The notes under the pieces are model-generated. The model had not been told where the DNA came from. It searched no databases and worked only from the letters and a program-made list of their open reading frames with translations. Shown one piece after another: positions 1 to 64,000 of a DNA stretch of 64,000 nucleotides (positions within the stretch are counted from its first letter, which is position 1; every line of letters starts with the position of its first letter). The DNA comes from an uncultured Muribaculaceae bacterium. GTDB lineage: Bacteria > Bacillota_I > Bacilli_A > RF39 > UBA660. The stretch spans positions 7,375 through 71,374 of the forward strand of contig CAYLJU010000003.1 of the NCBI GenBank assembly GCA_964384115.1, in the 5' to 3' direction. A program made the translations under genes and the position numbers.

Positions 1-104
1 GAGGGGCGACCTGGTTCTAATTTGTCTAGTTTTATAAAACATTAAAACCTTTATAAAATAAGGGTTTCTGTATTTTTTAGTTTATTAAAATTTACTTAAA
101 TTTA

Positions 105-160
105 ATAAAATTTACGGGTTTGTGCACCTAAAAGTGTACCTAAAAATCAGTTGTTTTTTG
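105..160. repeat. left copy of imperfect direct repeat (AATTTACGGRTTT ... AAAAATCAG) flanking the 171-4270 cassette; contains internal tandem GTGYACCTAAAA x2
   Basis: The sequence aatttacgggtttgtgcacctaaaagtgtacctaaaaatcag at 105-160 matches aatttacggatttaacttttaaaaatcag at 4279-4312. Confidence 0.45.
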
Positions 161-344
161 ACGTCTTTGATTTTTTTATATTTTGTTTTTTAATAATTTT
201 CTTTTTTTCTAAATTTTTATCAGAAATAGATTCATTGATACACTCAATATAAAGTTCACTAAATATCTCTTCTAATCTTTCTATCATACCATATTCACCT
301 TTTAAAAATTTTTTTATCTCAATAAATTGATTATATATAAAAAG

Positions 345-857
345 TTAAACTAATATCATAATAGTAAAACTTATCAAATATGGTAATGCTTTATTTAATC
401 CATTAAAATCAAAACCATCTTTTGTACAAAACGATAATAAAGTTGGTATTACAATTGATAATATAGCTAATAAATTACCTCCAACTATTTTAGTTTTAAC
501 TAAATTTCTATAATGATTAATTATACATAACAATGACTTTTCATTATAAATATTATTTTTATTTGAATATTCTTTAAAAAGTTTATTTTCAAAATTCCTA
601 ATAATCAATGTTAGAGGTTCTTCATCATTTCTTTTCTTTCCTATGCTCAAATGTAATTTTGTTTTCAAAACTCTTTCGCTTACTTTTTTCATGATAAGAA
701 GCATTGCTATAAAAATTAAAATCATAAATATAATTTTGTCAAAAAAATTGAAAATTAATGATATAAATATAGACATAACATATATCCAAAATGTCCTTTT
801 CTTAATTATATTATATGGACTTTCCTTTTTATAAATCTCTTCTATATCTTTATACAT
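345..857 (-). CDS. hypothetical integral membrane protein (several predicted TM helices), last gene of the left-end accessory cassette
   Basis: 170-aa ORF with hydrophobic stretches typical of TM helices. It is on the same strand as, and directly downstream of, the DUF2075 gene. Confidence 0.4.
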   Translation of the reverse strand: MYKDIEEIYKKESPYNIIKKRTFWIYVMSIFISLIFNFFDKIIFMILIFIAMLLIMKKVSERVLKTKLHLSIGKKRNDEEPLTLIIRNFENKLFKEYSNKNNIYNEKSLLCIINHYRNLVKTKIVGGNLLAILSIVIPTLLSFCTKDGFDFNGLNKALPYLISFTIMILV

Positions 858-884
858 ATTGTTTTCTCCTAAATTTAATAGATT

Positions 885-2759
885 CTATACCAAATTATTC
901 CTTCTTTTTAAATATTCTTGTAAATCCTTGTTAGTACAATATATATAGCAACCTTTCATTCCTCTAGTCATTAAAGTTTTGTAAGTATTTTTAATAATTT
1001 GATCAGATATTTTTTTAGCTTTCTCTATTCCCTGTTCTTTTGCTATTTTATTAATACCTTTTAAGGATTGATCTGTTTTAGCTCTCTTAGTATAATCTGT
1101 AACAACATGGCCATCTTCATATCTTAAATCATCACCAATGATTACTCCAACATAATCAAATTCTAGTCCTTGACAAGTATGAATACAACCTATTTCATTT
1201 ACTGATTCTTTATCAATTGCCCATGTGCTTGAATTTCCTAAATTCCAACTCATTCCAAAATTATATTCAGGGATAGTTATATCATATACATCTGATTTAT
1301 TTTTTCCTTCACTTATCCAATTCCAACAATATCCTGCAACTAATCTTGATTTGTTATTAATATCATTTGCTTTTTCTATTGCTTTTCTTAGTTCATTAGG
1401 ATCATCAAACACTTTAAAATCATATTTACTATCTAAATCAAAATTTGCTGTTTCCTTAATGTCTAAAATATTATCCAACCATGCTAAATAACCATCAGAT
1501 CCATCACATCTAAATTGACTTTTTAAATCCATTTTATATATACCAGCATTATAATAATTTGCATATTTTTTTATTTCTGCTATAGATCCATTATCTTTTA
1601 AAGTAACTCTTTGATTTTCATCTATAAAAAATATTGAGAACATGCTAGAATTAATTATTTCCTTTATTTGATTCTCACCAAGATTAGAAAATAATCCAGA
1701 CTTTTTATTTAAACGATGAGCCTCATCAACAATTAAAACATCAAATGCGTTTGGTTCACAATCATAAAAACATCCTGAACCCTTAAATAAATTGTTTAAG
1801 CCACTCATTTTATCTATTTTTAGTTTTGCCTTAAATACTTCCCTTGGTGCACTATTTTTAGTAACATAAAAGCTATTTAATCCTCTATTTAAAAATTGTC
1901 TTAGCAAATTAATAGCTAATACTGATTTTCCCGTTCCAGGTCCACCTTCAACTATCAAAACACTTTTTTCATTATGTAAATGTGCATTAACTTCTATTCT
2001 TAATGCTTCTTCAAAAATGACTTTTTGATCATCAATAAGAACAAATTCTTTATTTCCTTTTAAAACTGAAGAAAATGAATCTTGGAGCATTTTAGAAGGT
2101 TTTATTTTTCCATTTTCAATTATGTATAATCCTTCTTTATTATCACCTTCAACTATATATTTTTTAATAAAATTTCTAAGTTTTTCAAAATCTTTAGATC
2201 CAAACATTGGTGCAACATTTATATAATCTTTATATTGTTCGCTATTAATTGGATCATTGCCATTTAAATCATAGTTATGCAAAAATGCACATGGATGCAA
2301 TCCAACATTTCTATCATATACTTCTTGATTGTAACTGTTAATAAGGCTTGCATAACTCCACGCTTGATATGATGGATGCGTAACTTCTCTTAATGCTTTT
2401 CCTGTAAAAGTAGAAACTACTCCATCTTTTCCTTCAACTGCATCTGCATGAGTCCATTGTTTCAGTTCAATTATTATTATTGAGTTTTGTTTGTTTTTAT
2501 CATATCCAGATAATAAGAAATCAATTCTGTTAGAAGTATGGGGAATATTAAATTCAATAGCAACACCAGCATTATTTGGTATTTGATTATCAGCTAATAC
2601 ACCTCGCATTCTTAACATAGACTCACGCCAAGAATTAACTTCTGACTCTCCTGTACTTCTATGAAATACTTCTTTAAATCTATTTAAAATTTTATCTGTT
2701 ATCAAATTTAAATCAACATCATTTATAAAACTTGATTTTACACCTTCATATACTAACAT
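885..2759 (-). CDS. DUF2075-family nuclease-helicase: N-terminal PD-(D/E)xK-like nuclease plus SF1-like ATPase with Walker A/B
   Basis: The N-terminal segment RIDFLL...IIIELKQW fits a D...ExK restriction-endonuclease-like motif. Walker A is GGPGTGKS and Walker B/DEAH-like is LIVDEAHRL. The C-terminal QGLEFDYVGVIIGDDL block is typical of DUF2075. Total length is 624 aa. Confidence 0.75.
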   Translation of the reverse strand: MLVYEGVKSSFINDVDLNLITDKILNRFKEVFHRSTGESEVNSWRESMLRMRGVLADNQIPNNAGVAIEFNIPHTSNRIDFLLSGYDKNKQNSIIIIELKQWTHADAVEGKDGVVSTFTGKALREVTHPSYQAWSYASLINSYNQEVYDRNVGLHPCAFLHNYDLNGNDPINSEQYKDYINVAPMFGSKDFEKLRNFIKKYIVEGDNKEGLYIIENGKIKPSKMLQDSFSSVLKGNKEFVLIDDQKVIFEEALRIEVNAHLHNEKSVLIVEGGPGTGKSVLAINLLRQFLNRGLNSFYVTKNSAPREVFKAKLKIDKMSGLNNLFKGSGCFYDCEPNAFDVLIVDEAHRLNKKSGLFSNLGENQIKEIINSSMFSIFFIDENQRVTLKDNGSIAEIKKYANYYNAGIYKMDLKSQFRCDGSDGYLAWLDNILDIKETANFDLDSKYDFKVFDDPNELRKAIEKANDINNKSRLVAGYCWNWISEGKNKSDVYDITIPEYNFGMSWNLGNSSTWAIDKESVNEIGCIHTCQGLEFDYVGVIIGDDLRYEDGHVVTDYTKRAKTDQSLKGINKIAKEQGIEKAKKISDQIIKNTYKTLMTRGMKGCYIYCTNKDLQEYLKRRNNLV

Positions 2760-2760
2760 T

Positions 2761-3111
2761 TTACTTCAAACTCTCCTTTATTTTTTGACAATCTACCGAA
2801 CTGCTAGTGTCAAAATGATTTTTACACATGCTACAATGGCATCGATCATTATTATAAATTTGTAATTGAATATATTTTCCTTCATTACCATAACAATTGT
2901 CGCAATACAATATTTTTGGGTATTCATCTTTTAAAGTTATTAAAGGTATGCTTCTATACCTTTCAATATTATTATTTTTTCTGAGTTGTTCTTTTAATGC
3001 ATTATTCTCAACTTGTAATTTATATATCTTGTCCTGCAAATTTATAACTTCTTGCTGAGTACTAATAACTTTTTGAACCATTTCTATATCATTAGATTTT
3101 TTGAGCAACAT
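2761..3111 (-). CDS. small coiled-coil protein with C-terminal Cys/His zinc-ribbon-like motif
   Basis: The N-terminal half has heptad-like Leu/Gln/Glu periodicity. The C-terminus is CDNCYGNEG...RCHCSMCKNHF (C-x2-C ... C-x-C-x2-C-x2-H). Its stop TAA is 1 nt from the ATG of the DUF2075 gene, suggesting translational coupling. Confidence 0.5.
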   Translation of the reverse strand: MLLKKSNDIEMVQKVISTQQEVINLQDKIYKLQVENNALKEQLRKNNNIERYRSIPLITLKDEYPKILYCDNCYGNEGKYIQLQIYNNDRCHCSMCKNHFDTSSSVDCQKIKESLK

Positions 3112-3154
3112 TTACAACATCCCTCAATAACTTTATTGCATTCACACTTTACTC

Positions 3155-3469
3155 CTATAATTTATTATATTTAGTACTTTTTCCTTTAGCTTTCTCTATA
3201 GGGTACTTCTTAGCAGATATTTCCATTTTATCAAGTATTATTTGCTTTGGGTCAACACCTATTTGATGACATAATAATATACAATAATTCATCACATCAG
3301 CTATTTCATATTTAAGTTCATCTTTATCATAATTATTGTTCCATTGAAAACATTCCAATAATTCTCCAGATTCAATAGCAATAGACTTGGCAAGATTTTC
3401 TGGTGTATTAAATTGTAACCAATCTCTGTCTTCTGCAAATTTAACTATTTTTGTTTCTAATTCTTTCAT
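3155..3469 (-). CDS. MazG-like nucleoside triphosphate pyrophosphohydrolase (small all-alpha NTP-PPase)
   Basis: 104 aa with the EExxE...E..D metal-binding pattern (ESGELLECFQW ... KYEIADVMNYCILL) typical of the MazG/dCTPase NTP-PPase fold. Confidence 0.6.
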   Translation of the reverse strand: MKELETKIVKFAEDRDWLQFNTPENLAKSIAIESGELLECFQWNNNYDKDELKYEIADVMNYCILLCHQIGVDPKQIILDKMEISAKKYPIEKAKGKSTKYNKL

Positions 3470-3482
3470 ACTTTTCCTCCTT

Positions 3483-3534
3483 ATGACACTATGACGTTAA
3501 GTTAGGATATACCCTATACCTATTTCTAGTGTCA
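3483..3534 (-). promoter_or_regulatory. 9-bp inverted repeat (ATGACACTA ... TAGTGTCAT) in the regulator-MazG intergenic spacer
   Basis: The two arms are perfect reverse complements, separated by ~35 nt. They lie in the spacer between the HTH gene stop and the MazG start. Confidence 0.35.
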
Positions 3535-3546
3535 TTCTGTCATTTA

Positions 3547-4092
3547 TTAATCAACTATATCACTTACTGATACATTGTAACATTCAGCTAATTTCTTAAC
3601 TACTTCATTACTTAGTTTTCTACTTCCTTTTTCATATTTATTGTAAGTAGATAAATCAATACTTAAGTATTTTGCTAATTCTTTTTGAGATTTATTGTTT
3701 TCTAATCTCAAATTCTTAATTCTAAGTCTAGCTCTTACTTGTATCTTTTCTTCTATTTCATCTAATCCTTTGTTAGGATTTTGTAAATCTATAGTTATAT
3801 ACTTTTCTGCATTATTAGCTACTTTCAAGGCATAGTTAGATAATTCTAATGATTCTTTATCTGATAACTCAGGCATATTTTCAAAAAAGTAATTTGTTGA
3901 TACTTTATAAAATTTAGCCAAGTCTTGTAATACACTAATAGGTACCATTCTATCACCTAATTCATAGTGTTTATATGTAGAAGTTTTTACTCCTACTACT
4001 GAACATATTTCTCTCTGTGTTAGGTTAAATTGCTTTCTTAACTTACTCATATTTGTTCCTATAGTAACATCCAATGATTTCCTTTTTTTCAT
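3547..4092 (-). CDS. transcriptional regulator with two tandem XRE-type helix-turn-helix domains
   Basis: Two HTH_3-like segments: LTQREICSVVGVKTSTYKHYELG and KSQKELAKYLSIDLSTYNKYEKGSRKLS. It is the first gene of the cassette on the minus strand. Confidence 0.7.
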   Translation of the reverse strand: MKKRKSLDVTIGTNMSKLRKQFNLTQREICSVVGVKTSTYKHYELGDRMVPISVLQDLAKFYKVSTNYFFENMPELSDKESLELSNYALKVANNAEKYITIDLQNPNKGLDEIEEKIQVRARLRIKNLRLENNKSQKELAKYLSIDLSTYNKYEKGSRKLSNEVVKKLAECYNVSVSDIVD

Positions 4093-4278
4093 AGAATTAC
4101 CTCTTATTTTTCCTTATAAATTTATTATAACACAAGATTTCCAATTTGGAACATTAAATATAAAATTTGTCAAAAAAACAAATCTAAATTTGTTAAAATT
4201 TTCACAAAAAATTCGCTACTCATAGAAAAGTAAAAGACCATGAAGCTAAGTTTAAAGTAAAAATTAAAAATCAAACTG

Positions 4279-4312
4279 AATTTACGGATTTAACTTTTAA
4301 AAATCAGCGCTT
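4279..4312. repeat. right copy of imperfect direct repeat flanking the cassette
   Basis: See the left copy at 105-160. The shared cores are AATTTACGG[G/A]TTT and AAAAATCAG. Confidence 0.45.
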
Positions 4313-4441
4313 TTAATTTGTAAAAATTATACATTAGTTTATCCTTAATGGTAATTAACTATAAAATATATTATATACTATTCTTTTATAAAAGTCAGCA
4401 CTAATAATATTATATCTTGTTTCGAAAACAAAGTCAGCACT
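4297..4441. promoter_or_regulatory. three copies of an AAARTCAGCRCT motif upstream of the HTH regulator gene
   Basis: aaaatcagcgct (~4300), aaagtcagcact (~4391) and aaagtcagcact (~4430). Confidence 0.35.
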
Positions 4442-4560
4442 TTTTTTATTTTTAAATGAATTATGTGAGTATTTAGATGATTTTGTTAAACAAATTATTT
4501 ATAAAAAACAAATATGATGTAACAAGAGATACTCGTTAAAAATAGATATATCAACTATAT

Positions 4561-5298
4561 CTATTTTTTTATTTCATTTAAAAATTTAATGAATATATTT
4601 TCATTATCTTGAAGTAATTTCTTTGAGGCTTTTAATGTTACCCATATATTTTGATTAAATAATACATTTATTTTGATACATGCATCTTGCCTATTTTGCA
4701 AGCCTTCTTTTAAATTTATTCCATTATCAAGTAGTACTGCATAATCATTTAAATCAGTTATTGTTCTAATATCTTCTGTATCATTAAACACTTTGAAATC
4801 TTTTGAATAATTATTATTTGATTTTTTTCGAGTATATAATAATTCATTTAATTTATTTTCTATTTCTGGTGTAATCATATTTGCGAATCTAAAAAGATTT
4901 CTATCATATGCCACATAATCTAAAGTGATTTCTTTGGGCAACCTATTTTGACATACTTCAAAGCAATGCAATAATTTATTTTTTAATTCAGATATTAATA
5001 CATCAAATTCTTGATTATTCTTTTTATAATCTATATCTTTATGAGCATTATTTTTATCTCTTTCATAATATATTTTATTGACTATTTTATCATCTGATTT
5101 TATTTTTTTTAATTCTGTTTTATTGAAACTATAATCAAATATTATGCATAAATTTATATAATATAGTCTTAATTTAGAATCTATTATAGATTTTAAATCT
5201 AAATTGCTTAATGGTTCAAAATTATTTTCTATATACATTAAACTATCAATACACTTTTTTGAATCTATTAGATATCTTGCTAATTCCCATTCATTCAT
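4561..5298 (-). CDS. hypothetical protein (no recognisable domain)
   Basis: 245-aa ORF on the same strand as its neighbours. Lys/Asn-rich and non-membrane. Confidence 0.4.
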   Translation of the reverse strand: MNEWELARYLIDSKKCIDSLMYIENNFEPLSNLDLKSIIDSKLRLYYINLCIIFDYSFNKTELKKIKSDDKIVNKIYYERDKNNAHKDIDYKKNNQEFDVLISELKNKLLHCFEVCQNRLPKEITLDYVAYDRNLFRFANMITPEIENKLNELLYTRKKSNNNYSKDFKVFNDTEDIRTITDLNDYAVLLDNGINLKEGLQNRQDACIKINVLFNQNIWVTLKASKKLLQDNENIFIKFLNEIKK

Positions 5299-5374
5299 AT
5301 TTTCACCTCAAATAATATAATCGACTAAATCATATAATAATCAATATCTAATTTCTATTTTCACAATTCAAATT

Positions 5375-5728
5375 TTAAAGTATTTTTTTATTTAATATGC
5401 AATTTGGATTTTTATCAGCATATATTTTCAGAATGTATATTGTAAACAATAACATAGTACTAATTATAATAATTATCCAGTTTTCAATAATAAATGTCAC
5501 CAAAGTAATTACTATGCAACATATAGTCCATACAAATATAAACACAAAAATTCTTATTATCCAGTGACTTATTGAACCGATTTCACCTCTAAAACCCAAT
5601 TTGCCAACAACGCTAAAAGCTATTTTATATGCAATATAACCTATAATAGTCATTGCTACATAATTATAAATAGGATTTTCAAATAAAGATAATGGTGATG
5701 TTATCATTTCAAACATAAATTTTTTCAT
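5375..5728 (-). CDS. small hypothetical membrane protein (3 predicted TM segments)
   Basis: 117 aa with strongly hydrophobic segments. Confidence 0.35.
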   Translation of the reverse strand: MKKFMFEMITSPLSLFENPIYNYVAMTIIGYIAYKIAFSVVGKLGFRGEIGSISHWIIRIFVFIFVWTICCIVITLVTFIIENWIIIIISTMLLFTIYILKIYADKNPNCILNKKIL

Positions 5729-5797
5729 TTATAATCCCCCTACTTCTTAATCATTCTATAAGCTAAATTTATAGTTAAGTCCTCTTTATCTAATCAT

Positions 5798-6466
5798 TTA
5801 CTCATCTATTAATTTTATCAAATTATATCCAATAGACGTAATTATAATTTTATCTATTCCAGCATCAGCTAAAACAGGAAGATTCCCAACTGATATTGCA
5901 TTACCCGAAGACTTTAAGCTATCACAAACTTTTAATCTAAACAGATTTAAAACCATAAGTTCATATTCTTCATCATTAATGTGTAATACGTTTTGAATAG
6001 TATTTCTGTCATAATATATATTTTTATTTGTACGTGTTTCTTCTAAATTAGGATCAACACTTATTTGTTTCAATAATCTAATTTCATTAATATTTAAATT
6101 TTTTAAAATTTCAATATACATATATTTAGGATCACAATTTTTTTCAATGTCTTGCCAATTAATTAGCATATTACACCATTGTTCTTGAATTTGTTCATTA
6201 TCTTCTTGTATAGCATTTTCTAATACTTCTAAAATAAATTTAGGAGGTAATGGCGTCTCTTTTCCTTCTAATTTTCTTCTTGCTCTTTTTTTATTATATT
6301 TATCTAGAAACTTTAAAGTATTGTTCCATCTAAAATAAGATAATTGATCAACTATAATATCACCAATAGAAGCAACAACCCTATTTTTAAAATTTTTAAG
6401 CTTCAACGAACCGGTACCAACTTCAGTATCTATTGAAATTTCAAATTCTTTATCTTTTTCTTCCAT
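5798..6466 (-). CDS. hypothetical protein, possibly Abi-alpha-like (weak resemblance, from memory)
   Basis: 222 aa with an acidic/W-containing central segment (PPKFILEVLENAIQEDNEQIQEQWCNMLINW). The resemblance to abortive-infection alpha proteins is weak and unverified. Confidence 0.3.
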   Translation of the reverse strand: MEEKDKEFEISIDTEVGTGSLKLKNFKNRVVASIGDIIVDQLSYFRWNNTLKFLDKYNKKRARRKLEGKETPLPPKFILEVLENAIQEDNEQIQEQWCNMLINWQDIEKNCDPKYMYIEILKNLNINEIRLLKQISVDPNLEETRTNKNIYYDRNTIQNVLHINDEEYELMVLNLFRLKVCDSLKSSGNAISVGNLPVLADAGIDKIIITSIGYNLIKLIDE

Positions 6467-6604
6467 TTTTTAATTTCTTTCCAAAGTAATGTTTCAAACA
6501 ATTTATATTATATCACTAATTTCTTGTTTCATATAATTAGTTATACAATTTTTTAAATTTACCACCTAAATGCCACCTAAAGCAAAATAAAAAGACCTTG
6601 AGTC

Positions 6605-6655
6605 CTTATAAACAAACAAAATGAGACGCCGTAGCGTCTCTTCAGGGGGTTTTTA
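6605..6655 (-). terminator. rho-independent terminator downstream of recG (stem gagacgc/gcgtctc, loop tacg)
   Basis: Perfect 7-bp stem at 6623-6640. On the minus strand it is followed by a U-rich tract (auuuuguuuguuu). Confidence 0.6.
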
Positions 6656-6796
6656 AATTGCATCTCACCATGACATAAAGTCAATATATCGTCAGATGCT
6701 AGCACACTTCCGTATGCTATATTAATTATAAAATATAACTTTTTTTTAGTCAATAATTTTACATAAAATATTTTATAGTTTACATATAAATTATTT

Positions 6797-8782
6797 TTAA
6801 TCAAGATTATCTATATTATTATTTATTTCATCAATCAACTTTTTATTTACATTTTCATGACAAGTTACCAATTCTGAAACATCTTCTTTTGCTTGTACCA
6901 TTATATTATAATCTTTTCTTACATCTGATAATTCAAATGACATATCACCGCTTTGTCTATATCCAAATAGATCACCACTTCCTCTTAATTTAAAATCTTC
7001 TTCAGAAATTTTAAATCCATCTGATATATCAACCATTATTTTTAGTCTTTCTTTTTCATAATTTGAAATTAATATACAATATGACTGTAATTCATTTCTG
7101 CCTACTCTTCCTCTTAATTGATGAAGTGCGGATAGACCAAATCTAAAGGCATCAAATATAACCATCATTGTTGCATTTTTTACATCTATTCCTACTTCAA
7201 TAACTGTTGTTGAAACTAATATTTGAGTTTTATTTTCTTTAAAATTGTTCATTGCTTCTTCTTTTTCTTCATTTGTCATTTTTCCATGTAATAAGCCAAT
7301 TTTATATAGTTTTCCGAAGGCAGTATTCATTTTATTATACAAAGCTTCTACATTTTCTAAATCCATTTTTTCGCTTTCGTCTATTAATGGCGCGACTACA
7401 TATATTTGATGACCTTTTTTTAATTCATCTAGCATCATATATAATACATCTTTAATTTCAGTTTCTTTTTTTAGAATAGTTATTATTTTTTTTCTTCCAT
7501 TTGGCATTGTTTTAATACTTGATATATCCATATCACCGTATAAGGTTAATGCATATGTTCTTGGTATTGGTGTTGCACTCATATATAATGTATCTGGTGT
7601 GATACCTTTATTTTTTAATTCACTTCTTTGATTAACTCCAAATCTATGTTGTTCATCGGTTATTACTAATCCTAAATTATTATATTTTAATTTTTCACTT
7701 ATTAATGCATGGGTACCTATTGCAACATTTATTATTCCTTCTTCTAATTCTTTATAAATTTCTTTTTTTTCTTTGGCTTTTATTTTACTTGTTATTAAGC
7801 ATACTTTTACACCATATGGTTTTAGAAGATTGTTTATATTTTCATAATGCTGACGCGCTAATATTTCTGTTGGTGCCATTAGGGCACTTTGATATCCACT
7901 TAAATAATTTATGTAAATTGCAATAATTGATACTAATGTTTTTCCAGATCCTACATCTCCTTGTAATAATCTATTCATTCTTCTTTCGGATATTAGATCG
8001 TCATATATGTCATTTATTGCTTTTTGTTGATCTGGTGTTAACTTAAATGGTAATTCATTAATAAAACTGTCTACTTTAGATTTTTCAACATTTCTTTTAA
8101 GTCCTATTTTAAATTTTTTGTTATTTTTTAGATAATTCATTTTTAACATAAAAATAAATATTTCTTCATATTTTAAGTAATTTAATGATTTTTTCAATGT
8201 TTCTATTTCTTTTGGATTATGAACATTATATATTGCTTCTTTCTTATCTATAAAATTATATTTTTCTTTTAAATAATCTGGTACATATTCTTTTATTTCA
8301 AAATCTTGTAGTGCAATATCGATATATTTTTTTAATACTTTTCTGCTTAATCCATATGTTAAATGATATACTGGTTCAATTATTGTTTCATTACCTATTA
8401 ATCCAATTTTAATTTCACTTGCTGTAATTGTATTGTGAATTTTATCATATTTTCCTATAACTGTTACATTTGTATTTTCTTTAATAGTAGCTCTCATAAA
8501 TCCACGATTGAATATAATTATATTTACTAAATATGTTCCAGTATTTATTTTAAAGCTTAATTTATCTAAGTTCTTTTTGATGCGATAAAAAGATGGTTTT
8601 GTTTCAACTTTTCCATCAATAGTTACATATGTATTATTTTCTGCTTCTTTTAAATTACTTCTTTTTATCATGTTATATCTAAATGGATAATATGTTACTA
8701 AATCATTTGTATCTTTAATTTTTATTTTATTTAATAAATTTAATGTTTTTGGTCCTATTCTTTTAATTTCTTCTAATTTCAC
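6797..8782 (-). CDS. recG: ATP-dependent DNA helicase RecG
   Basis: 661 aa with N-terminal wedge-like region, helicase motifs GDVGSGKT (Walker A) and DEQHRFG, and a C-terminal helicase domain. Confidence 0.9.
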   Translation of the reverse strand: MKLEEIKRIGPKTLNLLNKIKIKDTNDLVTYYPFRYNMIKRSNLKEAENNTYVTIDGKVETKPSFYRIKKNLDKLSFKINTGTYLVNIIIFNRGFMRATIKENTNVTVIGKYDKIHNTITASEIKIGLIGNETIIEPVYHLTYGLSRKVLKKYIDIALQDFEIKEYVPDYLKEKYNFIDKKEAIYNVHNPKEIETLKKSLNYLKYEEIFIFMLKMNYLKNNKKFKIGLKRNVEKSKVDSFINELPFKLTPDQQKAINDIYDDLISERRMNRLLQGDVGSGKTLVSIIAIYINYLSGYQSALMAPTEILARQHYENINNLLKPYGVKVCLITSKIKAKEKKEIYKELEEGIINVAIGTHALISEKLKYNNLGLVITDEQHRFGVNQRSELKNKGITPDTLYMSATPIPRTYALTLYGDMDISSIKTMPNGRKKIITILKKETEIKDVLYMMLDELKKGHQIYVVAPLIDESEKMDLENVEALYNKMNTAFGKLYKIGLLHGKMTNEEKEEAMNNFKENKTQILVSTTVIEVGIDVKNATMMVIFDAFRFGLSALHQLRGRVGRNELQSYCILISNYEKERLKIMVDISDGFKISEEDFKLRGSGDLFGYRQSGDMSFELSDVRKDYNIMVQAKEDVSELVTCHENVNKKLIDEINNNIDNLD

Positions 8783-8858
8783 TTTTTTTCTCTCCTAAAT
8801 ATACTATACCACTTTTATTATAAAAAAACTTTATTTTCACAAAAAATTAAAAAAAAGG

Positions 8859-8888
8859 TTGACAAAGCGACCTTTTTATAATAGTATA
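8859..8888 (+). promoter_or_regulatory. sigma-A-like promoter (TTGACA -17- TAGTAT) on plus strand between recG and PFOR
   Basis: ttgaca at 8859-8864 and tagtat at 8882-8887 give a 17-nt spacer. There is no plus-strand CDS downstream. Confidence 0.45.
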
Positions 8889-8892
8889 TAAA

Positions 8893-8988
8893 TTGCCAAT
8901 TCGATTAGGCGAATTGGAAGCTAGTATTACACTAGCCAACCCCTTTTTATTCTTTTATCGGACCTGCGAAAGCAGGTTCTTTTTTTAT
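8893..8988 (+). ncRNA. candidate ~95-nt small RNA with three hairpins, ending in a canonical intrinsic terminator (acctgc-gaaa-gcaggt + UUCUUUUUUU)
   Basis: Hairpins are ccaattcg/cgaattgg, gctagt/actagc and acctgc/gcaggt. A U-tract follows only on the plus strand. A promoter lies immediately upstream. Both flanking genes are on the minus strand. Confidence 0.4.
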
Positions 8989-11900
8989 TTCCTGCTTAAT
9001 GATTCATAGTAATAGAATCTTTTTTTTGCTTCTAATATATTATATTCAAGAAGTTTATCTGCTTCACTTGGATTTATCTTTTTTATGGCATTAAATCTTG
9101 TTTGTTTTTCTAGGAAATTTTGGTAATCATCAAAATTAACTTCTTTACTATCTAATATAAATTCTTCGCCTGGTTTGTAGTGGAAAAGTGGATAATAGCC
9201 ACATGATACGGCTTGCTTTTCTATTTCTATACTGTTCTCCATTCCACCTGTTATTCCATGTGATATGCATGGTGCATATGCTATTACTATTGATGGACCA
9301 TTGTGTTCATTTGCTTCTTTTAAAACTTTAATTAATTGGTTTGGATTAGCGCCTAAGCATACTGTTGCTACGTATACATGAGGATATGATAGAGCAATGC
9401 GAGCTAAATCTTTTTTATAATTTTTCTTACCAAAGCCAGCGAATGCTGCTAGTGTTCCGATTGGTGTTGCTTTTGATGCTTGCCCACCAGTATTGGAATA
9501 TACTTGAGTATCTAGTACTAATATATTAATATTTTCATTTGTTGATAATGCATGGTCTATTCCACCAAATCCAATATCATAAGCCCATCCATCACCGCCT
9601 ATGGCCCAAATACTTCTTTTTTTAATGTATTCCTTTATTTTCTTTAATTCTGGTAATTTACTGTAATCTAAATTTTCATATACTTCTTTTGTTATATTGT
9701 AATCATTTTCATTTTCTAAATATTTTTTGCATAAAGGATTATTTTTATTTTCTTCCATTATTTTATGAATTCTTTTTTTCATTTGACTGTTTGATACGGC
9801 CATTCCTAGTGCGAATTCAGCGTTATCTTCAAAAAGCGAATTTGCCCATGGTACTGTGTATGGTGTACAAGGACTTGATGCGCCGTATATTGATGAACAT
9901 CCTGTTGCGTTTGCGATGATTAATTCTTCACCAAATAATTGAGTTAAAATTCTTATATATGCTGGTTCCCCACATCCTGCGCATGCTCCTTCAAATGCTA
10001 ATTTTGGTTTTTCAAATTGACTTCCTTTTACAGAAAATATATCAAATAAATTTTTATTTTTTATTTTTTTGTTTAAGTATTCAAATACTTCTGCTTCTTT
10101 ATTTTCTTTGGCTTTTTCTATTTTTTGAGCACTTAATGCTTTTCCTCTATTTGGACATGTTTTCATACATAGTGTACATCCTGTACAATTGTCTATTGCG
10201 ATTCCCATTATAAAATAATAATCTTTTAAGGCTTTTATTAATGGTTTTTTGCATCTTTCTTTTATGTAGTTTGGGGCTGCATTATATTCTTCTTCTGATA
10301 ATAAATATGGTCTTATTACGCCATGTGGACAAACGAATGAACACTGATTACATTCTAAACAGTATTCTTTATTCCATTTTGGTACTATGTTGCTTATAGC
10401 ATTTTTATCGGTGAATCCACTTTTGGCTGTTCCGTCAGCGTATTTTAAAAATGCTGATGTTGGAAGATTTTCACCTTTTCTATCTAATATCGCTTCTTCA
10501 ATACTATTTATATTTTCTTCTTGTTCAATTATAAAATCTTCATCTTCTAATTCTACTTTTTCTAATATTTCTAATGATTCAGCAATTGCTCTTTTATTGG
10601 CATTTATTACTTCTTCACCTTTTTTAGCGAATTTTTTTGTAATTTCATTTTTCATGTGATTGATTGCATTTTCATATTCCATTACATTTGATAATTTTAT
10701 GATAACACTTTCCATAATTGTACTTATTTTGCCTTTTATTCCTACTTTGCTTGCTAATGAGTAGGCATTTATTATGTAAAATTTAAGATTTTTGTTTTTT
10801 ATTGTATATTTGATGTTATCATTTAATGTTTTTATAATTTCTTCTTTTGATTTTTCTGTATTTAATATAAATATTCCATTTTCTTTTATTTTGTCTAATA
10901 TATTAAAGCGATCTAAGTATGATTCTTTTGTACATACTATTATGTTTGGATTTTCAACATAATATGTTGATCTTATTTTTTCTTTATTGAATCTTAAATG
11001 TGATATTGTTACGCCACCTGATTTTTTGGAATCATATTGAAAATATCCTTGAACATAATTGTTTGTATTTTCACCTACTAATTTTATTATTGATTTGGCT
11101 GCTGATACCATACCGTCTGATCCATATCCATATATTAACATTTCATTTGATGTACTTATTTTGAAATTATCGTCTACTTTTATACTTCTTTTTGTTATAT
11201 CATCTACAATTCCAACTGTAAAATTATTAAATGGTTTATCTAAGAAGTCATAAATAGCTTTTATACATGCTGGATTGGTATTTTTACTTGATAATCCATA
11301 TCTTCCACCATATATTTCAATATTTTTGTCTTTTAAGGCAGCAGTTATATCTAAATATAGTGGTTCGCCTATACTTCCTGGTTCTTTTGTTCTATCTAAA
11401 ACGGCTATTTTTTTAACTGTTTTTGGTAAAATTTTCAATAGGTGGTTTGTACTAAATGGTCTATATAAATGAACTTCAACTAGGCCAACTTTATAATCTT
11501 TTTTGTTTAAACAATCTATTGTTTCTTTGATTGTTTCATTTACTGATCCCATTGCCACTAATACTTTGGTTGCATCTTTACTACCGTAATAATTAAATGG
11601 TTTATAATTTGTATGCGCTAATTCATTTATTTTATTCATGTATTTTTCTACAATATCAGGAATACTTTCATAAAAAATATTTCTTGATTCGGTTACTTGA
11701 AAATATATGTCATCATTTTGCGCTGTTCCTTTTGTTACTGGTTTATTTGGATTAAGGGCTTTATTTCGGAATTTGTTTAAAGCGTTTTTATCTATTAATT
11801 TAGCGTATTCTTTATCATCTATAATATTTATTTTGTCTATTTCATGACTTGTTCTAAATCCATCAAAGAAGTGCAAAAATGGTATGCTTGATTCTATTGC

Positions 11901-12371
11901 TGATAAATGGGCAACTGCTGCTAATAGATTAGCGTCTTGAACTGATGATGATGCTAATATGGCAAATCCAGTTTGTCTTGTTGCATATATATCTTGATGG
12001 TCTCCCATTATGCTTAAGGCATGGGTAGCAAGGCTTCTTGCTGCAACATGAAATACTGCTGGTAGCATTTCACCTGCTATTTTATACATATTGGGTATCA
12101 TTAGTAATAATCCTTGACTTGATGTAAATGTTGTTGTTAAAAGTCCTGATGTTAGAGAGCCATGGACAAATCCGGCTGCTCCTGCTTCCGATTGCATTTC
12201 TACTACTTTAACGCGATCATTAAATATATTTAATTTTCCTTTGTTACTTTCATTATCAATGTATTCTGCCATTGGTGATGAAGGTGTTATTGGGTAAATT
12301 CCGGCAAGTTCAGTGAAAAGATAAGCTGTTCTACTGCATGCTTCATTTCCGTCAACTGTTATTTGTTTCAT
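8985..12371 (-). CDS. nifJ: pyruvate:ferredoxin (flavodoxin) oxidoreductase, homodimeric single-chain type
   Basis: 1128 aa. N-terminus MKQITVDGNEA...YPITPSS. Two 4Fe-4S ferredoxin motifs (CxxCxxCxxxCP). C-terminal TPP-binding GGDGW motif. Strong AGGAGG RBS. Confidence 0.9.
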   Translation of the reverse strand: MKQITVDGNEACSRTAYLFTELAGIYPITPSSPMAEYIDNESNKGKLNIFNDRVKVVEMQSEAGAAGFVHGSLTSGLLTTTFTSSQGLLLMIPNMYKIAGEMLPAVFHVAARSLATHALSIMGDHQDIYATRQTGFAILASSSVQDANLLAAVAHLSAIESSIPFLHFFDGFRTSHEIDKINIIDDKEYAKLIDKNALNKFRNKALNPNKPVTKGTAQNDDIYFQVTESRNIFYESIPDIVEKYMNKINELAHTNYKPFNYYGSKDATKVLVAMGSVNETIKETIDCLNKKDYKVGLVEVHLYRPFSTNHLLKILPKTVKKIAVLDRTKEPGSIGEPLYLDITAALKDKNIEIYGGRYGLSSKNTNPACIKAIYDFLDKPFNNFTVGIVDDITKRSIKVDDNFKISTSNEMLIYGYGSDGMVSAAKSIIKLVGENTNNYVQGYFQYDSKKSGGVTISHLRFNKEKIRSTYYVENPNIIVCTKESYLDRFNILDKIKENGIFILNTEKSKEEIIKTLNDNIKYTIKNKNLKFYIINAYSLASKVGIKGKISTIMESVIIKLSNVMEYENAINHMKNEITKKFAKKGEEVINANKRAIAESLEILEKVELEDEDFIIEQEENINSIEEAILDRKGENLPTSAFLKYADGTAKSGFTDKNAISNIVPKWNKEYCLECNQCSFVCPHGVIRPYLLSEEEYNAAPNYIKERCKKPLIKALKDYYFIMGIAIDNCTGCTLCMKTCPNRGKALSAQKIEKAKENKEAEVFEYLNKKIKNKNLFDIFSVKGSQFEKPKLAFEGACAGCGEPAYIRILTQLFGEELIIANATGCSSIYGASSPCTPYTVPWANSLFEDNAEFALGMAVSNSQMKKRIHKIMEENKNNPLCKKYLENENDYNITKEVYENLDYSKLPELKKIKEYIKKRSIWAIGGDGWAYDIGFGGIDHALSTNENINILVLDTQVYSNTGGQASKATPIGTLAAFAGFGKKNYKKDLARIALSYPHVYVATVCLGANPNQLIKVLKEANEHNGPSIVIAYAPCISHGITGGMENSIEIEKQAVSCGYYPLFHYKPGEEFILDSKEVNFDDYQNFLEKQTRFNAIKKINPSEADKLLEYNILEAKKRFYYYESLSRK

Positions 12372-14145
12372 TATTTCCTCCTACATCTACAAACCAAGAT
12401 TTTGTTATATTGCATGAAGCACTGTTTGGGGCGGGATTTGGCATTGCAAATTTTATGATTACAGGAATTTTAAATCCGCTTCCAAATGCCATGCACATTC
12501 CTGGTGGTAGTAATTTTATTTTTTTTACTGTTTCTTCAGTTATATTTGGTATAATTTCTTTTATGAATTCAACATCTTTAGGGTGTTGTACTTTAAATAT
12601 TAAAAAATTGCTGCACTGGGATATAGCTGTTTCTGATAGTTCTGATGGTCTTTGTGTTATTAGTCCTAATAAAACACCATATTTTCTTCCTTCTTTTGTT
12701 ATTCTATCAAATATATTATATCCTAGTAAGTTTACGTCGTTATCGTTTTGGACATATCTATGTGCTTCTTCTAAGACTATGTGAAATGGAAAAGTTGCTT
12801 TTTGTTCCATATTCTTAGCATAATCAAATAATAATTTTGAATATATTTTAGTTATTGTTTTTGCTAATCTATCATCTATGTAGTTTATATTGAAATTTAT
12901 TATTTGGGCTTTTCTTCCGTTTGGTGCTGTCATAAGATTACGAATATATTTTTCTTTTGTTATGTATTCTGGATAATCAAAATATGTGTGATTTTCACTG
13001 TTTAATAATGTGTGTAATCTTACTTTTAGTATATTTAAATCATCGTATATTTTTTGACTATTTAATACTCCTTCTGATATAAGGGCGAATTCAAAAGCAT
13101 CTTTTAAATCTTTTAATGTATATTTGAATGTTCCATCTGGTAATTGTAGATTATATTCTTCTAATAAATATCCATTCATTACATTTGTTACTAATTCCAT
13201 TTCTCTTATTTTTCCTGTTGCATCTATTAATAGGCATTGTTTTAATGGTCTTGTATATCCTGGTTGTACTACTTTAGTTTCTAGATTTAATTCACTTGTG
13301 TTGTAATATGATAATACAGAAAATACTTGGTCTCTTATTTGAGCTGGTGAATTTCCACTTGATAATATGTCGAGGATTGCACGGGCTATTATGTCATTTT
13401 TATATTTTATAACACTTGATTCTTCTCTTCCAAAGATGGTTACATATTTTAAAGCTTTTTCAATTATTGTTAATTGAGATGCTTTTTCAGCGTTTAGTAA
13501 AAGTGCTATATCGTCAACCCCTAAAAACCATAGTGGTATACGCATTATTTCGCTTGGTCCTTTGGTATTTGTTGTATATGCTTTAAAACTGATATTTGGA
13601 TTTATTTTATTTATGTTTTCAAAGGCATTATGATATTCACCATAGGCATCAAATAAAAAGATTGATGCTTTGTATGGTATAGACATTTTTTTACTGAATA
13701 AATTTTGAAATATTCGTGCTACTCCGCATGATTTTCCTGATCCGGTGGATCCTATTATTGTAAAATGTTTGCTGAAAAAATCATTTATATTGACTCCTAT
13801 TTGGACATCGTCATATATTGGGCTTGTACCTAATAATAAATCTTTGTTTTCTTTGTATGTTGGCATACCTATTATGTATGGTACTTTTTCTTTTGATACT
13901 ATTTTTACAATAGAATCTAATGATGGTTTTTTGGAAATTCCGCTTACAAATGTATTTTCTTTTATTTGACCTATTAGATTTACTTGTAGTGTGTTTTCAT
14001 TTATATTGATGACTTCACCTACTAAATTATTTTCATTATTTTCAAATACAACAAAAGAATTTGTGATATTGCCTATGTTTGTTATTTGAGGATTTAATTT
14101 TACATATACTATATTTTCTTCTATTGATATTATTTTTCCTAACAT
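12352..14145 (-). CDS. HerA/FtsK-superfamily ATPase (HAS-barrel + P-loop, DUF87-like), paralog 1
   Basis: 597 aa with an N-terminal HAS-barrel-like segment, Walker A GSTGSGKS and Walker B HIVLEEAHRY, plus an ITQRPSELSETAISQCSNFLIFK block. Its last 20 nt overlap the PFOR start. Confidence 0.75.
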   Translation of the reverse strand: MLGKIISIEENIVYVKLNPQITNIGNITNSFVVFENNENNLVGEVININENTLQVNLIGQIKENTFVSGISKKPSLDSIVKIVSKEKVPYIIGMPTYKENKDLLLGTSPIYDDVQIGVNINDFFSKHFTIIGSTGSGKSCGVARIFQNLFSKKMSIPYKASIFLFDAYGEYHNAFENINKINPNISFKAYTTNTKGPSEIMRIPLWFLGVDDIALLLNAEKASQLTIIEKALKYVTIFGREESSVIKYKNDIIARAILDILSSGNSPAQIRDQVFSVLSYYNTSELNLETKVVQPGYTRPLKQCLLIDATGKIREMELVTNVMNGYLLEEYNLQLPDGTFKYTLKDLKDAFEFALISEGVLNSQKIYDDLNILKVRLHTLLNSENHTYFDYPEYITKEKYIRNLMTAPNGRKAQIINFNINYIDDRLAKTITKIYSKLLFDYAKNMEQKATFPFHIVLEEAHRYVQNDNDVNLLGYNIFDRITKEGRKYGVLLGLITQRPSELSETAISQCSNFLIFKVQHPKDVEFIKEIIPNITEETVKKIKLLPPGMCMAFGSGFKIPVIIKFAMPNPAPNSASCNITKSWFVDVGGNNETNNS

Positions 14146-14239
14146 TTTTATTCTCCTATAATAATATTATACATTGTTTTGGGCTAAAAAGGAATAATAA
14201 ATGAAAAAATAATATCATTTATTTACGATATTATTTTTA

Positions 14240-15211
14240 CTAAAATAGGGCTTTTCTTATTTCTATTTCTAAATTTTCTTTTAAATATAGTGTTAATTCT
14301 GTTTGTTTTTTTATTTTTATTATTCCAAATCCATTAATTATAAGTTCACTATCTGCTGGGACTTTTATTTTTTGGGTTACCAAATTTGTTTTTATTTCTT
14401 TATAATATCTTGTATATTTTAATGTGTCTGCTCCATAAAATACTACTGTGTTATATGGTTTTATTTTTAGTCCCAAAAAATCATCTATCATGATTATTTG
14501 CTCGGTTTTTATTTGATATATTTGTGGTTTAATTTTCTTTTTGGGAATTATTCTTTTTATTTCATCTTCTTCTAGATAGTCTATTATGTTACTTACTATT
14601 ATTCCTGGGGTATCTATTAGTGTTAAATTTTCATTGATATTTACTTTTACAAAATTAATTGTTGTTGATGGTAATACACTTGTTGTTAATTCATATTTAT
14701 TATTACTGTAATTTTTAATTATTTTATTTATCAATGTTGATTTTCCGGCATTAGTATATCCTACTAAATAAACGTTATTACTTTTCTTTTTTTCATTTAT
14801 TAGATTCATTAAATTATCTAGATTATAGTTGTTTTTAGCGCTGATTACTACTGTTTCTAAACATTTTATTTCTAATTTTTTAATGTAATCTATTATTTTA
14901 TTTTCATCTTTTTCAATTAGATCATATTTTGTTATGCATAATATAACGTTATTATTTAAATAATCAATTATTTCTTTTATTTTATTCGATAAATTGAATA
15001 TGTCTACAACAAATACTACTATATCATTAGATGCTTTTACTTCTTTTATAATTGTTTTTATTTCTTCTAAATGAGTTACTTTCTCATATTTATTGTAGTT
15101 TTTTATGTTGAAGCATCTCATACATAATTCTGATTCTAGATTTTTAGTATAGCCTATTTTCCCTTTTTCTAGTGTTAATGGTGCTCCACAACCTGTGCAT
15201 TTTTTAATCAT
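14240..15211 (-). CDS. yqeH: ribosome biogenesis GTPase YqeH
   Basis: N-terminal CxxC...CxRC zinc ribbon and a circularly permuted GTPase (NAGKST). It overlaps the yqeG stop, matching the conserved yqeG-yqeH pair. Confidence 0.8.
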   Translation of the reverse strand: MIKKCTGCGAPLTLEKGKIGYTKNLESELCMRCFNIKNYNKYEKVTHLEEIKTIIKEVKASNDIVVFVVDIFNLSNKIKEIIDYLNNNVILCITKYDLIEKDENKIIDYIKKLEIKCLETVVISAKNNYNLDNLMNLINEKKKSNNVYLVGYTNAGKSTLINKIIKNYSNNKYELTTSVLPSTTINFVKVNINENLTLIDTPGIIVSNIIDYLEEDEIKRIIPKKKIKPQIYQIKTEQIIMIDDFLGLKIKPYNTVVFYGADTLKYTRYYKEIKTNLVTQKIKVPADSELIINGFGIIKIKKQTELTLYLKENLEIEIRKALF

Positions 15212-15725
15212 AATATCTTCCTTTTATGAATAGTAAATTTTTAGTTAATCGATTGATTATTATTTTTTCTCTTATTCTGTTAATTTTTGTAAAGAAGAAA
15301 TCTTTTAATCCTATTGGATTAACTAAAATTGTTGTTATTCCAACTTTATTTCCCCCTATTATATCTGTTAAAAATTGGTCACCTATAATCGCAACTTCAC
15401 TATCTTTTAATTCATGTTTATCCATTATTTTTATAAAACTTCTTTTTAGTGGTTTCATGGAATGGGGATTTACTTCAACTTGTAATTGTTCTCTAAATGG
15501 TTCTAATCTTTTTGATCCACTGTTTGAGAATATTATGATTTTAAAGCCCATTTTTTTTAAGTCATCAAATAGTTCTTTTACTTTTTTTGTTGGTTCTTTT
15601 ACACCTATTGGTGCGATTGTATTATCTAAATCAAATAGTAGGCATTTTATACCTCTATCAATTAATTTTTCATAATTTATTGTGTATATACTTTTTTGAT
15701 AAATATCTGGTATGTATTCTTCCAC
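15204..15725 (-). CDS. yqeG: YqeG-family HAD-superfamily phosphatase
   Basis: HAD motif I (LLFDLDNTI) and motif IV-like (IGDQFLTDI). 173 aa, upstream of yqeH. Confidence 0.75.
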   Translation of the reverse strand: MEEYIPDIYQKSIYTINYEKLIDRGIKCLLFDLDNTIAPIGVKEPTKKVKELFDDLKKMGFKIIIFSNSGSKRLEPFREQLQVEVNPHSMKPLKRSFIKIMDKHELKDSEVAIIGDQFLTDIIGGNKVGITTILVNPIGLKDFFFTKINRIREKIIINRLTKNLLFIKGRYYD

Positions 15726-15873
15726 AAGGCATCTTCCTTTCTATAAAATTATATAATGAATGCTTATTTTAGTCAATGAACGAAAGTCTAAATATTTTTT
15801 ATTTACATGCTAATTTTTGAAAAAAAATAAAAATAGATACTTAGATTGTATCTATTTAGGAAGGAGTTTAGTA

Positions 15874-16311
15874 TTAATTTTTTATTATTTCTACTTTTTG
15901 TTTTCTTAATACTAACATACTAATTCTTTTTTGGCATTTTGGGCATTTGGCGTGCTTTATGCCTATTTGTAGGGGTAGAGGTAATTTTAAGGTTGTCTTA
16001 CATCTAGGACATTTTTTATATATGTAATCAGAGTTATGAATTTTTTTAAATTTATTAATTGGTAGTAAAATTTTGGATTTTATATCAAGAAATTTTTCAT
16101 TTTCTTTTTTTCTTTTTGTAGTACTTTTTGAAAAGAAACGAAATAGCATAATTATTATTAATATAAAGCATATTACGTTAATTAATTGAGATTTTGTTAT
16201 TATATTTATTAACATTAAAGCAATATATAAATAAAAGTTTGCATAATATAAGTCATCTATTCCATATCTTCCATTCATAAATTTTTTGAATCTGTTCATT
16301 TTTCTAATCAT
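15874..16311 (-). CDS. membrane protein with C-terminal CxxC...CxxC zinc-ribbon
   Basis: TM segment plus CPRCKTT...CPKCQKR. Overlaps the upstream metallopeptidase gene by 8 nt. Confidence 0.4.
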   Translation of the reverse strand: MIRKMNRFKKFMNGRYGIDDLYYANFYLYIALMLINIITKSQLINVICFILIIIMLFRFFSKSTTKRKKENEKFLDIKSKILLPINKFKKIHNSDYIYKKCPRCKTTLKLPLPLQIGIKHAKCPKCQKRISMLVLRKQKVEIIKN

Positions 16312-16993
16312 CTCGTCTTCTAAACATTAATATTAATCTCAATATTTGAATTATTGTTGTTGCTACACTAGCAATATATGTTAATGCGGCTGATACTAGA
16401 ACTTTTTTTCCTTGTCTTAATTCATTACTATTTAATATATGGGTATTGTCTAATTCTTTTAAGGCTCTTTTGCTGGCATTAATTTCAACTGGTAATGTTA
16501 CTATTTGAAATAATAGTATTACTAGCTCAAATATTATACCAATCCATATTAGATTGAAATATCCAAACAAACATCCTAATATTATAGCTATATATCCTGC
16601 ATAGGATGAAAAGTTAACAAATGGTACTAGTGATGCGCGAATACGAAGAAATTCGTATCCTTCTTTATCTTGTATTGCATGCCCACATTCATGTGATGCT
16701 ACGGATACACTAGCTATGGAAGAATCATTATAAACTTCACTTGATAATCTAATTATTTTATTTTTAGGATCGTAGTGATCGGTTAATATTCCATTTGTTA
16801 TTACTACTTTTACATTTTGTAATCCATTTTTGTCAAGAATCATTCTTGCAGTTTCTAAGCCAGTAATATTTCTAATATTTTTTACTTTTGAATATTTTTG
16901 ATATCTAGCATTTATTAATATTTGAGATCCTAATGTTATAAAGAGCGCTAGGTATGTAAGACCATATACAACAAAATAATCCACAAAAACCAC
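16304..16993 (-). CDS. putative neutral zinc metallopeptidase (membrane, HExxH; Zn_peptidase_2-like)
   Basis: HECGHAIQ motif flanked by TM helices at both ends; ~230 aa as in the family. Confidence 0.65.
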   Translation of the reverse strand: MVFVDYFVVYGLTYLALFITLGSQILINARYQKYSKVKNIRNITGLETARMILDKNGLQNVKVVITNGILTDHYDPKNKIIRLSSEVYNDSSIASVSVASHECGHAIQDKEGYEFLRIRASLVPFVNFSSYAGYIAIILGCLFGYFNLIWIGIIFELVILLFQIVTLPVEINASKRALKELDNTHILNSNELRQGKKVLVSAALTYIASVATTIIQILRLILMFRRRDD

Positions 16994-17559
16994 CTCTTTA
17001 TTAATAATAGCATTTAATTATTGTTAATTAATTATGTAATTATTAAAAATTATTATGATAATTTTTTATATTTAATTAATTTTCCTTTTACTAATTTTGT
17101 ATATTCTTTTTTATCTAATTTTTACTTTTTAGAGTTAATAAATTATCTGTAACTATTCTAACTTTATATTTTATGTCATAAAATATTTTAATAATATCAA
17201 TTATTATAATAACTGAAGGTTTTTTAAAGTTCTAGATTCAATTGTGATTTTTTAGATGTAATTTTAGTTATAAGTAAAATTTTATTTTTCTATTAAATTT
17301 TTACTTGTTAACATTGTATATTATATAAATATAGTATAATTAATCTTTTTAAAATATTTTTTATGTGTTATAATTAGTGTGCGCAAAAAATTATAAAAAA
17401 ATATAAAAAATGGGTGATTACAAAATGGGAACTATTTTAATAATTATATTAGGCATGTGGTGTGGTTTATGTGAATTTGTACAAAAAAAGAAATAATAAA
17501 AATGTTTTATTTTATATGATGTATCCTTTGTGTTATTATAAATTAAAACTTTTAATTGT

Positions 17560-17590
17560 TTAAAAAAATCTCACTTAAGGTGAGACTTTT
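17560..17590 (-). terminator. intrinsic terminator downstream of the D-Ala-D-Ala carboxypeptidase gene (tctcac-ttaag-gtgaga)
   Basis: 6-bp stem flanked by an A-run and a T-run, so it could act in either direction. Confidence 0.55.
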
Positions 17591-18732
17591 TATATTTGAC
17601 CTAATAATAATTCTTTGATATTTCTTACATATAATCTAAATATATTTGCTTTTTTTACTGTTTCTTTAACTGTTAATGGAATTGTTCTTGTTTCTATATC
17701 ATTTTCAACTATTGTTATTGTTCCTACTTGCTCACCTTTTTCAATTGGTGCTTCTAAATCAGATATTTTTACTCTATATGTTACATTTTTTTTGTTTTGC
17801 ATTTTTTTATTTAATACTTTTATATCTTCTTTTGGAACTATATCAACTTTTCTTGATAATGATTTTGATATATTTTTTGATGCAATAACACTTTCTTTTG
17901 TTAATAATGTTTCTAATTCATATTGGGAGAATCCATAATCTATTAATCCAAGTGTTTCTTTATTCCTACTTTCAATGCTTGGTTCACCCATAGTTATAGC
18001 AATTAGTCGCATACCATTTTTCATTCCAGTTAGAGTAATACAATATCCAGCACCTTTGGTATATCCGGTTTTTAACCCATCTATATAATCATAAAATCTT
18101 ACTAGTTTATTTGTGTTTACTAACCAAACTTTTTGATTTGTATTTTCTCTTAGATACATTTCATATATTTTTGTGTATTCTGTTACTTTTTCATGTTTTA
18201 ATAATTCTTTGGCAATTATTCCCATGTCATATGCTGACGAATAATGATTATCCTCATCTATTCCGTGAGAATTTTGAAATAGTGTGTCTTTTAATCCTAA
18301 TTCATTTGCTCTTTTATTCATGAGTTCAACAAAGTATTCTTGTGTGCCACCTATTTTTTCAGCTAAAGCTACTGCTGCATCATTTCCACTTGCTATAGCA
18401 ACACCTTTAATTAAATTATCGACTGTCATTTTTTCGCCTGTTTCAAGCAATATTTGACTACCACCCATACCTGATGCGTTTACTGATACAATTACTTCAT
18501 CTGATAATTTTAGTTCACCTCTTTCAATTGCTTCAAATGTAAGTAAAAGTGTCATCATTTTTGTCATTGATGCTGGTTTTAATCTTTCATTTGCATTTTT
18601 TTCATATAGGATTTCTCCTGTTGAGGCTTCAATTAGAATTGCACTTTTACTTGATGGTGCGAATACATCATCAGCATTTACTTTTGATATACATGCTATA
18701 ATTGTTAAAAATAAAATTATTGTTTTTTTCAT
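17590..18732 (-). CDS. dacA: D-alanyl-D-alanine carboxypeptidase (serine-type, PBP5/DacA-like) with signal peptide
   Basis: SMTKMMT (SxxK), SGN and KTG motifs. N-terminal signal peptide. 380 aa. Confidence 0.8.
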   Translation of the reverse strand: MKKTIILFLTIIACISKVNADDVFAPSSKSAILIEASTGEILYEKNANERLKPASMTKMMTLLLTFEAIERGELKLSDEVIVSVNASGMGGSQILLETGEKMTVDNLIKGVAIASGNDAAVALAEKIGGTQEYFVELMNKRANELGLKDTLFQNSHGIDEDNHYSSAYDMGIIAKELLKHEKVTEYTKIYEMYLRENTNQKVWLVNTNKLVRFYDYIDGLKTGYTKGAGYCITLTGMKNGMRLIAITMGEPSIESRNKETLGLIDYGFSQYELETLLTKESVIASKNISKSLSRKVDIVPKEDIKVLNKKMQNKKNVTYRVKISDLEAPIEKGEQVGTITIVENDIETRTIPLTVKETVKKANIFRLYVRNIKELLLGQI

Positions 18733-18792
18733 TTTATCACCATTTAAATATATGATATAATAGTATTAGTTATGTTATTTTAGGAGATAATT

Positions 18793-19833
18793 ATGAAGAA
18801 GAATATTTTGTTTATTTTAATTTTAACTATCATTTTAGGTTTTGTTTGCATAATATATTTTGGTGATAGCGAAGTTCAAATGAAAAATAGTTTAAAAAAG
18901 ATTGGTTATAGCGATGAAGAATCTGAAAAAATACTTAATGTTTTTAGTGATGATATTAATTGTATATATGATAATTATATAAGTGATATTACTGGTTTAC
19001 TTAATCATAAAGACTTTAATTCAGAAAATAAATGTCTTTATATTAAATATATAAAGGATAATAACGTTAACGCAAGTGTTGCAATTGAAATGGTTAATGC
19101 TAGTCTTGAAAATTATGATTATAGTGATTATTTATATAATATTAAAAATGATTCTTATTTTTTATTAAGAAATACTGATAGATATATTGATTATTATAAA
19201 AAAAATATGCAATTAAGTACAAGAGAAATTGTATCTGCTGTTAATGCCAATATTGATTATGATTATTATACAAACATTAAGGTTTCTGAAAACCAAGATA
19301 GTTTACTTGTTATTGTTAATAAATATCATACTTTGGATTCATCATATGTACCACAAAATTTGGTTAATGTTTCTTATCCATATGGATATGGAAAAGTTGA
19401 TAAAACTTTGTATGAAAATTTTAAAAAAATGGCTGATGCTGCTAGAAGTGAAGGCTTGAATATTTATATTTCTTCTGGTTATAGAAGTTATGATTATCAA
19501 AAAGCTTTATATAATGGATATACCAAAATAGATCCTGTTAGTGTTGTTGATACTTATTCTGCAAGGCCTGGTCATTCTGAACATCAAACTGGTTTAGCAA
19601 TTGACTTGAATACTATTTCATCTTCTTTTGCTTATACTAATGAATTTAAGTGGCTTATGAACAATGCTTATAAATATGGTTTTATTTTAAGATATCCAAA
19701 AGATGATGTTAATTTGACTGGCTATATGTATGAACCTTGGCATTATAGATATGTTGGTAATGATGTTGCGGAATATATTTATAAAAACAATATTACTTTT
19801 GATGAGTATTATGAATATTTTTTAGCTAATTAG
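18793..19833 (+). CDS. VanY/M15-family zinc D,D-carboxypeptidase, membrane anchored
   Basis: N-terminal TM segment. SGYRSY, ARPGHSEHQTGLAIDL and EPWHYRY (H-x6-D ... H) zinc-binding motifs of peptidase M15. Confidence 0.75.
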   Translation: MKKNILFILILTIILGFVCIIYFGDSEVQMKNSLKKIGYSDEESEKILNVFSDDINCIYDNYISDITGLLNHKDFNSENKCLYIKYIKDNNVNASVAIEMVNASLENYDYSDYLYNIKNDSYFLLRNTDRYIDYYKKNMQLSTREIVSAVNANIDYDYYTNIKVSENQDSLLVIVNKYHTLDSSYVPQNLVNVSYPYGYGKVDKTLYENFKKMADAARSEGLNIYISSGYRSYDYQKALYNGYTKIDPVSVVDTYSARPGHSEHQTGLAIDLNTISSSFAYTNEFKWLMNNAYKYGFILRYPKDDVNLTGYMYEPWHYRYVGNDVAEYIYKNNITFDEYYEYFLAN

Positions 19834-20325
19834 TGATGCTATGTATATTGTTTGTTTATCATTTCCTTTACATGTTATTAAAACTAATATGTTGTTGTAA
19901 TTATATTTTTTTATTACTGCTTTTCCATTTTTTAAAATATCATATATGTTTACTATTTGGTAAACATATTTTTTTTGATTGTAATTTATAATAATTTTAT
20001 CTTTTAATTCTAATTTATATAGCTTATTAAAATAAGATACATTTGAATTTCCATTATGACTTGCAAGTATTATACAGCTATTTTCATTTTCTGGTAATGA
20101 TAGTGGTTTTAATAATTCAATTCCTATATTAACATTGTTTAATTCACTATCTAAATTATATACTTCTTTTTTTAAGTTTATTTTAGGTATTTCTATTTCA
20201 AATAAGTAATTTTCTTTATATTTTGTTTCTTTTGTATTATTAATAGATGTATTATTAACAAACTTATAACTTAACATATTTAATAATGTTATTATTAATA
20301 TAATTGATTTAATTATTTTTTTCAT
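19822..20325 (-). CDS. sortase (class B/pilus-type-like) with TLxTC-like active site LVLITC
   Basis: Signal/TM N-terminus, ILASHNG (His), VLITCKG (Cys). Lies directly downstream of the adhesin gene. Confidence 0.6.
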   Translation of the reverse strand: MKKIIKSIILIITLLNMLSYKFVNNTSINNTKETKYKENYLFEIEIPKINLKKEVYNLDSELNNVNIGIELLKPLSLPENENSCIILASHNGNSNVSYFNKLYKLELKDKIIINYNQKKYVYQIVNIYDILKNGKAVIKKYNYNNILVLITCKGNDKQTIYIASLIS

Positions 20326-22630
20326 ATTTTTTTAGTCCTATTATTAAAAATATAAAAAATGGTAAAATATTAAAGTTTTTATTTTTCATTGTATTTGGTA
20401 CTTCTATAATGAAATCATTTTCTATATATATTTCTTTTTTTTCTTCATTTTCTATAAAAAATTCAATTTTTTCGTTGTTATTTTTATAACCTTTACTTGC
20501 TACTTTTTCAATTAAAGTATATTGTCCTGTTGTTAAATTATCTATGATAATTTGGCCATTTTGATCTGTTACTTTAGTGTATATTAATTTATTATTTTTA
20601 TATATTTCAAATATTGTTTCTGATATACCTTTTTTTGTAATTGAATCTATTTTATTTATAATTAATTGATTTTTTTTTAAATAATTATTTAATGTTATTT
20701 CTTTTGTTACTACATTAGTTATTTCGTCAATATATAATAATTCTATAATATATATTTTTTCATCTAATATATAATTTTCATTTGTTTTTATTTCTTTTAT
20801 ATAATACTTACCTAATTCTAATTCATCAAATATAACTTTTCCTTCTTCATTTGTTATAAGTGTTTTTATTAAGTCATTTTTTTTATAAAGTATTTTATTA
20901 TTTATGATAATGTCAGAATATGCATAAAGTCCAATTGATACATTTTCTAATTTTTCTATTTTATATGTTAGTTCATCTTCTATTTGCTCTTTTTCCCCTA
21001 ATTTTAATACTTCTATTTTTCCTTTTACTCTTTTATTTTTAAATTCTACAATATATGTATCATTTTCTACTTTTTCATTTCCTATGAATATTTCTATTGT
21101 TTGATTATTCCATAGATACCCTTCTATTTTTTCTTTGACTTCTTCAATAAGTAAATTTCCTTTTAATTTTTCTTTGGTAATAACATATCCTTCTTTATTT
21201 GTTTGATATGTACATTCTTCATTTTCACATATGTATTTATTGGTATTTAAATCTTTAATTTTAAATTTTATACCTTCTTTTGTAATTACTTCTTTTGTTT
21301 CATCATCTATTTTTATAATTTTTATGTAAGCATTTATTTCTTCATCTATTAATTCATAATTTATTTCGTCTGTTTTAGTAATATTTATTTCAATATCAGG
21401 TACTTTTAAATATCCTTTTTTAGTATTTACTTGCTTGATTATATATTTACCATATGGTAAATAAATTGTAGCTTGTCCATTAATATCTGTTGTTATTGTT
21501 TCTATTTTTATATTATTTTGATAAATGTCAAACTTGGTATTTTCTTCAGCAAATAGTTCTTTTTTGGAATTACCATATAATTTATGGATTGTAATTTTAC
21601 TTTCAATTATGTTTTCAATTAAATTTATTGTACAATTTATATTATTTTTATTTATTTCAAAATAATGTTTATTTTGATCTAATTCATATCCTACTGGATT
21701 ATGGATTTCTTTTAAATAATATTTTCCTTTACTTATTTCACTTTTAGCTTTACCTTCTCCGTTTGTTTGTAATGTTAATACTAATTCATCATCTATATTA
21801 TATACACCATATATAGCTCCATCTAAACTATAATTTGTTTCTTTATTTGGTGTTTTAATTAATTCTATTTGTCCTATTAATGGTTTAACTTTTATTTCTA
21901 TTTTATCTTGTTCATCAAGCGTTAATAGTGCCATCATTTGCGATTTTTGATTGTTTCCTTCATAAAATACGGATATTTTATTATCGTATTTTTTTCTTTT
22001 TAATATAATTTTACTTTCATCTTTGTTTAATATTTTAACTATTAATTTATTATCTTTGATTTCTACTTTATTTTTGCCATCTGTTTCTATTTCATATTCA
22101 TTTAAAATGTTATTTAAATCCTCTAATATTATTTCTTCGTTTATATAATCTTCGATATAATTTATTTTAAAATTTGGTTTTATTTTATGGTTTTCTATTA
22201 ATTTTAAAATGTTATTTTTCTCATTTTCGATATTTATATATTCGCCATATCCATATTGTTTTGTATAAAATTCATTTATTTGACCTCCTATTAGTGACCA
22301 TATTAGTGATTGGGTTGCCATACGATATTTTTCTGCTTCATGTCCTGGATAATTATATCCGTAATAACCTATTAATTTTATTTTTTCTATTATTTCTTCA
22401 TTATATGGTAATTTATCCATTTCTTTATATTCGGTTGTTGTAATTTCCATACCTGGTTCAATGCAATAGGCTACTATTCCATCCATACTGTAATGTTTAT
22501 ATTTTTCTGAAAAATATGGTTTTCCTCCTCCTCTTCTTACAAGATATACGTCTGTTTCTTCTACTAATAAACTAGCTTTAACATTATATATTGTTAATAT
22601 CATGATTATTATTATAATTTTTTTTATCAT
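20309..22630 (-). CDS. surface adhesin: N-terminal thioester domain (Cys in AYCIEP, Gln in TQSLIW) followed by several CnaB/SpaA-type isopeptide domains and a C-terminal sorting-signal-like tail
   Basis: Signal peptide present. TQxxIW and YC[IV]E motifs match thioester domains. Three copies of the TDxNGQ..I..L..G.Y...E.....GY CnaB-type motif. The C-terminus is VPNTM, then a hydrophobic stretch, then KKYEKNN. Confidence 0.6.
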   Translation of the reverse strand: MIKKIIIIIMILTIYNVKASLLVEETDVYLVRRGGGKPYFSEKYKHYSMDGIVAYCIEPGMEITTTEYKEMDKLPYNEEIIEKIKLIGYYGYNYPGHEAEKYRMATQSLIWSLIGGQINEFYTKQYGYGEYINIENEKNNILKLIENHKIKPNFKINYIEDYINEEIILEDLNNILNEYEIETDGKNKVEIKDNKLIVKILNKDESKIILKRKKYDNKISVFYEGNNQKSQMMALLTLDEQDKIEIKVKPLIGQIELIKTPNKETNYSLDGAIYGVYNIDDELVLTLQTNGEGKAKSEISKGKYYLKEIHNPVGYELDQNKHYFEINKNNINCTINLIENIIESKITIHKLYGNSKKELFAEENTKFDIYQNNIKIETITTDINGQATIYLPYGKYIIKQVNTKKGYLKVPDIEINITKTDEINYELIDEEINAYIKIIKIDDETKEVITKEGIKFKIKDLNTNKYICENEECTYQTNKEGYVITKEKLKGNLLIEEVKEKIEGYLWNNQTIEIFIGNEKVENDTYIVEFKNKRVKGKIEVLKLGEKEQIEDELTYKIEKLENVSIGLYAYSDIIINNKILYKKNDLIKTLITNEEGKVIFDELELGKYYIKEIKTNENYILDEKIYIIELLYIDEITNVVTKEITLNNYLKKNQLIINKIDSITKKGISETIFEIYKNNKLIYTKVTDQNGQIIIDNLTTGQYTLIEKVASKGYKNNNEKIEFFIENEEKKEIYIENDFIIEVPNTMKNKNFNILPFFIFLIIGLKKYEKNN

Positions 22631-22697
22631 TTTTCCCTCCCAATTATACTATACGATTTTTTTATTCAAAATACTTTTTTGTATAAAAAAAAGAGTC

Positions 22698-23378
22698 TTA
22701 TAGATTCTTTAGCTTTTCATTTATTCTGTTTTTTAATTCTAATAAATATTCTTTTCTGTTTTTTAAATTTGGAAATGCATTTACTAACCTTCTGTATAAA
22801 ATTCCTTTTGATAAAAATATTTCTTTTACTTTTTTACTTATTTGTTCGGTTGCATCTTTTTCGGTTTTTTTTAATGTATCTTTAAATTTAAAGATAATTT
22901 TAAATGATATAATAAAGTCGGTTATAAATACTGCCAATAATATATATGCTACAATATTTAATGTTTTTACTGGAATTTTATTTAAAATATTAACTATGAA
23001 TGGGTTTACAAAGTATACTACTAGTAATCCTAGTATTCCAAAGGGAATCATTGTTTCTAGACATATTCTTCCATTTAAATTAAATTTTTTATCTGAGTAG
23101 TCCCACCATCTTGCTTTGAATATTTTTTCCATGATTAAGCTTGTCATATATTCAATTATTGAGCATATAATAATTGCCATAAAGAATAATATAACTGGAT
23201 TATTTTTATAATTATCTAATAATATTATTAAACATATGCATCCTGTTCCGTATATTGGGCACCATGGTCCAATCATGAATCCTCTGTTTGTAAATTTCTT
23301 TTTTTCTACTAATGAAAATATTACTTCCATTGTCCATCCTATCATTGAGTAGATTATAAATAAAATAAATAGTTTCAT
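22698..23378 (-). CDS. polytopic membrane protein, possibly CmpB-like putative ABC-transporter type IV family
   Basis: GW..E and GPWCPIYG motifs near the N-terminus and multiple TM helices. The family assignment is from memory. Confidence 0.35.
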   Translation of the reverse strand: MKLFILFIIYSMIGWTMEVIFSLVEKKKFTNRGFMIGPWCPIYGTGCICLIILLDNYKNNPVILFFMAIIICSIIEYMTSLIMEKIFKARWWDYSDKKFNLNGRICLETMIPFGILGLLVVYFVNPFIVNILNKIPVKTLNIVAYILLAVFITDFIISFKIIFKFKDTLKKTEKDATEQISKKVKEIFLSKGILYRRLVNAFPNLKNRKEYLLELKNRINEKLKNL

Positions 23379-23424
23379 ATCATACCTCCTAAAATAAAAG
23401 GACTTTTAAAGTCCTTTGAACATA

Positions 23425-23973
23425 TTATTCTCCTAAAATTTTTTTTATATCATTTACATGTTTTTTGAATATTATCATATTTGTTAGTACGGATATTGAA
23501 TAGATAATTAATACTATGCCCATGTATAATGTAAGCGCGAGTGCGCTATTGGATGGATAGATTATCATAAGGCATCCACATATGCATGCTAATAATGATA
23601 AAATAAATCCCCACATTAGTTTTTTATTAATTTTCATTAATTTTAATGATATTTGCATATTAAAAATTTCGTTTAAAATAATATATGTTCCTATAACTAT
23701 TGGCACAATTATTTTTATTATATCAGTGTGTAATAATAATACTGATCCTAAAATAATAAATAATACTCCAAGGGAAATAAACTGAGTATATAATATTCTT
23801 GTTTTATAATCAAGTACTAATATTAACCCAAATATTAGCAGTGTTAGTGCTAGTAATATTGATATAACTTTTAGTGAAATATTTGGTAATAGTATTATTA
23901 ATATACCGATTACTAAAAGTAGTAGTGAAAATATTATTGTCATCCAAAATAGTTTATTTATTTTTTTTAACAT
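23425..23973 (-). CDS. hypothetical membrane protein (5-6 TM, HdeD/DUF308-like topology)
   Basis: 182 aa consisting almost entirely of short hydrophobic helices. Confidence 0.35.
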   Translation of the reverse strand: MLKKINKLFWMTIIFSLLLLVIGILIILLPNISLKVISILLALTLLIFGLILVLDYKTRILYTQFISLGVLFIILGSVLLLHTDIIKIIVPIVIGTYIILNEIFNMQISLKLMKINKKLMWGFILSLLACICGCLMIIYPSNSALALTLYMGIVLIIYSISVLTNMIIFKKHVNDIKKILGE

Positions 23974-24069
23974 TTAAATCATCCTCCACATATATTTTGT
24001 ACCAACATAATAATTTTAACATGTTTGTGTATTTTTATGAATAGTTATTGAATAATTGATGCCTAATTT

Positions 24070-24636
24070 TTAGGCATTTTGTTTTTTTTGTCTATCATAA
24101 TTTTTAATTACACCGGCAAAAGATAGTTCTAGAATTTTTAACATTTTGTTTATTACTTCTATTGGTTCACTTTTCATTCCACTTTTTAACCAGTAGTATA
24201 TACAATTTGATATAGCACCTGCAAAAAATTTAATGATTAGTTTTTCATCATTAGGATCTAGAATTATTTCTTGATATTTTATATTTTTATAATTTCTTAT
24301 TAATTCTTCTATTGTTATATATATGTATTTTTCAAATGTTTTACATATTTTTGAATTATAAAGATTAGATATTGCTTTCTTATTTTCGGTTATATATTTT
24401 GTTGATTTAGCAAAAGTACTTTTTTCTGTATTTTTACAAATATTTATAATTTCATTAGATTTATTTTTTAATAATTTATCTACTAAATCAAATATATCTT
24501 CATAATGATAATAGAATGTATTTCTATTTATTTTGCATTTTTCAGTTATTTCTTTTATTGTTATTTTATCAAATGATTTTTCGTCTAATATTTCTATAAA
24601 TGTTTTCATTATTTCTTTTTTTGTTAATTCTACCAT
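24070..24636 (-). CDS. TetR-family transcriptional regulator
   Basis: N-terminal TetR HTH (FDKITIKEITEKCKINRNTFYYHYEDIFDL). 188 aa. Confidence 0.75.
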   Translation of the reverse strand: MVELTKKEIMKTFIEILDEKSFDKITIKEITEKCKINRNTFYYHYEDIFDLVDKLLKNKSNEIINICKNTEKSTFAKSTKYITENKKAISNLYNSKICKTFEKYIYITIEELIRNYKNIKYQEIILDPNDEKLIIKFFAGAISNCIYYWLKSGMKSEPIEVINKMLKILELSFAGVIKNYDRQKKQNA

Positions 24637-24648
24637 ATTTCCTCTTTT

Positions 24649-25569
24649 TTACTTAAACATCTGTCTAATTGCTTTAGTATATATTTTTTTGATAATTTTT
24701 GCGCAATTAATATTTTCTTTTAGTAAATTTTTTGTCATAATACCACTATTTATTTCTAATACCATATATTCATTATCAGTTGTTTTTATTATGTCAACGC
24801 TACAAAATCCAAGTTCTAAATTTTTTACTATTTTATTAATTATTTTCATTAAATTATTTTTTTCTGTTTTATCAATTTTAAAATTTGCTTTTGCTCCTTG
24901 TGATAGATTAAATTTCCAATTATATGTATATTCTTCATCTTTTTTTAATATTTTATTTAATTCTATACCGTTTATATTTTTAAAATATTGATAGTTAAAT
25001 TCTTCTAGTAACTGTTTGATTGTTGATTTTCCATTACCTATTACTTTTGGTAGTTCTTTTTTATATATTAGTTCTACTTTATTATTTAATACTATTACTC
25101 GATATTCATTGATTATTTTATAGAATGGGCATATACTTAATGATTTTTCACTTTTATTGTTATCATAATATTCTTTTAATTCTTCTATACTTTTTATTCT
25201 ATTTACATTTTTTCCACATGTTCCAGTATTTTCTTTGATAACAATATCTTGATTATATTTATTAAATATTTCTATGTAATAGTTTAATGTATTATATTTT
25301 TGAGCATATGTGCTTTTATTTATTTTGCTATAGGCAATACTGTGTTCACATACAGGTACATCAGATAATTTTAATATTTCATATGTTCCATATTTATCAT
25401 CTAATATTTTGCCTAAGGCATGATTATTGATATCAAATTTATGTCCTACAATAAATTTTTTTTTACTCTTTTTTTGTAATACTATAATCCATCCTTCAGA
25501 TAATATATCTATTTTTATATTATTTTCTTTACATATATTTTTTATTATTTCATGAAATTCTGTATTCAT
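24649..25569 (-). CDS. ATP-grasp fold protein, YheC/YheD-like (spore-coat-associated ATP-grasp family)
   Basis: C-terminal SVDII...VLEINSGIM block (ATP-grasp E-x-N motif). 306 aa. Adjacent to a CotD-like gene. Confidence 0.55.
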   Translation of the reverse strand: MNTEFHEIIKNICKENNIKIDILSEGWIIVLQKKSKKKFIVGHKFDINNHALGKILDDKYGTYEILKLSDVPVCEHSIAYSKINKSTYAQKYNTLNYYIEIFNKYNQDIVIKENTGTCGKNVNRIKSIEELKEYYDNNKSEKSLSICPFYKIINEYRVIVLNNKVELIYKKELPKVIGNGKSTIKQLLEEFNYQYFKNINGIELNKILKKDEEYTYNWKFNLSQGAKANFKIDKTEKNNLMKIINKIVKNLELGFCSVDIIKTTDNEYMVLEINSGIMTKNLLKENINCAKIIKKIYTKAIRQMFK

Positions 25570-25643
25570 TTTTTCACCTGTTAATAACTATATCATATTT
25601 TTGTTTTTTAGACAAATTAAAAGGCTCTCTTTGGAGCCTTTAT

Positions 25644-25910
25644 TTAAAATCCACTACATTTATTGCACTCATTATTGATTACAACATTTTCTTCTGAGCA
25701 TGTATATTCTGGTCTATATGTATGATTATATATGTGTTTATTGACTACGTGTGTATGTATTGGGCATACATGTGGTACTTCATGATAGAATTCCTTTTCA
25801 ACACATTTTGTAATTGTAGGTTCAATTACTTCATTTTGGCGACAAGGATCCATGTTTTGATTGCATCCATTAGCGCAATTGGGGCATCTTCTTCCAAAAC
25901 CAAAAAACAT
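25644..25910 (-). CDS. Cys/His-rich small protein, CotD-like inner spore coat protein candidate
   Basis: 88 aa with 10 Cys and an H-x-V-P-H-V-x-P-x-H-x-H-V-V-N-x-H-x-Y-x-H pattern resembling CotD-type coat proteins. Strong AGGAGG RBS. Confidence 0.45.
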   Translation of the reverse strand: MFFGFGRRCPNCANGCNQNMDPCRQNEVIEPTITKCVEKEFYHEVPHVCPIHTHVVNKHIYNHTYRPEYTCSEENVVINNECNKCSGF

Positions 25911-25975
25911 AAAAAACCTCCTAACTACTTTATAATATGAGGTTTTTTATTTTTTGAATAAGCAATTAAACTATT

Positions 25976-26326
25976 TCACTTTTGTTTATATTCTATTTTT
26001 ATCCATTTCATTATAATATCAACAATATAATCAATTTCTTTATCAGATAATATTTTGTTTTTATCTATATGATGCCATTTTTCTAAACATCCACGACAGC
26101 ATGTAGCAGTTGCATGCTGGGCTTTAAATACTGGATGACCATGCGTTGGTGTTTGTTTGCCATCATTAATTTTAGTTATATCTTTTAATCTTTTATTTAT
26201 AAAATCATATGCATGTTCTTTTATTTTATCTAATCCTTTTTCATCAATATAAGATATATCTTTTTTATTTAGATGAAAACTTGTTCTGAATTTAGATTTA
26301 GATAATTTATATAATATATTTTCCAT
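25976..26326 (-). CDS. DUF4186-family protein
   Basis: HGHPVFKAQHATATCCRGCLEKWH signature. Confidence 0.55.
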   Translation of the reverse strand: MENILYKLSKSKFRTSFHLNKKDISYIDEKGLDKIKEHAYDFINKRLKDITKINDGKQTPTHGHPVFKAQHATATCCRGCLEKWHHIDKNKILSDKEIDYIVDIIMKWIKIEYKQK

Positions 26327-26327
26327 A

Positions 26328-27635
26328 TTAAAATGGGAACTTCATATTGCCGTTTTGAAGTCTTTTCATCATTTCTTTCATTTGTTCAAATTGTTTTAAA
26401 AGTCTATTTACTTCTTCTACTGTTCTTCCTGATCCTTTTGCTATACGCATTTTACGACTAGCTTTTAAAACTTCTGGATGTTTTCTTTCATATGGTGTCA
26501 TTGATTTTATTATTGCTTCAATATGAGCCATATCTTTTGGATTTATTTGAACATTATTTAAACCCATTTTAGATGCTCCTGGAATTAATTTTAGTAAGTT
26601 TTCAAGTGGTCCTAGTTTTTTTATTTGTTCTAATTGCTTTAAAAAATCTTCTAAATCAAATTTACCTTTTTGCATTTTTTTTGCTAATTCTTCTGCTTCT
26701 TTTTCATCTATAATTGATTCTGCTTTTTCAACCATAGACATTAAATCGCCCATGTCAAGGATTCTACTTGCCATACGATCAGGATAGAATTCTTCTAATC
26801 CGTCTAGTCTTTCACTTGTTCCTATGAATTTTATTGGAATATTTGTTAAATGTCTAACTGATAATGCAACTCCACCTTTAGCACTTCCATCTAGTTTTGT
26901 TAAAATAGATCCTGTTAGTTTTAATTTTTCATTAAATCCATTTATGACATTAATTGCATCTTGACCAATCATACTATCTAGTACTAGTAATATTTCATCT
27001 GGGTTTAATGCTTCTTCAATGTTTTTTAGTTCATTCATTAGTTCTTCATCAATATGTAAGCGTCCTGCTGTATCTATTAATACATAATCATAATTATTTT
27101 CTTTGGCATATCTAACAGCATTTTTACTAATTTCAACAGGATTATTTTTTCCTTCTTCATAAACTTCTATATTAAGTTCTTTACCTAATTGTTTTAACTG
27201 GTCTATTGCTGCTGGCCTATAAATATCACATGCTACTAATAATGGTTTTTTCTTATATTTTTTTCTTAGTAAATTAGCTAATTTCCCTATTGTTGTTGTT
27301 TTTCCTGATCCTTGTAAACCAACTAGCATTAATATTGTCGGATTTCCATTTAATTTTAAGTCTTCTTTATTTCCACCTAATAATTCGACTAGTTCATCTT
27401 TTAATATTTTTACAAATACTTCCCCTGGATTTAATGATTTTGCGACTTCTTCACCTAAGGCTTTTGTTTTTACGTCATCAATAAATTCTTTAACAACTTT
27501 ATAGTTAACATCTGCTTCTAAAAGGGCAAGGCGTATTTCTCTTGTTACTTCACTTATATTTTCTTCAGTTATTTTTCCATATCCTTTTATTTTTTTTATT
27601 GCATTTTGTAGTCTTTCTCCTAATGTTTCAAACAT
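26328..27635 (-). CDS. ffh: signal recognition particle protein Ffh
   Basis: N and G domains (GLQGSGKTTT, DTAGR) plus a Met-rich M-domain. 435 aa. Confidence 0.9.
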   Translation of the reverse strand: MFETLGERLQNAIKKIKGYGKITEENISEVTREIRLALLEADVNYKVVKEFIDDVKTKALGEEVAKSLNPGEVFVKILKDELVELLGGNKEDLKLNGNPTILMLVGLQGSGKTTTIGKLANLLRKKYKKKPLLVACDIYRPAAIDQLKQLGKELNIEVYEEGKNNPVEISKNAVRYAKENNYDYVLIDTAGRLHIDEELMNELKNIEEALNPDEILLVLDSMIGQDAINVINGFNEKLKLTGSILTKLDGSAKGGVALSVRHLTNIPIKFIGTSERLDGLEEFYPDRMASRILDMGDLMSMVEKAESIIDEKEAEELAKKMQKGKFDLEDFLKQLEQIKKLGPLENLLKLIPGASKMGLNNVQINPKDMAHIEAIIKSMTPYERKHPEVLKASRKMRIAKGSGRTVEEVNRLLKQFEQMKEMMKRLQNGNMKFPF

Positions 27636-27689
27636 TTAATATCACCCTCTTTTTAATTTTAGCAAATAATTAAAGAAAAATAAAGCATT

Positions 27690-29447
27690 TTATGCTTTAT
27701 TTGCTTTCCATGTTTCATAAACATCACAGCTAGAACTGTATGGTGCGGGATCTGGCATTTGCATTTTTACTATCATTGGTATTTTAAATGCTTTTCCAAA
27801 TGCTACGCATGTTCCTGGTTGTAAGGACTTTTGTTTTTCAATTATTTCATTATTTATATTTGGTAACATCATTTTAATATATTCTAAATCCCTTGGATGG
27901 TTCATTTTAAATATCATAAAATTAGAACATTGTGATATTACTGTTTCTGATAATTCTACTGGTCTTTGGGATATTAAATTTAACATTACACCGTATTTTC
28001 TTCCTTCTTTGGCTACGCGTTCAAATATATTATAGCCTATTAAATATGTGTCTTCATCATTTTTTACATATCTATGGGCTTCTTCTAAAAATATATGGAA
28101 TGGTATTGATGCTCTTGTTTTTAAACTTTTTGCAAAATTAAATAACATTTTAGTGAATATTTTTGTAACAGCTTTAGCAAAACTATCATCTACTTCTTCG
28201 AGATTAAAATTGATTATTTGAACTTTTTTATTATTACTTGATATTAGAGATGCTATATATTTTTCTCTTGTCATATATGTTGGTAATTTAAAGTAATTAG
28301 AATTTTCTCCTATTACTAAAGCATGTAATTTTACTTTAAGTGTTACAGCATCACCATATGTTTGTTCATTTCTTAAAAATCCTTCAGATATTAATGTGAA
28401 TGATAATGCTTGTTCAAAATCTTCTAATGTATAATATCCTATGCTACTAGCTTCATATTTTTCTAAATCATCATTAATAAATCCTTGGATATATTGAGTT
28501 ATTAGAACACTTTCACAGAAGTTACCGGCTGTATCAATTATAAAGCATTCTCTAAATCTTCTTTGATATCCTATTCCTTGAATGATTGTTTCTAAATTGA
28601 ATTCTGGTGTTGAACATGTTTGAATTATACTAAATATATCATTTCTTTTAGATGCTGATGTTTGATTAGTATATAGTATTGTCATTATTGCTTTTGCAAT
28701 TAAATGGTTTTTATATTTTTGGGCTTCAACTCCATTTTCAGCAAATATGGCAACTAATTTAAGAGCACGCTCTAATATAGTTATTTGTCCATGATTTGTT
28801 GCGCCCAATAGTATAGCAATATCATCAACGTCTAAAAGCCATAATGGTATTTGTAATATTTCTCCTTCGGTATCATGTAGATTAGTTGTATAGTATTTGA
28901 AATTTAAATTGACATTGTATTTATTTATATCTTTAAAGGCATTATGATATTCTCCATAGGCATCAAATATAAATATGTTTGATCTAAATGGTAGATAGTT
29001 TTTATTATTAAATACATTTTGCAAAAGACGGGCAACACCGCATGATTTTCCGGAACCGGTATTTCCAAATATGGCCATGTGATTACTGAATAAATCGTTA
29101 TATTTTATTCTGACTGGACAATCGTCATATAATGGTGAGTATCCTAGTAACATTGTATCTTGTCCTTCTTCACCCACTATCATACGCATTTCACTTGGTT
29201 CAATTGCTCTTATTTTGCTTGTTAAGCTAGGTTTTCTTATAACTCCACCTATAAATTTTCCATTTACAATTTCTCCTAAAAATGATATTTTTATTTCCTT
29301 ATCACTTATATCATCTACTTCACCTAATATTTGTTTTTTTTCATCTTCAAATATAACATGTAAATTCATGATATCATTTATAACTACACCTTGTATTAAT
29401 TCTACTCGTGCGATGTTATCGCCTATATATAATATTTTTCCAAACAT
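27690..29447 (-). CDS. HerA/FtsK-superfamily ATPase (HAS-barrel + P-loop), paralog 2 (~50% identical to 12352-14145)
   Basis: Walker A GNTGSGKS and Walker B HIFLEEAHRY, plus ISQRPVELSETVISQCSNFMIFK. Collinear with paralog 1 along its whole length. Confidence 0.75.
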   Translation of the reverse strand: MFGKILYIGDNIARVELIQGVVINDIMNLHVIFEDEKKQILGEVDDISDKEIKISFLGEIVNGKFIGGVIRKPSLTSKIRAIEPSEMRMIVGEEGQDTMLLGYSPLYDDCPVRIKYNDLFSNHMAIFGNTGSGKSCGVARLLQNVFNNKNYLPFRSNIFIFDAYGEYHNAFKDINKYNVNLNFKYYTTNLHDTEGEILQIPLWLLDVDDIAILLGATNHGQITILERALKLVAIFAENGVEAQKYKNHLIAKAIMTILYTNQTSASKRNDIFSIIQTCSTPEFNLETIIQGIGYQRRFRECFIIDTAGNFCESVLITQYIQGFINDDLEKYEASSIGYYTLEDFEQALSFTLISEGFLRNEQTYGDAVTLKVKLHALVIGENSNYFKLPTYMTREKYIASLISSNNKKVQIINFNLEEVDDSFAKAVTKIFTKMLFNFAKSLKTRASIPFHIFLEEAHRYVKNDEDTYLIGYNIFERVAKEGRKYGVMLNLISQRPVELSETVISQCSNFMIFKMNHPRDLEYIKMMLPNINNEIIEKQKSLQPGTCVAFGKAFKIPMIVKMQMPDPAPYSSSCDVYETWKANKA

Positions 29448-29450
29448 AAA

Positions 29451-29741
29451 TTATAACATTTCTAATATTTTAGAAACCCTTTCATCTTTTATTTTTTCTA
29501 AATCTTTTTTTATTTTTTCGTCTCTTTTTATTATGCCTAATTTTTCTTCGTATTGCTCAAGTTTTATTTCACATGATTTTATTTGTTTATGGACTGCATT
29601 TCTGCTTATGTTATAGTTTTGAGCGATTTCTGATAATGATAAATTTTCAAAATAATAATCTTTAAAATATATTTGTTCTTTTTCTGTTAATAAATTTCCA
29701 TAATAATCAAATAATTTAGTATATTTTAGTACATTATCCAT
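29451..29741 (-). CDS. ylxM: YlxM/UPF0122 sigma-70-region-4-like putative DNA-binding protein
   Basis: 96 aa with an HTH (LSLSEIAQNYNISRNAVH). Sits between ftsY and the ffh region as in Bacillus. Confidence 0.7.
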   Translation of the reverse strand: MDNVLKYTKLFDYYGNLLTEKEQIYFKDYYFENLSLSEIAQNYNISRNAVHKQIKSCEIKLEQYEEKLGIIKRDEKIKKDLEKIKDERVSKILEML

Positions 29742-30042
29742 TAAATATTCCCCATATTCCTGTTATTATAAAAAATACTGCAAAACATATATATAGTGTT
29801 GTAAAATTTTTTCTTTTATATATTTTATGATTATTTATGGCTAGCGTGAATAATAATATACTTATTGCAAAGTCTGATAGAAACTTATATTTGCGCACAA
29901 CTAAATAAGTATATATAAATGTCCCTATGGCAATTATTAGGGCGAAAACTTGTAGCAAAAATAACCAATCTTTCATTTTATAATCTTTTATTTTTTTTGT
30001 TACTTTAGAACTTTCTGTATTACTTTTCATCATTTTTATCAC
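29734..30042 (-). CDS. small hypothetical membrane protein (2-3 TM)
   Basis: 102-aa ORF overlapping both the ftsY 3' end and the ylxM start. It may not be real. Confidence 0.3.
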   Translation of the reverse strand: MIKMMKSNTESSKVTKKIKDYKMKDWLFLLQVFALIIAIGTFIYTYLVVRKYKFLSDFAISILLFTLAINNHKIYKRKNFTTLYICFAVFFIITGIWGIFNG

Positions 30043-30994
30043 CTAAATCTTTGAATAATCCATAAATATATGATTCAATATCAAATGACTTTAAGTCATT
30101 ATATCCTTCTCCTAAACCAATGTATTTTACTGGTATTTTGACTTCATCTTTAATTGCGAGTACGATTCCGCCTTTAGCGCTACCATCAAGTTTTGTTAAA
30201 ACTATTCCTGTTATATCTGTTATTTCCTTAAAACTTTTAGCTTGTGATATACCATTTTGTCCTGTTGTTGCATCAATTACTAATAGTGTTTCATGTGGTG
30301 CTGATGGGATAATTTGTTTTATTACTTTATTTATTTTAGCTAATTCATTCATTAAATTTATTTTATTCTGTAATCTTCCAGCTGTATCTATTAATATAAC
30401 ATCATAATCTAAGCCTTTTTTTAATCCATCATAAACAACACTTGCTGGATCAGTTGATTCTTTATAATATACATCACATGATGCTTTTCTTCCCCATTCT
30501 TGAATTTGTTCAATCGCTCCTGCTCTAAAAGTGTCGCCTGCTATTAATAATACTTTTTTACCTTTATTTACTAATTGATAAGCAATTTTTCCTATTGTTG
30601 TTGTTTTACCTACTCCATTAACGCCTACGAACAGTAATACTGTTGGTCCTTCTTTATTAACATTTATTTTATTTGTTAATATATCGCCATCAACATATAT
30701 GATAAGCATTTCGTCTACTATTATTTCTTTTAATTCTTCTGGACTTGTTATTTTTTCTTCTTTTACTCTTTTTCTTAGTTTATCTACTAATTTCATAACA
30801 GTATCGACGCCAATATCAGCCATGATTAATATTTCTTCTAGTTCATCAAAATATTCATTTGTTAGTTCTTTATATTTCTTTGATAAGCCACCTAACTTTG
30901 ATGTAAAATTTTCTCTTGTTTTTTCTAATGCTTTTTCATATTCTTTAGTGTCTGGTTTATTCCAGAGATTCTTGAATTTTTCAAATAGTTTCAT
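30020..30994 (-). CDS. ftsY: signal recognition particle receptor FtsY
   Basis: NG domain with GVNGVGKTTT and DTAGR. 324 aa. Confidence 0.9.
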   Translation of the reverse strand: MKLFEKFKNLWNKPDTKEYEKALEKTRENFTSKLGGLSKKYKELTNEYFDELEEILIMADIGVDTVMKLVDKLRKRVKEEKITSPEELKEIIVDEMLIIYVDGDILTNKINVNKEGPTVLLFVGVNGVGKTTTIGKIAYQLVNKGKKVLLIAGDTFRAGAIEQIQEWGRKASCDVYYKESTDPASVVYDGLKKGLDYDVILIDTAGRLQNKINLMNELAKINKVIKQIIPSAPHETLLVIDATTGQNGISQAKSFKEITDITGIVLTKLDGSAKGGIVLAIKDEVKIPVKYIGLGEGYNDLKSFDIESYIYGLFKDLGDKNDEK

Positions 30995-31089
30995 TTTATC
31001 ACCTCTATAATTAATTATAGACTATTTTATTAATTATTGCTATATTTTTGTATGTGAAAACTAAAAAATCAATAAAATTAATTATTGAT

Positions 31090-31683
31090 TTATTCATTAA
31101 CTTGTTTACCAGATGCTGAAACATTAATTGTAAATGATGTTCCTGCATAATTAATGTCTTCTATATTATTTGTTCCACTATCATATGGCCACTGCCAATA
31201 TATCGTATGGCTTTTTGTCATATCACTTCCAACATTAATTGTTCCATTTATGGTATAGTTACTGATTGTTATTTCATTAGTTTTATTTTCATCTAAGTAA
31301 AAATGCATATTGCTTGGTGTATTTGCTGATGCAAATACTATACTATAGTCTATATTTACTTCGGAGCCTGTTCCAACAACTGTTAAAGTAAAATCTCCAC
31401 TATCACCTGGATTTATTACTTCTTCTTTACCATTATGAATATTTATTGTATCGTATAGGTTTATTTCAGTAAATTGTTCACTTTGATGATAAACATCAAA
31501 TGAAAATGACTTACTTTTTCCTATTACTTTTCCGTTTATTGTTGTTCCATAATAAGAAATAGTACCTAATATAATTGATGTGAAACCCAATATTGCGCAG
31601 ATAACTGCTAATAAAATTCTTTTATTTTTATCCATACTTTTAACTCCTATTATATTTATACCATAATATGTACTTTTTTTCAA
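31090..31683 (-). CDS. secreted/membrane-anchored protein with SipW-cognate-like signal peptide; paralogous to the N-terminal domain of 46968-48743
   Basis: N-terminal TM followed by GTISYYG. Shared blocks with the other paralog: DLYDTI, PGDxGxF, GTGS, FYLDE.KT, HTIYWxWPYDSG. Confidence 0.45.
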   Translation of the reverse strand: MKKSTYYGINIIGVKSMDKNKRILLAVICAILGFTSIILGTISYYGTTINGKVIGKSKSFSFDVYHQSEQFTEINLYDTINIHNGKEEVINPGDSGDFTLTVVGTGSEVNIDYSIVFASANTPSNMHFYLDENKTNEITISNYTINGTINVGSDMTKSHTIYWQWPYDSGTNNIEDINYAGTSFTINVSASGKQVNE

Positions 31684-31772
31684 TCTTTTTTTTAATTTAT
31701 GTTAACTTGCAAAGAAATAAAAAAAAGTATATAATTATAAAGTCAAATTTTTTTAATGAAAGGAGGGAAAAA

Positions 31773-33437
31773 ATGAAAGAGACTAAAGTTTTTGCTTTAG
31801 GTGGTTTATGTGAAGTTGGTAAAAACATGTATGTTGTTATGCATGATAATGAAATAATTATTGTTGATGCTGGTGTTATATTTCCTGAAAGTGATATTAA
31901 GGGTGTTGACTATGTTATTCCTGATTATACTTTTTTAAAGCAAAATGAAAGTAAAATTAAAGCACTTTTTATAACACATGGTCACGAAGATCATATTGGT
32001 GGTATTGTTTCATTATTACAAACTGTAAATATTCCATATATTTATGCACCTAATCAAGCATGTGGTTTAATAAGAAAAAAAATTGCTGAAAAAAATATAC
32101 CTTATAAAAATTTAATTGTTTATACTGAAAAAACTGTTGTTAAAACTAATTATTTTAATGTTGAATTTTTTATAACAACTCACTCAATACCTGATTCACA
32201 TGGCGTGTGTATTCATTCTCCAAATGGTTCAATTGTTATTACTGGTGATTTTAAATTTGATTTAACTCCTATTGGTCCAGTTGCAAATCTTCATAAGATG
32301 GCAAGTATTGGTAAAAAAGGAGTAACTCTTTTATTGAGTGATAGCACAAATGCTTTAAATCCTGGTATGAGCAAATCTGAATCTAAGGTTGATGAGGCTT
32401 TGAATGATATTTTTGATTGTACTGATGGTAGAATTATAATTGCTACATTTGCTTCAAATATTTATAGATTAAAGCATATTGTTGATACTTGTTATAGGAG
32501 AGGCAGAAAAATTGCAATATTTGGTAGAAGTATGGAAAATAATATAGAAATTTCTATTGAAGGTGGATATATTAAACATAAAGATATTTTTGTAACACCT
32601 GAAGAAGCTAATAAATTACCTTTAAATAAAGTATGTTTACTTTGTACTGGTTCTCAAGGTGAACCACTTGCTGCTTTAACTAGAATTGCTGATGGAAGTC
32701 ATAGACAGATAAAGATTCAAGAAGGAGATACGGTTATTTTTTCTTCTTCTACTATTCCTGGTAATGCTTTAAGTATTTCTAGAACTATTAATAAATTATA
32801 TTTAAAAGGTGTTAATGTATATACTAATACTTCATTAAATGATATTCATACTACTGGTCATGGTAGTGAGGAAGAATTAAAATTGATGTTAAGACTTATA
32901 AATCCAAGGTATTTTATGCCTGTACATGGTGAATATAGAATGCTTAAAAGGCATGCTGAAATTGCTATTGAATGTGGTATACCTGAAGAAAATACATTTG
33001 TTTTAAATAATGGTGATGTCTTATCTATAAATAAAGGTAAAGTTAAAAAAGATGGTAGTGTTCCTGCTAATGATATATATGTTGATGGAAATCGTTTAGG
33101 AGATGTTTCTAATTCTGTTATGAGAGATAGGAGGTCTATGAGTAATGATGGTATTGTTATTGCTTGCGCGACTATTTCAAATGATAAATTACTTACTAAG
33201 CCTAATATTACTACTAGAGGTTTTGTTACTGTTAATGAAAGTGAAGGTATTTTAAAAAATTTGGAAAGTATTTGTTCAAGTATTATTTTAAAATCTATTA
33301 AGAAAAATAAAAATGATATTAAATCTGATATTATTTCTAATCTTTCTAGTTATATTAAAAATGAAACTGGTAGAAATCCTATTATTTTACCTATTATTAC
33401 TGAAGTTGAGGAAAAGGTAGTTTCTTTGAATAAATAA
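31773..33437 (+). CDS. rnj: ribonuclease J (metallo-beta-lactamase/beta-CASP RNase)
   Basis: HGHEDH motif and beta-CASP region. The start is chosen at MKETKVFALGG with a GGAGGG RBS; the longer ORF upstream is unlikely to be translated. Confidence 0.85.
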   Translation: MKETKVFALGGLCEVGKNMYVVMHDNEIIIVDAGVIFPESDIKGVDYVIPDYTFLKQNESKIKALFITHGHEDHIGGIVSLLQTVNIPYIYAPNQACGLIRKKIAEKNIPYKNLIVYTEKTVVKTNYFNVEFFITTHSIPDSHGVCIHSPNGSIVITGDFKFDLTPIGPVANLHKMASIGKKGVTLLLSDSTNALNPGMSKSESKVDEALNDIFDCTDGRIIIATFASNIYRLKHIVDTCYRRGRKIAIFGRSMENNIEISIEGGYIKHKDIFVTPEEANKLPLNKVCLLCTGSQGEPLAALTRIADGSHRQIKIQEGDTVIFSSSTIPGNALSISRTINKLYLKGVNVYTNTSLNDIHTTGHGSEEELKLMLRLINPRYFMPVHGEYRMLKRHAEIAIECGIPEENTFVLNNGDVLSINKGKVKKDGSVPANDIYVDGNRLGDVSNSVMRDRRSMSNDGIVIACATISNDKLLTKPNITTRGFVTVNESEGILKNLESICSSIILKSIKKNKNDIKSDIISNLSSYIKNETGRNPIILPIITEVEEKVVSLNK

Positions 33438-33499
33438 GTTAAAAATTTATATAAATATATTATTTAAGAAGTATAAAAAAAGTGCAGTTTTGCACTTTT

Positions 33500-34381
33500 T
33501 TATTTTTTTGTTTTTATATATTTATATACTTCTTCAATTGTTTTGTCAAAATTATTATAGTCAACATTAAACCATTTTATATTCATTTGATTATTAAACC
33601 ATGTATATTGTCTTTTAGCATAATTTCTTGATTTTTGTTTTATTTTTTCTATACATTCATTTAATTTACACTTATTTTCAAAATATGGAAATAATTCTTT
33701 ATATCCAATTGGTGTCATAACTGCTTTTGATATAATTTTAGTATCATATATTTTTTTTGCTTCTTCGATTAATCCTAATTCAACCATTTTATCTACTCTA
33801 TTATTTATTTTTTCATATAATTTTTGTCTATCTGTTGTTAATCCTATAAAAATAGTATCGTATAATAGTTTATCTGTTTTTTCTTTACTACTCAATGGTT
33901 TTTTATTTTCATTATAATAGTTTAATGCTCTAATGATTCTTTTTCTATTGTTTGGATGAATTAATGTGTTTTGATCAACTTCAATTAATTTTTTATATAA
34001 TTCTTCTGTACTTTCATTTTCATAATTGTTTTTATTATTTTCTTCTTCAAATTTATAATCATATAAACATGCTTTTATATAAAGTCCTGTTCCACCTACT
34101 ATAATGGGTGTTTTTTGTCTGTTTAGAATATCATCTATACATTGTCTAGCATCTTTTTGATAGTCATAAACAGTATAATTTTCATTTATGTTTTTTATAT
34201 CTATTAAATGATGTTTAATTCCTTCTTTTTCTTCTTCTGTTACTTTAGCTGTTGCTATATCTAAATCTTTAAATACTTGTGTGCTATCTGCATTAATGAT
34301 TTCACCATTTAATTTTTTAGCAAGCTCAATGCTTAATTTTGTTTTTCCTGTCGCTGTTGGACCTGTTATTACTATTACCAT
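33500..34381 (-). CDS. miaA: tRNA dimethylallyltransferase MiaA
   Basis: P-loop GPTATGKT. 293 aa. Confidence 0.9.
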   Translation of the reverse strand: MVIVITGPTATGKTKLSIELAKKLNGEIINADSTQVFKDLDIATAKVTEEEKEGIKHHLIDIKNINENYTVYDYQKDARQCIDDILNRQKTPIIVGGTGLYIKACLYDYKFEEENNKNNYENESTEELYKKLIEVDQNTLIHPNNRKRIIRALNYYNENKKPLSSKEKTDKLLYDTIFIGLTTDRQKLYEKINNRVDKMVELGLIEEAKKIYDTKIISKAVMTPIGYKELFPYFENKCKLNECIEKIKQKSRNYAKRQYTWFNNQMNIKWFNVDYNNFDKTIEEVYKYIKTKK

Positions 34382-34384
34382 AAT

Positions 34385-35407
34385 TCACCTTATAAACATG
34401 CTATCTCCAAATGAGAAAAAGCGATATTCTTCTTTTACTGCTTCATTATAAGCGTTTAGAATTATTGTTTTTGATGCAAATGCACTTACTAGCATAACTA
34501 ATGTTGATTTTGGTAAATGAAAGTTTGTTATTAGTCCATCAATTGCTTTAAATTTAAATCCTGGGTATATAAATATTTTGGTAAAGCCACTGCATTCTTT
34601 AAATTTTCCATATAATTCCATTACTGTTTCTAATGTTCTTGTACTAGTTGTTCCAACACTTATAATTCTTCTATTATCATTTTTAGCTTTATTTAATATT
34701 TCAGCTGTTTCTTTACTCATTTGGTAAAATTCACTGTGCATTTCATGATTTTCAACATTTTCTACATTTACTGGTCTAAATGTTCCTAATCCTACATGTA
34801 ATGTTATATTGGTTATTATAATACCTTTTTCTTTGATTTTATTTAATAGTTCAGGTGTAAAATGTAATCCAGCTGTTGGTGCGGCTGCACTGCCTATTTC
34901 TTTTGCATATACTGTTTGATATCTATTTTTATCTTTTAGTTTTTCATGAATGTAAGGTGGAAGTGGCATTTCGCCTAATTGGTCTAATATTTCATAAAAT
35001 ATTCCTTTATATTCAAATTCAATATGTCTAATTCCTTCGTCAAATACATCTACGCATTTTCCTTTTAAAATGCCACCAAAATTGATTATACTACCTTGTT
35101 TTACTCTTTTTGCTGGTTTTACTAAACATTCCCATGTATCATTTTTTATGTTTTTTAATAGTAATATTTCTATATGAGCGTTTGTTTCTTCTTTTATTCC
35201 TATTAACCTTGCTGGCATAACTTTGGTGTCATTTAATACTAATACATCGCCTTTATTTAAATATTCTATTATGTTATAAAAATGTTTATGTTCTATTTCA
35301 CCTGTTTTTCTGTCTAGTATCATTAATCTTGACGAACTTCTATCGTTAAGTGGTGTTTGTGCGATTAATTTTTCTGGTAAATAATAATCAAATTCTTCTG
35401 TTTTCAT
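34385..35407 (-). CDS. queA: S-adenosylmethionine:tRNA ribosyltransferase-isomerase QueA
   Basis: Length 340 aa, with conserved FDY.LP..LIAQ.P N-terminus and a C-terminal GTTS.R block. Confidence 0.9.
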
Positions 35408-35412
35408 TTACT

Positions 35413-36597
35413 TCACTTCCTTTTATAATTTATATTTGTTTTGGCAATTTCAATGCTTTTTTCACCATACTTCTTTTTTATTTGATCAATTACTTTTTCT
35501 AATTTTTCGTCTTTTATTTTTTTGTCTATATTTTCAAAAATTGATGCTTGATATCCATAATTCGCAACTAGATTATCTAGTCTTATTCCTATTAGTCTTA
35601 TGGGTTCATCTTCCCACATTTCTTTTAACAATTGTTTGGATTTTTTATATATTTCTATTCCAACATTTGTTGGGTTTACTAGTTTTGTTTGATGAGTTTT
35701 TGTTATAAAGTTATTACTTTTTATTATTACTGCTACAACATATGCATATTTTTCTTCTTTTCTGATGTCTGCTGCTACTTTTTCAGCTATTTTTCTAAGT
35801 TCATCATAGGCATCTTCTACATTTGTTATATCTATTGATAGTGTTGTTGTCATGCTTATACTTTTACAGTTTTGATTTTCACTTATAACTTCTGATTCAT
35901 CTATTCCATTTGCGATTTCTATCATATGTTTAGCTTGATTTTTAAAAAAAATGGTTAATTTTTTTTCATCATAATTTGCTAAATCTCCTATTGTTTTTAT
36001 ACCAAGTTTTACTAGTTTGGGAGAACTTTTTCTTCCTATTCCAAACAAATCTTCTATTGGCAAAGGAAACATTTTTTCTTTTATTTCATTTTTAAATAAT
36101 GTATGTATTTTGTTTGGTTTACTAAAATCTGATGCCATTTTAGCGCATAATTTATTATTAGCGATTCCTATGTTTACTGTAAATCCTAATGTTTCTTTTA
36201 TTTCTTTTTGAAGTTTTAGTGCGAATTCTAGGGGTTCACCATTAATTAATCTACTTTTTCCATAATCTATATAGCATTCATCGATTGATGCTATTTCAAT
36301 GTCTGGTGTATATTTGCTTATTAAATTAAATAGGGATTTACTCATTTTTTGATAAAATTCAAAATTGGGTGGAAACACTTTTAAAACACGACATTTTTGA
36401 CGAGCGCTATAGAGAGTTTCTGCTGTTATTATTCCTAACTTTTTGCATGGATTACTTTTTGCTAAGACTATTCCTGTTCTTTTATTTTCATCGCCACCAA
36501 TTACAGCATAACTATTGCGAATATCATATTTATATCCATTATTTAATAAGTCTATTGCACTCCAAGATAGAAATGCGTTGTTTACGTCTATATGCAT
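35413..36597 (-). CDS. dinB: DNA polymerase IV (Y-family, DinB)
   Basis: MHIDVNNAFLS N-terminus (D-x-D/N-AF), SIDE(C)Y motif. The start is trimmed to the Met preceded by GGAAAG. Confidence 0.85.
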   Translation of the reverse strand: MHIDVNNAFLSWSAIDLLNNGYKYDIRNSYAVIGGDENKRTGIVLAKSNPCKKLGIITAETLYSARQKCRVLKVFPPNFEFYQKMSKSLFNLISKYTPDIEIASIDECYIDYGKSRLINGEPLEFALKLQKEIKETLGFTVNIGIANNKLCAKMASDFSKPNKIHTLFKNEIKEKMFPLPIEDLFGIGRKSSPKLVKLGIKTIGDLANYDEKKLTIFFKNQAKHMIEIANGIDESEVISENQNCKSISMTTTLSIDITNVEDAYDELRKIAEKVAADIRKEEKYAYVVAVIIKSNNFITKTHQTKLVNPTNVGIEIYKKSKQLLKEMWEDEPIRLIGIRLDNLVANYGYQASIFENIDKKIKDEKLEKVIDQIKKKYGEKSIEIAKTNINYKRK

Positions 36598-36666
36598 TAT
36601 TATTCTTTCCATGGGCATCACACAAATATTATAATTTAATGGCAAATAAAAAGCAAGATAACTTGC

Positions 36667-36849
36667 TTAAGCTTCTTCTATTTCATATATGTAAGTTGTT
36701 TCAAATTTTAATTGTCCTTCTTGCTTATTACCTCTTGCATCATATGTTTCATATTTTACGTTTGATACATTTATTAATTTTTTTTCTTTTGCATTTACAC
36801 TTATTACACAAAATAAAAGTATTATTGCTATTAGTATCATTTTTTTCAT
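36667..36849 (-). CDS. small secreted protein (signal peptide, ~60 aa)
   Basis: MKKMILIAIILLFCVISVNA signal peptide, and a strong GAGGGGG RBS 7 nt upstream of this Met. Confidence 0.4.
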   Translation of the reverse strand: MKKMILIAIILLFCVISVNAKEKKLINVSNVKYETYDARGNKQEGQLKFETTYIYEIEEA

Positions 36850-36948
36850 TAAATTTCCCCCTCTTTTTAAAAATATCATATTTTTTTTTATTTGTCATAT
36901 TTATGTTGATATTTTTTATTATATAACACTATAAAAGTAGACTTAAGT

Positions 36949-37452
36949 CTACTTTAATTTTAAAATGTATTCGTTATATGGAGTTATATTTGTTAGTTCT
37001 TTTTTAGCTCCAAAATTTGCTATTAAATTATTGCTTTCAATATTTTCTTTGTGTACATTTGTTACTATTGTTTCTATATCATTGTTTTTTAAATGTTCAC
37101 ATATTAGTTTTAATGCGCACAAGTCTAATCCTTTTTTGTGGGCTTGTTCATTGAAAAGATAATTTACAGATGCTTTTTTACCTTCTGTGCTAACACTTAT
37201 TTCACCTAATTTTTCATCATTTGATAATTCAAATATTGAATATATAACTGTATTATTTTTTATATTCTTTGTTCTAAAAACAATTTTTCCATCTGTAATT
37301 ATATTATTGCTTAATTCATTAATTTTAACTTTTAAATCATATATAACTGCAAGGTAATCTTTAGTTTTTCTTCCTTCGTTATATGCTTTTTGAGCATTTA
37401 ATAGTTTTTTGTATAAAAAACTTAAATTTTGTTCTTTATTTGTTATTTTCAT
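36949..37452 (-). CDS. GNAT-family N-acetyltransferase-like protein
   Basis: The C-terminal half has an acetyl-CoA-binding-like pattern (KGLDLCALKLICEHL ... IVTNVHKEN). 167 aa. Confidence 0.45.
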   Translation of the reverse strand: MKITNKEQNLSFLYKKLLNAQKAYNEGRKTKDYLAVIYDLKVKINELSNNIITDGKIVFRTKNIKNNTVIYSIFELSNDEKLGEISVSTEGKKASVNYLFNEQAHKKGLDLCALKLICEHLKNNDIETIVTNVHKENIESNNLIANFGAKKELTNITPYNEYILKLK

Positions 37453-37514
37453 TCAAAATTCCCCCTTAAATTACTTTAATTTTATCATATTTATTTTTTT
37501 TGTCAAATTTAATT

Positions 37515-38141
37515 TCAATTTTTTGTTGGCATGTAATAATTAGGTATTTTTCCTTGTATAACTTTCATTGCAAGGGTTACTGTTTGATTTATTTTAACGT
37601 TTTCATATGTTATTGGGAGAATAACACTACATTCTATTATAATATCAAGATATGCTGTTATTAAAGCATTGTTGATTCCATAATTTTTTACTTCTGTTCT
37701 TAGATTATTGGAAATATTTCCTACCATTTTAAATTTAATTGGCATTTTTGGTCCTTTATGTGCTAAAAAGATATTGTTTGTTGGTGCGAATAATGGCATT
37801 TTAAAAACGATAGTATTTTCCATACTATCTAATTTTTTTTGAATAATGTTGTTAATATTTACTATTTCTTCATTTATTGTTTTATTATCTATATTAATTG
37901 CTATTATTTCATCATTATCTTTTTGGATTTCAAATATATCTTTTTCTAAAGTACTTTCTTTAATTGATTCAGTTATTGTTTTGGAAATTATTTTTTTTAT
38001 TTCTGAACTTGCAAATTTTTGTGTACTTTTTTTTATTTTTTTTGATGCACATGATGTAATTAGTAAAAGAATTGCTACTATTATGATTATCCAAAATAAT
38101 TTAAAACTTTTCTTTTTTTTTAAATGAATTCTTTTTTTCAT
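37515..38141 (-). CDS. yunB: sporulation protein YunB
   Basis: N-terminal TM, then GPKMPIKFKMVGN...YGINNALITAYLDIIIE...TVTLAMKV...GKIPNYYM matching the YunB family pattern. Confidence 0.65.
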   Translation of the reverse strand: MKKRIHLKKKKSFKLFWIIIIVAILLLITSCASKKIKKSTQKFASSEIKKIISKTITESIKESTLEKDIFEIQKDNDEIIAINIDNKTINEEIVNINNIIQKKLDSMENTIVFKMPLFAPTNNIFLAHKGPKMPIKFKMVGNISNNLRTEVKNYGINNALITAYLDIIIECSVILPITYENVKINQTVTLAMKVIQGKIPNYYMPTKN

Positions 38142-38178
38142 ATTACTCCCTATTAATAGTATGAAAAAAGAATGAGAA

Positions 38179-38781
38179 TTAAAACTGTTTACATTTTAAT
38201 TTACATTCTTTACATTTGGGATTACGGGCTGTACAATGATATCTTCCAAATAATACAAGTTGATGGTGAATTCTTGATAGATCATAGTTTTTAAAATATT
38301 TATTCAATTTTTTTTCTATTGTTAGGACGTTATCATTTTTACTAGCAATTTTTAATCTTTTGCTTACTCTTTCTACATGAGTATCTACTGCTACTAAATT
38401 TTCATGATATATGTTACTTAATACTACATTGGTTGTTTTTCTACCAACACCTTTTAAGCTTTCTAAAAAATTTCTATCGTTTGGTACATATCCAAGTGGT
38501 TCTAATTTGGTTGCTATATCTATTATATTTTCAGCTTTTTTATTATATGATCCTATACTTTTTATTATTTCTTTTATATCTTCGATATTGGCATTTTTTA
38601 ATTTGTTTAAATTTGGATATTTTTCAAATAATACTTTTGTTACTTCATTAACTCTTTTATCTGTTGTTTGGGCGCTTAACATTGTTGCAATTAGTAATTC
38701 ATAATCTTTGTTATAATTTAATTCACATTTAGGATTAGGAATAATTTCATCTAAATATTCTATTATTTCTTTAGCTTTCAT
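38179..38781 (-). CDS. nth: endonuclease III (DNA glycosylase/AP lyase)
   Basis: HhH-GPD domain and a C-terminal 4Fe-4S cluster loop C-x6-C-x2-C-x5-C. Confidence 0.9.
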   Translation of the reverse strand: MKAKEIIEYLDEIIPNPKCELNYNKDYELLIATMLSAQTTDKRVNEVTKVLFEKYPNLNKLKNANIEDIKEIIKSIGSYNKKAENIIDIATKLEPLGYVPNDRNFLESLKGVGRKTTNVVLSNIYHENLVAVDTHVERVSKRLKIASKNDNVLTIEKKLNKYFKNYDLSRIHHQLVLFGRYHCTARNPKCKECKLKCKQF

Positions 38782-39400
38782 TTAACCAATCGTAGTCTAT
38801 TATTTCAGGCTTACGCTCCTTTTCTTGTTTGAATTTTTTTTGATAATTATTAAGTTCTTCCTTTGTTTTTATACCAGCTGATGACCAGTTTTTTAGAATT
38901 GAATCTATATATCTTAAATTTTTTACACCATTAAATATTGCTTCCTTTAGCGCTAGTTGGATTATTTCTTCATTGTAATGTTCTTTAAATTCTTTAATGA
39001 CAGATAATTCCGATGGTGCAAGTGTACGCCCAAGTTCTTTTTCAAATGTTGTATAAATATCTGTGTTTTCTCCTCTTGTTTCTTCGTTTATAATAAGCGC
39101 TAATTTTTCGTACATTTTATCTAACTTAATGATTTCTCTTATTTTCTTTTCTTTTATTGTTTCTATTTCAATTAGATTTTGAGTTATTAAGTTATTTATT
39201 GATGTCATAACTTCATTTAATTTCATATTCATATTTGTTGATATTTCTGTTGGATTAAATGTTTCATCACTTGCATTTATTAAAAATATTAATACTAATA
39301 AATCTTGTTCATTAATATTCAATTTTTTATAGTTATAAAATAATTTACTTGGTGCGATTATTGGTTTTTCTTTTAATAATTCAATTATTTTATCTAGCAT
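38771..39400 (-). CDS. dnaD: DnaD-domain replication initiation/membrane attachment protein
   Basis: 209 aa with a DnaD-like C-terminal domain. The conserved dnaD-nth adjacency supports the call. Confidence 0.7.
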   Translation of the reverse strand: MLDKIIELLKEKPIIAPSKLFYNYKKLNINEQDLLVLIFLINASDETFNPTEISTNMNMKLNEVMTSINNLITQNLIEIETIKEKKIREIIKLDKMYEKLALIINEETRGENTDIYTTFEKELGRTLAPSELSVIKEFKEHYNEEIIQLALKEAIFNGVKNLRYIDSILKNWSSAGIKTKEELNNYQKKFKQEKERKPEIIDYDWLNES

Positions 39401-39414
39401 ACTGCACCTCTTTC

Positions 39415-40509
39415 TTAATTATTATAACATTTTTTGTATTTATTTAAATATTTTTTAATATTTTCTTTTTCATTTAGAAGTTTTTTTTCTAAAATATTAT
39501 TTTCTATTTCTTCAATAATTTGCTTTAATGCACATCCAGGTGTTATGCCTAAATATTCACATATTTCTAGTGGTTCAATTTTAATTTCTGTTTTATCATG
39601 AATTTCCATTTCGTTATATATTTTTAATATTTCTTTTTTTGGTATTTCCTTTATTTCGGCTACTAATGATACTATGTATAATCCTTTTTGGTATATTATT
39701 TTTGGATCTAATATGTTTAAATGAATTATTTCATTTATTTTATTTATTGTTTGTTTTTCTTGTTTTGTAAATGGGTATTTCATATTATCTATTTGGGCCC
39801 ATATTGCTAGTGAAGATTGGGTTATTTTTATATTAAGGTTTATGTCTAGTGCTTCTTCCAATCCAAGACTTTTTATTAGATTGATTCCATATTTACTATT
39901 GGGATTCGAAAATATACGTTCTAATTCTTCTTTTTTTCTTGTGTATGACAATGTTTTTAAATTATCTTTATATTTTATTATTGCTTTTTTTAATTCTTCA
40001 TCGATACTAAAGTTTAGGGTTGTCGCGAATCGGATTGCTCTTAATATTCTAAGTGCATCTTCAGATATTTTTGCATCGCTATTACCAACTGTTCTTATAA
40101 TTTTTTTATCTAGATCTTTTTTAGCGTCTAATAAATCTATGGTATTTCCGCTTGCATCTATACACATTGTATTTATTATAAAATCCCGTCTATTTAAATC
40201 TTCTAATAAATTATCTACATAATTTATACTTTCTGGTGTTCTAAAATTTTTATATTTGTTATCACTTCTAAATGTTGTTATGGCAAAGGTTGTTCCTTTA
40301 TGTTTTACGATAACACATCCATAATCTATATTGGTTATTTTAGTGTCGTCAAATATTTTGGTTAAGTCTTTTGGTCTTGCATTTGTGCATATATCAACAT
40401 CTGAACTTTTTCTTTTTAGGTACAAATCTCTGGGAAATCCACCTACTATATATGCTTTATATTTATTCTTTTCAAGTATTTTTAATACTTCTATTGCATT
40501 TTCATACAT
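39415..40509 (-). CDS. cca: CCA-adding tRNA nucleotidyltransferase
   Basis: PolyA_pol head domain (YIVGGFPRD ... DVDI) with a tRNA-NT C-terminal region. Confidence 0.85.
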   Translation of the reverse strand: MYENAIEVLKILEKNKYKAYIVGGFPRDLYLKRKSSDVDICTNARPKDLTKIFDDTKITNIDYGCVIVKHKGTTFAITTFRSDNKYKNFRTPESINYVDNLLEDLNRRDFIINTMCIDASGNTIDLLDAKKDLDKKIIRTVGNSDAKISEDALRILRAIRFATTLNFSIDEELKKAIIKYKDNLKTLSYTRKKEELERIFSNPNSKYGINLIKSLGLEEALDINLNIKITQSSLAIWAQIDNMKYPFTKQEKQTINKINEIIHLNILDPKIIYQKGLYIVSLVAEIKEIPKKEILKIYNEMEIHDKTEIKIEPLEICEYLGITPGCALKQIIEEIENNILEKKLLNEKENIKKYLNKYKKCYNN

Positions 40510-40550
40510 TTTATCATTCCTTTTATGAGAAAAAAAAGGCTAATTGCCTT

Positions 40551-40823
40551 TTAGTTTAAAGCTTCTTTTAATTTTGCTCCTGCTTTAAATGCAACTGCTA
40601 CGTGTGCAGGAGTTTCTACTGGTTCACCAGTACGTGGGTTACGACGTGTTGCTGCTTCTTTTTCTTTAGCAGTAAATGTCATAAATCCTGTTAAAGCAAC
40701 TTTCTTTTCTTCTTTTAATCCTTTTACAACACCATTTAACATTGCTTCTAAAGCACGTGTTGCATCAGCTTTTGTCATGCCTGTTTCTTCGGCCATATAA
40801 TTTACTAAATCTGTTTTTGTCAT
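40551..40823 (-). CDS. hup: DNA-binding protein HU
   Basis: 90 aa. MTKTDLV...GFMTF...RNPRTGEPVE is a typical HU sequence. spoIVA-hbs synteny supports it. Confidence 0.9.
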   Translation of the reverse strand: MTKTDLVNYMAEETGMTKADATRALEAMLNGVVKGLKEEKKVALTGFMTFTAKEKEAATRRNPRTGEPVETPAHVAVAFKAGAKLKEALN

Positions 40824-40942
40824 GTTTACCTCCTATACATGTTTGTAAGCTTATGTTGCTTACATTTTAATGTTACCATTTTTATATGATAAATGCAACT
40901 ATTTTCTTTATTTTTTAACACTTTTTTATATTTTTATACCAA

Positions 40943-40975
40943 AAAACAGTACGGCCTGATAAACTATACTGTTTT
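40943..40975 (-). terminator. intrinsic terminator between spoIVA and hup (aacagta-loop-tactgtt)
   Basis: 7-bp stem with A-run and T-run flanks. A TTGCAT-17-TAACAT promoter for hup lies between this terminator and hup. Confidence 0.5.
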
Positions 40976-41395
40976 GAGTTTTCTAGAAATTGTTGTACCA
41001 TTTATATTAGGCTTTATCTAATATAAATTCTAAATGAATATTATCAGTATTCACCACAACTTCTTATCATTAGAGTTTTTCTTTCTCATAAAACAATTGC
41101 TTTTGCTTAGCGCTGATAAGAATTTATTAATACCAATTAATAAATTTTTCTTGCTTTAAAGATCTTTTTTTTAGCAAACCGACTTGTATTATACTAAATA
41201 TAATACCAACCATCTTCAGACAGTCATTCGTGATATAAAATCACTAGTTATTTTATAAATTATTTAAATATTAAATAATTTGATAAAATATTAGGTGCTT
41301 ATATGATCTATTCTTACTAAGCAATTATATTGTAGCATATATTTTTTTCGTTGGCAATACATTTTTTGAAAATTTTGTCAAAAAATGTAATTTAA

Positions 41396-42865
41396 TTATA
41401 ATACTATTGTTATCATTGTTGATGAACCTTTGTTTACTACTTTTGTTAATGTTTGTTGTAATTTGTATCTTATTGTTTCTGGCATTATTGATAATTTTGT
41501 TTGAATTCCTTCTTGTACTATAACATCAAGTGATCTGCCAAATATTTCTGACTTCCAAACATTGTTTGAATCGGTGTCTTTTACTAAATGATCTATCAGT
41601 TCTTTTGATTGAACTTCAGTTCCTATGATTGGTTCAAATGTTGAATCTACATCTACTCTTATCATATGTATTGAAGGTGCGACTGCTTTTAGTCTTATTC
41701 CATATCTACTTCCTTGTTTTATAACTTCTGGTGTTTCCAACTTCATATCTTTTAGTGATGGTGTTGCAATTCCATAACCTGTTGCTTTTACCATTTTTAA
41801 TGCTGTTTTTACTTGGTCATATTCTATTTTTGCTTCATTGTATTCTTGCATTAATTTCAATAACTCTGTTTTACTTCTTATGTCTACGCCTATTATTTCT
41901 TTTAATACTATATTATATAGTTCTTTTGGAGCTTTAAGGGAAATTGTTACTATACCTGTTCCAGTATTCACTTCTGATATATATGATTTTTCAATATATT
42001 CACAATCTGTAAAGTGTTTATTGATTGTTTCGATATCTCTTAATTTATCTACTTCAACAACACTTTCTCTTATTTTTTCAATGTATATTTTCTTTAACCA
42101 GTTATTTGCTTCTAAACAGGCAATCCACTGTGGCATATTGACTTTTACTTCTAATACTGGAAATTCATATAATGCTTCTCTTAAAATGTTATAGATGTCT
42201 TTTTCATTCATATTTTCAATATTTATTGGTATGGTTGGAACATTATATTCTTCTCTTATTTTTTCAGATAATTTTTCTGTTTCTGGAAGCATTGGATGAG
42301 TTGAATTTAATAATACGATGAATGGTTTTCCTATTTCTTTTAATTCAGTTACTACTCTTTTTTCACATTCTACATATTCATTTCTTTCAAATTCACCTAT
42401 TGATCCATCTGTTGTTACTACTATACCAATTGTTGAATGATCTTTTATTACTTTTTCCGTTCCTATCTCAGCTGCTTCTACAAATGGTAGTGGCTCATCA
42501 TACCAGGGTGTATGAACCATTCTTGGTCCATTTTCATCTTCATATCCTTTTGCTCCAGGTATGACATATCCTACGCAATCTACTAGTCTTACACTTGCTT
42601 CGAAATTATCAATTTTTATGTTAGCTGCGTTTGATGGAACAAATTTAGGTTCTGTTGTCATAATTGTTTTTCCTTGAGCAGCTTGTGGTATTTCATCTAA
42701 GCATCTTTTTTTCTCGTATTCATCTTCAATGTTTGGTACAACTAATGTTTCAATAACTTTTTTTATAAATGTTGATTTACCTGTTCTTACTGCTCCTACT
42801 ACTCCAAGATATATATCACCATTTGTTCGTTCGGTGATACTTTTTATTATGTCTAATCTATCCAT
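41396..42865 (-). CDS. spoIVA: stage IV sporulation protein A (spore coat morphogenetic ATPase)
   Basis: N-terminus DIYLGVVGAVRTGKSTFIKK (Walker A). 489 aa. Sits upstream of hup as in Bacillus. Confidence 0.9.
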   Translation of the reverse strand: MDRLDIIKSITERTNGDIYLGVVGAVRTGKSTFIKKVIETLVVPNIEDEYEKKRCLDEIPQAAQGKTIMTTEPKFVPSNAANIKIDNFEASVRLVDCVGYVIPGAKGYEDENGPRMVHTPWYDEPLPFVEAAEIGTEKVIKDHSTIGIVVTTDGSIGEFERNEYVECEKRVVTELKEIGKPFIVLLNSTHPMLPETEKLSEKIREEYNVPTIPINIENMNEKDIYNILREALYEFPVLEVKVNMPQWIACLEANNWLKKIYIEKIRESVVEVDKLRDIETINKHFTDCEYIEKSYISEVNTGTGIVTISLKAPKELYNIVLKEIIGVDIRSKTELLKLMQEYNEAKIEYDQVKTALKMVKATGYGIATPSLKDMKLETPEVIKQGSRYGIRLKAVAPSIHMIRVDVDSTFEPIIGTEVQSKELIDHLVKDTDSNNVWKSEIFGRSLDVIVQEGIQTKLSIMPETIRYKLQQTLTKVVNKGSSTMITIVL

Positions 42866-43026
42866 ATTTACCTACTTTCATTAAAATATATGAAACTTAT
42901 ACTTTTTTATTACTTTTTTATATTAAAAGAACTAGAATTCTTTATTACTAAGTTTTCTAGTTATTAATTGCACTAAAAAACACCATTAATGGTGCTTAAT
43001 TATCAAGTGGTGTCCCAGAAGGGATT

Positions 43027-43103
43027 CGAACCCCTGACCTTTGCCTTAGAAGGGCACTGCTCTATCCAGCTGAGCTACTGAGACATCAACTAGATTGATT
43101 ATA
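43027..43103 (-). tRNA. tRNA-Arg (anticodon TCT)
   Basis: 77-nt cloverleaf with a 7-bp acceptor stem (one G-U pair), GGTTCGAATCC T-loop, anticodon loop CTTCTAA, and an encoded CCA. Confidence 0.85.
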
Positions 43104-43415
43104 CATCATTTTTTATTCTTAATCAATAGTTTTTAAGACACTTTTATAATTTTTTTATCTATTTTATATATTATGTTATTACTATGCGATTTCTTTATTA
43201 TTATATAAAATCTATGAATTAAATTATTACTCATATATATTAATAGACATAAAACATCATTTAATTCTTGATCACTTAGAAATTCAACATAATTATTCTC
43301 ATATTTGCCTTAAAAAAGGTTTACCAAAATTATAAAATTCTTTTAATTCATTATTAAAATTGTTCATGTATTTTTTAATAAATTGTAATTATTATCTTTA
43401 AAATGGCCAAAGTAC

Positions 43416-44162
43416 TTATTTATTTTCATATTTGTTCTCTATTATATATGCTAATTTTAAAGCAAGGAGCGCGATGTAGAATTTCTTATTATTTTTAGTT
43501 CCAAGGCATCTTTTATCCCATACATAATTTTTTAAACTATCCGCGCTATAGAAAAAAATAAAAACATCAATTTTTCTATAAATTCCTATGGTTGCTAATG
43601 CCGATGATTCCATATCGACACATTGTATGCCCTTACTTTTAAAAAATTTTACTTTATTTTTAGTTTCTCTATAAGGGGCATCTGTCGTCCATACTTTGCA
43701 TAACCTATACTGAATGCCTTCGTCTTTTAATAATTGCAAAAATTCTTTTTTGTATTCAGTATTAACATTAATATATTTTTTGCTTTTTATATAGTGAAAA
43801 CTTGTTCCTTCTTCTCTATATGATTTTGTCGGTATTAAAATATCATAACAATTTATATCATCCAAAACACCACAAGAACCAAAATAAACTATTTTTTTTA
43901 AACCTATTGAAATTAAATCTTCCAAAACCATAACTGCCCAGGGTGCACCTATTGGTGATGTAAAGGTTGTAACTTCTTTACCATTATAACTTATTTTATA
44001 AATACTTGTTTTTGATACTGTTCCTAGTAATTGACCTTTATAATTTTCAAGTAAATAATCAGTAACTTCTTTTGTATAGCAAGCAATTGCAATAGGAGGT
44101 ATTTTTTTTATATTTCCAAAAGGGGCAATTATTCCTTCCCCATCATCATACTTTATATTCAT
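43416..44162 (-). CDS. nucleoside phosphorylase family protein (PNP/UDP phosphorylase fold)
   Basis: GSCG and CVDMESSAL motifs. 248 aa. Confidence 0.65.
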   Translation of the reverse strand: MNIKYDDGEGIIAPFGNIKKIPPIAIACYTKEVTDYLLENYKGQLLGTVSKTSIYKISYNGKEVTTFTSPIGAPWAVMVLEDLISIGLKKIVYFGSCGVLDDINCYDILIPTKSYREEGTSFHYIKSKKYINVNTEYKKEFLQLLKDEGIQYRLCKVWTTDAPYRETKNKVKFFKSKGIQCVDMESSALATIGIYRKIDVFIFFYSADSLKNYVWDKRCLGTKNNKKFYIALLALKLAYIIENKYENK

Positions 44163-44229
44163 TCCATTTTACCAACTTTCTAATCATTTTTTTGAAATTA
44201 GTATTGAAAGATCTGCAATTTCATTATTA

Positions 44230-44887
44230 ATTTCTAGATTATTTTTATTTTAAATTATTTATTGTTTTTAATTATATCAGTAAAAAATAAAATTTGTGAA
44301 AAATCAACACTTAAATATTCTGAGACAAAGCACTAAATTGATAATTCTATATCAATACATTTAGTGCCTTGTTCAATTCTTTTAGCTATCCTATCATAAT
44401 TTTCCATACAATAGGCATCTGTTGTCCAAGTAATTTCTTTAGTATAATCAATATCATTGTTTTCTAGTATATCATACAATAGATTATTTTGCTATCTACT
44501 GTGTATGTATAAGTAGAAGAATGTGTCTATTGCAAGAAAAAATCTTATTCCGTAATAAACTAATTCTTCCATAAGAGAACTAGCATTAGGACATCCTTGG
44601 GATGATGAAACTATTAAAAAATTATCATATAAAACTATGGGGTTAAAATTGGGACACTATAAAATCTTCCGATTTCCTTTCCAAAATTATTTTGAATTAA
44701 ATGCGAAACAAAGTTATTGTTAAAAATAATTAATGCATATTTTAATTTTTCACAAATATCTTTTGTTTTTTTTCTAAAACAGTTAGCTGAATTATCAACT
44801 GTAATTAAGTTATTATTCCTAGGAAATTTATCAAACAATGGACTATTTTGTTTTATTTATTAGTTCATCTAATTCTCTTCTGTATTT
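44230..44887 (-). pseudogene. frameshifted ORF fragments downstream of truncated rel: probable decayed remainder of the Rel C-terminal regulatory region (alternative: transposase remnant)
   Basis: Short ORFs in all three minus-strand frames with stops. They share rel's strand and begin right at the rel stop. One fragment contains GCPN, like the Rel zinc-finger-domain CPN motif. Confidence 0.4.
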
Positions 44888-46339
44888 TCAATTATCATCT
44901 GTTATCACATTATTATTTTTTAATTCTTTAATTTTCTTTTTTGCTAATGATGTATGAGCTTTATCAATCCAATCTTCTCTATGTCCAAATGACAACTCAT
45001 CAGTTATAATTCTAACCCTATCTTTATTTTGCAATATGTAATCTATTGGAACAAGTTCGTCATTTACAAATGCTCCAACCATTGTATTACCAATGTCTGT
45101 ATTAATTTTATATGCAAAATCTATAGGTGTTGAGCCTTTTGGTAATTCTATTATATCGCCTTTTGTTGTATATACATATACTTTATCAGCAAATAGTTCA
45201 CTTTTTACTTGATTTACAAATTGTTGGTTATCCCCAAACATTGAATTGATTTCAATTAACGATTTAAAAAATTGAAATTTTTGTTTTAAATCTTCTTGCA
45301 TAGCATCTCTTGCTTTTCCTTTTTTTACATCCCAATAAGCTGTTAATCCAAATGATGCAACTTTATCCATATCAAATGTTCTAATTTGCGTTTGCACTAA
45401 TCTATCATCAGGTCCGAAAACTGTTGTATGCAAACTTCTATACATATTTGTTTTTGGATTACATATATAATCTTTGAATTTATCATTTATAGGATGATAC
45501 TCATTATGAATCATTCCTAAAACTCTATAACAGTTTTCTACTTCATCTACCATTACTTTTAGGGCTAACAAGTCATGAATATCGGATAGCTTATATCCTT
45601 CATTTAGTCTTTTATATATACCATATATATTTTTGGTTCTTACTTTTATTTCATTTGGTATATTTTTATCATTTAATAATTTTTGAATTTTATAAAGCAT
45701 TTCTTTTAAACACATATCACTAGATTCTTCTACTTTTATTTTCATTTCTCTAATTTTTTTGTACATTTCAGGTTTTAAATATTGTAAGGATAAATCTTCA
45801 AGTTCTGATTTAATCCTGTATGCTCCTATGTAATATGCAAGTGGCACGAATATTTCCATTGTTTCTAGCGCATTTTCTTTTTGTTTAAATTCTGATTTAA
45901 ATTGCAATGTTCTCATATTATGAAGTCTATCTGCTAGTTTTATTATTATAATTCTTACATCTTCAGTTATGCTTGTTATTATTTTTCTTGTATTTGCATA
46001 ATTTTGATCTTGTTTAGAAGAAAAATTCATTTTAGATAATTTTGTTACACCATCAACTAAATTAGCAATGTTTTGATTAAAATCATGTGCTATATCTTCT
46101 TTAGTTATGTTTGTATCTTCTAGAGTATCATGTAAAAGACCAGCACATACCGTATCTCTATCAGCATGCATCTCTGCAAGTATATAGGCAACATTTAAGG
46201 GATGAATTATGTAAGGTTCACCACTTTGTCTTTTTTGTCTGCTGTGCAAATTATTCGCATAATCATATGCTTTTCTAACAATTTCTAATTCATTTGGATT
46301 ATAATCTTTTACTTTTTTTAATAAATCTTCTTTTATCAT
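44888..46339 (-). CDS. rel: RelA/SpoT-homolog (p)ppGpp synthetase/hydrolase, truncated after TGS domain (HD + synthetase + TGS only)
   Basis: HD motif (HDTLEDT). Synthetase motifs (YRSLHTTV, QIRTFDMD, GLTAYW). TGS domain (VYVYTTKGDIIELPKGSTPIDFAY). The ORF ends at the start of the helical domain, and ZFD/ACT are absent. Confidence 0.8.
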   Translation of the reverse strand: MIKEDLLKKVKDYNPNELEIVRKAYDYANNLHSRQKRQSGEPYIIHPLNVAYILAEMHADRDTVCAGLLHDTLEDTNITKEDIAHDFNQNIANLVDGVTKLSKMNFSSKQDQNYANTRKIITSITEDVRIIIIKLADRLHNMRTLQFKSEFKQKENALETMEIFVPLAYYIGAYRIKSELEDLSLQYLKPEMYKKIREMKIKVEESSDMCLKEMLYKIQKLLNDKNIPNEIKVRTKNIYGIYKRLNEGYKLSDIHDLLALKVMVDEVENCYRVLGMIHNEYHPINDKFKDYICNPKTNMYRSLHTTVFGPDDRLVQTQIRTFDMDKVASFGLTAYWDVKKGKARDAMQEDLKQKFQFFKSLIEINSMFGDNQQFVNQVKSELFADKVYVYTTKGDIIELPKGSTPIDFAYKINTDIGNTMVGAFVNDELVPIDYILQNKDRVRIITDELSFGHREDWIDKAHTSLAKKKIKELKNNNVITDDN

Positions 46340-46576
46340 AAATGCCTCCTATAACAAAAAAAGTCGCCATGAAAATGTCAACTTTTAAATGTGGGCATAA
46401 TAATATTGTAGAATAAATGAGTTCATAAAATTTATTTTTTTAAGACTTTCTACCATATTATTCTCCCTTGTTAATTTAATGATATTTTATCACTTTTGCA
46501 TGTTTTGTCAATATTTTTTCAAATTATTTCAAATTAAATTTAAAGTTCCCGCATTTTTTAATTTGGGAAATAAGTG

Positions 46577-46741
46577 TTAAAAACAATTTTCTATTTGTAA
46601 TACAATTGTTTTATCTCTTCCACTATATCTAAGTATTGATACAAATTCATTTTTTCTAAATTTAATGCTAACATTTTTTAATACTTTTTGCTTAAAATCA
46701 CCAAATTTATAGCTTTTATTAATATTTTTTATTTCAAGCAT
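46577..46741 (-). pseudogene. ABC-transporter ATP-binding protein N-terminal fragment with degenerate Walker A (ILRYSGRDKT instead of ILGPSGSGKT)
   Basis: Translation MLEIKNINKSYKFGDFKQKVLKNVSIKFRKNEFVSILRYSGRDKTIVLQIENCF then stop. This is a classic ABC ATPase N-terminus but is cut off after 54 aa. Confidence 0.45.
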
Positions 46742-46869
46742 TTTCTATCCAATATTATCTATCTAATGCAGATTTATTACCTTTCATCTCTAACATTAAT
46801 ATTTCAATTATTATATCTTTTCTCATACTTATATCAACTTCTTCTTTATTATGAGATAGTATAAGTATA

Positions 46870-46925
46870 TCAAAAATATAAAAAACCGATAAAAATTATC
46901 AACTTTTAACTTTGACATTTTTATC
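46870..46925 (-). terminator. hairpin terminator downstream of 46968-48743 (ccgataaaaat ... atttttatcag)
   Basis: Inverted repeat with flanking A/T runs. Confidence 0.4.
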
Positions 46926-46967
46926 AGTTTTTATTTTAACATTTATAATATTTATAATATTATAATC

Positions 46968-48743
46968 TTAACTAACAGTACCTGATGATTGCCCCTCCTG
47001 GAGGTTGGTCACCCCACGTCCCTCACTTGTCTGGTGTCTTACAAGCCGCGAGCCGACATAATCATTAAAGATATTAGAATCACTATGAGCAAGAGAAAGC
47101 CAAAGGCCACTATCATTATCAGAACCAAAAAAACCACCGGCCACTAGAATCTTTTCACCAGATAATTGATAATAAGCATCTTTTATACTTGCATTATAAT
47201 CTGTATCTGTCATATCACTTGTTACAGCCGTAGGTAATCCTATTAATGGATTACTACTATCATAACCTATTTTAGTTACATATCCGTCCCCATTTGCATT
47301 AACATAACCTAAAGGTTTATAATCTCCATCAAAAGTATCAGACCAATATGTTCTAAAATCATAATTTATATATGCTTGATAATCTTTTATATTTATGCCA
47401 TCAATAAATTCAAATACATTACCAAATATATCTTCTATTCCTCTATATATCATACTATGTGCGCCATCATTAACTAAACAACCAGAATTCATTCCAAGTT
47501 CATCAGTTCCACCCATTGTAACTACGCTATCTGCATTTACTACACCCATTCCTAGTTTTACTTGAGCATCATAATCAGCATATTCAACTAAATATAACAT
47601 TTGAAGTACAAAGTAATGATAATCCATTATCGAAAATTCGCTTCCTAAGGTTGAAGCACTTTCTCTAAACACACCTATTGATCCTTTAACTGAAGGAATT
47701 GCGCCACTTACAGATCTTCCCCTAAATACATCAATAGGCATCGTAACCATCAACTCAGTTTTAGCATCATTACTATTTGATATAGAAGTACCAGCATTAC
47801 TTTTACACATCTTGTATCTTCCAACACTAAAAGGTTCTGAATAACTATATCCTTCTAATTCATATTTTGATATATATTGATATTCTATACCATCAACTAC
47901 TTCTCTTTTGTAATAAAAACCAGGTATAAATGTTAATACTTCTCCATTACCTCCACCAAAATTAAAATTTGAATCCCCATACCATGCAGTTATTTTCCTA
48001 TTATAAGCATCATAATTATAACTTTTAATATCACTCCATGGATAAATATCATCAAAATCATTTACAACATCATCACCAGTTGCAGTATTAACAGCACCAT
48101 CAGCTGGCAAATAAGCATTTGCTACAAGTCCTACACTATCTGCTACCCTAGTCCATTCACTACTAGTAGAATTAGTATCACGACTTACACCATAAACATA
48201 TATTTTTTCTGCTTGTTTAGCTGCAATTGTAACATTTATAGTTATATTTTGACCTGAATGTTCTATATCTAAATCATTATAATTTCCACTATCATATGGC
48301 CACTCCCAGTAAATAGTATGTGTTTTTTCCATAGTACCAGTTACATCCAAATAACCATTTATTTTATTTGTATATATATCAAGTACTTGTGTTTTACCTT
48401 CATCTAAATAAAAAATCATATTTTCAGGTACCGTAGATGTATTAAAACTAATTGAATACTCAATACTAGTATCAGACCCAGTTCCTTTAGCAACTAAATC
48501 AAAACTACCTTTATCTCCAGGTACAATCACACGATTACTTGAACTAGGCGATTCAATAGTATCATATAAATCAACAGTTGTAAAAGATACATCATTATAG
48601 AGTACATCAAATATAAATGCACCAGCATTACCAGTTATAGTTCCATTTACTACCCTCATATAATAAGCATATGAACCAATAAATATTAAAACAAAACCTA
48701 ATATTGTAAATGTTATACCTAATAATTTTAAATTTTTTTTCAT
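46968..48743 (-). CDS. large secreted protein: SipW-cognate-like signal peptide, N-terminal domain paralogous to 31090-31683, C-terminal region with weak FGE-sulfatase/C-type-lectin-like resemblance
   Basis: 591 aa. N-terminal TM followed by GSYAYY. The first ~190 aa are collinear with the 31090 protein. The C-terminal GGFFGS...GSRLV segment resembles the GGSW...GFR end of FGE-type domains (weak). Confidence 0.5.
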   Translation of the reverse strand: MKKNLKLLGITFTILGFVLIFIGSYAYYMRVVNGTITGNAGAFIFDVLYNDVSFTTVDLYDTIESPSSSNRVIVPGDKGSFDLVAKGTGSDTSIEYSISFNTSTVPENMIFYLDEGKTQVLDIYTNKINGYLDVTGTMEKTHTIYWEWPYDSGNYNDLDIEHSGQNITINVTIAAKQAEKIYVYGVSRDTNSTSSEWTRVADSVGLVANAYLPADGAVNTATGDDVVNDFDDIYPWSDIKSYNYDAYNRKITAWYGDSNFNFGGGNGEVLTFIPGFYYKREVVDGIEYQYISKYELEGYSYSEPFSVGRYKMCKSNAGTSISNSNDAKTELMVTMPIDVFRGRSVSGAIPSVKGSIGVFRESASTLGSEFSIMDYHYFVLQMLYLVEYADYDAQVKLGMGVVNADSVVTMGGTDELGMNSGCLVNDGAHSMIYRGIEDIFGNVFEFIDGINIKDYQAYINYDFRTYWSDTFDGDYKPLGYVNANGDGYVTKIGYDSSNPLIGLPTAVTSDMTDTDYNASIKDAYYQLSGEKILVAGGFFGSDNDSGLWLSLAHSDSNIFNDYVGSRLVRHQTSEGRGVTNLQEGQSSGTVS

Positions 48744-48885
48744 ATCACTATTCTCCTACCATACATATTAATTTTATAATATAAATTAATTTAATTCAAG
48801 GTTAAAATTATAAATTTTAATTATCAAGTAATAGATTTTATATATTAAAATAGTGATTTAAAAAAATAATATTCAGTTTTCTATC

Positions 48886-49812
48886 TTATTTTGTATTAAT
48901 TTGTTCATTATTTACAACAAAAACAACATCTTTTACATCATAATTATCTTTAACTGATAAAGATATTGTGTATATTACTTCTTCTAGTATTTTAGAATTT
49001 TCAATATCGTCAAATATATAATTATTAAATGTAAGTGTTAATATATCATCCATATTTGTTGCTTCTAATAATTTTGTATTACTATTTAGAAAACTTAATA
49101 GATTCGTATTATATGTAGTAGTACTTGTTAATTCATCAATAATAATTGATATTTTTTCTCTATCATCGTTTACATATTTAGTAACTGGAACATAGTAATA
49201 GTCATTATTATTTTTACTTATATAATATATATTTACTGATTCAACATTTTTATAATTTTCAATGTCATAGATTCTATTTACACCATAACTTCTATCTAAT
49301 AAAGATGGCAGAAATCTTCCACTTGGTAAACATGTTAATATTTCGCCTTCAACATATAAAATTACACCTTTTACATCATCTATTGATGTTAATGTGTATA
49401 CTATACTTGATATCATATCTTCTTCATTTTCAACATTTATTTCTAGTAATTCTTTACTAAAATTAACTTTAAGAATATTATCTACATAATCAATACTTAA
49501 TACTCTTGTATCACTTGGAATAATTGCTCTAAAGCCATTTGGTACAAATTCATTAAATGTTCCTTCTACTGTAAGAATTGATAATAATTCTTTAGCTTTT
49601 GCGATTGTATCTTTGCCTGAAACTGGAACATTTGTTAAGCCTACATAATTATATTTGTCTAATAAATATATATCATTGAAAACAAGATTTTCTTTAGTAT
49701 AACTTAATTCTTGATTAAATTTTTCTTCTTTTGGTATTAAATAAATAAGTGTCATTGCAAATAATGCACATAATGATACTAGTATTTTTCTTATTGACAT
49801 TTTATAAAACAT
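48886..49812 (-). CDS. gerM: GerM-like sporulation/germination protein with two GerMN domains
   Basis: Signal/TM N-terminus and two repeats of a GerMN-like pattern (VYTLTSIDDVKGVILYVEGE; VIYTISLSVKD...DVVFVVNNE). Confidence 0.5.
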   Translation of the reverse strand: MFYKMSIRKILVSLCALFAMTLIYLIPKEEKFNQELSYTKENLVFNDIYLLDKYNYVGLTNVPVSGKDTIAKAKELLSILTVEGTFNEFVPNGFRAIIPSDTRVLSIDYVDNILKVNFSKELLEINVENEEDMISSIVYTLTSIDDVKGVILYVEGEILTCLPSGRFLPSLLDRSYGVNRIYDIENYKNVESVNIYYISKNNNDYYYVPVTKYVNDDREKISIIIDELTSTTTYNTNLLSFLNSNTKLLEATNMDDILTLTFNNYIFDDIENSKILEEVIYTISLSVKDNYDVKDVVFVVNNEQINTK

Positions 49813-49858
49813 ATTATCACCTATTCAAATATATGAAAAAAGCACATTTTTATGTGCT

Positions 49859-50062
49859 TTACAAAGAAATTTCTCCAAGTTTTAGTAATTCAACAACTGC
49901 ACTAGCTCGGCCTTTTACGCCAAGTTTTTGCATAACATTAGAAATATGATTTCTTACTGTTTTTTCACTTATTTTAAGATTTAGTGCGATTTCAGATGTT
50001 GTTTTATTTTCTATTAATAATTTAAAAACCTCGCGTTCTCTTTTTGTTAAAATACTTTTCAT
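49859..50062 (-). CDS. gerE: GerE-family LuxR-type HTH transcriptional regulator
   Basis: 67 aa consisting only of a LuxR-type HTH (LTKREREVFKLL...SEIALNLKISEKTVRNHISNVMQKLGV). Confidence 0.75.
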   Translation of the reverse strand: MKSILTKREREVFKLLIENKTTSEIALNLKISEKTVRNHISNVMQKLGVKGRASAVVELLKLGEISL

Positions 50063-50104
50063 GCCTTTCCCTCACTTCCCTCTTCGGGTGGTTTATATTC
50101 ATAT

Positions 50105-50133
50105 TATTTTATGTACAAATATAAATTTTTGTG
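50105..50133 (-). promoter_or_regulatory. sigma-K-type promoter upstream of gerE (AC -17- CATAAAATA)
   Basis: On the minus strand the sequence cACaaaaatttatatttgtaCATAAAATA matches the SigK consensus AC-16/17-CATA---TA. gerE is sigma-K dependent in Bacillus. Confidence 0.4.
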
Positions 50134-50144
50134 AAGCATATAAC

Positions 50145-52025
50145 CTATTTTTCTATTATTTTATAGTAATCGTATTTTTGAACTAACGATGATGCTACAA
50201 AGGCATTTCTTACATAATTATTTATTTCATTTACATAGTCATTATCAACATTACATGGTGTATTACATGTAAATTTATTTTTAGTTGCTTCATATTTTCC
50301 ATTTTTATTTATCCAACTGTAATCACTGAATATTACGAGACCATCATTTTCTGATAATATATCTTTTCCTATTAATAATCTTGAATCATATTCAAATCCA
50401 AATAAATTTAATACTGTTGGTAACACATCTACTATTGATGAATAGTTATCTATTTGTACTTTTTCATCATCACTATTCCATATTATTAAACTACTATGGT
50501 GAAGTAGAAAATCATCTGTTTTATCTTCATCACTTCTTAGATTTAATTTATCTAATCCTATGCTATTTAGATAATATGGATAATGATCTGGTGTTATTAC
50601 AAATACAGTATCTTCTAATTTTCCTTTTTTTTCTAATTCATTTACTATATATTCAAGTCCCTTATCTAAATCTATATTAGCTGATAAGTATAATTTTAAT
50701 TCTTCTGGGTAATCATAATCTTTAACATAGTCATAATATTTTTGGGCGACTTTGTTTTTATCATATTTATAAACTCCATGAGCACTTAATGTGACATAAT
50801 GAACAAAGAAATTGTCATCGTCTATATATTCGCTTATGGTATTTTTAAACATTTCTTCATCACTTGCATGGAAAAAATCACCCATTTTACAATCTTTTAC
50901 GATTCCGTCTTCACAGAATTTATATGTATCAAATCCCAAATTTTTAAAATATTCTTTTCGTTCATAAAAGTAACCATAATAATTATGATATGCATATGTA
51001 TTATAATTTTCTTTATTAAACATACTTACTAACATATAAGGATTACTGTTATTCATTGATGCTTTTAAATTAGATTCATTATCAGCCTTTGGTAATAATC
51101 CCCAATCAGCCATATATTCGCCATCACTTGTACTTTTTGAATAAAGTGGTGTGTAATAGTTTGTAAAATTAAAGCCTTCTGTTGTCATTTTATAAAGTGT
51201 TGGTGTAAGTTCTTTATCTATTGCAATTGGATATAGAGATTCTGCTAATATGTAGATAACATTTTTTCCTTTATATTTACCTGTATATTCGTTTTTCAAT
51301 GTTGCTTTATTATTTTTAAAATAATCATTTAATTCATTTATTTTTTTATTTTTAGTTATTTGAAAATCAATATTTGTAATATTATATGAGTCATCATATG
51401 TTATATTTTTAGCAGGATATACTGTTTCATTTATACCAAATATTGTTCTTTGAATGTCTAATCTTACTTCTGTTAATACACCTATTTTTTGAGTTATCAT
51501 TAATGGTTGAGTAAGATTATAATATAAATTATAATTTGAATATATTTCATTTTTACCTATTAATAAATATAGGATGAATATTATATATGTTGCTAGTGAA
51601 TATAATAGATTTTTATAATTTATTTTTCTTTCAAAATCAATTTTTTTATTAAATATTATTAATAATATGAATGGTAATAATAGTAATAAAAATGAATACC
51701 AGTTTTTTATTATATAATTTATTATATTTTCATATCCTGTTACGGCATCTCCGGCCATTGTTAATGAGGCAACAGAACATACAAATCCTAGCATTTTATA
51801 ATAGATAAATTGTAATTCATATATAAATGTTATTATAAAAAAAAGTGTATAAAATATAATTTTATTAACTTTTTTATTAAATAAATTTTTTATAAAAATT
51901 AGTATAAAAGATATAAATAGACATGATAGAACAGGACCAATTATATTGATGTCATAAAATGCAAATATGTGATAAACAATTTCTAAATAAATAATTGCTA
52001 GAACTATATAAAAGTCCTTTTTCAT
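50145..52025 (-). CDS. LTA-synthase/sulfatase-family membrane protein (LtaS-like polyglycerolphosphate transferase family)
   Basis: Five N-terminal TM helices followed by an extracellular sulfatase/alkaline-phosphatase-superfamily domain. 626 aa. Confidence 0.65.
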   Translation of the reverse strand: MKKDFYIVLAIIYLEIVYHIFAFYDINIIGPVLSCLFISFILIFIKNLFNKKVNKIIFYTLFFIITFIYELQFIYYKMLGFVCSVASLTMAGDAVTGYENIINYIIKNWYSFLLLLLPFILLIIFNKKIDFERKINYKNLLYSLATYIIFILYLLIGKNEIYSNYNLYYNLTQPLMITQKIGVLTEVRLDIQRTIFGINETVYPAKNITYDDSYNITNIDFQITKNKKINELNDYFKNNKATLKNEYTGKYKGKNVIYILAESLYPIAIDKELTPTLYKMTTEGFNFTNYYTPLYSKSTSDGEYMADWGLLPKADNESNLKASMNNSNPYMLVSMFNKENYNTYAYHNYYGYFYERKEYFKNLGFDTYKFCEDGIVKDCKMGDFFHASDEEMFKNTISEYIDDDNFFVHYVTLSAHGVYKYDKNKVAQKYYDYVKDYDYPEELKLYLSANIDLDKGLEYIVNELEKKGKLEDTVFVITPDHYPYYLNSIGLDKLNLRSDEDKTDDFLLHHSSLIIWNSDDEKVQIDNYSSIVDVLPTVLNLFGFEYDSRLLIGKDILSENDGLVIFSDYSWINKNGKYEATKNKFTCNTPCNVDNDYVNEINNYVRNAFVASSLVQKYDYYKIIEK

Positions 52026-52026
52026 A

Positions 52027-54204
52027 TTATTCCTCCTTTTGTCCTAATCTTACTAATACTTCTCTTGGTTTTGATCCGTTGTTTGGTCCTACAATTCCTC
52101 TTTCTTCTAATATATCTATTGCTCTAGCTGCGCGATTATAGCCCAAACGGAATTTACGTTGTAATAATGAAGCACTTGCTTTTCCTTGTTCGACAACGAA
52201 TTCAACGATTTCATTATATAGTGGTTCATCATAATCATTTGAAGTATCAAAACTTGATTTTGCTCCCATTTCTTCTTCATCCATTAAGAATGTTTCATCA
52301 TAACGGGCTTTTTGTTGTCTTATTACATGATCTACAACTGCTGCTATTTCATCTTCTGATACGAATGTTCCTTGAATACGTGTTGGTGTACTATCTCCTA
52401 TTGGGAAAAATAGCATATCACCTTTTCCTAATAATTTTTCAGCGCCTGTTGCATCTAATATTGTTCTTGAATCAATACCACTTGATACGGCAAATGCTAT
52501 TCTAGATGGAATATTTGCTTTAATTAGACCTGTGATTACATCTGTTGATGGTCTTTGGGTTGCTACTATTAGATGGATACCAGCTGCACGTGCCATTTGG
52601 GTAATTCTCATTATTGAATCTTCTACTTCTTTTGCTGCAACTAACATAAGGTCTGCAAGTTCATCTATTATTACTACTATAAATGGCATTTTATGCATTT
52701 TTTGTTCTTCTGGTAATACTTTGTTTTGTTTTTCAATGTACATGTTATATCCGGCTATATTTTTATTACCAGTTCTTTCAAATTCATCATATCTTCTTTC
52801 CATTTCAGTTACAATTTTCTTAAGTGCTACATTAGCTTTTTTAGGATCTGTTACAACTGGTGTTAATAGATGAGGAACGCCATTATAACAACTTAGTTCA
52901 ACTTTTTTAGGATCTACTAGTACTAATTTTACTTCATCTGGTTTTGTTCGCATTAGTATTGATATTATGAAACTATTGATACATACTGATTTACCTGAAC
53001 CGGTTGTTCCTGATACTAATAAGTGGGGCATTTTATTTATTTCTGTTCCTTTTGGTAAGCCCATTATATCTTTTCCTAGCGCTACTAATAGTTTAGAGTC
53101 TTTATTTGGGAAATTTTCTAATACTTCTCTTAATAATACTCCGGTTAAATTTTTATTTGGTACTTCTACTCCGACGGTCTTTTTTCCTGGTATTGGTGCT
53201 TCAATTCTAACATCTTTAGCTGCCATTGCTAGGGCGATTTCTTTGTTTAATCCTAAGACTCTACTTACTTTTGTTCCTGATTTTATTTCTAGTTCATATT
53301 GGGTTACAGCTGGTCCACAATGATATGAAACAACTTTTGCGCCTTCAATTCCAAAATCTTTAAATACTTGTTCTAGTACAGGAATGTTTGATTTGGCGTA
53401 GACTTCATTTGTATTATCTTTTCCTTTAGCATTTTTCTTAAGTAAAGTAATTGGTGGATACATATATCCGCTTGTATCTATATTTTCTATTAATGGTTTT
53501 GGTTCCTTTGGTTCTTCTTTTGCTACTTTAACTTCGTCTAACGTTTTTACTATTTTTGGACCATTTTCAAATTCTTCTTCGGCTTCTTTTATTTCTTCTT
53601 TATCTTTTTTACGGTCTTTTAGAGAAATTATCTTTTTAAAGAATGTTGATATTCCTGTAAATACTTTTCCTATATTTACTTTAAATAGTATTATAATTCC
53701 TGTTATACAAATGATAGTATTTACGACATATAATCCTGTATAATCAAATAGTGATAATAGGATTGATGTAAATATTCCTCCTATTATACCTCCTCCTACA
53801 ACATAGTTGTATTCTGGTTTTTGGATATTATTAATAGCTGTTATAAAATTAGTATATGTATTATTCCATACTTGTTTTATTGTTTCTTCGCCACCTTTTA
53901 GATAGCTTGTATGCGCTAATACGAGTATTGATATCAATATTAAATATAGTCCCCACAATCTTGATGTAAAATATTTTGGAGTTGTTCTTTTTATTATTCG
54001 ATACATTCCATCTACAAATATTAAAGCTAGTAATACTTTACCATAAGATCCAGCTAAAAATGATGAAAATGCGACTATGGCTTTACCTATAATACCAAAT
54101 TCACCTATTCCTATAATTGCACATAAAATTAAAAATAATCCATATAGTTCAGTTTTATAACTTGTTTCTTTTTTTTCTTCTTTTTTCTTTTTACGTTTTG
54201 CCAT
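52027..54204 (-). CDS. ftsK: DNA translocase FtsK/SpoIIIE
   Basis: N-terminal TM domain, a Pro/Glu-rich linker, a motor domain with GTTGSGKS, and a C-terminal gamma winged-helix. Confidence 0.9.
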
Positions 54205-54292
54205 GCTCGAACCTCCATTATTAAACTAATTATACCACATAAAAGTTGATATTTGAATAGTCTAATTATTAAAAATTATTATGTAATATTTA

Positions 54293-56059
54293 TTATTGAT
54301 TGTTTAATTCTTGTAAGAATTGTTTTAATTTTATTGCAACTTCTTTTGTTACTATTTTGCTTAAGTCTTCAATACTTGCTTCACTCATTTTTTTTAATGA
54401 TTTGTATTCTTTTAATAGTTCATCTCTTCTTTTTGGACCTATTCCTTCAATGTTATCTAGAATACTAGATAATAATCCTTTACTTCTTATTTGTTTATGA
54501 TAATTGATTGTAAAATTGTGAACTTCATCTTGCATTCTTTCTAAATACAAAAATAATAAACTATCATTTTTTATTTGTATTTCTTCTACCGGATCGAACG
54601 CTAATAACTTGTTTGTTCGGTGATGATCATCTTTTTTTAGTCCTACTACCATTATATTTAGATTTAGTGATTTTAATGTTTCTCTTGCTACATTTATTTG
54701 TCCTATACCACCATCTACTATTATTAAATCAGGCATTGTACTTTTTTCTATTAATAAGCGGTAATATCTTCTGTATATTACTTCTTTCATTGTTCCATAG
54801 TCATCATTTACATCTAATGTTATTTTAAATTTGCGGTAATCTTTTTTGCTTGGTTTTCCGTTTACAAATACTACCATTCCTGATACATTGAATTCGCCAA
54901 ATAAATTACTGTTATCAAATATTTCGATTCTTTCTAGTTTTTTTAGGCCTAATTTTTCTTTTAATTCATTATTTGCGCCTTCTGTTCTTTCTTCGTCTTT
55001 TTTGATTAATTCGTATTTTTCATTTAGTGATATTTCAGCATTTTCATTTGCCATCATGACTAATTTTTTCTTTATTCCTTTGCTAGGTTTTTCTATATTT
55101 ATGTTTAAATATGATTTTATGCTTTCATCTACTATTTCTGGTGCGATTATTAAATTTGGTTTTATTACACCGCTTTCATAGAATGTTGCAATATAATTTG
55201 TTAATTGTTCACTTACTTCGTCTATTAATGGAACGATTGTTTTGTGTCTTTCAACTATTTTACATCCTCTTATAAATAATACTTGAATTGCTAGGTATCC
55301 TTTGCTTTCATAATAGCCAAATACATCGATATTTCGTTTATCATTTATTTCTACTTTTTGTTTAGTTACTGTTATATTGATACTGTCTAGTAAGTCTTTT
55401 AATTCTTTTGCTTTTTCATAATGCATTAGACTACTTTCATGGTACATTTCTTGTTCTATTTTTTTTGTTACTATTGTGTAATCACCGTTAAAAAAACTTA
55501 TTATTTCATTTATCATAAGATCTATTTTTTCTTTTTCTACTTTATTTGTGCAGTATCCTAGACATTCACCTATATGGTAATATAGGCATGGTTTTTTGGG
55601 AAATGTGTTACATTTTTTTAATGGATAAATTCTATTTAACATATTTACGGTTTCTCTTGCGGCTTTAACATTGGGGTATGGTCCAAATAATTTGCCTTTA
55701 TTTTTTTTTCTGCTTATGCTTCTTACAATCATTAATCTTGGATATTTTTCATTTGTTATTTCAATGTATGGATAACTTTTATCATCTCTTAATAAAATAT
55801 TATACTTTGGATCATATTTTTTTATTAAGTTTATTTCAAGAATTAATGCTTCTTCATTAGTTCCAACTACTATATATTCAAAATCCACTATTTCACTTAC
55901 TAATTTAGCTGTTTTTCCTGTATGGGTTCCATGAAAATAGGAACTTAATCTGTTTTTTAGATCTTTTGCTTTTCCTACATATATAATGCTTCCGTTTTTA
56001 TCTTTCATTTGATAAGATCCTGGTAAATGTGGCACTAGTGCTAGTTTTTCTTTTATCAT
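54293..56059 (-). CDS. uvrC: excinuclease ABC subunit C
   Basis: N-terminal GIY-YIG (GSYQMKDKNGSIIYVGKA), a UvrBC-interaction region, a C-terminal RNase H-like endonuclease and a (HhH)2 domain. Confidence 0.9.
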   Translation of the reverse strand: MIKEKLALVPHLPGSYQMKDKNGSIIYVGKAKDLKNRLSSYFHGTHTGKTAKLVSEIVDFEYIVVGTNEEALILEINLIKKYDPKYNILLRDDKSYPYIEITNEKYPRLMIVRSISRKKNKGKLFGPYPNVKAARETVNMLNRIYPLKKCNTFPKKPCLYYHIGECLGYCTNKVEKEKIDLMINEIISFFNGDYTIVTKKIEQEMYHESSLMHYEKAKELKDLLDSINITVTKQKVEINDKRNIDVFGYYESKGYLAIQVLFIRGCKIVERHKTIVPLIDEVSEQLTNYIATFYESGVIKPNLIIAPEIVDESIKSYLNINIEKPSKGIKKKLVMMANENAEISLNEKYELIKKDEERTEGANNELKEKLGLKKLERIEIFDNSNLFGEFNVSGMVVFVNGKPSKKDYRKFKITLDVNDDYGTMKEVIYRRYYRLLIEKSTMPDLIIVDGGIGQINVARETLKSLNLNIMVVGLKKDDHHRTNKLLAFDPVEEIQIKNDSLLFLYLERMQDEVHNFTINYHKQIRSKGLLSSILDNIEGIGPKRRDELLKEYKSLKKMSEASIEDLSKIVTKEVAIKLKQFLQELNNQ

Positions 56060-56096
56060 AAAGACACCTCTAGATAATTATAACATAAAAACAGAA

Positions 56097-57155
56097 CTAT
56101 ATTGTTCTGTTTTCGCGATTTGTTAATAATTTTGCTATTATTCCAAATCCATATAAAATGCTTATTAAACTTACAAGTGTTCCTATATATGGTACATATG
56201 TTAAAAGTAAAACTGATGTTATTCCAATTAATCCAGCTAAGTAATCATTTTTAACTTTTTTAATTACTTTTTCGGTTATTATTGTTCCTAATATATATCC
56301 TGATACAATTGTTGTTATATATATGAAGATAATATATAGCGCAAGTAGGATAATGCCTACGCTTAATCCGATATTAGATATTAATAATAAAAGTGCGATT
56401 ACTGGGAATAAAAACATTGCTATTATTCCTGTTCCGGCTGTTACTAGATGATCTGTTATTGTTCTAAATGCATATTTTTCTTTTATATTTTTTAATAATT
56501 TAGGGAAAGCAAATGTAATTATTAGGAATAAGAATAAATATCTAAGTAGACTATATCCTACTGATATTATTTTTTCTTTAATTGTTAATGTGTTTTCATT
56601 TTTCATTAATTCTATTTCTAGATTATCTATTCCTGTTGTTTCTATTCCTTCATAATGGTATAGTTTTCCTTCTATTTTGGCATTTTTTACTTCTAGTTTT
56701 GTTCCATAAAATTTAATATTTCCTTTTATGCTAGCTGTTTCTTCAATTATAAGGTTTTCTGATGCTATATAAATATTTCCGTCTATATTTCCTGTTATTT
56801 TAACATCTTGTCCTGCTACATATAAGTCTCTATTTACAACACCATTAATTGTTATACTTGCGCCGGCTGCGAATAAATCTTTTGTTGTTGTTCCGTTAAA
56901 ACGAATATTTTGACCTGCTACTGCTCCAAATAGAGTGTTTGAATTTACTTCGACGTCTGCTCCTGCTACAAAGCCAATTCCATCATATTTTCCTTCTGCG
57001 ACAACGTTTTCACCTGACTCATAAAGGTTGGAGTCTTTTATTTCATCTTGCATGTCTAAATTTTCTTCTGCACTTACCGTAAATATACTAAATAAGCAAA
57101 TTATTATTGTTAAAAATATTTTTTTCATTTTATCCTCCATAAATAATTTTATCAT
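56097..57155 (-). CDS. membrane protein with signal peptide, beta-helix-like repeat region (bactofilin/DUF4097-like GxxVxG repeats) and C-terminal multi-TM domain
   Basis: Repeats such as GADVEVNSNTLFGAVAGQNIRFNG and AAGASITINGVVNRDLYVAGQDVKITGNIDGNIYIAS, followed by 4-5 TM helices. Confidence 0.35.
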   Translation of the reverse strand: MIKLFMEDKMKKIFLTIIICLFSIFTVSAEENLDMQDEIKDSNLYESGENVVAEGKYDGIGFVAGADVEVNSNTLFGAVAGQNIRFNGTTTKDLFAAGASITINGVVNRDLYVAGQDVKITGNIDGNIYIASENLIIEETASIKGNIKFYGTKLEVKNAKIEGKLYHYEGIETTGIDNLEIELMKNENTLTIKEKIISVGYSLLRYLFLFLIITFAFPKLLKNIKEKYAFRTITDHLVTAGTGIIAMFLFPVIALLLLISNIGLSVGIILLALYIIFIYITTIVSGYILGTIITEKVIKKVKNDYLAGLIGITSVLLLTYVPYIGTLVSLISILYGFGIIAKLLTNRENRTI

Positions 57156-57245
57156 TTTTTTATTTTAAAGTCTATATTTGAATAATATATATTTAAAATT
57201 GATGATTTCAATTTTAATTATTTAATTATATGTGTTATAATTATT

Positions 57246-57830
57246 TTGGTGATTTTTTTGAACACTATAATTTTTAATAAAAATGAAATTGTTATTAATA
57301 AATCTAGGTTTATTACTTTAATATATAATGTTAATGGTAAAGATGATGTAAATAATATTTTAAATAAAATTAAATGTGATTATCCAAATGCTACTCATTA
57401 TGTTTATGCTTATATTATTGATGGAATTATGTATGCTACTGATGATAAGGAACCTAGTGGTACTGCGGGAAAACCTATTTTAAATGTTTTGGTACGAAAT
57501 AATTTAAATCATATTTTATGTGTTGTTGTTAGGTATTTTGGTGGTATAAAATTAGGTGCTGGTCCGCTTACTAGAGCTTATTCTAATTGTGCTAGTGAAG
57601 TTATTAATAGTTCGAAGATTGTGGTGTTTGAAAAGGGTTTTTTAATTAAGTTGATAACTGATTTTAAAGGAATCAATAATCTTCCTAAGATAAAGATGAA
57701 TATTGTTGATAAAATTTTTGATAAAGATGTTATTTATACTATTGAAATTAATGAAAATAATTTGGAGATATTAAAAAATAATAATATTGGTAATATTGAA
57801 ATAATAAAAGAAATAGAGGTAGAAAAATGA
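57246..57830 (+). CDS. yigZ: YigZ/IMPACT-family protein
   Basis: KSRF...ATHYVYAY...DDKEPSGTAGKPIL...VVVRYFGGIKLGAGPLTRAY. Apparent TTG start. Confidence 0.7.
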   Translation: MVIFLNTIIFNKNEIVINKSRFITLIYNVNGKDDVNNILNKIKCDYPNATHYVYAYIIDGIMYATDDKEPSGTAGKPILNVLVRNNLNHILCVVVRYFGGIKLGAGPLTRAYSNCASEVINSSKIVVFEKGFLIKLITDFKGINNLPKIKMNIVDKIFDKDVIYTIEINENNLEILKNNNIGNIEIIKEIEVEK

Positions 57831-58768
57831 ATCAAAAGACAATAACTTTAAAGGTATCTGATAATACAAAAAAAGAAATGGAAGAATTTTTTAAAGATTT
57901 AAAGAGGGAAAAAACTCCTCCTTATGCTGTTTTTCAAGCTGATGATTGTGATACTGTTGTTACTCTTTATGAATCAGGAAAGGCTGTTTTTCAGGGTCAT
58001 GATGCTGATTTATCTAGTCAATTTTGGATTGAGAGGGAAAGACATTTAAATCCAACAAAAAAGGTAGAGATGACTAATTCTGCTAATAAACAAAAGGAAA
58101 AGAAGGAAATTGTAAAGAATCCTAAGTTATATAATGCAACTACGATTGGTTCTGATGAGGTTGGTACTGGTGATTATTTTGGTCCAATTATTGTAAGTGC
58201 TGCTTATGTTGAAAAAGAAAATATTCCTTTTTTGGAAGAACTTGGAATTAGGGATTCTAAAAAAATGACTGATGATAAGATTCTTGAAGTTGTTCCTTTA
58301 ATAATTAAAAAAATACCTTATAATAGTATTTTACTTTCTAATAAGGAATATAATTCTAATCATGGTAATTTTAATATGAATAAAATTAAAGCTATTTTGC
58401 ATAATAAGGTATTATATAAAACAAAGATGGAACATCCTAATTATGAATATATTGTTGTTGATCAATTTGCTGAAAAATATGTTTATTATAGTTATTTGAA
58501 GGATTCTACTAATGTTGTTCGTGATATCACGTTTTTAACTAAAGCTGAAGATCAAGTTTTATCTGTTGCTTGTGCTTCTGTAATATCAAGATATTTGTTT
58601 TTAAAAGAATTTAATAAATTATCTAATGAACTTGGTATAAATTTACCTAAGGGTGCTGGGACAAGTGTTGATGAGGCTGGTAAAGTAATTGTTCAAAAAT
58701 TTGGTAGAGAAAAACTTAATGAGATTGCTAAATTGAGTTTTAAAAATACTGATAAAATATTAAAATAA
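57827..58768 (+). CDS. rnhC: ribonuclease HIII
   Basis: N-terminal RNase HIII-specific domain plus an RNase HII-like catalytic domain (GSDEVGTGDYFGP). 313 aa. Confidence 0.85.
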   Translation: MNQKTITLKVSDNTKKEMEEFFKDLKREKTPPYAVFQADDCDTVVTLYESGKAVFQGHDADLSSQFWIERERHLNPTKKVEMTNSANKQKEKKEIVKNPKLYNATTIGSDEVGTGDYFGPIIVSAAYVEKENIPFLEELGIRDSKKMTDDKILEVVPLIIKKIPYNSILLSNKEYNSNHGNFNMNKIKAILHNKVLYKTKMEHPNYEYIVVDQFAEKYVYYSYLKDSTNVVRDITFLTKAEDQVLSVACASVISRYLFLKEFNKLSNELGINLPKGAGTSVDEAGKVIVQKFGREKLNEIAKLSFKNTDKILK

Positions 58769-58772
58769 GTTT

Positions 58773-59057
58773 TTACTTATTTTTTTCATATTGATAAATC
58801 TTATTATTTATTGCTTTTATTTTAGTGCTATAAAAATTAATTTCATCATCTAATTTATTATTTTCTTCTTCTAGTTTTTTTATGTTATCATTAATATTTT
58901 CTAGATTAGTATACAATTGTTCTAAATTATTTAATTCATTTGTTAAATCATTTATTTTTTTTATTTTATATTCGGTTTGTTTTTTATTATTTAAAATGTT
59001 TAAAGATAATGTTAAGATTATTAAAAAAATTAAAATGTATATTTTTTTATTTTTCAT
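58773..59057 (-). CDS. small membrane-anchored coiled-coil protein (FtsB/DivIC-like architecture)
   Basis: TM segment followed by a heptad-rich segment. The start is trimmed to MKNKK to avoid overlapping the upstream gene. Confidence 0.35.
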   Translation of the reverse strand: MKNKKIYILIFLIILTLSLNILNNKKQTEYKIKKINDLTNELNNLEQLYTNLENINDNIKKLEEENNKLDDEINFYSTKIKAINNKIYQYEKNK

Positions 59058-59064
59058 ATTCCTC

Positions 59065-60009
59065 CTAATAATAAAGGGCTCTTTTGCCAAATGCATTGTA
59101 TCTATTTTCAAATACATTTTTATCAAAATATCTTATTGTTCCTGTTAAACTATCAGATGTTATAATCTTATCTTTTGTATAGCCAATTACAACAATTGCA
59201 TGTAAACTAGATAACCAATTAATTCTTTCTCCTGTCTCTTTATATATCCATGAACTGTTTATATATGGTGTATTCATATTCATTGTACACCATACAATTA
59301 CAGGTCTACCTTGTTTTACAATTGATAGTACTTCATTTAAACTTATACCTGTTCCATTTATGATTCCAGGTTTTAGTTTATTTGCTACTTCTTCTATTGG
59401 TTTATCGTAAACACCATAACTATATGGATCTGTTGGTTCTCCTATGAATTCTATATAAGGATTTCCACCATACTTGATTCCATTTTCAATATATGGTTTA
59501 TCCCCTTTTTTTAATAAATTCGCGACTTCTTCAACACTAACATTTGTTTTCCAATAGTTTAATAATATTGTTAAAGCAACACTTTCACAGCCTGTTGGAT
59601 ATCCTATTTCATATTGATTTATTTGCATTACATTTTTTATTATGTATTCATTTTCAATTTTTCCTATTAAAATCTCATATTTATTATTAACCATTTTTAA
59701 TTCATGTAATAATTCAATAAGTTTTTCTGTTTTATCCTTAATTTCGGCATTTAAACTATTTTTTTTTATTTCAAAATTATCGGTTATTTCTCTTGGATTA
59801 TTTATTATTAATTGATCAATTTCATATTTTTCCGTTATCTCATTAATTAATGTATTTACTTTTTTTTCTAAATTATCTTTTTGAATTTCATATTTTTTGT
59901 TTGCCAGTATTTGATTTAATTTTTTGTCAACTTTTTTATATTCTTGATATTCATATATTGTAAATCCTAGTAGCGCTAGTATGGGGAGTATTAAAAATTT
60001 ACTTTTCAT
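59065..60009 (-). CDS. membrane-anchored peptidase_C39-like (papain-fold) domain protein
   Basis: N-terminal TM plus a coiled coil. Catalytic Cys in GCESVALTILLNYW and His in HAIVVIGY. Confidence 0.55.
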   Translation of the reverse strand: MKSKFLILPILALLGFTIYEYQEYKKVDKKLNQILANKKYEIQKDNLEKKVNTLINEITEKYEIDQLIINNPREITDNFEIKKNSLNAEIKDKTEKLIELLHELKMVNNKYEILIGKIENEYIIKNVMQINQYEIGYPTGCESVALTILLNYWKTNVSVEEVANLLKKGDKPYIENGIKYGGNPYIEFIGEPTDPYSYGVYDKPIEEVANKLKPGIINGTGISLNEVLSIVKQGRPVIVWCTMNMNTPYINSSWIYKETGERINWLSSLHAIVVIGYTKDKIITSDSLTGTIRYFDKNVFENRYNAFGKRALYY

Positions 60010-60229
60010 CTGTTCATCACCTTTGATTATTAATAATTAAGTTCATTATTATACAACTTTATACGTTATAATTTTTTGCTATTTATTTATATTTTTATTA
60101 TCTTATTTGTGATTTGTATTTTTATAGTTAGTATATACATTTTTGATAATAGACAGTTTATATTCTTTTTAGTATTTTTCCTATTATAATTATATAACAC
60201 TTTGAACAAGATAAAAAGACTATTTATAA

Positions 60230-60601
60230 AATTTTATAAATAATTTAAATGAAAAGTTAAATACTCAATTATATGATTTAATTCCAGATGAACGTGAAGC
60301 AAGTATAGAAAGTGCAAAATTGATATATGATTTTGCACAACAAAATTGTTTATTAAATATAGAAGAACGTAATGAAATAGATAAAAATTTAAATTTTTAT
60401 TTAACAAATGGTTATCTTTATAGAAAGAGAATATCAATTTTTCCATATCAAAGTATTTTAAAATTTGATAAAGAAATTCCAAAACTAATTTATGAAAAAT
60501 TAGAAAATTATAATAAGTTAATATACGGATTAGATATACAAAATAATCCAACTATTTCATTACTTGTTACCGAAAGTAATAAGAGGTTATTAAAATTATA
60601 A
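60230..60601 (+). pseudogene. ORF lacking an in-frame ATG (open from 60230; TTG at 60320), probable gene remnant at the edge of a small foreign insertion
   Basis: The reading frame is open for 124 codons with no upstream ATG or RBS. Confidence 0.3.
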
Positions 60602-60633
60602 TATTTATATGTTATAATTTTGATATAAATGAA

Positions 60634-61074
60634 ATGAAGGTTTTTATAAGCAGAAATAGTGGAAGATTCATCTCAAGAGAAACTGATACATATTGTAATG
60701 GAGACAGAGCAATTACTGATACATTTATGTTAGATGATGGTACACTGGTATTTCATACATATAATGTAAGTGCTGATGGTAAAGAACATAGTCATCAAAT
60801 AATGGATCAAAATGGTCGTCATATTTATGCTCGTGCTATTGGTGGTGATCATCCATGGATAGAATTAGACAGAATGAATGCTATAAGATGGTTGTCAACT
60901 TTATCACAAGATAAATTAACTGTTGCATTAAATCTAATGAACAAAGATCAACTACAAATTGTTTCAGATATGCTTTGTGCATACCAACAAGCTAATATGG
61001 AAACTATTGAACCAACAAAAAAAAATGTAGATAATAGGAGAATATTATGCAAAATTTATTTGAAAATTATTTAA
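60634..61074 (+). CDS. hypothetical protein with atypical (less AT-rich) codon usage
   Basis: 146 aa using CTG/CGT/GGT/GAC codons that are rare elsewhere in the window. Confidence 0.35.
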   Translation: MKVFISRNSGRFISRETDTYCNGDRAITDTFMLDDGTLVFHTYNVSADGKEHSHQIMDQNGRHIYARAIGGDHPWIELDRMNAIRWLSTLSQDKLTVALNLMNKDQLQIVSDMLCAYQQANMETIEPTKKNVDNRRILCKIYLKII

Positions 61075-61355
61075 AAAATGGTTTATCTGAATATGATTCA
61101 AAATATTTACCAACATATCAATATGTAATGTTATTATCAAAGAATAAAGAAATCAAAGCATATTTTGCTAATGTTGATTACAATTACTTTATTGAATATC
61201 CAACAGAAGATAAAGAATATAATAGTCCAGCAGAAGTTTTAGAAAGTGAACTATTATTAACCAAAAGTGATGCAGGTATAATGTATGAAAATGTTGATGG
61301 ACAATTTCATATAATAGCATTTATTGATTTAATGGAAAAGAATCGAAAAATATAA
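61047..61355 (+). CDS. small hypothetical acidic protein, overlaps upstream ORF by 28 nt
   Basis: 102 aa. GGAG-like RBS (ataggagaatattATG). Confidence 0.3.
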   Translation: MQNLFENYLKNGLSEYDSKYLPTYQYVMLLSKNKEIKAYFANVDYNYFIEYPTEDKEYNSPAEVLESELLLTKSDAGIMYENVDGQFHIIAFIDLMEKNRKI

Positions 61356-61454
61356 ACAAATTTTTAGTGGGCTGAGTAGAAATGAATAAATTCTATTTAG
61401 TCTTTTTTTGTTTTGGAAACGGAAATTTTTCATTGTTTAAGGAGTCTGTAAAAT

Positions 61455-61495
61455 TATAATTAAAAAGACTAGATAAGCAATTTTTATTTAATTTC
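61455..61495 (-). terminator. terminator downstream of rpe (agactag ... ctagtct + T-run on minus strand)
   Basis: 7-bp inverted repeat with a large loop and a downstream U-run on the minus strand. Confidence 0.4.
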
Positions 61496-61524
61496 TAGTC
61501 TGAACTGTAACAAATAATCTTTAA

Positions 61525-62148
61525 TTATTGTAATGATTTTAATTCTATTATTTTTTCTTTTATATTACTTTTTGTTATATATGAACCAATAACACACATA
61601 TCTACTTCTTTTTCTTTTATTTTGTTTATATTGTCTTTATTTATTCCGCCATCTATAGATATAATTATATCTTTTTTCATATTTCTTATTTTTGTTATTT
61701 TTTCTATTGTTTTTTCAATGAATTTTTGTCCTCCATATCCTGGTTCTACACTCATAATTAATACTAGATCTATTTTATCAATATATGGTTTTAATACTTC
61801 AACATTTGTATTTGGTTTTATTGCTATTCCTACTTTTATATTTTTATTTTTTATATAATTTATTAATTCTAATGTATTTCCTACTTCTATATGGAATGTT
61901 ATAAATTCAGGATTTAATAGAGAATATAGATCTGTATATAATTTTACATTTTTTACCATTAGATGGATATCTAATTTTTTTTTATTTTCATAAAAATAAT
62001 TTCTTAATGTATTAAAATCTAATGTTTCTTCTTTAACAAATATTCCATCCATTATATCTAAATGAATATAATCTGTTTTACTTTCATTTAATTCTTTGAT
62101 TGTTTTTTCTTTATCATCACTTGATAAATATGAGCATGATAATTTCAT
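61525..62148 (-). CDS. rpe: ribulose-phosphate 3-epimerase
   Basis: 207 aa TIM-barrel with characteristic LSSDDKEK...HLDIMDG and MSVEPGYGGQKF motifs. Confidence 0.9.
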   Translation of the reverse strand: MKLSCSYLSSDDKEKTIKELNESKTDYIHLDIMDGIFVKEETLDFNTLRNYFYENKKKLDIHLMVKNVKLYTDLYSLLNPEFITFHIEVGNTLELINYIKNKNIKVGIAIKPNTNVEVLKPYIDKIDLVLIMSVEPGYGGQKFIEKTIEKITKIRNMKKDIIISIDGGINKDNINKIKEKEVDMCVIGSYITKSNIKEKIIELKSLQ

Positions 62149-62969
62149 TCTTCACCTCTTATAAATTTAAGATAATTTTCATATCTACTTTCTAATATTT
62201 CACCGTTTGCTACATGTTTTTTAATAGCGCAGTTATGTTCTTTTATGTGAGTGCAATCTCTAAATTCACATTCGCTTCTATATTTGTCAAAATCTATAAA
62301 ATTATCTTTAATTTCAATGTTATTCATATTTAAAGTTAATGCTGAAAATCCTGGTGTATCTGCTACTAGGCCATCAAATAGTTCTAATAATTCAACATGT
62401 CTTGTTGTGTGTTTTCCTCTACCAAGTGCATATGATATTTCACCTGTTTTAAGATTTAGATTAGGATTAAGCTTATTTAATAGGGTTGATTTTCCAGCTC
62501 CGCTTTGACCTGTAAATACTGTTAATTTTCCTTTAAATATTTTTTTTATTTTTTCTATTTCTGTATTTATATAGACATCATAATATTTTTGGTAGTAATC
62601 AATATATTTTTTAATTTCTTTTGTATTTTCTAATAAATCCATTTTTGTGAAACATATAATTGGTTTTATTTTATTGTATTCTAATACTACTAATAATTTA
62701 TCTAATAAATTGCTTGAAAAATCAGGATCTTTAACACTTGTTATGATTATTACTTGATCAATATTAGCTACTGGTGGTCTTACTAATTCGTTTTTTCTTT
62801 TTAATATTTCTGTAATGTATTTTTTATTTTTATCAAATTTTACAAAATCACCAACTAGTGGTGTAAGGTGAAGGGATCTAAATTTTCCTCTTACCTTACA
62901 TACTATTTTTTCTCCTTCTGATTCTACTGTGTAATCATTACTTAATATTTTTATTATTCTTCCTATCAT
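62145..62969 (-). CDS. rsgA: ribosome small subunit-dependent GTPase A
   Basis: Circularly permuted GTPase (GQSGAGKSTL) with a C-terminal C-x-HxxEHxC zinc knuckle. Confidence 0.85.
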   Translation of the reverse strand: MIGRIIKILSNDYTVESEGEKIVCKVRGKFRSLHLTPLVGDFVKFDKNKKYITEILKRKNELVRPPVANIDQVIIITSVKDPDFSSNLLDKLLVVLEYNKIKPIICFTKMDLLENTKEIKKYIDYYQKYYDVYINTEIEKIKKIFKGKLTVFTGQSGAGKSTLLNKLNPNLNLKTGEISYALGRGKHTTRHVELLELFDGLVADTPGFSALTLNMNNIEIKDNFIDFDKYRSECEFRDCTHIKEHNCAIKKHVANGEILESRYENYLKFIRGEE

Positions 62970-62971
62970 TT

Positions 62972-64000
62972 TTATCCTTCTGGTGTTTCTTCTTTATTTT
63001 TGGCAACGGTTATTCCAAATGTAGCATTTCCTGTTACTGGTGTATTTGCATCTCTTGTTTGATGGATTATTGTTCCTTCTGGGTAGTTTGTATTTGTGTC
63101 ATATTCTACGGTTAATATTACATTGTATTTTTCACAAAATTCTCTTACTGATGCTTCTGTATAACTTCCATCTGTAAAATCTGGATATACTATTTTTATG
63201 TCTGGTATGTATAGTGTTACGGTACTTCCTTCATTTACTGTTGTTCCTACTTCTGGATTTTGTTTTAAGATAATATCTTCTTTTTTGTCAGTTCCTGGTT
63301 CAACTTCTTCTTTTTCAATTATGACATTGATTCCGTATGCTTCAAGTGCACCTCTTACTTCAAGATAATTTTTGCCAACATAGTTTTCTAGGGTTATTCC
63401 TTTAGCTCCTAATGATATATATATTTTTACATTTGTACCTGTTTTTACTGTTCTTCCTGCTAATGGGTTTGTTTTTACTACTAATCCTGGTTCTACGGTA
63501 GAACTGTTAACTTCTAGGACTTCATCTTCAACGATTAGTCCAATTTTTTCTAATTCTTTTATTGCTTCTTCAGTTGTTTTACTTGTAACATTTGGTACAA
63601 TTATATCTTTCACTTTGTTTTTTGATAAAAATATTAGGGCGGATAATATACAAATTACAGCTGTTGCGCATATGCTTAATAGAACTATTAATATGGTGCG
63701 AGAAATACCTTTTTTCTTTGGAATTTCTTCTGTTTTATCATCAAGTGTTATTTCTTCAATTTTTTCTTGTTTTTCAGTTTCTTTTGGTTTAATATTTTCT
63801 TCATCTTTTAATACAGCTTTTTCAGGATATTTATATATGTATTTTCGTTCATATTTGCGATCTGGATCTAGACAATGATCAAGATCATATAACATTTGGT
63901 TTACATTTTCATATCTGTTTTCTGGATTCTTAGCGCAGGCTTTTAGAATTATATTTTCAACACTTTGGGGAATATCATCGCGATACATTGAAATGCTTGG
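62972..64000 (-). CDS. prkC: Ser/Thr protein kinase PrkC-like, C-terminal part (kinase C-lobe end, TM, PASTA repeats); N-terminus lies beyond the window edge
   Basis: The kinase C-lobe tail (PENRY) is followed by a TM segment and three PASTA-like repeats. The ORF is open to position 64000. Confidence 0.8.
   Translation of the reverse strand, partial: PSISMYRDDIPQSVENIILKACAKNPENRYENVNQMLYDLDHCLDPDRKYERKYIYKYPEKAVLKDEENIKPKETEKQEKIEEITLDDKTEEIPKKKGISRTILIVLLSICATAVICILSALIFLSKNKVKDIIVPNVTSKTTEEAIKELEKIGLIVEDEVLEVNSSTVEPGLVVKTNPLAGRTVKTGTNVKIYISLGAKGITLENYVGKNYLEVRGALEAYGINVIIEKEEVEPGTDKKEDIILKQNPEVGTTVNEGSTVTLYIPDIKIVYPDFTDGSYTEASVREFCEKYNVILTVEYDTNTNYPEGTIIHQTRDANTPVTGNATFGITVAKNKEETPEG

Follow-up and report, generated by a model that had tools for sequence, protein, structure and literature searches.

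The locus lies in a 64-kb stretch of DNA, the whole of which is called the window, and comprises five co-directional minus-strand ORFs spanning 345-4092 (Table 1). They run from an XRE regulator through a MazG-like enzyme, a zinc-ribbon protein and a DUF2075 protein to a membrane protein, with intergenic gaps of 77, 43, 1 and 27 nt in that order, in keeping with the tight spacing described in an earlier note on the same DNA. As also described there, 1 nt separates the stop codon of the zinc-ribbon gene from the start codon of DUF2075, an ATG, with AAGGAG located within the upstream gene. A Pfam profile search supported three of the five ORFs (XRE, MazG-like and DUF2075/PF09848).

Table 1. Features of the cassette and its borders, in window coordinates.
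Feature	Position	Strand	Remarks
Composite direct repeat, downstream copy	109..150	-	12-nt internal tandem duplication, TTTTAGGTACAC x2
46-aa lysine-rich ORF, doubtful gene	147..287	-	present only in L001, sequence identical to window
Predicted membrane protein, 170 aa	345..857	-	hydrophobic stretches about 22-61 and 124-146
Nuclease-helicase, 624 aa: N-terminal RecB-like PD-(D/E)xK motifs, SF1 helicase DUF2075/PF09848	885..2759	-	second gene of pair
Rip1-like protein: long N-terminal helix, 4-Cys zinc ribbon; variable slot	2761..3145	-	ancestral GTG start at 3145
MazG-like all-alpha NTP pyrophosphatase, DCTPP1/RS21-C6 type, 104 aa	3155..3469	-	first gene of conserved pair
Stem-loop between XRE and MazG	3483..3535	-	9-bp perfect arms ATGACACTA/TAGTGTCAT
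Tandem-HTH XRE/cI-like regulator, 181 aa	3547..4092	-	HTH_3 twice (4.4e-30); RstR-family NCBIfam 86.6 bits
Tyrosine-integrase N-terminus remnant, 39 codons	4197..4316	+	divergent from XRE; translation NFHKKFATHRKVKDHEAKFKVKIKNQTEFTDLTFKNQRF, then stop
Composite direct repeat (CTGATTTTTA ... CCGTAAATT), upstream copy	4279..4307	-	within integrase remnant

The MazG-like protein matches PF12643 at 62.1 bits (cut-off 27; 6.1e-17) and the PDB entries 4qgp at 8.1e-17 and 6sqw (DCTPP1) at 1.1e-14, a full-length likeness to the DCTPP1/RS21-C6 and AF1178-type pyrophosphatases. At least 97% of the 66 homologues associated with the pair keep E33, E36, E55 and D58, and the ExxE...ExxD metal site of DCTPP1-type enzymes is retained together with the RDW and FQW segments; the catalytic and metal-binding residues are in place. 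Unlike DCTPP1-type enzymes, it has a minimal length of 104 aa and is genetically locked to a nuclease-helicase. It resembles the dNTP-depleting defences (dGTPase, dCTP deaminase, Clover and PUA-Cal-HAD) in placing a nucleotide-hydrolysing enzyme among defence genes, and differs from them in enzyme family or in its set of partners, and in lacking any sensor or regulatory domain. For rare PUA-HAD (PUA-Cal-HAD) variants, the literature has suggested MazG-like proteins as dNTP- or NTP-targeting effectors.

The DUF2075 protein matches PF09848 (formerly DUF2075, now SLFN-g3_helicase) over residues 265-609 (343.9 bits, 1.6e-102), so that profile matches uphold both the MazG and the DUF2075 assignments of the earlier note. 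Among 31 homologues with 44-91% identity, the helicase motifs GGPGTGK272-278 (Walker A), DEAHR345-349, QFRC, HTxQGLE and R599 are invariant, as are the RecB-like residues E69, D80, E98-x-K100 and Q132-x3-Y136, in keeping with the proposed combination of a PD-(D/E)xK-like N-terminus with an SF1 Walker A/B ATPase. Residues 1-260 have neither a Pfam nor a PDB sequence match, and the AF2 model of the nuclease fold has a pLDDT of 40; the N-terminal domain is a putative RecB-like nuclease. PADLOC models for AbiO, Nhi and PDC-S41 match the protein partially, those for Nhi and AbiO being confined to a portion of the helicase core, and MazG matches no PADLOC model. The protein belongs to a family separate from Nhi, because its match to the Nhi model is limited to residues 219-465, about half of the model (5.7e-15). 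The architecture is nevertheless that of Nhi (S. epidermidis SERP2475; Bari et al. 2022) and Nhi-like (Millman et al. 2022), in which a PD-(D/E)xK-type nuclease is followed by an SF1 helicase in one polypeptide, and both of which protect against phages. The Nhi helicase overlaps DUF2075/PF09848, and all three proteins share a defence-island setting, whereas a MazG-like pyrophosphatase partner is found for the window gene and is not mentioned for Nhi in either study. The eukaryotic Schlafen group III proteins (SLFN5/11/13) share the PF09848 helicase family, although SLFN11 compared directly matches very weakly (E 0.11, in the P-loop region), and they carry a Schlafen RNase in place of a RecB-like N-terminal nuclease. 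The paper on bacterial Schlafen defence deals with the RNase domain and names neither DUF2075 nor PF09848.

Homologues of the DUF2075 protein number more than 8000, the best at 84-92% identity, and relatives are present in 458 species genomes. Neighbourhoods were surveyed at 80 species-level DUF2075 loci from Bacteria and Archaea, with flanks judgeable in 73. A MazG-like gene is adjacent to and co-directional with DUF2075 in 59 of these 73, lying directly upstream in 22, upstream with an insert in 29 and directly downstream in 8; pairwise identities of the two proteins correlate across the 59 loci (Spearman 0.71). The remaining 14 loci have intact flanks and no MazG, and the helicase can therefore stand alone. 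On Halalkalicoccus and Priestia plasmids the pair is annotated as 'nucleotide pyrophosphohydrolase' and 'DUF2075', and it is almost absent from phage genomes. MazG and DUF2075 are a widely transferred, uncharacterised pair.

Between the two genes, DNA similarity to the window breaks at 3152-3156 (the MazG stop codon) and resumes at 2759-2768 (the DUF2075 start codon). In 29 loci the gap is filled by one interchangeable gene, drawn from about 18 unrelated families as clustered, always on the same strand between both core genes and often overlapping them (gaps of -13 to about 10 nt). Annotated families include the DRT UG13b reverse transcriptase (1.1e-108), DUF4145/PD-T7-4, HEPN_AbiU2, Hypoth_Ymh, a DEDDh exonuclease/PDC-S48 and an HNH nuclease, several of which match stand-alone defence genes. 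Embedded defence genes are familiar from PrrC in EcoprrI, from HEPN, Fic and DUF4145 genes inside type I R-M loci, and from the phage P2/P4 defence hotspots. As in the window, these restriction operons and hotspots show a conserved flanking pair with an interchangeable abortive-infection gene, and the restriction operons share guest families with the slot (HEPN AbiU2, Ymh and DUF4145, with Fic next door); unlike R-M loci, the host operon here is MazG/DUF2075, with no methyltransferase.

In the window, the slot holds the zinc-ribbon protein. The gene is present as the earlier note listed it, but the listed ORF is N-terminally truncated: a +1 frameshift within the A6 run at 3097-3102 removes 11 N-terminal residues, and the intact ORF (3111..2761, 116 aa) restarts at ATG 3111. 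No Pfam family matched the protein; Rip1 ranks first in the fold search, in the sequence-profile search and in hhalign (probability 92%), and the protein is its remote homologue. Rip1 (ring interacting pore 1) is described in PMC13434031, citing Patel et al. 2026 (Nature 651:1060; structure PDB 9oox), as a pore-forming defence protein that is triggered by ring-shaped phage proteins and works alone. Both are small proteins in which a long helix at the N-terminus is combined with a C-terminal 4-Cys domain, and members of the window protein's family occur in prophage packaging modules, one of them adjoining TerL. The differences are an identity of only about 18-25%, an origin in Bacillota and gut metagenomes rather than Proteobacteria, a position inside the MazG/DUF2075 operon rather than between terS and terL, and the 11 missing residues; pore formation and ring sensing are predictions for the window protein. 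The frameshift removes the N-terminal segment that is most amphipathic, and the window copy may therefore be weakened or dead.

The outer genes are of a different kind. The membrane protein has no match in Pfam, NCBIfam, PHROGs or PADLOC and no homologue in 87 loci and the plasmids, and DNA similarity of the window to other loci ends at about 905-936, shortly ahead of the DUF2075 stop; it is a locus-specific, local neighbour of the pair. A homologue of XRE lies upstream of MazG at L008 only, and XRE is a neighbour outside the conserved pair, probably the regulator of the integrative element. The integrase remnant shares 77% DNA identity with the 5' end of the intact integrase gene of L008, whose product matches the Tn1549 Int structure 6emy (2e-10). 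Because XRE adjoins this remnant, the locus partly has the character of a prophage regulatory region, which the earlier note had named as a reading against its own. The imperfect direct repeats reported to bound the cassette were confirmed, though they are short. Over the whole window, the minus strand has CTGATTTTTA just at 4307 and 150 and CCGTAAATT just at 4287 and 117, and the two motifs follow one another in the same order at either end of the cassette. Beyond lie Abi_alpha on one side and ToxIN on the other, the latter with ToxN and 34-nt repeats. Together with the Nhi-type architecture and the kept MazG catalytic residues, these flanks support the proposed defence-type, horizontally acquired locus.

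The five genes are best read as a patchwork from a decayed integrative element, a composite anti-phage island rather than one system. It is fairly probable that MazG and DUF2075 are a two-gene module, conserved and horizontally mobile, co-travelling and co-diverging across Bacteria and Archaea, that the position between them is a swap slot occupied here by a distant Rip1 homologue, and that the stretch is an integrative-element remnant in a defence island next to recG, with an integrase stub, a cI-like XRE regulator, modular cargo genes and short flanking repeats in that order. Counting against this explanation are the incomplete PADLOC coverage, the lack of Pfam and PDB matches to the nuclease domain together with its pLDDT of 40, and the 14 loci where DUF2075 has no MazG. 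The earlier reading of all five genes as a single sensor-effector system, here taken to kill by nucleotide depletion and membrane damage, has the co-directional close packing and the bracketing of all five by the repeats in its favour; it is very improbable, being already contradicted by the comparative data, in which MazG-like and DUF2075 alone recur together, the membrane gene is missing from every other locus with similarity stopping at the DUF2075 stop, XRE is found again once, and unrelated genes replace the zinc-ribbon gene.

A three-part system is rather unlikely: MazG and DUF2075 would be the core, joined by the product of the middle gene as a sensor or effector subunit that can be exchanged, as in CBASS and retron effector swaps, so that in the window the zinc-ribbon protein would link detection of the phage to the action of the nuclease-helicase. 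The same-strand slot genes leave no room for promoters of their own, the zinc-ribbon stop is 1 nt from DUF2075, and the Rip1-like clade nearest the window occupies the slot in four lineages (L001, L002, L003-6 and L029); this tight, often overlapping packing would fit a functional three-part system and counts against our preferred explanation. However, 22 loci lack an insert and the gene order is reversed in 8, full-length autonomous defence genes are matched in the slot (DRT UG13b, PD-T7-4/DUF4145, AbiU2), Rip1 reportedly needs no partner, and the broader Rip1-like family is found without DUF2075 in unrelated contexts (the prophage packaging module, an RloB locus, an AbiH island and L007). 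A role outside immunity is also improbable, and more so. The pair would then serve a mobile element or DNA repair, through nucleotide-pool sanitation and a replication/recombination helicase-nuclease, with defence genes hitch-hiking beside it; it does occur on plasmids and beside integrases, DCTPP1-type enzymes act in cellular house-cleaning, and the repair enzymes AddAB and Dna2 likewise join a RecB-like nuclease to an SF1 helicase. Against this stand flanks made up mostly of defence genes (Fic/PDC-S72, Mrr, type I R-M, AAA_21, NERD, Abi_alpha, ToxIN), a patchy distribution with identity reaching 92% across distant phyla, typical of defence cargo, the phage protection by Nhi and Nhi-like, and the near absence of the pair from phage genomes.

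For the two-gene module with its guest, a mechanism can be suggested tentatively, at somewhat less than an even chance, in which the pair would attack phage DNA synthesis from both sides, by DNA degradation and dNTP hydrolysis. By analogy with Nhi, the helicase-nuclease would unwind and degrade phage DNA ends or replication intermediates, while the predicted MazG activity would hydrolyse dNTPs, either the surge that accompanies infection or the modified dCTP/dUTP analogues made by phages. Against this explanation, a small dNTPase free of regulation should be toxic to the cell unless it is specific or its affinity is low. With about an even chance, the Rip1-like guest would be an independent, late abortive-infection backstop that binds ring-shaped phage proteins, such as the small terminase or portal, and then permeabilises the membrane. 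XRE probably represses the operon. The 46-aa ORF has no family match, and the stem-loop between XRE and MazG (MFE -18.8 kcal/mol, z -3.59; none of 200 shuffles folding equally well) could be an attenuator, terminator or operator.

All five genes of the cassette were called on the minus strand, in the co-directional order that the earlier note had described, with a Shine-Dalgarno sequence upstream of each, and the stop codon of the zinc-ribbon gene does lie only 1 nt from the ATG of the DUF2075 gene. Profile searches bore out the tandem-HTH regulator (HTH_3 x2, Pfam, 4.4e-30; RstR-family NCBIfam model, 86.6 bits, cut-off 80), the MazG-like protein (PF12643, 62.1 bits, above the Pfam gathering cut-off of 27) and the DUF2075 protein (PF09848, SLFN-g3_helicase, 343.9 bits, cut-off 24), in which residues 265-609 correspond to profile positions 1-353 of 354. 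The zinc-ribbon and membrane proteins matched no Pfam, NCBIfam or PADLOC family, the MazG-like protein matched no PADLOC model, and tblastn of the membrane protein against plasmids gave no match.

Cassette genes and surrounding features (window positions, except the ToxN row, which refers to the public contig L001)
Feature	Position	Strand	Basis
Doubtful ORF, 46 aa	287..147	-	ORF
Hydrophobic (membrane) protein, 170 aa	857..345	-	ORF
DUF2075 protein, 624 aa	2759..885	-	ORF + Pfam
Coiled-coil/zinc-ribbon ORF, 116 aa	3111..2761	-	ORF
MazG-like protein, 104 aa	3469..3155	-	ORF + Pfam
XRE regulator, two HTH_3 domains	4092..3547	-	ORF + Pfam
Integrase N-terminus remnant, 39 codons, upstream of XRE	4197-4316	+	tyrosine-integrase homology
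Protein without family match, 245 aa, recG-to-cassette interval	5298..4561	-	
Membrane protein, 117 aa, recG-to-cassette interval	5728..5375	-	
Abi_alpha protein	6466..5798	-	PF14337 1.1e-11
recG	8782..6797		
ToxN gene with 3.3 copies of a 34-nt tandem repeat	L001 6983-7662		PF13958 5.9e-49

The proposal that the five genes constitute a single system did not survive comparison with other genomes. DUF2075 relatives were scanned in one genome per species, the best 80 loci of 458 genomes were analysed, and ORFs called across all loci were searched with the window proteins and a MazG HMM; 7 of the 80 loci are cut by a contig end and were left out of the 73 judged. A same-strand MazG-like gene adjoins DUF2075 in 59 of the 80 loci (59 of the 73 judgeable), being its immediate upstream neighbour in 22, lying upstream but separated by an insert in 29 and following it directly in 8, and 14 of the 80 have no MazG despite available flanks. 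The pairwise identities of the two proteins are correlated (Spearman 0.71, 59 loci), and the DNA of the window resembles that of the other loci across the MazG ORF (3470-3152) and the DUF2075 ORF (2768 to ~905), the resemblance breaking off precisely at the stop codon of MazG and at both the start and the stop codon of DUF2075. By these comparisons MazG and DUF2075 are co-inherited. The expected recurrence across genomes was thus found for this pair but not for the rest of the cassette: the position of the zinc-ribbon gene is taken by unrelated genes elsewhere, an XRE homologue recurs among the 80 loci only in L008, and neither the membrane protein nor the 46-aa ORF has a counterpart in any locus but L001, which has the same sequence as the window. 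The MazG/DUF2075 pair is also annotated on one Halalkalicoccus and one Priestia plasmid, with DUF3578, MutT and type I restriction-modification genes as neighbours. The possibility that the pair is phage-borne was rejected, as it was found in 4 of 50,697 phage records and in 4 viral contigs.

The MazG-like protein is assigned by profile and alignment to the PF12643/DCTPP1-type NTP pyrophosphatases. Its alignments with the archaeal pyrophosphatase of PDB 4qgp and with DCTPP1/RS21-C6 are full-length, and the ExxE...ExxD metal ligands (E33, E36, E55 and D58) are kept in at least 97% of 66 MazG sequences. The DUF2075 protein is, by profile and motifs, an intact PF09848 SF1 helicase, with GGPGTGK (272-278), DEAHR (345-349), HTxQGLE (527-533) and R599 invariant in 31 sequences. 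The claim that it joins a PD-(D/E)xK nuclease to this SF1 ATPase stands in full for the ATPase and at the level of motifs for the nuclease: E69, D80, E98-L-K100 and Q132-x3-Y136, which we take to be the RecB/Cas4-type signature of PD-(D/E)xK nucleases, are invariant among 31 homologues of 44-91% identity, but residues 1-260 have no Pfam or PDB sequence match. Whether queried with the protein itself, with its whole-length profile or with a profile of the N-terminus, the PDB sequences returned P-loop noise only, and the AF2 model had a pLDDT of 40 from a shallow alignment (29 sequences, at least 83% identity). Judged from the alignments, the catalytic residues of both members of the pair are conserved, and a pure-sensor role for MazG, like that of KomB in the Kongming system, is considered unlikely for this reason.

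Among PADLOC models, the DUF2075 protein matches AbiO, Nhi and PDC-S41 in part only; for Nhi (PDLC02372), residues 219-465 align with positions 160-374 of a 470-position profile (E 5.7e-15), and the AbiO match is likewise partial. The protein therefore lacks full-length similarity to Nhi and belongs to a separate sequence family, although it has the same architecture, the nuclease part by motifs only, as Nhi and the ‘Nhi-like’ protein (Millman et al.), each shown by experiment to be protective. More than 8000 homologues are detectable, the best 120 at 84-92% identity, and 458 or more species genomes across Bacteria and Archaea hold a relative. The best 80 loci come from Bacilli, Oscillospiraceae, Lachnospiraceae, Muribaculaceae, Saccharibacteria, Spirochaetes, Methanobrevibacter and Methanomassiliicoccales, a spread that indicates frequent horizontal transfer. 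Archaeal copies, several of them with a MazG partner, are 50-70% identical to the bacterial one and occur in Methanobrevibacter and Methanosphaera (L028, L068, L071, L075, L084, L088), Methanomassiliicoccales (L065, L070, L087) and a haloarchaeon (L089), indicating cross-domain transfer, probably within gut and rumen communities. Another arrangement of the same helicase family is present on a Hymenobacter canadensis plasmid (L090 4001-7987), where a tandem DUF2075 pair without MazG follows genes for a DNA methyltransferase and a DUF4747 protein.

The 29 insert-bearing loci contain 230-1300 nt between MazG and DUF2075, occupied by one gene each, rarely two, and these genes cluster into ~18 mutually unrelated families. 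They include a reverse transcriptase that matches DRT UG13b from end to end (1.1e-108), a DEDDh exonuclease that also carries a BRCT domain (PDC-S48), a DUF4145 protein (PD-T7-4), HEPN_AbiU2, Hypoth_Ymh and an HNH nuclease; the DUF4145 domain is the RNase of the ring-activated RAZR system, according to a recent review. About half of the families (~10 of ~18) could not be annotated; since the others are defence genes, the unannotated occupants are good defence candidates, and the slot offers a practical route to undiscovered defence genes. A Fic protein (PDC-S72) recurs upstream of MazG in 12 loci. The slot genes are tightly packed and at times overlap both neighbours, so that the slot appears to behave as do the sites of embedded genes in restriction operons or the hotspots for defence genes in phages P2 and P4, the likeness being that of an interchangeable gene position. 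The composition of the cassette is modular. In the second lineage with a zinc-ribbon (Rip1-like) gene in the slot, the MazG/Rip1-like/DUF2075 trio has the same neighbours in all four contigs (L003 10255-13728, and L004-L006): a 386-aa protein without family match ahead of it and, behind it, an AAA_21/ABC-type ATPase (645 aa) and a DUF2130 protein.

In the window, the slot is filled by the zinc-ribbon gene. A word-indexed search found just 14 close homologues of its product, with the same slot occupied in L002, L003-L006 and L029, and an exhaustive profile search retrieved 1426 cluster representatives at E <=1e-3, 239 of them at <=1e-10. Members of this family are 110-140 aa long and are covered by no Pfam model; PHROG 1244, of function not known, matches 50 of 62. 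The AlphaFold model (pLDDT 89.7, 72-sequence alignment) consists of a single long helix (2-47) followed by a small beta zinc ribbon with four invariant cysteines. Three mutually independent comparisons pointed to Rip1: it was the top hit by fold and the top match of the family profile against all PDB sequences (9oox_L, E 5.5e-4), with the four cysteines of a YxCxxC...CxxC pattern aligned, and hhalign against Rip1 gave a probability of 92.2% (E 5.7e-7), showing at the profile level that the slot gene is a remote Rip1 homologue. Foldseek of the model against PDB and BFVD yielded nothing significant, only generic zinc-ribbon ribosomal proteins and an unnamed viral protein (M4STA4, E 0.03), and tblastn of the protein and of P0292 against phage genomes gave no match. 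A YabA-like replication regulator was also considered and was rejected because the weak coiled-coil matches are confined to the helix.

According to the review PMC13434031, citing Patel et al. 2026, Rip1 is a single prophage-encoded protein whose C-terminal half binds the ring-shaped phage small terminase or portal, and whose N-terminal amphipathic helices then form a membrane pore, aborting infection. Unlike Rip1, the window copy lies not in a prophage packaging module (terS-terL) but between MazG and DUF2075. A distant family member (L096) directly follows TerL in a prophage, and others are found after an AAA_21/RloB pair, in an AbiH island or beside small membrane proteins; these varied contexts fit better with an autonomous module than with a dedicated DUF2075 subunit. 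Further arrangements of the family are P0280 (281 aa), fused to an N-terminal DUF4062 domain (1.7e-27), and L100, where a separate 274-aa protein overlaps the start of the Rip1-like member.

The window copy is truncated. The N-terminus of its homologues is MDAIKLLRDVVNVAQKSNDIE, and the same peptide is encoded in the window from a GTG (3143-3145) with a good ribosome-binding site ahead; the A-run at 3097-3102 has six A against five in L002, L003 and L029, and the reading frame is therefore lost, to resume at the internal ATG 3111. What is lost appears to be the most amphipathic stretch of the helix: in P0001, a full-length homologue, the hydrophobic moment is highest over the first ~22 residues (0.58, reached by 5% of shuffles), and the truncated copy scores no better than shuffles. 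The six-A run is also present in the independent assembly L001, and the +1 frameshift may reflect decay of the gene, phase variation or a sequencing error common to both assemblies. The window copy may be inactive.

As a mechanism, the pair would attack phage DNA synthesis twice, with the helicase-nuclease degrading phage DNA and MazG hydrolysing dNTPs, either modified ones or those of an infection-induced surge, a proposal that we hold tentatively and to which we give somewhat less than an even chance. Among the recurring neighbours are genes for NUDIX, DUF3427-helicase and DUF3578 proteins, all with links to modified DNA, and together with the DCTPP1-like nature of the MazG enzyme they hint at modified bases as the target. 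A MazG-like NTP effector has been proposed for rare PUA-HAD systems. The Rip1-like protein would act on its own, late in infection, and the chances that it is such an independent backstop appear evenly balanced. The broadest reading, that MazG-like and DUF2075 form a widespread, unnamed two-gene anti-phage system, shared by Bacteria and Archaea, whose operon docks single-gene abortive-infection modules, is doubtful. Were it correct, Rip1-like, DUF4145, DRT UG13b and HEPN proteins would be dockable guests, providing layered immunity on one transcript, and by analogy with PrrC, which is held by EcoprrI, the guests might be restrained or co-triggered by the core.

All parts resemble known things, namely an Nhi-type enzyme, a DCTPP1-type enzyme, Rip1 and an XRE/integrase frame. 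For the MazG/DUF2075 pairing, the operon-internal swap slot and the large extent of the Rip1-like family, no description was found in PADLOC-DB 2.0.0 or in the literature searched, where MazG is nowhere brought into a relevant connection with DUF2075, Nhi or Schlafen. Defence by Nhi-type nuclease-helicases is regarded as the work of a single gene, and the tie of one large DUF2075 clade to a DCTPP1-like pyrophosphatase would point to a joint attack on DNA and on the supply of nucleotides. With the window occupant, the recently described family of Rip1 pores would grow to over 1,400 sequence clusters.

The cassette as a whole resembles an integrative element of the tyrosine-recombinase type that has decayed. 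The integrase remnant shares 77% DNA identity with the 5' end of the intact integrase gene of L008, the closest relative that also carries XRE-MazG, and the L008 integrase matches Tn1549 Int; a lysogeny-type module (integrase and cI-like repressor) would explain the presence of XRE. The imperfect direct repeats reported earlier are real, though short: two motifs (10 and 9 nt) occur in the same order only at 4279-4307 and 109-150 in the window, bracketing XRE through the 46-aa ORF. This composite repeat came to light only through an exact-motif count; general repeat searches and local alignments of the flanks scored no higher than shuffles. A stable hairpin (3483-3535, minus strand) with 9-bp perfect arms (-18.8 kcal/mol, z -3.6) is located between the XRE stop codon and the MazG ribosome-binding site. 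Between the 245-aa gene and the integrase remnant are two tandem promoter-like units ~39 nt apart (GTGCTGACTTT ... TATAAT; 4365-4440, minus strand), each with 10/12 consensus matches, and a third GCTGATTTT at 4308.

The neighbourhood is rich in defence genes, including Abi_alpha and, ~330-1010 nt outside window position 1 on the identical contig L001, a ToxIN-type type III toxin-antitoxin locus in which the 34-nt repeats precede ToxN. The Abi_alpha, 117-aa and 245-aa genes (4561-6466) are possibly further defence genes. Elsewhere in the window, the pyruvate:ferredoxin oxidoreductase gene shares 20 nt at its end with a HerA-like DUF87 ATPase gene (12352-14145), and a PGK RNA motif (RF03040, 74 bits) is present at 41034-41127.

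Follow-up and report, generated by a model that had tools for sequence, protein, structure and literature searches.

A predicted small RNA family of uncultured gut and rumen Bacilli, read from the gap between recG and PFOR

The stretch of DNA analysed here, 64 kb from an uncultured bacterium (hereafter the window), contains two minus-strand genes separated by 202 nt: recG (6797-8782; an ORF with RecG_wedge, DEAD, and Helicase_C domains) and PFOR (8985-12371; an ORF with the Pfam domains POR_N, POR, PFOR_II, and TPP_enzyme_C). A sequence-only reading of the gap between them had proposed a small RNA gene on the plus strand, with its own promoter, three perfect hairpins, and an intrinsic terminator. 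The promoter boxes, the hairpins, and the run of seven T residues that it named are all present, at the coordinates given below. We asked whether these elements constitute a small RNA gene and, if so, what its product might do. The first proposition, a plus-strand gene with its own promoter and terminator between two minus-strand genes, is strongly supported by roughly 100 homologues, through the register of the promoter, compensatory changes in three helices, an excess of G-U over A-C pairs, and the anatomy of the terminator; we consider it very probable that the gene is genuine. The second leads to a graded set of readings centered on one invariant, single-stranded segment.

Signals in the gap between recG and PFOR

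A promoter scan identified a -35 box, TTGACA, at 8859-8864 of the plus strand and a -10 box, TAGTAT, at 8882-8887, separated by 17 nt, and no promoter-like match in the scanned 2-kb region is better. That region held 14 promoter-like sites, with 14.8 expected, so the match is not significant by itself and the window alone could not settle the question of a small RNA. What makes the gene convincing, as the comparisons below indicate, is conservation, not the signals of the window alone.

The predicted RNA is about 92 nt long and occupies 8895-8986 of the plus strand, the extent matched by our covariance model R1 in a search of the 64-kb window (79.6 bits, E 8.5e-14). No second good copy was found there, making the small RNA single-copy in the window. 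We place its start at G8895 (±1) and its 3' end within the T tract. Its G+C content is 40%, compared with 25% for the window, and a 96-nt stretch folds with -31 kcal/mol, compared with -15.7 ± 2.9 kcal/mol for dinucleotide shuffles (z -5.3; 0 of 200 as good).

Folding places hairpin 1, CCAATTCG/CGAATTGG, at 8896-8903 paired with 8910-8917 (CCAAUUCG-AUUAGG-CGAAUUGG in the RNA) and hairpin 2, GCUAGU-AUUAC-ACUAGC, at 8920-8925 paired with 8931-8936. These are followed on the plus strand by a C/U-rich segment, CAACCCCUUUUUAUUCUUUUAUC (8937-8959), which conservation and unpaired probability single out as a proposed seed. Hairpin 3, GGACCTGC-GAAA-GCAGGTTC, was located by a terminator scan (stem-loop 8960-8979) and leads directly into the T tract (8980-8986), giving GGACCUGC-GAAA-GCAGGUUC-UUUUUUU in the RNA, a predicted intrinsic terminator. 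The T tract overlaps the minus-strand stop codon of PFOR (8985-8987) by 2 nt.

The hairpins had also been described as lacking a U tract on the minus strand. This is correct for the last hairpin, where the T tract follows on the plus strand only. It does not extend to a fourth hairpin, AAAAAGGT/ACCTTTTT (8852-8859 paired with 8870-8877), read from the sequence and from the intergenic fold: lying over the -35 box, it is followed on the minus strand by a U-rich run, so this strand is not wholly devoid of terminator-like sites. The hairpin may be an end point of PFOR read-through transcripts; comparable hairpins were seen in loci L136 and L013, not generally in the family. It is also the first hairpin with a U tract that minus-strand transcription would meet, no good terminator preceding the small RNA gene on that strand, and PFOR read-through would thus be antisense to the whole small RNA.

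Homologues and conservation of the RNA

Relatives of PFOR were sought among one genome per species. The closest, with 50-61% protein identity, belong to MAGs of uncultured gut "Bacilli," "Mollicutes," and "Tenericutes" (rabbit, human, digester). Searching with the intergenic sequence, we found the element within 3 kb in 10 of 17 related Bacilli-type PFOR loci, always on the strand opposite PFOR, and a core of 37-53 nt is 94-97% identical across loci in which the PFOR proteins share only that 50-61%. A metagenome scan with a 22-nt core pattern returned at least 120 stretches, including, among the matches listed, 111 full-length copies (103 unique). The carriers include human gut assemblies and a ground-squirrel sample, together with Ga-numbered records that, from their accession numbers, we take to be rumen and digester samples; the window's own contig was seen once, in the Logan assembly of run SRR6824180. 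All carriers found are MAGs or metagenome contigs of uncultured organisms, and the family is, as far as seen, confined to uncultured gut and rumen Bacilli. Because the bait pattern derives from inside the seed, the invariance of seed and core is partly circular and the sampled family is biased toward an invariant seed; the 10 loci reached through PFOR, without the seed pattern, are free of this bias and exhibit the same conservation.

Among 89 covariance-model homologues, identity reaches 97% or more at 41 of the 98 model positions, and the RecG and PFOR proteins of the same loci have a median identity of 54% to those of the window. By this comparison, the small RNA core is far better conserved than its flanking genes.

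Conservation extends to the promoter. Over the 99 typical members in which promoter, terminator, and hairpin apex were counted, TTGAC[AT] occurs at the equivalent place in every one, as does TAnnAT (TAGTAT in 57, TATTAT in 20, TAATAT in 11). The spacer varies in sequence and is 17 nt long in 94 members and 16 nt in the other 5. The TAnnAT pattern is what would be expected of a real sigma-A -10 box. From the end of this box to the first C of hairpin 1 there are 8 nt in 92/99 members, a register that led us to place the start at about 8895, directly before hairpin 1. Aligning 87 family promoters on the -35 box revealed A-rich and T-rich blocks that alternate upstream with a period of about 10 nt. 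In the window, this UP-element-like region spans 8829-8858 of the plus strand, where it doubles as the divergent recG promoter region, and its tracts may strengthen the small RNA promoter. They are the only feature upstream of the -35 box that is conserved across the family; inspection by eye for a Rex box found a half-site, TTCACAA (8836-8842), that is not part of a full one.

Because MAFFT put the 3' arm of hairpin 3 out of register, pairing was assessed in a covariance-model alignment of 92 matches. Standard pairs fill 99.0% of pair cells in this alignment, which is fitted to the structure and so favours the pairing figures; sliding the 3' partners by 1-3 columns lowers the share to 18-50%. 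Fifteen of 20 pairs change on both sides, a value that, like the others observed, was reached by 0 of 500 shuffles. They include all seven modelled pairs of hairpin 1 (99.5% of cells paired, with a loop of varying length) and all seven of hairpin 3, the stem of which differs in sequence between homologues and keeps its pairing. In hairpin 2 the closing pair varies (G-C in 79, G-U in 8, A-U in 4) and the remaining pairs are invariant. Compensatory variants can be read in the raw sequences as well, among them CCAATCC/GGATTGG, CCAAATC/GATTTGG, CCAGCTCTGG/CCAAAGCTGG, and ACTAGT/ACTAGT. As judged from these alignments all three helices covary, and the hairpins are conserved throughout the family, contradicting a view of them as a mere, unconserved 3' structure of PFOR; compensatory changes in relatives had been named as a check on the proposal, and each helix has them. 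We observed in addition that conservation exceeds what a seed would need: hairpin 2 is invariant together with its loop, and hairpin 1 comes close.

The same data bear on the scarcely credible alternative that there is no small RNA at all, the hairpins being PFOR 3' structures or terminators, a recG leader, or a tiny ORF. The element does lie in a short gap with minus-strand genes on both sides, inspection by eye shows a minus-strand ORF of 30 codons running from a TTG at about 8939 toward lower coordinates, and the reverse complement of hairpin 1 was scored by the terminator scan as a weak terminator-like site. However, G-U pairs number 55 and A-C pairs 5 in the stems, a ratio that would be reversed on the other strand, so the RNA is read from the plus strand of the window; promoter and RNA keep a conserved register on that strand, and the T tract is found there only. 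Across the members, ORFs share neither strand nor frame nor length: the longest have 4-29 codons and fall on the plus strand in 54 and the minus strand in 45, and the distance between hairpins 1 and 2 takes all three frames (0, 1, and 2 modulo 3 in 50, 26, and 23 members). We rejected a small protein-coding gene on the grounds of this variation in ORF strand and length and in hairpin spacing.

At least five T residues occur in the 8 nt after hairpin 3 in 74/99 members. The remaining 25 have no T tract there and carry a canonical terminator, comprising an A-run, a hairpin, and a T-run, 10-20 nt further downstream, so in these members hairpin 3 is a separate module. Two of the features by which trans-encoded small RNAs are classed, a promoter and Rho-independent terminator of their own and a conserved, accessible single-stranded seed, can be recognized from sequence. 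The RNA is presumably expressed in its carriers, and its homologues appear to form a small RNA family that is new but of a known type.

Gene order around the RNA is only partly shared. The commonest neighbor is recG, divergent in 66/109 loci, with a median of about 90 nt between its ORF and the RNA region, so that the promoters of recG and the small RNA stand back to back. PFOR is the convergent neighbor in 35/108 loci, and distances of 1.4-2.1 kb separate the RNA from the end of PFOR in L005, L012, and L015. In 78/108 loci the closest ORF downstream is encoded on the other strand, and same-strand neighbors belong to no dominant family; a cis-regulatory leader or riboswitch was rejected for these reasons.

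Could the RNA act in cis, by pairing or colliding with the convergent PFOR transcript (its 3' UTR would cross the small RNA gene in antisense) or by modulating the back-to-back recG promoter? The overlap of the T tract with the PFOR stop codon, the lack of a good minus-strand terminator before the small RNA gene, the frequency of the two arrangements just given, and the linkage within 3 kb in 10 of 17 related PFOR loci all point in this direction. Set against them, most loci have other downstream genes, inherited gene order could explain the linkage, and it is the variable terminator stem that abuts PFOR, with no obvious antisense reason for the invariant part of the RNA. We judge regulation in cis to be very unlikely. 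The earlier claim that the RNA's 3' end is complementary to the 3' end of the PFOR mRNA accordingly stands as geometry in the window and does not generalize: the antisense arrangement characterizes a minority of loci, and what abuts PFOR is the least conserved stretch of the RNA, not its conserved part.

The single-stranded segment and its candidate partners

The segment between hairpins 2 and 3 is the most suggestive part of the molecule. Within the proposed seed, CAACCCCTTTTTATTCTTT is at least 97% identical among the 89 homologues, and the same holds for CAACCCCUUUUUAUUCUUU, an always-unpaired segment in a stretch of about 22 nt. Where hairpin 3 has a G-run, the mean unpaired probability of the seed is 0.90; it is 0.99 in members lacking the run and 0.99 in the window copy. 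The seed contains a single CCCC run (8940-8943 in the window), as does the family consensus.

These properties suggest a trans-acting riboregulator whose seed pairs with G-rich Shine-Dalgarno sites, a reading that we hold to be moderately probable and that draws on the anatomy of the RNA and on precedent. The RNA would be transcribed independently from a strong sigma-A-type promoter, transcription would end at its own intrinsic terminator, and the product would consist of two 5' hairpins, the permanently single-stranded CAACCCCUUUUUAUUCUUU, and a 3' terminator hairpin. CAACCCCUUUUUAUUCUUU would then pair in trans with the ribosome-binding sites of a few mRNAs, sites that are rich in purines and of the GGGG type. 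Translation initiation would be blocked or mRNA decay altered, as happens through the C-rich regions of RsaE/RoxS in Bacillales.

The unpaired, CCCC-containing motif of RsaE is ACCCCUUUGUUU, and the anti-Shine-Dalgarno tail of 16S rRNA is ACCUCCUUU. The RNA described here resembles both. Like RsaE/RoxS, a conserved riboregulator of Bacillales found across distant Bacilli, it is about 100 nt long, has its own promoter and intrinsic terminator, is unusually well conserved, and exposes a U-rich motif with CCCC, in this case ACCCCUUUUU. Like the 3' end of 16S rRNA, it has a hairpin followed by an unpaired tail of the ACC(U)CCUUU type, ACCCCUUUU agreeing with ACCUCCUUU at 7 of 9 positions; unlike that tail, the small RNA is not ribosomal, and a GGGG site would suit its CCCC better than the usual GGAGG. 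C-rich regions are what RoxS/RsaE uses to bind Shine-Dalgarno regions (PMC4409812), and rocF has G-rich motifs to which RsaE binds (PMC6158497). The differences from RsaE/RoxS are nevertheless considerable: four C-rich regions there (CRR1-4, PMC4409812) against one here, another hairpin layout, another gene neighborhood (here recG and PFOR), and another host clade (here uncultured gut Bacilli/Mollicutes-like MAGs). Transcription of RsaE/RoxS is governed by ResD/SrrA (and Rex) sites ahead of its promoter, a region in which the present family conserves only the A/T tracts. A search of window positions 8700-9100 with the RsaE/RoxS model (RF01820) gave no match at E ≤ 10, and in homologue L013 the same model scored 18.7 bits (E 0.51) against a gathering score of 79. 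Having no detectable homology and a single C-rich region, the RNA was rejected as a member of the RsaE/RoxS family; the likeness is one of analogy at best.

Other comparisons with known RNAs were likewise negative. Rfam 15 at gathering thresholds gave no relevant family match for the window and 15 loci, and permissive E-values gave nothing relevant for the window element and L013. The best matches below threshold, to PyrR, SpF41, BTnc231, and RsaE, align the terminator only or are at chance level. No tRNA or tmRNA was found at the site, and literature searches by core sequence and by topic found no description of the small RNA. A catalogue of candidate structured RNAs drawn from metagenomes of the human gut (Fremin and Bhatt 2021, PMC8040213) is close in source material and discovery logic. 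Our sequence is absent from 200 of its 408 supplementary files, and one of its motifs, HMP2_148, has RecG among its neighbors but stands mainly next to acetyltransferases. The small RNA may already be listed elsewhere in that catalogue.

If the seed selects GGGG, its targets should be few. GGGG occurs in the Shine-Dalgarno window of 60 of 1282 start regions (4.7%), and in 4 of 121 in the 64-kb window; this rarity implies that a CCCC seed would be selective. Our target screen covered about 820 kb around the gene. Across it, recG start regions scored at background (median -8.2 kcal/mol, compared with a mean of -7.8 kcal/mol), and PFOR was not among the best-scoring gene clusters. The PFOR start region was rejected as a target, as it has no complementarity to the seed, its purine order being reversed. 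The best site in the window, at -15.1 kcal/mol, covers the Shine-Dalgarno sequence and start codon of a HerA-like gene upstream of PFOR with 15 bp; this candidate was dropped when the site proved not to be conserved in one other homologue (L196).

One lead remains, a family of small membrane proteins encoded next to the RNA, of which 9 of 10 members have GGGG in the Shine-Dalgarno window. It accompanies a subgroup of RNAs with four hairpins, which converge on the gene for this two-helix protein of 84-161 aa in about 10 of 131 loci; the window contains no homologue. Convergence on a small membrane-protein gene, with a shared terminator that looks bidirectional, recalls the convergent type I toxin-antitoxin RNAs known from Firmicutes, such as RatA/txpA and SR4/bsrG. 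The resemblance is limited by the small share of loci with this neighbor and its absence from the window, by the size of the protein (the peptides of those systems have 30-60 aa), and by the conserved part of the small RNA, which does not overlap the membrane-protein gene.

The main rival to pairing in trans is a protein-binding or pseudoknotted RNA. Such a molecule would be a structural, housekeeping RNA serving the ribosome or some conserved protein as decoy or cofactor, and its CCCC would form an intramolecular pseudoknot with the G-rich apex of hairpin 3, leaving no free seed. Hairpins 1 and 2 are almost invariant, including an AUCAC loop, and a near-consensus promoter with phased A/T tracts is typical of highly expressed, stable RNAs. 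RNAalifold, run on the MAFFT alignment, proposed a CCCCU:AGGGG pairing, and hairpin 3 bears the apex YCUCAGGGGG in 83/99 members, where it persists as a separate module even if a different hairpin provides the terminator. Nonetheless, the 16 other members, among them the window copy and the closely related L136, have a plain terminator without a G-run and keep everything else, indicating that the pseudoknot is dispensable. CCCC and GGGG are both invariant, so no covariation backs their pairing; nested folding largely absorbs the G-run into an extended stem of hairpin 3; and no housekeeping family in Rfam matches. On balance we consider this rival unlikely. We note separately that the strong, housekeeping-like promoter and the G-rich apex fit a protein-binding or pseudoknotted RNA as well as they fit a regulator acting in trans.

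Copies of the core in phages

Part of the RNA also occurs outside the bacterial loci. A 35-nt core consisting of hairpin 2 and the seed is present, identical, in five IMG/VR viral contigs and two phage-like metagenome contigs, in all cases without hairpin 1, the promoter, or hairpin 3. It lies inside a conserved phage region, which in L205 comprises about 740 nt without an ORF of at least 60 aa. In L204 and L206 the core begins exactly at the end of a 149-nt tRNA-like match (Rfam tRNA, 35 bits), an element in which ARAGORN called no tRNA. In L164 it stands between an unannotated 138-aa ORF and the genes for the terminase small subunit, the large subunit, and the portal. Neither the small RNA nor the phage element was matched among GenBank phages. 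Locus L202 was discarded as a phage context, since the first ORFs beside its RNA are, by eye, BspA-like surface proteins and not phage-like.

An identical core in host and phage could mark an attachment site or a mobile-element remnant, with the conserved 35 nt serving as an integration core instead of a functional RNA segment. We find this highly improbable. In none of about 130 host loci does the core join a host flank to a phage flank in a hybrid junction, which leaves the attachment-site reading without support; the module in L164 sits in a packaging region and not beside an integrase; and promoter, covariation, and terminator would go unexplained. Tyrosine recombinase genes do occur 2.3-2.9 kb away in five loci, and we rejected this linkage as evidence for an attachment site because no recombinase adjoins the RNA.

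Possibly, the phages instead express a copy of the host RNA core. In its fullest form, which we regard as quite unlikely, this idea would make the RNA a clade-wide, highly expressed regulator whose ACCCCUUUUU mimics the anti-Shine-Dalgarno sequence and is gated in most lineages by a Shine-Dalgarno mimic at the tip of hairpin 3 (CAGGGGG); phages would have captured hairpin 2 and the seed and would express them as a fusion immediately behind a tRNA-like element, for release by tRNA-processing enzymes. Were the capture real, a phage could take over the regulon of its host.

To our knowledge, regulatory RNAs are almost unknown in the uncultured Bacilli/Mollicutes-like lineages of animal guts, rumen, and digesters, where genetics is impossible. 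The RNA described here is short, easily recognized, well conserved over its core, and, in the window, single-copy, and it thus offers a practical marker and an entry point to post-transcriptional regulation in these organisms. The copies on phage contigs beside tRNA-like elements suggest an interplay of host and phage around a small RNA. If the seed does mimic the anti-Shine-Dalgarno sequence and select GGGG sites, a different branch of the Bacilli would have produced, in this RNA, its own functional counterpart of RsaE/RoxS.

Transcription around the small RNA in the window

The -35 box of the small RNA is enclosed by a hairpin (AAAAAGGT/ACCTTTTT; window 8852-8877), which on the minus strand is followed by a U-rich run. 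Because of this run, the hairpin may terminate read-through from the minus-strand PFOR gene, and if read-through ended there, the resulting transcript would be antisense to the entire small RNA. Judging from gene layout, PFOR is itself probably co-transcribed with a HerA/DUF87-type ATPase gene (window 12352-14145, minus strand), since there is a 20-nt overlap between the latter and PFOR at the PFOR start codon. A paralogue of this ATPase gene, also on the minus strand, has its end near window 29447, and the two ATPases share 48% identity. On the other side of the small RNA, an Abi_alpha (abortive infection) domain protein is encoded at window 5798-6466 (minus strand), two genes downstream of recG in a shared minus-strand run. 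The window also contains a PGK RNA motif (Rfam RF03040; 41034-41127, minus strand; 74.1 bits, with the gathering score at 50.8), and near it lies a tRNA-Arg(tct) gene (43008-43084, minus strand).

The small RNA core on phage contigs

We found 35 nt identical to the core of the small RNA, consisting of hairpin 2 and the seed, on phage contigs L203 (6415-6504, +), L204 (4277-4352, -), L205 (10617-10715, -), L206 (8108-8183, +), L207 (9428-9511, -), L164 (770-861, +) and L182 (1380-1475, +). Hairpin 1, the promoter and hairpin 3 are all absent from these copies. The surrounding phage region is conserved, and in L205 it comprises ~740 nt devoid of ORFs of at least 60 aa. In L204 and L206, the end of a 149-nt tRNA-like match is the exact start of the core copy; in L164, genes encoding TerS, TerL and portal proteins lie downstream.

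Copy number and neighboring genes at other loci

The small RNA is present in one copy at every locus except L140, a 1115-nt contig bearing two full copies (103-205 and 894-994, both minus strand) ~790 nt apart, a pair that reflects tandem duplication or else an artefact of assembly. At L181, seed-region sequence (TTTTTATTCTTTTATGAAC) is repeated directly past the terminator of the small RNA (11538-11631, minus strand), as though the 3' half of the gene had been partly duplicated.

At L107, L104, L150, L099 and L135, there are tyrosine recombinase (integrase-like) genes encoding 370-438 aa at a distance of 2.3-2.9 kb from the small RNA, with none of the five adjacent to it. They may point to a mobile element in the vicinity, or to a conserved recombinase gene there.

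Convergent to the small RNA at L082, L107, L108, L127, L139, L147, L149, L176 and L199 is a gene whose small protein products (84-161 aa) form a family with an acidic N-terminus, two predicted membrane helices and the motif YFFGYFFMFCLDK. GGGG occurs in the Shine-Dalgarno window of nine of ten family members, compared with 4.7% of start regions overall. This family is a possible target or toxin-like partner of the small RNA in the four-hairpin subgroup.

Follow-up and report, generated by a model that had tools for sequence, protein, structure and literature searches.

A partnerless pair of HerA-type ATPases in housekeeping operons of uncultured low-GC Bacilli: a possible takeover of a defence motor for core functions

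The stretch of DNA analysed here (the window, 64 kb) encodes two ATPases of the HerA type, both on the minus strand. ORF calling places HerA-1 (597 aa) at 12352-14145 and HerA-2 (585 aa) at 27690-29447. BLASTP aligns the two over their full length with 283/588 identities (48%) and 70% positives (E = 0). Both contain the Pfam domain DUF87, 'Helicase HerA central domain' (PF01935; gathering threshold 23.2 bits), with 77.0 bits for HerA-1 and 83.4 bits for HerA-2, and the PADLOC HerA model matches both at 366-379 bits over nearly their entire length (PDLC04102 versus HerA-1, 379 bits). An AlphaFold (AF2) model of HerA-1 (pLDDT 83, pTM 0.78) displays the architecture of the HerA/DUF87 family: an N-terminal beta-barrel with strands at residues 3-82, a RecA-like core and a helical bundle inserted into it (helices 222-405). 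The best 50 Foldseek matches to this model are all defence HerAs, with TM scores of up to 0.78, and include the dsDNA-linked solved relatives 8ziq and 8xaw; the best PDB matches by sequence are the HerA of HerA-DUF4297 and that of Sir2-HerA. Orthologues of HerA-1 (paralogue clade A) were found in 80 genome loci at 60-88% identity, those of HerA-2 (clade B) in 34 metagenome loci at 59-93%.

All catalytic motifs are kept by both paralogues. Walker A reads GSTGSGKS in HerA-1 and GNTGSGKS in HerA-2; Walker B, with its catalytic glutamate, reads HIVLEEAHRY and HIFLEEAHRY, respectively. The first-pass annotation, which had described full-length paralogues of about 50% identity with a HAS-barrel N-terminus and these same Walker motifs, is borne out in each of these points. 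Walker A is found in 152/152 sequences checked. Walker B is intact in the inspected mainstream members of both clades and dead in the rare deep members P0251 and P0250. The pair R487/K488 (EGRKYG) is invariant in a 30-sequence alignment and, judged by motif, would be the counterpart of the trans-acting R455/K456 finger in the HerA of HerA-DUF4297 (PMC11291478).

HerA-1 is the third gene of an array on the minus strand that begins with yqeG (15204-15725), a HAD-IIIA phosphatase gene (TIGR01668, 109 bits, above cut-off), followed by yqeH (14240-15211), which encodes a ribosome-biogenesis GTPase. TIGR03597 is the best match of YqeH, but its 217 bits fall below the 297-bit cut-off. Among 87 loci surveyed, yqeH lies immediately 5' of HerA-1 in 56 and yqeG at position -2 in 53. 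An AT-rich hairpin with a T-run, read from the sequence between yqeH and HerA-1 (14204-14235, minus strand), is possibly a weak terminator; a terminator scan requiring G+C missed it. Downstream of this hairpin and before the HerA-1 ATG, within 14153-14173 (minus strand), lie an extended -10-like element, TGTATAAT (14173-14166), and the putative ribosome-binding site AGGAG (14157-14153). HerA-1 thus appears to have its own promoter and ribosome-binding site and, in this species, probably heads a herA1-PFOR unit. Consensus scans for promoters and terminators gave counts equal to the shuffled expectation in this 25% GC DNA, and Rfam detected no RNA element near HerA-1 or HerA-2.

The PFOR gene (8985-12371, minus strand; nifJ-type, 1128 aa; Pfam POR_N, PFOR_II, POR and TPP_enzyme_C) starts at 12371 (MKQITVDGNEA...) and overlaps the 3' end of HerA-1 by 20 nt, with its ribosome-binding site GGAGGA inside HerA-1. 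Probable co-transcription with this metabolic gene had been proposed from the overlap; it does look likely here, but the link is lineage-specific, as no more than about 10 of the 87 loci have PFOR after HerA-1 (the CAG:884 group, L026 and L085). The conserved links of the pair are the upstream genes, yqeG-yqeH for one and ftsY-ylxM for the other, rather than PFOR.

HerA-2 resides among genes of the signal recognition particle (SRP), all on the minus strand. The array opens with ftsY, encoding the SRP receptor (30020-30994; SRP54/SRP54_N), whose upstream position is conserved among HerA-2 loci. A small ORF with three transmembrane segments (29734-30042) overlaps the end of ftsY and the start of ylxM; its position is conserved, the sequence evolves fast (dN/dS 0.20), and homologues (TM102) occur in many HerA-2 loci. 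Next comes ylxM (29451-29741), encoding the SRP-operon HTH protein (NF045758 YlxM, 95 bits, above cut-off), which directly precedes HerA-2 in essentially all HerA-2 loci with upstream sequence. Its stop codon lies 3 nt ahead of the HerA-2 ATG, which has no Shine-Dalgarno sequence, and HerA-2 is likely translationally coupled to ylxM. A small hairpin with a T-run separates HerA-2 from the downstream ffh (SRP54; 26328-27635; SRP54/SRP_SPB). The ftsY-ylxM-herA2(-ffh) arrangement is found in about 27/34 loci. An ffh gene also lies 3' of HerA in L004, L097, L108-110, L117 and L129, and the adjacency occurs in both clades (L004, L097 and the window).

Does either ATPase have a partner? A Pfam/NCBIfam scan of the roughly 56 larger window ORFs (5 of them without any family; about 10 small ORFs lay outside the scan) revealed no SIR2, NurA, DUF4297, Mre11 or Rad50 domain. 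A profile made from the Sir2 proteins that accompany the outgroups described below matched none of 3,587 ORFs from the window and all fetched loci, and by Pfam annotation no NurA, Sir2 or DUF4297 lies beside HerA in more than 120 related loci. The lack of a partner gene nearby, first remarked on for the window, extends to these related loci as well. De novo clustering of all neighbours in 87 loci, with identities assigned by sequence reading rather than family search, returned genes that look like a pilin-like protein, DacA, a radical-SAM enzyme, FeoB, an LtaS-like protein, a SNF2 helicase, DnaE, RelA and Tmk; none is constant, and there is no evident nuclease or NADase among them. Nor is a partner domain fused to HerA in P0242, P0243, P0244, P0245 or P0251, whose additional stretches at the N- or C-terminus consist of nothing but low-complexity sequence rich in Ser, Asn and Thr. 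In one deep lineage (P0247, three contigs), HerA directly follows the recombination gene rmuC, an observation in keeping with DNA as a substrate. We did not take the RmuC lead further because the three contigs represent one lineage and a promoter-like element stands between the genes; the window and the other loci have no RmuC.

Where do these partnerless proteins come from? Their closest outgroups, P0264, P0254 and P0258, each have a SIR2_2 gene overlapping or adjacent upstream, an effector neighbour that is absent from the window and the fetched loci. The surroundings of these outgroups are of the defence type, with HsdR, GmrSD, Mrr, a DNA methylase, PLD-family nucleases and a PD-(D/E)xK protein. 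In a neighbour-joining tree without bootstrap, the Sir2-linked forms are basal, and the partnerless forms make up one clade with two sub-clades, the two paralogues, both old and similarly deep. Three loop deletions in the N-terminal barrel and linker are common to 108/108 partnerless sequences; loop 2, for example, has 9 residues as opposed to 24-33 in the Sir2-type. P0256 is an intermediate that has lost one loop. In known systems, effectors dock on the N-terminal HAS barrel (PMC11472057, PMC11291478), and by analogy we infer that the lost loops were tied to Sir2 binding. In the HerA of Paenibacillus, the Sir2 contacts involve F39, Y60 and I100 (PMC11472057). Two other leads were discarded: a C-terminal PNPxPxSxSC...W motif is not distinctive, as defence HerAs also carry it, and the idea that the copies came from phages or mobile elements finds no support, with no relative among 2.9 million viral contigs and a base composition that is not anomalous.

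On sequence grounds, HerA-1 and HerA-2 are best placed as a derived, partnerless offshoot beside the Sir2-HerA defence family. The first-pass annotation had suggested an undescribed housekeeping role for the pair. The housekeeping part agrees with our data; a view of the two as unplaced HerAs does not, since they stand next to a well-characterised family, the HerA subunits of Sir2-HerA. The phylogeny and gene placement it had called for show both paralogues conserved in relatives, each with a fixed position of its own.

The evolution of both paralogues resembles that of core genes, with vertical inheritance and strong purifying selection. Their dN/dS of 0.08-0.10 equals that of FtsY, Ffh, RNase J and PFOR, the median pairwise identity of HerA-1 (0.68) exceeds that of YqeH (0.46), and HerA divergence correlates with that of the neighbours (r 0.80 and 0.92). 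Instead of the defence islands and patchy, mobile distribution of Sir2-HerA, we find fixed operon positions in more than 100 loci, and other family members adjoin dnaA/oriC, sepF-divIVA or ffh. The hosts are uncultured, AT-rich Bacilli, mostly from animal-associated metagenomes. Conserved synteny, vertical co-inheritance and a dN/dS of about 0.09 fit a housekeeping rather than a defence role, as had been proposed.

How can a defence-type motor have become a core gene? We give a probability of roughly 0.5 to the reading that a defence-derived HerA DNA motor was taken over for a housekeeping role, then duplicated and specialised. Its first steps are shown by the data. The gene descends from the HerA component of anti-phage Sir2-HerA pairs, and its products are ATPases of the HerA/FtsK superfamily, catalytically competent by their motifs and presumably ring-forming. 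In the forebear of a large group of low-GC, uncultured Bacilli, the Sir2 partner was lost, and so were the three loops of the HAS barrel and linker, where Sir2, DUF4297 and NurA dock in known systems. The gene took up a place within the SRP operon (ylxM-herA-ffh) and was duplicated, and both copies became core genes that are passed on vertically and kept under strong purifying selection. By analogy with the solved relatives, which bind and translocate dsDNA (PMC11291478), the proteins would have kept a hexameric, ATP-driven dsDNA translocase or helicase activity. Abortive infection would have given way to a constitutive task in chromosome maintenance, be it recombination, repair or a replication-associated process, and the paralogues may have specialised through the helical insertion domain towards different clients or assembly roles. 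Against a function in DNA maintenance stand the operon partners YqeH, FtsY, YlxM and Ffh, all related to translation or secretion.

Could the two proteins form one obligate hetero-hexamer instead of two separate homo-hexamers? Of 24 fixed positions that discriminate the clades, 17 lie in the helical insertion domain. Between clades, identity is 0.64 in the ATPase core and 0.51 in the C-terminal hook, which has no discriminating position; these parts, which make the inter-subunit contacts, are the most alike. The fixed differences in the insertion point to paralogue specialisation and are compatible with hetero- and homo-oligomers alike. A mixed ring is consistent with the likeness of the contact-making parts, with the similar age and depth of the two clades, and with the dead Walker B of the rare deep members P0251 and P0250, as seen in mixed rings. 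Both paralogues are documented in one genome for the window and L026 only, the latter having them in a single array (ftsY-ylxM-herA2-pilin-pilin-herA1-PFOR). In the window, however, the genes sit in separate operons that differ in their promoters or coupling, L085 carries herA1 within a ylxM array without herA2, and the solved relatives are all homo-hexamers. We regard an obligate hetero-hexamer as possible but doubtful.

It is unlikely that the proteins are still immune components, constitutive sensors or motors whose effector is encoded elsewhere or is too novel for profiles to recognize. Their closest relatives are all defence HerAs, with which they share the C-terminal motif, and the best PADLOC model spans nearly the whole protein. 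On the other hand, the NCBIfam models HerA_antiphage (NF042943/NF042944) score them at 156-177 bits, far below the cut-offs of 800 and 850. More than 120 loci lack an effector neighbour, the genes lie inside housekeeping operons and never in defence islands, inheritance is vertical with a core-like dN/dS, and the barrel on which effectors dock is trimmed.

Action on a substrate other than DNA strikes us as improbable; such a substrate would be RNA, an RNP or a protein, handled during ribosome biogenesis or during targeting by the SRP. FtsK-like ATPases that move proteins do exist (EssC, VirD4), but housekeeping operons of Firmicutes often mix unrelated functions. The gene order speaks for such a substrate, as herA1 follows the gene of a 30S-biogenesis GTPase, and herA2 stands between ylxM and ffh, with probable coupling to the former and an ffh adjacency seen in both clades. 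Yet other members adjoin dnaA, sepF-divIVA or rmuC, and binding of dsDNA is common to every close relative that has been characterised (PMC11291478). An extended form of our preferred reading would have the motor, born in abortive infection, exapted as an indispensable core factor of the lineage that partners, physically or by regulation, with YqeH and with FtsY, YlxM and Ffh of the SRP machinery; it might do so as a hetero-hexamer, and its substrate might be something other than DNA. This we consider a long shot.

A classical HerA-NurA machine for end resection, its NurA encoded outside the window as the first-pass annotation allowed, is very improbable. NurA normally adjoins HerA in bacteria and archaea, and none is adjacent in the more than 120 loci. 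Although the proteins are members of the HerA family, defence HerAs match them better than repair HerAs do (E 1e-50 versus 1e-33), and the NCBIfam models helicase_HerA and HerA_Thermprot reach only 89-121 bits against cut-offs of 800-970. That the pair replaces FtsK/SpoIIIE as chromosome-segregation pump, a notion prompted by the common superfamily and by one member beside sepF-divIVA, can be dismissed because the window encodes a genuine FtsK/SpoIIIE (52027-54204), complete with alpha, motor and gamma domains, next to which an auxiliary role would be compatible.

If a defence-derived motor has indeed been taken over, the pair would join the few examples of defence genes co-opted for core cell functions. 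Our literature searches found nothing relevant on a partnerless or housekeeping bacterial HerA, and no description of a HerA module co-opted for a core function. The transition can be followed stepwise, from Sir2-linked forms in defence islands through P0256 with one loop lost to a partnerless, loop-trimmed and duplicated clade. This clade occupies fixed places in housekeeping operons across hundreds of genomes and metagenome contigs from uncultured Bacilli of low GC content. With it one can ask in concrete terms how a HerA ring works when it has no effector, and it draws attention to two conserved, uncharacterised proteins of bacteria that are themselves poorly understood. If the motor does partner with GTPases of the translation machinery, that would be a role without precedent for HerA. 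There is also a practical caution, since defence-finding tools that rely on profiles, such as the PADLOC HerA models with their scores of about 370 bits here, could annotate such core genes wrongly as orphan parts of defence systems.

Among known systems, the HerA of Sir2-HerA (Nezha; PDB 8wiv/8wld, 8yho/8yhx, 8j4u, 8su9) is the closest relative of the window proteins by tree and profile score. Fold and domain order are the same (HAS barrel, RecA core, helical insertion, C-terminal hook), and the Walker A, Walker B and R/K finger motifs as well as the C-terminal PNPxPxS...W motif are common to both. In contrast to Sir2-HerA, the window proteins have no Sir2 gene in any locus examined, lack the three barrel/linker loops and are about 40-100 aa shorter, and are vertically inherited, duplicated genes of housekeeping operons under core-gene-like purifying selection. 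HerA-DUF4297 (PDB 9c1m, 8xau, 8ziq) is the best solved match (profile E 1e-50, Foldseek E 3.6e-29), with a finger, R455/K456, that corresponds by motif to R487/K488. Its HerA forms dsDNA-translocating hexamers (PMC11291478), a state that the window proteins would share by analogy only. Identity to this HerA is only about 20%, no DUF4297 (Cap4-like PD-(D/E)xK) nuclease gene adjoins the window proteins in the window or the annotated loci, and their natural nearest relatives carry Sir2 rather than DUF4297. FtsK/SpoIIIE belongs to the same ASCE P-loop superfamily of ring translocases, but PF01580 scores the two HerAs at 19.2 and 16.9 bits, below its cut-off of 24, and they have no transmembrane, alpha or gamma domains. 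The archaeal and bacterial HerA-NurA end-resection helicase (PDB 4d2i, 9x1l) is a hexameric motor of the same family whose sequence is further removed (E 1e-33 and 1e-23). Unlike it, the window proteins lack NurA, Mre11 and Rad50 neighbours (NurA being absent from the window and the annotated loci) and have a much larger helical insertion, with about 320 aa from Walker A to Walker B. Its housekeeping role in DNA repair is nevertheless the closest functional analogy to the role that we propose for HerA-1 and HerA-2.

HerA-1 (12352-14145, minus strand, 597 aa) and HerA-2 (27690-29447, minus strand, 585 aa), which the first-pass annotation had judged about 50% identical over their full length, align end to end with 48% identity and 70% similarity (E = 0). 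Their Walker A (GSTGSGKS in HerA-1, GNTGSGKS in HerA-2) and Walker B motifs (HIVLEEAHRY and HIFLEEAHRY) read as it had described them. Both pass the Pfam model DUF87, 'Helicase HerA central domain' (77 and 83 bits versus a cut-off of 23.2), and neither reaches the FtsK_SpoIIIE cut-off. The nearest NCBIfam models are those for 'anti-phage-associated helicase HerA' (156-177 bits versus cut-offs of 800-850), with repair-type HerA models scoring lower for both proteins; the top PADLOC model, HerA PDLC04102, covers nearly the entire protein at 366-379 bits. By sequence, the closest solved structures are the HerAs of HerA-DUF4297 (9c1m, 8xau, 8ziq) and Sir2-HerA (8wiv, 8j4u, 8yho), and archaeal HerAs 4d2i and 9x1l rank after them. 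An AlphaFold model of HerA-1 from 30 homologues (pLDDT 83, pTM 0.78) places a beta-barrel at residues 3-82 and a large helical insertion at 222-405, along with a RecA core; its best 50 Foldseek matches are all HerA chains of defence complexes (TM-scores up to 0.74/0.78). The R/K pair of an EGRKYG motif is invariant in the 30-sequence alignment and, judged by motif, would correspond to R455/K456, the trans-acting finger of HerA-DUF4297 (PMC11291478). HerA-1 and HerA-2 adopt the HerA fold, keep its catalytic motifs intact and belong to the wider HerA/DUF87 family.

Do the two genes keep their places in relatives? HerA-1 follows yqeG (15204-15725) and yqeH (14240-15211), and the order yqeG-yqeH-herA1 recurs in 56 of 87 loci; the genes downstream vary. 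In the window these are PFOR (8985-12371) and, past it, recG (6797-8782). As noted earlier, the PFOR start is overlapped by the last 20 nt of HerA-1; the PFOR ribosome-binding site, GGAGGA, falls within the HerA-1 gene. The link to PFOR holds for the window but not as a general feature, since PFOR lies downstream in only about 10 of the 87 loci. Upstream of HerA-2 come ftsY (30020-30994), a small ORF with three TM segments (29734-30042, minus strand) and ylxM (29451-29741), and ffh (26328-27635) comes after it. Searching metagenomes with HerA-2 gave 34 loci, often with ffh downstream, and ftsY-(TM ORF)-ylxM-herA2 stands in essentially all that include upstream sequence. The three-TM ORF shares 23 nt with the 3' end of ftsY and 8 nt with the start of ylxM; its position is occupied by an ORF in most HerA-2 loci (absent in L026 and L085), and it evolves fast (29-37% identity, dN/dS 0.20).

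Transcription and translation features around both genes were read off the sequence only, and consensus scans of the window DNA (25% GC) performed no better than on shuffled sequence. The 94-nt spacer 5' of HerA-1 holds a putative AT-rich hairpin with a T-run, an extended -10-like element, TGTATAAT, and a candidate AGGAG ribosome-binding site. The ylxM stop codon lies 3 nt from the HerA-2 start, and HerA-2 has no Shine-Dalgarno sequence, which together suggest translational coupling.

Scanning one genome per GTDB species yielded at least 430 relatives, the best 80 of which, 59-88% identical to HerA-1, all belong to uncultured 'Bacilli / Tenericutes / Mycoplasmatota' MAGs. Many of these are labelled host-associated (human gut, deer, sheep, rabbit), and the family is known from uncultured organisms only. 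Pairwise divergence of HerA-1 tracks that of YqeH (r = 0.80), and that of HerA-2 tracks FtsY (r = 0.92); by median identity HerA-1 is more conserved than YqeH (0.68 versus 0.46). Against the closest orthologues dN/dS is 0.08-0.10 for HerA-1 and 0.09 for HerA-2, compared with 0.08 for FtsY, 0.06 for Ffh, 0.11 for RNase J and 0.08-0.11 for PFOR, values best taken as relative measures because dS is 0.7-1.0. Among 2.9 million viral contigs there was no relative. A duplication took place, and each copy shows the behaviour of a core gene. One related locus, L026 (5967-15152), carries both in a single array, ftsY-ylxM-herA2-pilin-pilin-herA1-PFOR, and L085 (7781-15137) has this type of array minus herA2; in L004, a HerA of clade A, the HerA-1 lineage, lies immediately upstream of ffh. 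The single array and the HerA-ffh adjacency suggest that the SRP operon was the ancestral insertion site and that duplication occurred in tandem. The two type-IV-pilin-like genes of L026 and L085, between the paralogues in L026, encode about 125 aa with an N-terminal KGFTLIELM motif; in 19 loci similar pilin genes are found at most 10 kb from herA1.

From what did this pair arise? Searched exhaustively by profile, 1.84 billion representatives yielded 5,663 relatives, with only about 15 full-length 50%-identity clusters above 400 bits. Genomic context splits the top clusters sharply into Sir2-linked forms and forms in core-gene surroundings. A SIR2_2 gene lies upstream of P0264 (336 bits), of P0254 (454 bits) and of P0258 (413 bits), overlapping or adjacent in each case, in defence-type surroundings (for example HsdR, GmrSD, Mrr, DNA methylase, PLD-family nucleases, a PD-(D/E)xK protein). 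Clusters at 580 bits or more lack Sir2 and are surrounded by core genes. P0248 is flanked by rpmH-rnpA-yidC-jag and dnaA-dnaN-recF-gyrB, P0245 by a PP2C phosphatase gene and sepF-divIVA, and P0251 by a ylxM-like ORF and ffh; P0246 adjoins an LtaS-like gene, and P0247 lies behind rmuC. In one P0248 locus (L092, 3214-4965) the partnerless HerA has rpmH on one side and dnaA on the other, where the replication origin presumably lies, and a comK-like gene separates dnaN from recF.

In a neighbour-joining tree, computed without bootstrap, Sir2-linked forms are basal and partnerless forms make up one clade, divided into clade A and the HerA-2-type clade B. Three barrel/linker loops are short in 108 of 108 partnerless sequences (12-14, one apparently truncated sequence excepted, exactly 9, and 8-12 residues), versus 23-24, 24-33 and 15-26 residues in all Sir2-type outgroups; P0256 is intermediate. 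As a discrete character, loop length supports the partnerless clade independently of the tree. In solved systems Sir2 and DUF4297 dock at the barrel face (PMC11472057, PMC11291478), and the deleted loops would be those carrying the docking residues. HerA-1 and HerA-2 derive from the Sir2-HerA branch, and the effector-docking domain was trimmed in their lineage.

Within clades identity is 0.57-0.80 with every domain well conserved; between clades it is lowest in the barrel (0.35) and helical insertion (0.39). Of 24 fixed positions that discriminate the clades, the helical insertion accounts for 17, most of them at residues 251-302, and the C-terminal hook for none. Walker A is present in 152 of 152 sequences checked and Walker B is intact in all inspected mainstream members of both clades; degenerate forms occur only in the rare deep members P0251 (IDNAH) and P0250 (LEKAD), which, from these motifs, may be inactive paralogues. 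This pattern indicates specialisation, not redundancy or decay.

We read HerA-1 and HerA-2 as a Sir2-HerA-derived, partnerless, duplicated core-gene HerA that now serves as a DNA motor in chromosome maintenance, with a probability of roughly one half; confidence is much higher in its evolutionary half than in its functional one. The proteins would form hexamers that translocate double-stranded DNA at the expense of ATP, like their solved relatives, in what is probably a constitutive function. That both join in one hetero-hexamer, as had been proposed, is compatible with this reading and a tentative possibility; the divergence between the paralogues fits one mixed ring and two separate rings alike.

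Is there nevertheless a partner? The earlier observation that neither copy has one nearby was borne out: SIR2, NurA, DUF4297, Mre11 and Rad50 domains are absent (Pfam/NCBIfam) from about 56 of the window's larger ORFs, 5 of them without any family, about ten small ORFs being left out. A Sir2 profile built from the outgroup partners matched none of 3,587 ORFs from the window and all fetched loci, and no examined locus has a known partner gene nearby. A continuing defence role with an unlinked effector would fit the family's ancestry and is unlikely beside the core-gene behaviour of both copies. Somewhat less probable is a YqeH- or SRP-linked substrate of RNA/RNP or protein, to which the conserved neighbours point and the DNA-translocating relatives do not. 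A NurA partner elsewhere in the genome would restore the end-resection pair and is very improbable, repair-type models scoring below anti-phage ones. Least credible is replacement of FtsK, contradicted by a complete FtsK/SpoIIIE gene in the window (52027-54204, minus strand; alpha, motor and gamma domains), with uvrC (54293-56059) after it. A fused domain was also rejected as partner, the fusions in some members being low-complexity tails only. Such Ser/Asn/Thr-rich tails of 80-350 aa occur among partnerless HerAs outside the window (P0242, P0243, P0244, P0245, P0251), with three 'EHNPALDFG' repeats in P0242. In P0247, one lineage across three contigs (L132-L134), the deep-branching partnerless HerA is preceded, at a distance of 44 nt, by a gene of the RmuC family (355 aa, PF02646), with a T-run and TATAAT in the gap.

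Elsewhere in the window, a variable defence-like patch beyond recG (345-6466) includes genes for a Schlafen-group-3-like helicase (885-2759, PF09848), for a double-HTH protein (3547-4092) and for an Abi_alpha protein (5798-6466), along with several ORFs without family; because the close relatives L001-L003 have restriction-modification methylases there, the position looks like a defence hot spot. A PGK RNA motif (41034-41127, minus strand; Rfam RF03040, 74 bits versus a gathering score of 50.8) is flanked by spoIVA (41396-42865) and by a CCA-adding-enzyme-like gene (39415-40509); no phosphoglycerate kinase gene adjoins it. Sporulation genes comprise yunB (37515-38141), spoIVA and a gerM-like Germane protein gene (48886-49812), in a genome of 25% GC whose lineage several MAG records label Tenericutes/Mycoplasmatota; L004 has gpr and spoIIP. 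ORFs 46968-48743 (591 aa) and 31090-31683 (197 aa) match no Pfam/NCBIfam family. Both have a membrane/signal segment at the N-terminus as well as a conserved '...HTIYW[EQ]WPYDSG' module, features that suggest a family of secreted proteins particular to this lineage; the shorter ORF lies just upstream of ftsY, with an orthologue at the same site in L099/L100. A sortase gene adjoins that of a surface protein of 773 aa that combines a thioester domain with four SpaA-type repeats (19822-22630, minus strand), a pilus- or adhesin-like pair. ORF 24649-25569 (minus strand, 306 aa) has no Pfam match at E<=1e-4 and weak NCBIfam similarity, far under cut-offs, to ATP-grasp ligases (cyanophycin synthetase or RimK family).

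How, then, do HerA-1 and HerA-2 compare with known systems? They descend from a HerA of the Sir2-HerA type and, by analogy, would work like it. They nonetheless fail the defining membership features of that system, having no Sir2, scoring far below the equivalog cut-offs, and showing neither defence-island context nor patchy distribution. Our literature search found no account of a partnerless, duplicated, core-genome HerA clade. HerA-1 and HerA-2 offer a clear, traceable case of a defence-module component taken into the core genome.

Follow-up and report, generated by a model that had tools for sequence, protein, structure and literature searches.

Organization of the locus

The 64-kb stretch of DNA analysed here (the window) comes from an uncultured spore-forming gut bacterium and carries, on its minus strand, an adhesin gene overlapping that of a sortase homologue:

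20309..22630 (−): adhesin gene, an open reading frame of 773 aa; TIE-type, with a signal peptide, a Class II thioester domain (TED), five SpaA domains and a sorting signal
19822..20325 (−): sortase gene, an open reading frame of 167 aa; N-terminal membrane anchor plus catalytic domain
20309..20325 (−): adhesin/sortase overlap of 17 nt, with the sortase ATG within the adhesin Lys-Tyr-Glu codons
22635..22641 (−): ribosome-binding site GGGAGGG, read from the sequence, 4 nt before the adhesin start codon

An AGGA lies 11 nt upstream of the sortase ATG, and we read the two genes as translationally coupled. A promoter scan of this AT-rich DNA returned 43 matches against 41 expected, no excess over shuffles; a TATAAT beside the adhesin ribosome-binding site was rejected as a −10 element, being too close to that site. 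The sole terminator-like site (23397–23417) is upstream of a CmpB-like gene, making it possible that the CmpB-like, adhesin and sortase genes are co-transcribed. An initial annotation had described a thioester adhesin with CnaB repeats, an unusual sorting signal and an adjacent sortase; these features lie where it placed them, and the matches behind them are far beyond chance (Pfam E-values; 6fx6).

A predicted Class II thioester domain

The head of the adhesin is organized as follows:

22571..22630 (−): Sec-type signal peptide, residues 1–20 (MIKK, hydrophobic core, VKA↓S), assigned by eye from sequence and hydropathy
21884..22570 (−): Class II TED, residues 21–249, from Pfam, conservation, AF2 and Foldseek
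22463–22465 (−): Cys56, in Y-C-I-E, the predicted thioester Cys
22298–22315 (−): helper motif T106-Q107-S-L-I-W111 (TQxxΦW)
21938–21940 (−): Gln231, the predicted bond-forming Gln

The signal peptide, whose absence had been named as evidence against a surface adhesin, is present, and its pattern is kept in homologues. Pfam recognizes the TED (PF08341, 32 bits against a 22-bit cutoff), and a search of the adhesin against PDB sequences matches the SaTIE-TED (6fx6, E=3.7e-11). The AF2 model of the domain (pLDDT 93.5, pTM 0.85) retrieves this same structure as its only Foldseek match with E<0.001 (E 6.7e-11, TM 0.75/0.74, 249 columns), and on this model the domain has the Class II fold, a head domain with a β-sandwich insert. 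Superposition on SaTIE gives a TM of 0.75, with a Cys-to-Gln separation of 175 residues against 171 in SaTIE, at only about 18% identity to SaTIE-TED in the structural alignment.

The bond-forming Cys of TEDs sits in a [YFL]-C-Φ-ζ motif (PMC6194298), present here as Y55-C56-I57-E58 within AYCIEP (residues 54–59). Its partner in Class II domains lies roughly 170–200 residues further on, in a weak ΦQζΦΦ motif (PMC6194298); TQxxΦW is a helper motif adjoining the thioester bond but dispensable for it (Miller 2018, PMC6194298). All 25 relatives compared have C56, E58, Q107, W111 and Q231. On this family conservation and the published motifs we chose Gln231 as the predicted thioester partner of Cys56: the 175-residue spacing compares with 171–204 in solved Class II TEDs, and the context K-S-Q-M-M-A is a partial fit to the weak motif. 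The initial annotation was right about the domain and Cys56, and wrong in pairing that Cys with the Gln of MATQSLIW (residues 104–111), as Gln107 belongs to the helper motif. Gln228, suggested by a pairwise phmmer alignment to SaTIE, was also rejected, as it is not conserved in relatives. We found 575 homologues of the adhesin, one of them named by NCBI as a 'Cys-Gln thioester bond-forming surface protein'; with homologues already auto-named in this way, the adhesin alone adds one more ordinary member to the TIE proteins.

A stalk of SpaA/CnaB-type domains

Five domains (D1–D5) separate the TED from the C-terminal signal:

20408..21883 (−): stalk of five SpaA/CnaB-type domains, residues about 250–741, from Pfam and mapping to BaTIE (6fwv)
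K440/E496(E497)/N532: candidate isopeptide triad of D3
K543/E613/N649: candidate isopeptide triad of D4
K660/E708/N738: candidate isopeptide triad of D5

Pfam SpaA matches the adhesin in five stretches (167 bits, E=9.6e-50), extending the 'at least three' such domains first proposed, and SdrD_B also matched. The Lys/Glu/Asn triads of D3–D5 are invariant across 19 relatives. D1 has K259 and E308 but no Asn/Asp acceptor that is conserved; in D2, K350 and D429 are accompanied by an invariant Gln400 at the position of the catalytic Glu in the other domains. The full set of isopeptide features (Lys, Glu/Asp, Asn/Asp and a prealbumin-like fold) is thus found in D3–D5 only, and it is for these three that we predict bonds. 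Unlike the Class II TIE proteins used for comparison, BaTIE (6fwv), SaTIE (6fx6) and EfmTIE86 (Miller et al. 2018, PMC6194298), the window adhesin has one stalk domain with an invariant Gln at the usual position of the catalytic Glu.

A putative sorting signal with a free fifth position

The adhesin ends in a putative signal of recognizable architecture and unusual sequence:

20309..20407 (−): C-terminal sorting signal, residues 742–773, comprising IE-VPNTM, KNKNF, ILPFFIFLIIGL (hydrophobic segment) and KKYEKNN (basic tail)
20387–20401 (−): VPNTM, residues 744–748, from sequence

None of the NCBIfam LPXTG-anchor models matched the adhesin. In VPNTM, Val replaces the Leu and Met the Gly of LPXTG; BaTIE, by comparison, has LPATG. 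Across the family the consensus is (E)-[V/I]-P-x-T (logo [V/I]-P-x-T-x-K-N), with Pro and Thr invariant and the fifth position open to G, L, D, S, F, M and other residues. The gene upstream of the sortase ends in [V/I]PxT, with a hydrophobic segment and then a basic tail behind it, in 56 of 59 metagenomic loci. The departure from LPxTG noted at the outset stands, but VPNTM is better described, from these alignments, as one instance of a [V/I]PxT family motif with a free fifth position.

A sortase with Gln at the catalytic Arg position

The putative active site of the sortase comprises:

20056–20058 (−): His90, the sortase catalytic His
19870–19872 (−): Cys152, the sortase catalytic Cys, closing LVLITC (residues 147–152)
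19852–19854 (−): Gln158, in the catalytic Arg position

The 167-aa protein matches Pfam Sortase (PF04203, 57.5 bits, E=1.5e-15), and its AF2 model (pLDDT 85.4), in which C152 ends one strand and Q158 begins the last, confirms an eight-stranded β-barrel sortase fold; Foldseek returns 125 matches with E<=0.001, and the best 50 of the 125 are all sortases. The protein contains no Arg at all. In a profile alignment whose register after the TC motif has moderate posterior probability, Q158 aligns with Arg178 of Clostridium perfringens SrtD (4d70). These His, Cys and Gln residues do not vary in 24/24 sequences, 150/150 cluster representatives and 80/80 metagenomic loci, the Arg-position residue of the 80 loci being read from the HMM alignment. 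The Gln-type clade spans 601 clusters at 50% identity (E<=1e-30), a size that points to purifying selection and argues against a decaying gene. By sequence, then, the enzyme is homologous to sortases, as in fold, and departs from their canonical His-Cys-Arg triad; what had been proposed as a sortase on the strength of LVLITC is one, although not a normal enzyme, having an invariant Gln in place of the catalytic Arg.

Reviews give the His-Cys-Arg triad for all sortases (PMC8225981, PMC3019223), and the conserved Arg of Staphylococcus aureus SrtA is reported, as PMC3019223 cites Marraffini 2004, to be required for efficient catalysis; the Arg-less enzyme might thus be slow or work differently. 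Our search of the open-access literature found no Arg-less or Gln-type sortase, and Gln-for-Arg sortases are apparently a large undescribed group.

The highest partial NCBIfam score is for class C (53.9 against a cutoff of 160), the class D models give 43.5 against 165 (NF033746) and 47.5 against 140 (NF058671), and all class-specific NCBIfam models fall short for the Gln-type sortase. The best Foldseek matches of the model are class C sortases, whereas the nearest solved relative by profile is the class D enzyme CpSrtD (4d70, E 6e-14). With no DP dipeptide the sequence cannot contain a DP[YWF] lid motif, its C terminus is not hydrophobic, and the enzyme does not qualify as a class C (pilus) sortase. 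Nor is it class D, given scores below the cutoffs and a [V/I]PxT signal. Like the class D sortases CpSrtD (4d70, LPQTGS), Bacillus anthracis SrtC (LPNTA) and Bacillus subtilis YhcS (LPDTS), it is small and lid-less, has a short loop from Cys to the next strand and occurs in a spore former. Those enzymes tolerate non-Gly residues (A, S) at position 5, whereas the window family also has bulky and acidic ones; position 1 is L in class D signals and V/I here, and Arg178 of CpSrtD becomes Gln. The novelty of the locus is a His-Cys-Gln sortase, of predicted activity, with a Gly-independent signal.

Gene pairing and genomic context

The adjacent sortase, overlapping by 17 nt, had been proposed as the probable specific partner of the adhesin; the pair was found again in every related locus examined, and five of these (L001, L002, L004, L006 and L008) have a similar overlap. 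The 64-kb window holds a single sortase and a single sorting-signal protein; as it covers only this part of the genome, another sortase could process the adhesin. Unlike BaTIE, SaTIE and EfmTIE86, the window adhesin would be served by its own adjacent Arg-less sortase, not by a housekeeping SrtA. A parallel is Streptococcus pyogenes Cpa/Spy0129 (PMC3019223), in which a TED-bearing adhesin likewise has a signal of V-P-x-T-G type (VPPTG) and a dedicated nearby sortase that is not SrtA. Cpa, however, has Class I TEDs, is a pilus tip protein on a major pilin and keeps Gly at position 5, and Spy0129 is a class B sortase with a normal Cys-His-Arg site.

The pair is flanked by core genes (RecG, PFOR, Ffh, FtsY, RNase J, SpoIVA and RelA). 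Its position beside VanY and PBP5 is kept in related species, in which the adhesins are only 53–57% identical, so the window's copy is on no obvious mobile element. T4SS probes found no match anywhere in the 64-kb window, and with core flanks and conserved synteny we rejected a mobile-element origin for this copy. Many relatives sit elsewhere: about half of the related loci that span 9 kb or more (at least 18 of 37) carry the pair no further than 5 kb from type IV secretion (T4SS) genes, VirB4 or VirB6/TrbL-like. In this they resemble TIE-pLS20 of the B. subtilis plasmid pLS20 (PMC8092201), a 778-aa protein that likewise joins a Class II TED to CnaB-type domains. TIE-pLS20 lacks a sorting signal and needs no sortase to function, whereas the window adhesin has a signal, a coupled sortase and a location outside any conjugation locus. 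A tblastn search of 72,556 plasmids with a Gln-type sortase retrieved only a remote class C sortase, and hence no cultured-plasmid example of the type.

Proposed mechanism and alternative readings

We consider it probable that the locus is a two-gene surface-display module, in which a wall-anchored Class II TED adhesin is served by a dedicated Gln158 sortase. The following route, with its bonds, the activity of the sortase, the site that it cuts, the wall acceptor and what the adhesin binds, is inferred from the features above. The adhesin would leave the cell via the Sec pathway, its C-terminal hydrophobic segment and basic tail tethering the precursor to the membrane. The sortase, itself membrane-anchored and co-translated with the adhesin, would recognize [V/I]-P-x-T, with no need for Gly past the scissile bond, and cut after Thr747 (VPNT↓M), forming an acyl-enzyme on Cys152 with His90 as acid/base, before passing the adhesin to a peptidoglycan precursor amine and so anchoring it to the wall. 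Displayed on a stalk of five SpaA/CnaB domains, at least three with complete Lys-Glu-Asn isopeptide triads, the Class II TED would form its Cys56-Gln231 thioester and react with an amine on the target surface to give a covalent link. The Gln158 amide may supply the hydrogen bond or bonds to substrate backbone or oxyanion that Arg usually makes, as Gln19 does in papain. The side-chain amide of papain Gln19 contributes to the oxyanion hole alongside a Cys-His pair; the papain family has an unrelated fold, and the comparison is one of analogy only, not homology.

The absence of any Arg makes it necessary to ask whether the sortase homologue is an active transpeptidase at all, or whether the adhesin is simply held in the membrane by its C-terminal segment, with the homologue serving only as a chaperone or protease. 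The reviews' universal triad and the catalytic importance of its Arg would fit such a reading, as would TIE-pLS20, a Class II TED adhesin that functions without a sortase. Against it, hundreds of diverged sequences all keep the His, the Cys and the substituted Gln, the partner proteins retain Pro and Thr in a signal-like position and the two genes are apparently coupled in translation; this is the pattern of an active enzyme–substrate pair, which a dead enzyme would lose, and we think inactivity improbable. A class C-like pilus polymerase, joining adhesin subunits to each other or to an unseen pilin in a fibre, would in turn account for the class C entries that lead both the Foldseek matches and the partial NCBIfam scores, for SpaA domains of a kind typical of pilins and for the similar VPPTG signal of the TED-bearing pilus-tip adhesin Cpa. 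Yet a single substrate gene is present at the locus, where major and basal pilins are absent, no YPKN-type pilin motif occurs in the adhesin, the sortase lacks the DP[YWF] lid motif and a C-terminal membrane segment, and a class C score of 53.9 against 160 sits beside a best profile relative in class D (CpSrtD). With no lid, pilin motif or pilin genes we reject pilus assembly, which we regard as very improbable.

A further question is what the wall-anchored adhesin would bind. Its role might be adhesion between bacteria, in mating-pair formation, rather than to host or mucus, with the anchoring mechanism unchanged: the proximity of related pairs to VirB4 or VirB6/TrbL-like genes points this way, pLS20 needs a Class II TED adhesin to conjugate efficiently and Gram-positive conjugation systems often use wall-anchored adhesins. 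We nevertheless find this unlikely, given, for the window's copy, the lack of a T4SS probe match in the 64 kb, the core genes on its flanks and a chromosomal position by VanY/PBP5 conserved in related species.

Implications for sortase diversity

Extending the surface-display module to the whole clade, we are evenly divided on a broader proposal, namely that the Gln-type enzymes are an undescribed sortase class with a His-Cys-Gln site and a Gly-independent [V/I]-P-x-T signal, a dedicated partner that has co-evolved with Class II thioester adhesins, is carried for the most part by conjugative elements of gut Firmicutes and, in this spore-forming lineage, has become fixed in the core chromosome beside peptidoglycan carboxypeptidases. 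A clade that exchanged Arg for Gln and kept its substrates would be a natural experiment on the role of the Arg, separating charge from hydrogen bonding to oxyanion or substrate backbone. With all class-specific NCBIfam models failing here, such a clade would also mean that a sortase type common in the gut microbiome escapes present class definitions and annotation models. If any residue after the scissile Thr is truly accepted, sortase-mediated protein ligation could extend beyond LPXTG. The module would tie covalent thioester adhesion to the conjugative elements of uncultured gut bacteria, the window holding a chromosomal copy.

The adhesin and sortase gene pair

The two genes lie on the minus strand, with the reading frames and the overlap exactly as the initial annotation had placed them, and every peptide it quoted (AYCIEP, MATQSLIW, VPNTM and LVLITC) is found in the sequence.

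20309..22630, minus strand: adhesin gene, 773-aa ORF
19822..20325, minus strand: sortase gene, 167-aa ORF
18793-19833, plus strand: VanY-type D-Ala-D-Ala carboxypeptidase gene, convergent to the sortase gene
17590-18732: PBP5-type carboxypeptidase gene, next after the VanY-type gene

The overlap of adhesin and sortase genes is 17 nt (20309-20325), the sortase ATG falling within the adhesin's KYE codons. That first interpretation was right in outline; it chose the wrong glutamine for the thioester and overlooked an unusual active site. The focus of interest here is the latter, a clade of arginine-less sortases with predicted independence of glycine, and not the adhesin.

A sortase with glutamine at the arginine position

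The 167-aa sortase, in which Pfam detects a sortase domain (57.5 bits), contains no arginine. Its LITC motif is followed by KGNDK-Q-TIYIASLIS, and the residues invariant in an alignment of 24 relatives include His90, Gly92, Thr151, Cys152 and Gln158. The top solved-structure match of the 24-relative profile is Clostridium perfringens SrtD (CpSrtD; 4d70, E 6e-14), with the family glutamine set opposite the second Arg of TCTNRGKDRYIVKA; the CpSrtD triad is His109/Cys171/Arg178, the arginine being Cys171+7 (PMC4498605). In the AlphaFold model (pLDDT 85.4), whose sortase fold is borne out by Foldseek, Cys152 closes one strand and Gln158 opens the last, matching the published strand-end/strand-start placement of Cys and Arg in sortases (PMC3019223). 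Searched exhaustively with HMMER, 1.84 billion representatives gave 601 clusters at E<=1e-30; His, Cys and Gln occupy these positions in all of the 150 best representatives and in 80 of 80 metagenome-contig loci (74 distinct sequences). Many of these Gln-type sortases contain arginine elsewhere, so the replacement of Arg by Gln is not a mere effect of composition. We found no description of a Gln-type sortase in the open-access papers searched. Only the generic sortase NCBIfam model passes its cutoff, the class-specific models all falling short (class C, 53.9 against 160; SrtD, 47.5 against 140; class D, 43.5 against 165), and both the class C lid motif and a C-terminal anchor are absent from the sortase sequence.

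A shared putative sorting signal with a free fifth position

The adhesin C-terminus reads IIE-VPNTM-KNKNF-ILPFFIFLIIGL-KKYEKNN.

Sorting-motif stretch of the candidate sortase substrate: IIEVPNTMKNKNF

VPNTM had been singled out as a non-canonical signal; it is present, but is not peculiar to this adhesin. A logo from 35 distinct homologue tails has V at position 1 in 32 (I in 2, L in 1), Pro and Thr without variation, N, K or D at position 3 in most, and Asn at position 7 in 28 of 35. Position 5 is spread over L12, G6, M4, I4, D4, S2, E1 and Y1. We read these tails as sharing a signal, (E)-[V/I]-P-x-T, in which the residue following the Thr presumed to be scissile is free; given this shared signal, of which VPNTM is one instance, a one-off mutation of LPXTG is ruled out. 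A VPxTG precedent exists in the TED (thioester domain)-bearing pilus adhesin Cpa (VPPTG; PMC3019223), which shares V-P-x-T with the adhesin signal but keeps Gly at position 5, and class D sortase substrates with a non-Gly fifth residue are known (LPNTA, LPDTS).

The same overlapping arrangement recurs in three related genomes (loci L001 and L002, also L010 and L011) and in distant members (L004, L006 and L008). An upstream ORF is present in 59 metagenomic loci, in 56 of which this ORF ends in [V/I]PxT followed by a hydrophobic segment and then a basic tail, and most full-length partner proteins carry TED motifs; position 5 in 46 distinct partner tails is again mixed (G9, D7, L7, S6, F5, N3, E3, I2, Y2, Q1, M1). 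The pair also comprises the sole sortase and the sole sorting-signal protein of the 64-kb window. The proposal of a dedicated sortase is thus well supported by genomic association of enzyme and substrate, within the loci and the window seen.

Close relatives conserve the adhesin tail KKYE(K/E) to an unusual degree, and the other frame encodes the sortase start (MKK...); the tail is probably under dual-coding constraint, its conservation probably arising because the sortase ATG sits inside the KYE codons. In three human gut metagenome loci (L027, L028 and L030) the partner of the Gln-type sortase is a far shorter TED protein of ~300 aa, whose tail, VPSTS-IPFASIKFGVLTFFKNDSRYFN, is without the usual Lys-rich end; these proteins may represent a minimal, TED-only substrate.

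The adhesin

The adhesin has a typical Sec signal at its N-terminus by inspection (MIKK, a hydrophobic core and VKA↓S) and a thioester domain, as first proposed (Pfam PF08341, residues 53-145, 32 bits against a 22-bit cutoff). The best solved sequence relative of the TED is that of Staphylococcus aureus SaTIE (6fx6, E 3.7e-11), and the stalk domains match BaTIE (6fwv) by sequence. An AlphaFold model of residues 20-252 with 25 family sequences (pLDDT 93.5, pTM 0.85) has 6fx6 as its sole Foldseek match at E<0.001 among PDB chains (E 6.7e-11, TM 0.75). We retrieved 575 homologues, one of which carries the NCBI name 'Cys-Gln thioester bond-forming surface protein'. Sequence and model together identify the adhesin as a putative Class II TIE protein, a further example of a family already known and annotated automatically and, given its solved relatives and auto-named homologues, ordinary as such.

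In TEDs, the bond-forming Cys lies in a [YFL]CΦζ motif and its Gln in a weak ΦQζΦΦ motif far downstream, while a TQxxΦW helper motif places a Gln and a Trp beside the bond without being essential for it; solved pairs are Cys296/Gln467 in SaTIE and Cys71/Gln266 in BaTIE (Miller et al. 2018, PMC6194298). The Gln of MATQSLIW, initially taken as the thioester partner, belongs to the helper motif (T106-Q107...W111). Gln231 (KSQMMA) is invariant in 25 of 25 diverse relatives, as are Cys56, Glu58, Gln107 and Trp111, and the family consensus around it is SQK[LM]G, against AQKVG in SaTIE. SaTIE Gln467 maps to Gln228 in a pairwise alignment, but that residue is not conserved. Because Cys56 and Gln231 are both invariant and Gln228 varies, we predict a Cys56-Gln231 thioester with a spacing of 175 residues.

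At least three CnaB/SpaA domains had been noted, and five (D1-D5), of prealbumin fold, are detected (Pfam, 167 bits, E 9.6e-50). Isopeptide residues were assigned via those of BaTIE and conservation in 19 relatives. Candidate Lys/Glu/Asn triads are invariant in D3 (K440/E496/N532), D4 (K543/E613/N649) and D5 (K660/E708/N738). D1 has K259 and E308 without a conserved Asn/Asp acceptor. D2 keeps K350, and its position 429 is always D/N; the catalytic-Glu position, which in the other stalk domains holds Glu in a Y-x-Φ-K-E...GY context, is occupied by Gln400 (window 21431-21433), invariant in 19/19 relatives (YIIKQVNTKKGY). D2 may therefore be without an isopeptide bond, or make one differently. 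There is no YPKN-type pilin motif in the adhesin sequence.

Proposed mechanism

What the analysis demonstrates is the structure of the genes, the folds, the conservation and the pairing; the chemical steps we infer throughout. The adhesin would be exported by Sec, its Cys56-Gln231 thioester forming autocatalytically along with Lys-Asn isopeptides in at least three stalk domains, and its C-terminal segment would keep it in the membrane. Sortase Cys152 and His90 would then cut after Thr747, with Gln158 supplying the hydrogen bond(s) to substrate or oxyanion that normally come from Arg, and the adhesin would be passed to a peptidoglycan precursor; its thioester could finally capture a target amine covalently. 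Papain, which has Gln19 in its oxyanion hole, offers an analogy for the proposed role of Gln158. Neutral citrulline can reportedly stand in for Arg197 of SrtA, which we do not use as evidence.

Genomic setting and a possible link to conjugation

The window (G+C ~25%) belongs to the core chromosome of an endospore former, with genes for RecG, PFOR, a YqeH-like GTPase, PBP5-type and VanY-type carboxypeptidases, Ffh, FtsY, RNase J, MiaA, QueA, DinB, SpoIVA, RelA, an LtaS-like sulfatase, FtsK and UvrC. Among GTDB genomes, the nearest are MAGs named 'uncultured Bacilli bacterium' that come from Hadza human gut samples. GCA_022770325.1 keeps the order CmpB-like, adhesin (57% identical), sortase, VanY (convergent), PBP5. 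Among 37 related loci of at least 9 kb, at least 18 have VirB4 or VirB6/TrbL-like genes within 5 kb; probes for these type IV secretion system (T4SS) genes have zero matches within the 64-kb window. The T4SS neighbourhood of those loci suggests that they belong to conjugative elements from uncultured Firmicutes of the gut, and fits published roles of adhesins in conjugation: a Class II TED adhesin promotes that of pLS20 (PMC8092201), and in Gram-positive bacteria adhesins anchored to the wall promote mating (PMC12857230). With a sortase of 167 aa against ~206 aa and an adhesin of 773 aa against at least 900 aa, the window copy looks like a chromosomal, shortened form of a module usually on conjugative elements.

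In L006 (9196-13523), L008 (10124-14020) and 18/37 long metagenomic loci, the pair is commonly directly upstream of T4SS genes (VirB6/TrbL-like DUF8208, PrgI-like and VirB4/TraC-like), which are accompanied by ParB, SSB and DNA methyltransferase genes. The 3' ends of the sortase and VanY-type genes overlap by 12 nt (19822-19833), leaving no room for a terminator between them. VanY adjacency is common to L001, L002, L010 and L011 and is not kept in the wider family; it is speculative that the trimming of wall precursors and anchoring are functionally linked.

Other features of the window

Two HerA-like ATPases, paralogues that each have DUF87 as their central domain (12352-14145 and 27690-29447, both minus strand; 597 and 585 aa) lie ~13 kb apart, both in the core chromosome. 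A PGK RNA motif (Rfam RF03040; 41034-41127, minus strand; 74 bits, gathering score 50.8) sits just downstream of spoIVA (41396-42865). Positions 345-6466 are likely a defence cluster, containing:

885-2759: Schlafen group 3-type helicase (344 bits)
3547-4092: double-HTH Xre/MqsA-like regulator
4561-5298: ORF without a Pfam match
5798-6466: Abi_alpha abortive-infection protein

The interval from the DUF4186 gene to the DUF308/CmpB-like genes varies between relatives and is a variable islet adjoining the adhesin locus. In the window (24070-25910) it holds a TetR-family gene, a 306-aa ORF without a Pfam match and an 88-aa Cys/His-rich CotD-like ORF (21.5 bits, slightly below the 22-bit cutoff), against Fic, RhuM, D12-class methyltransferase, NERD and ASCH genes in L001 (1186-6488), where a neighbouring 304-aa gene has a faint ATP-grasp_3 match.
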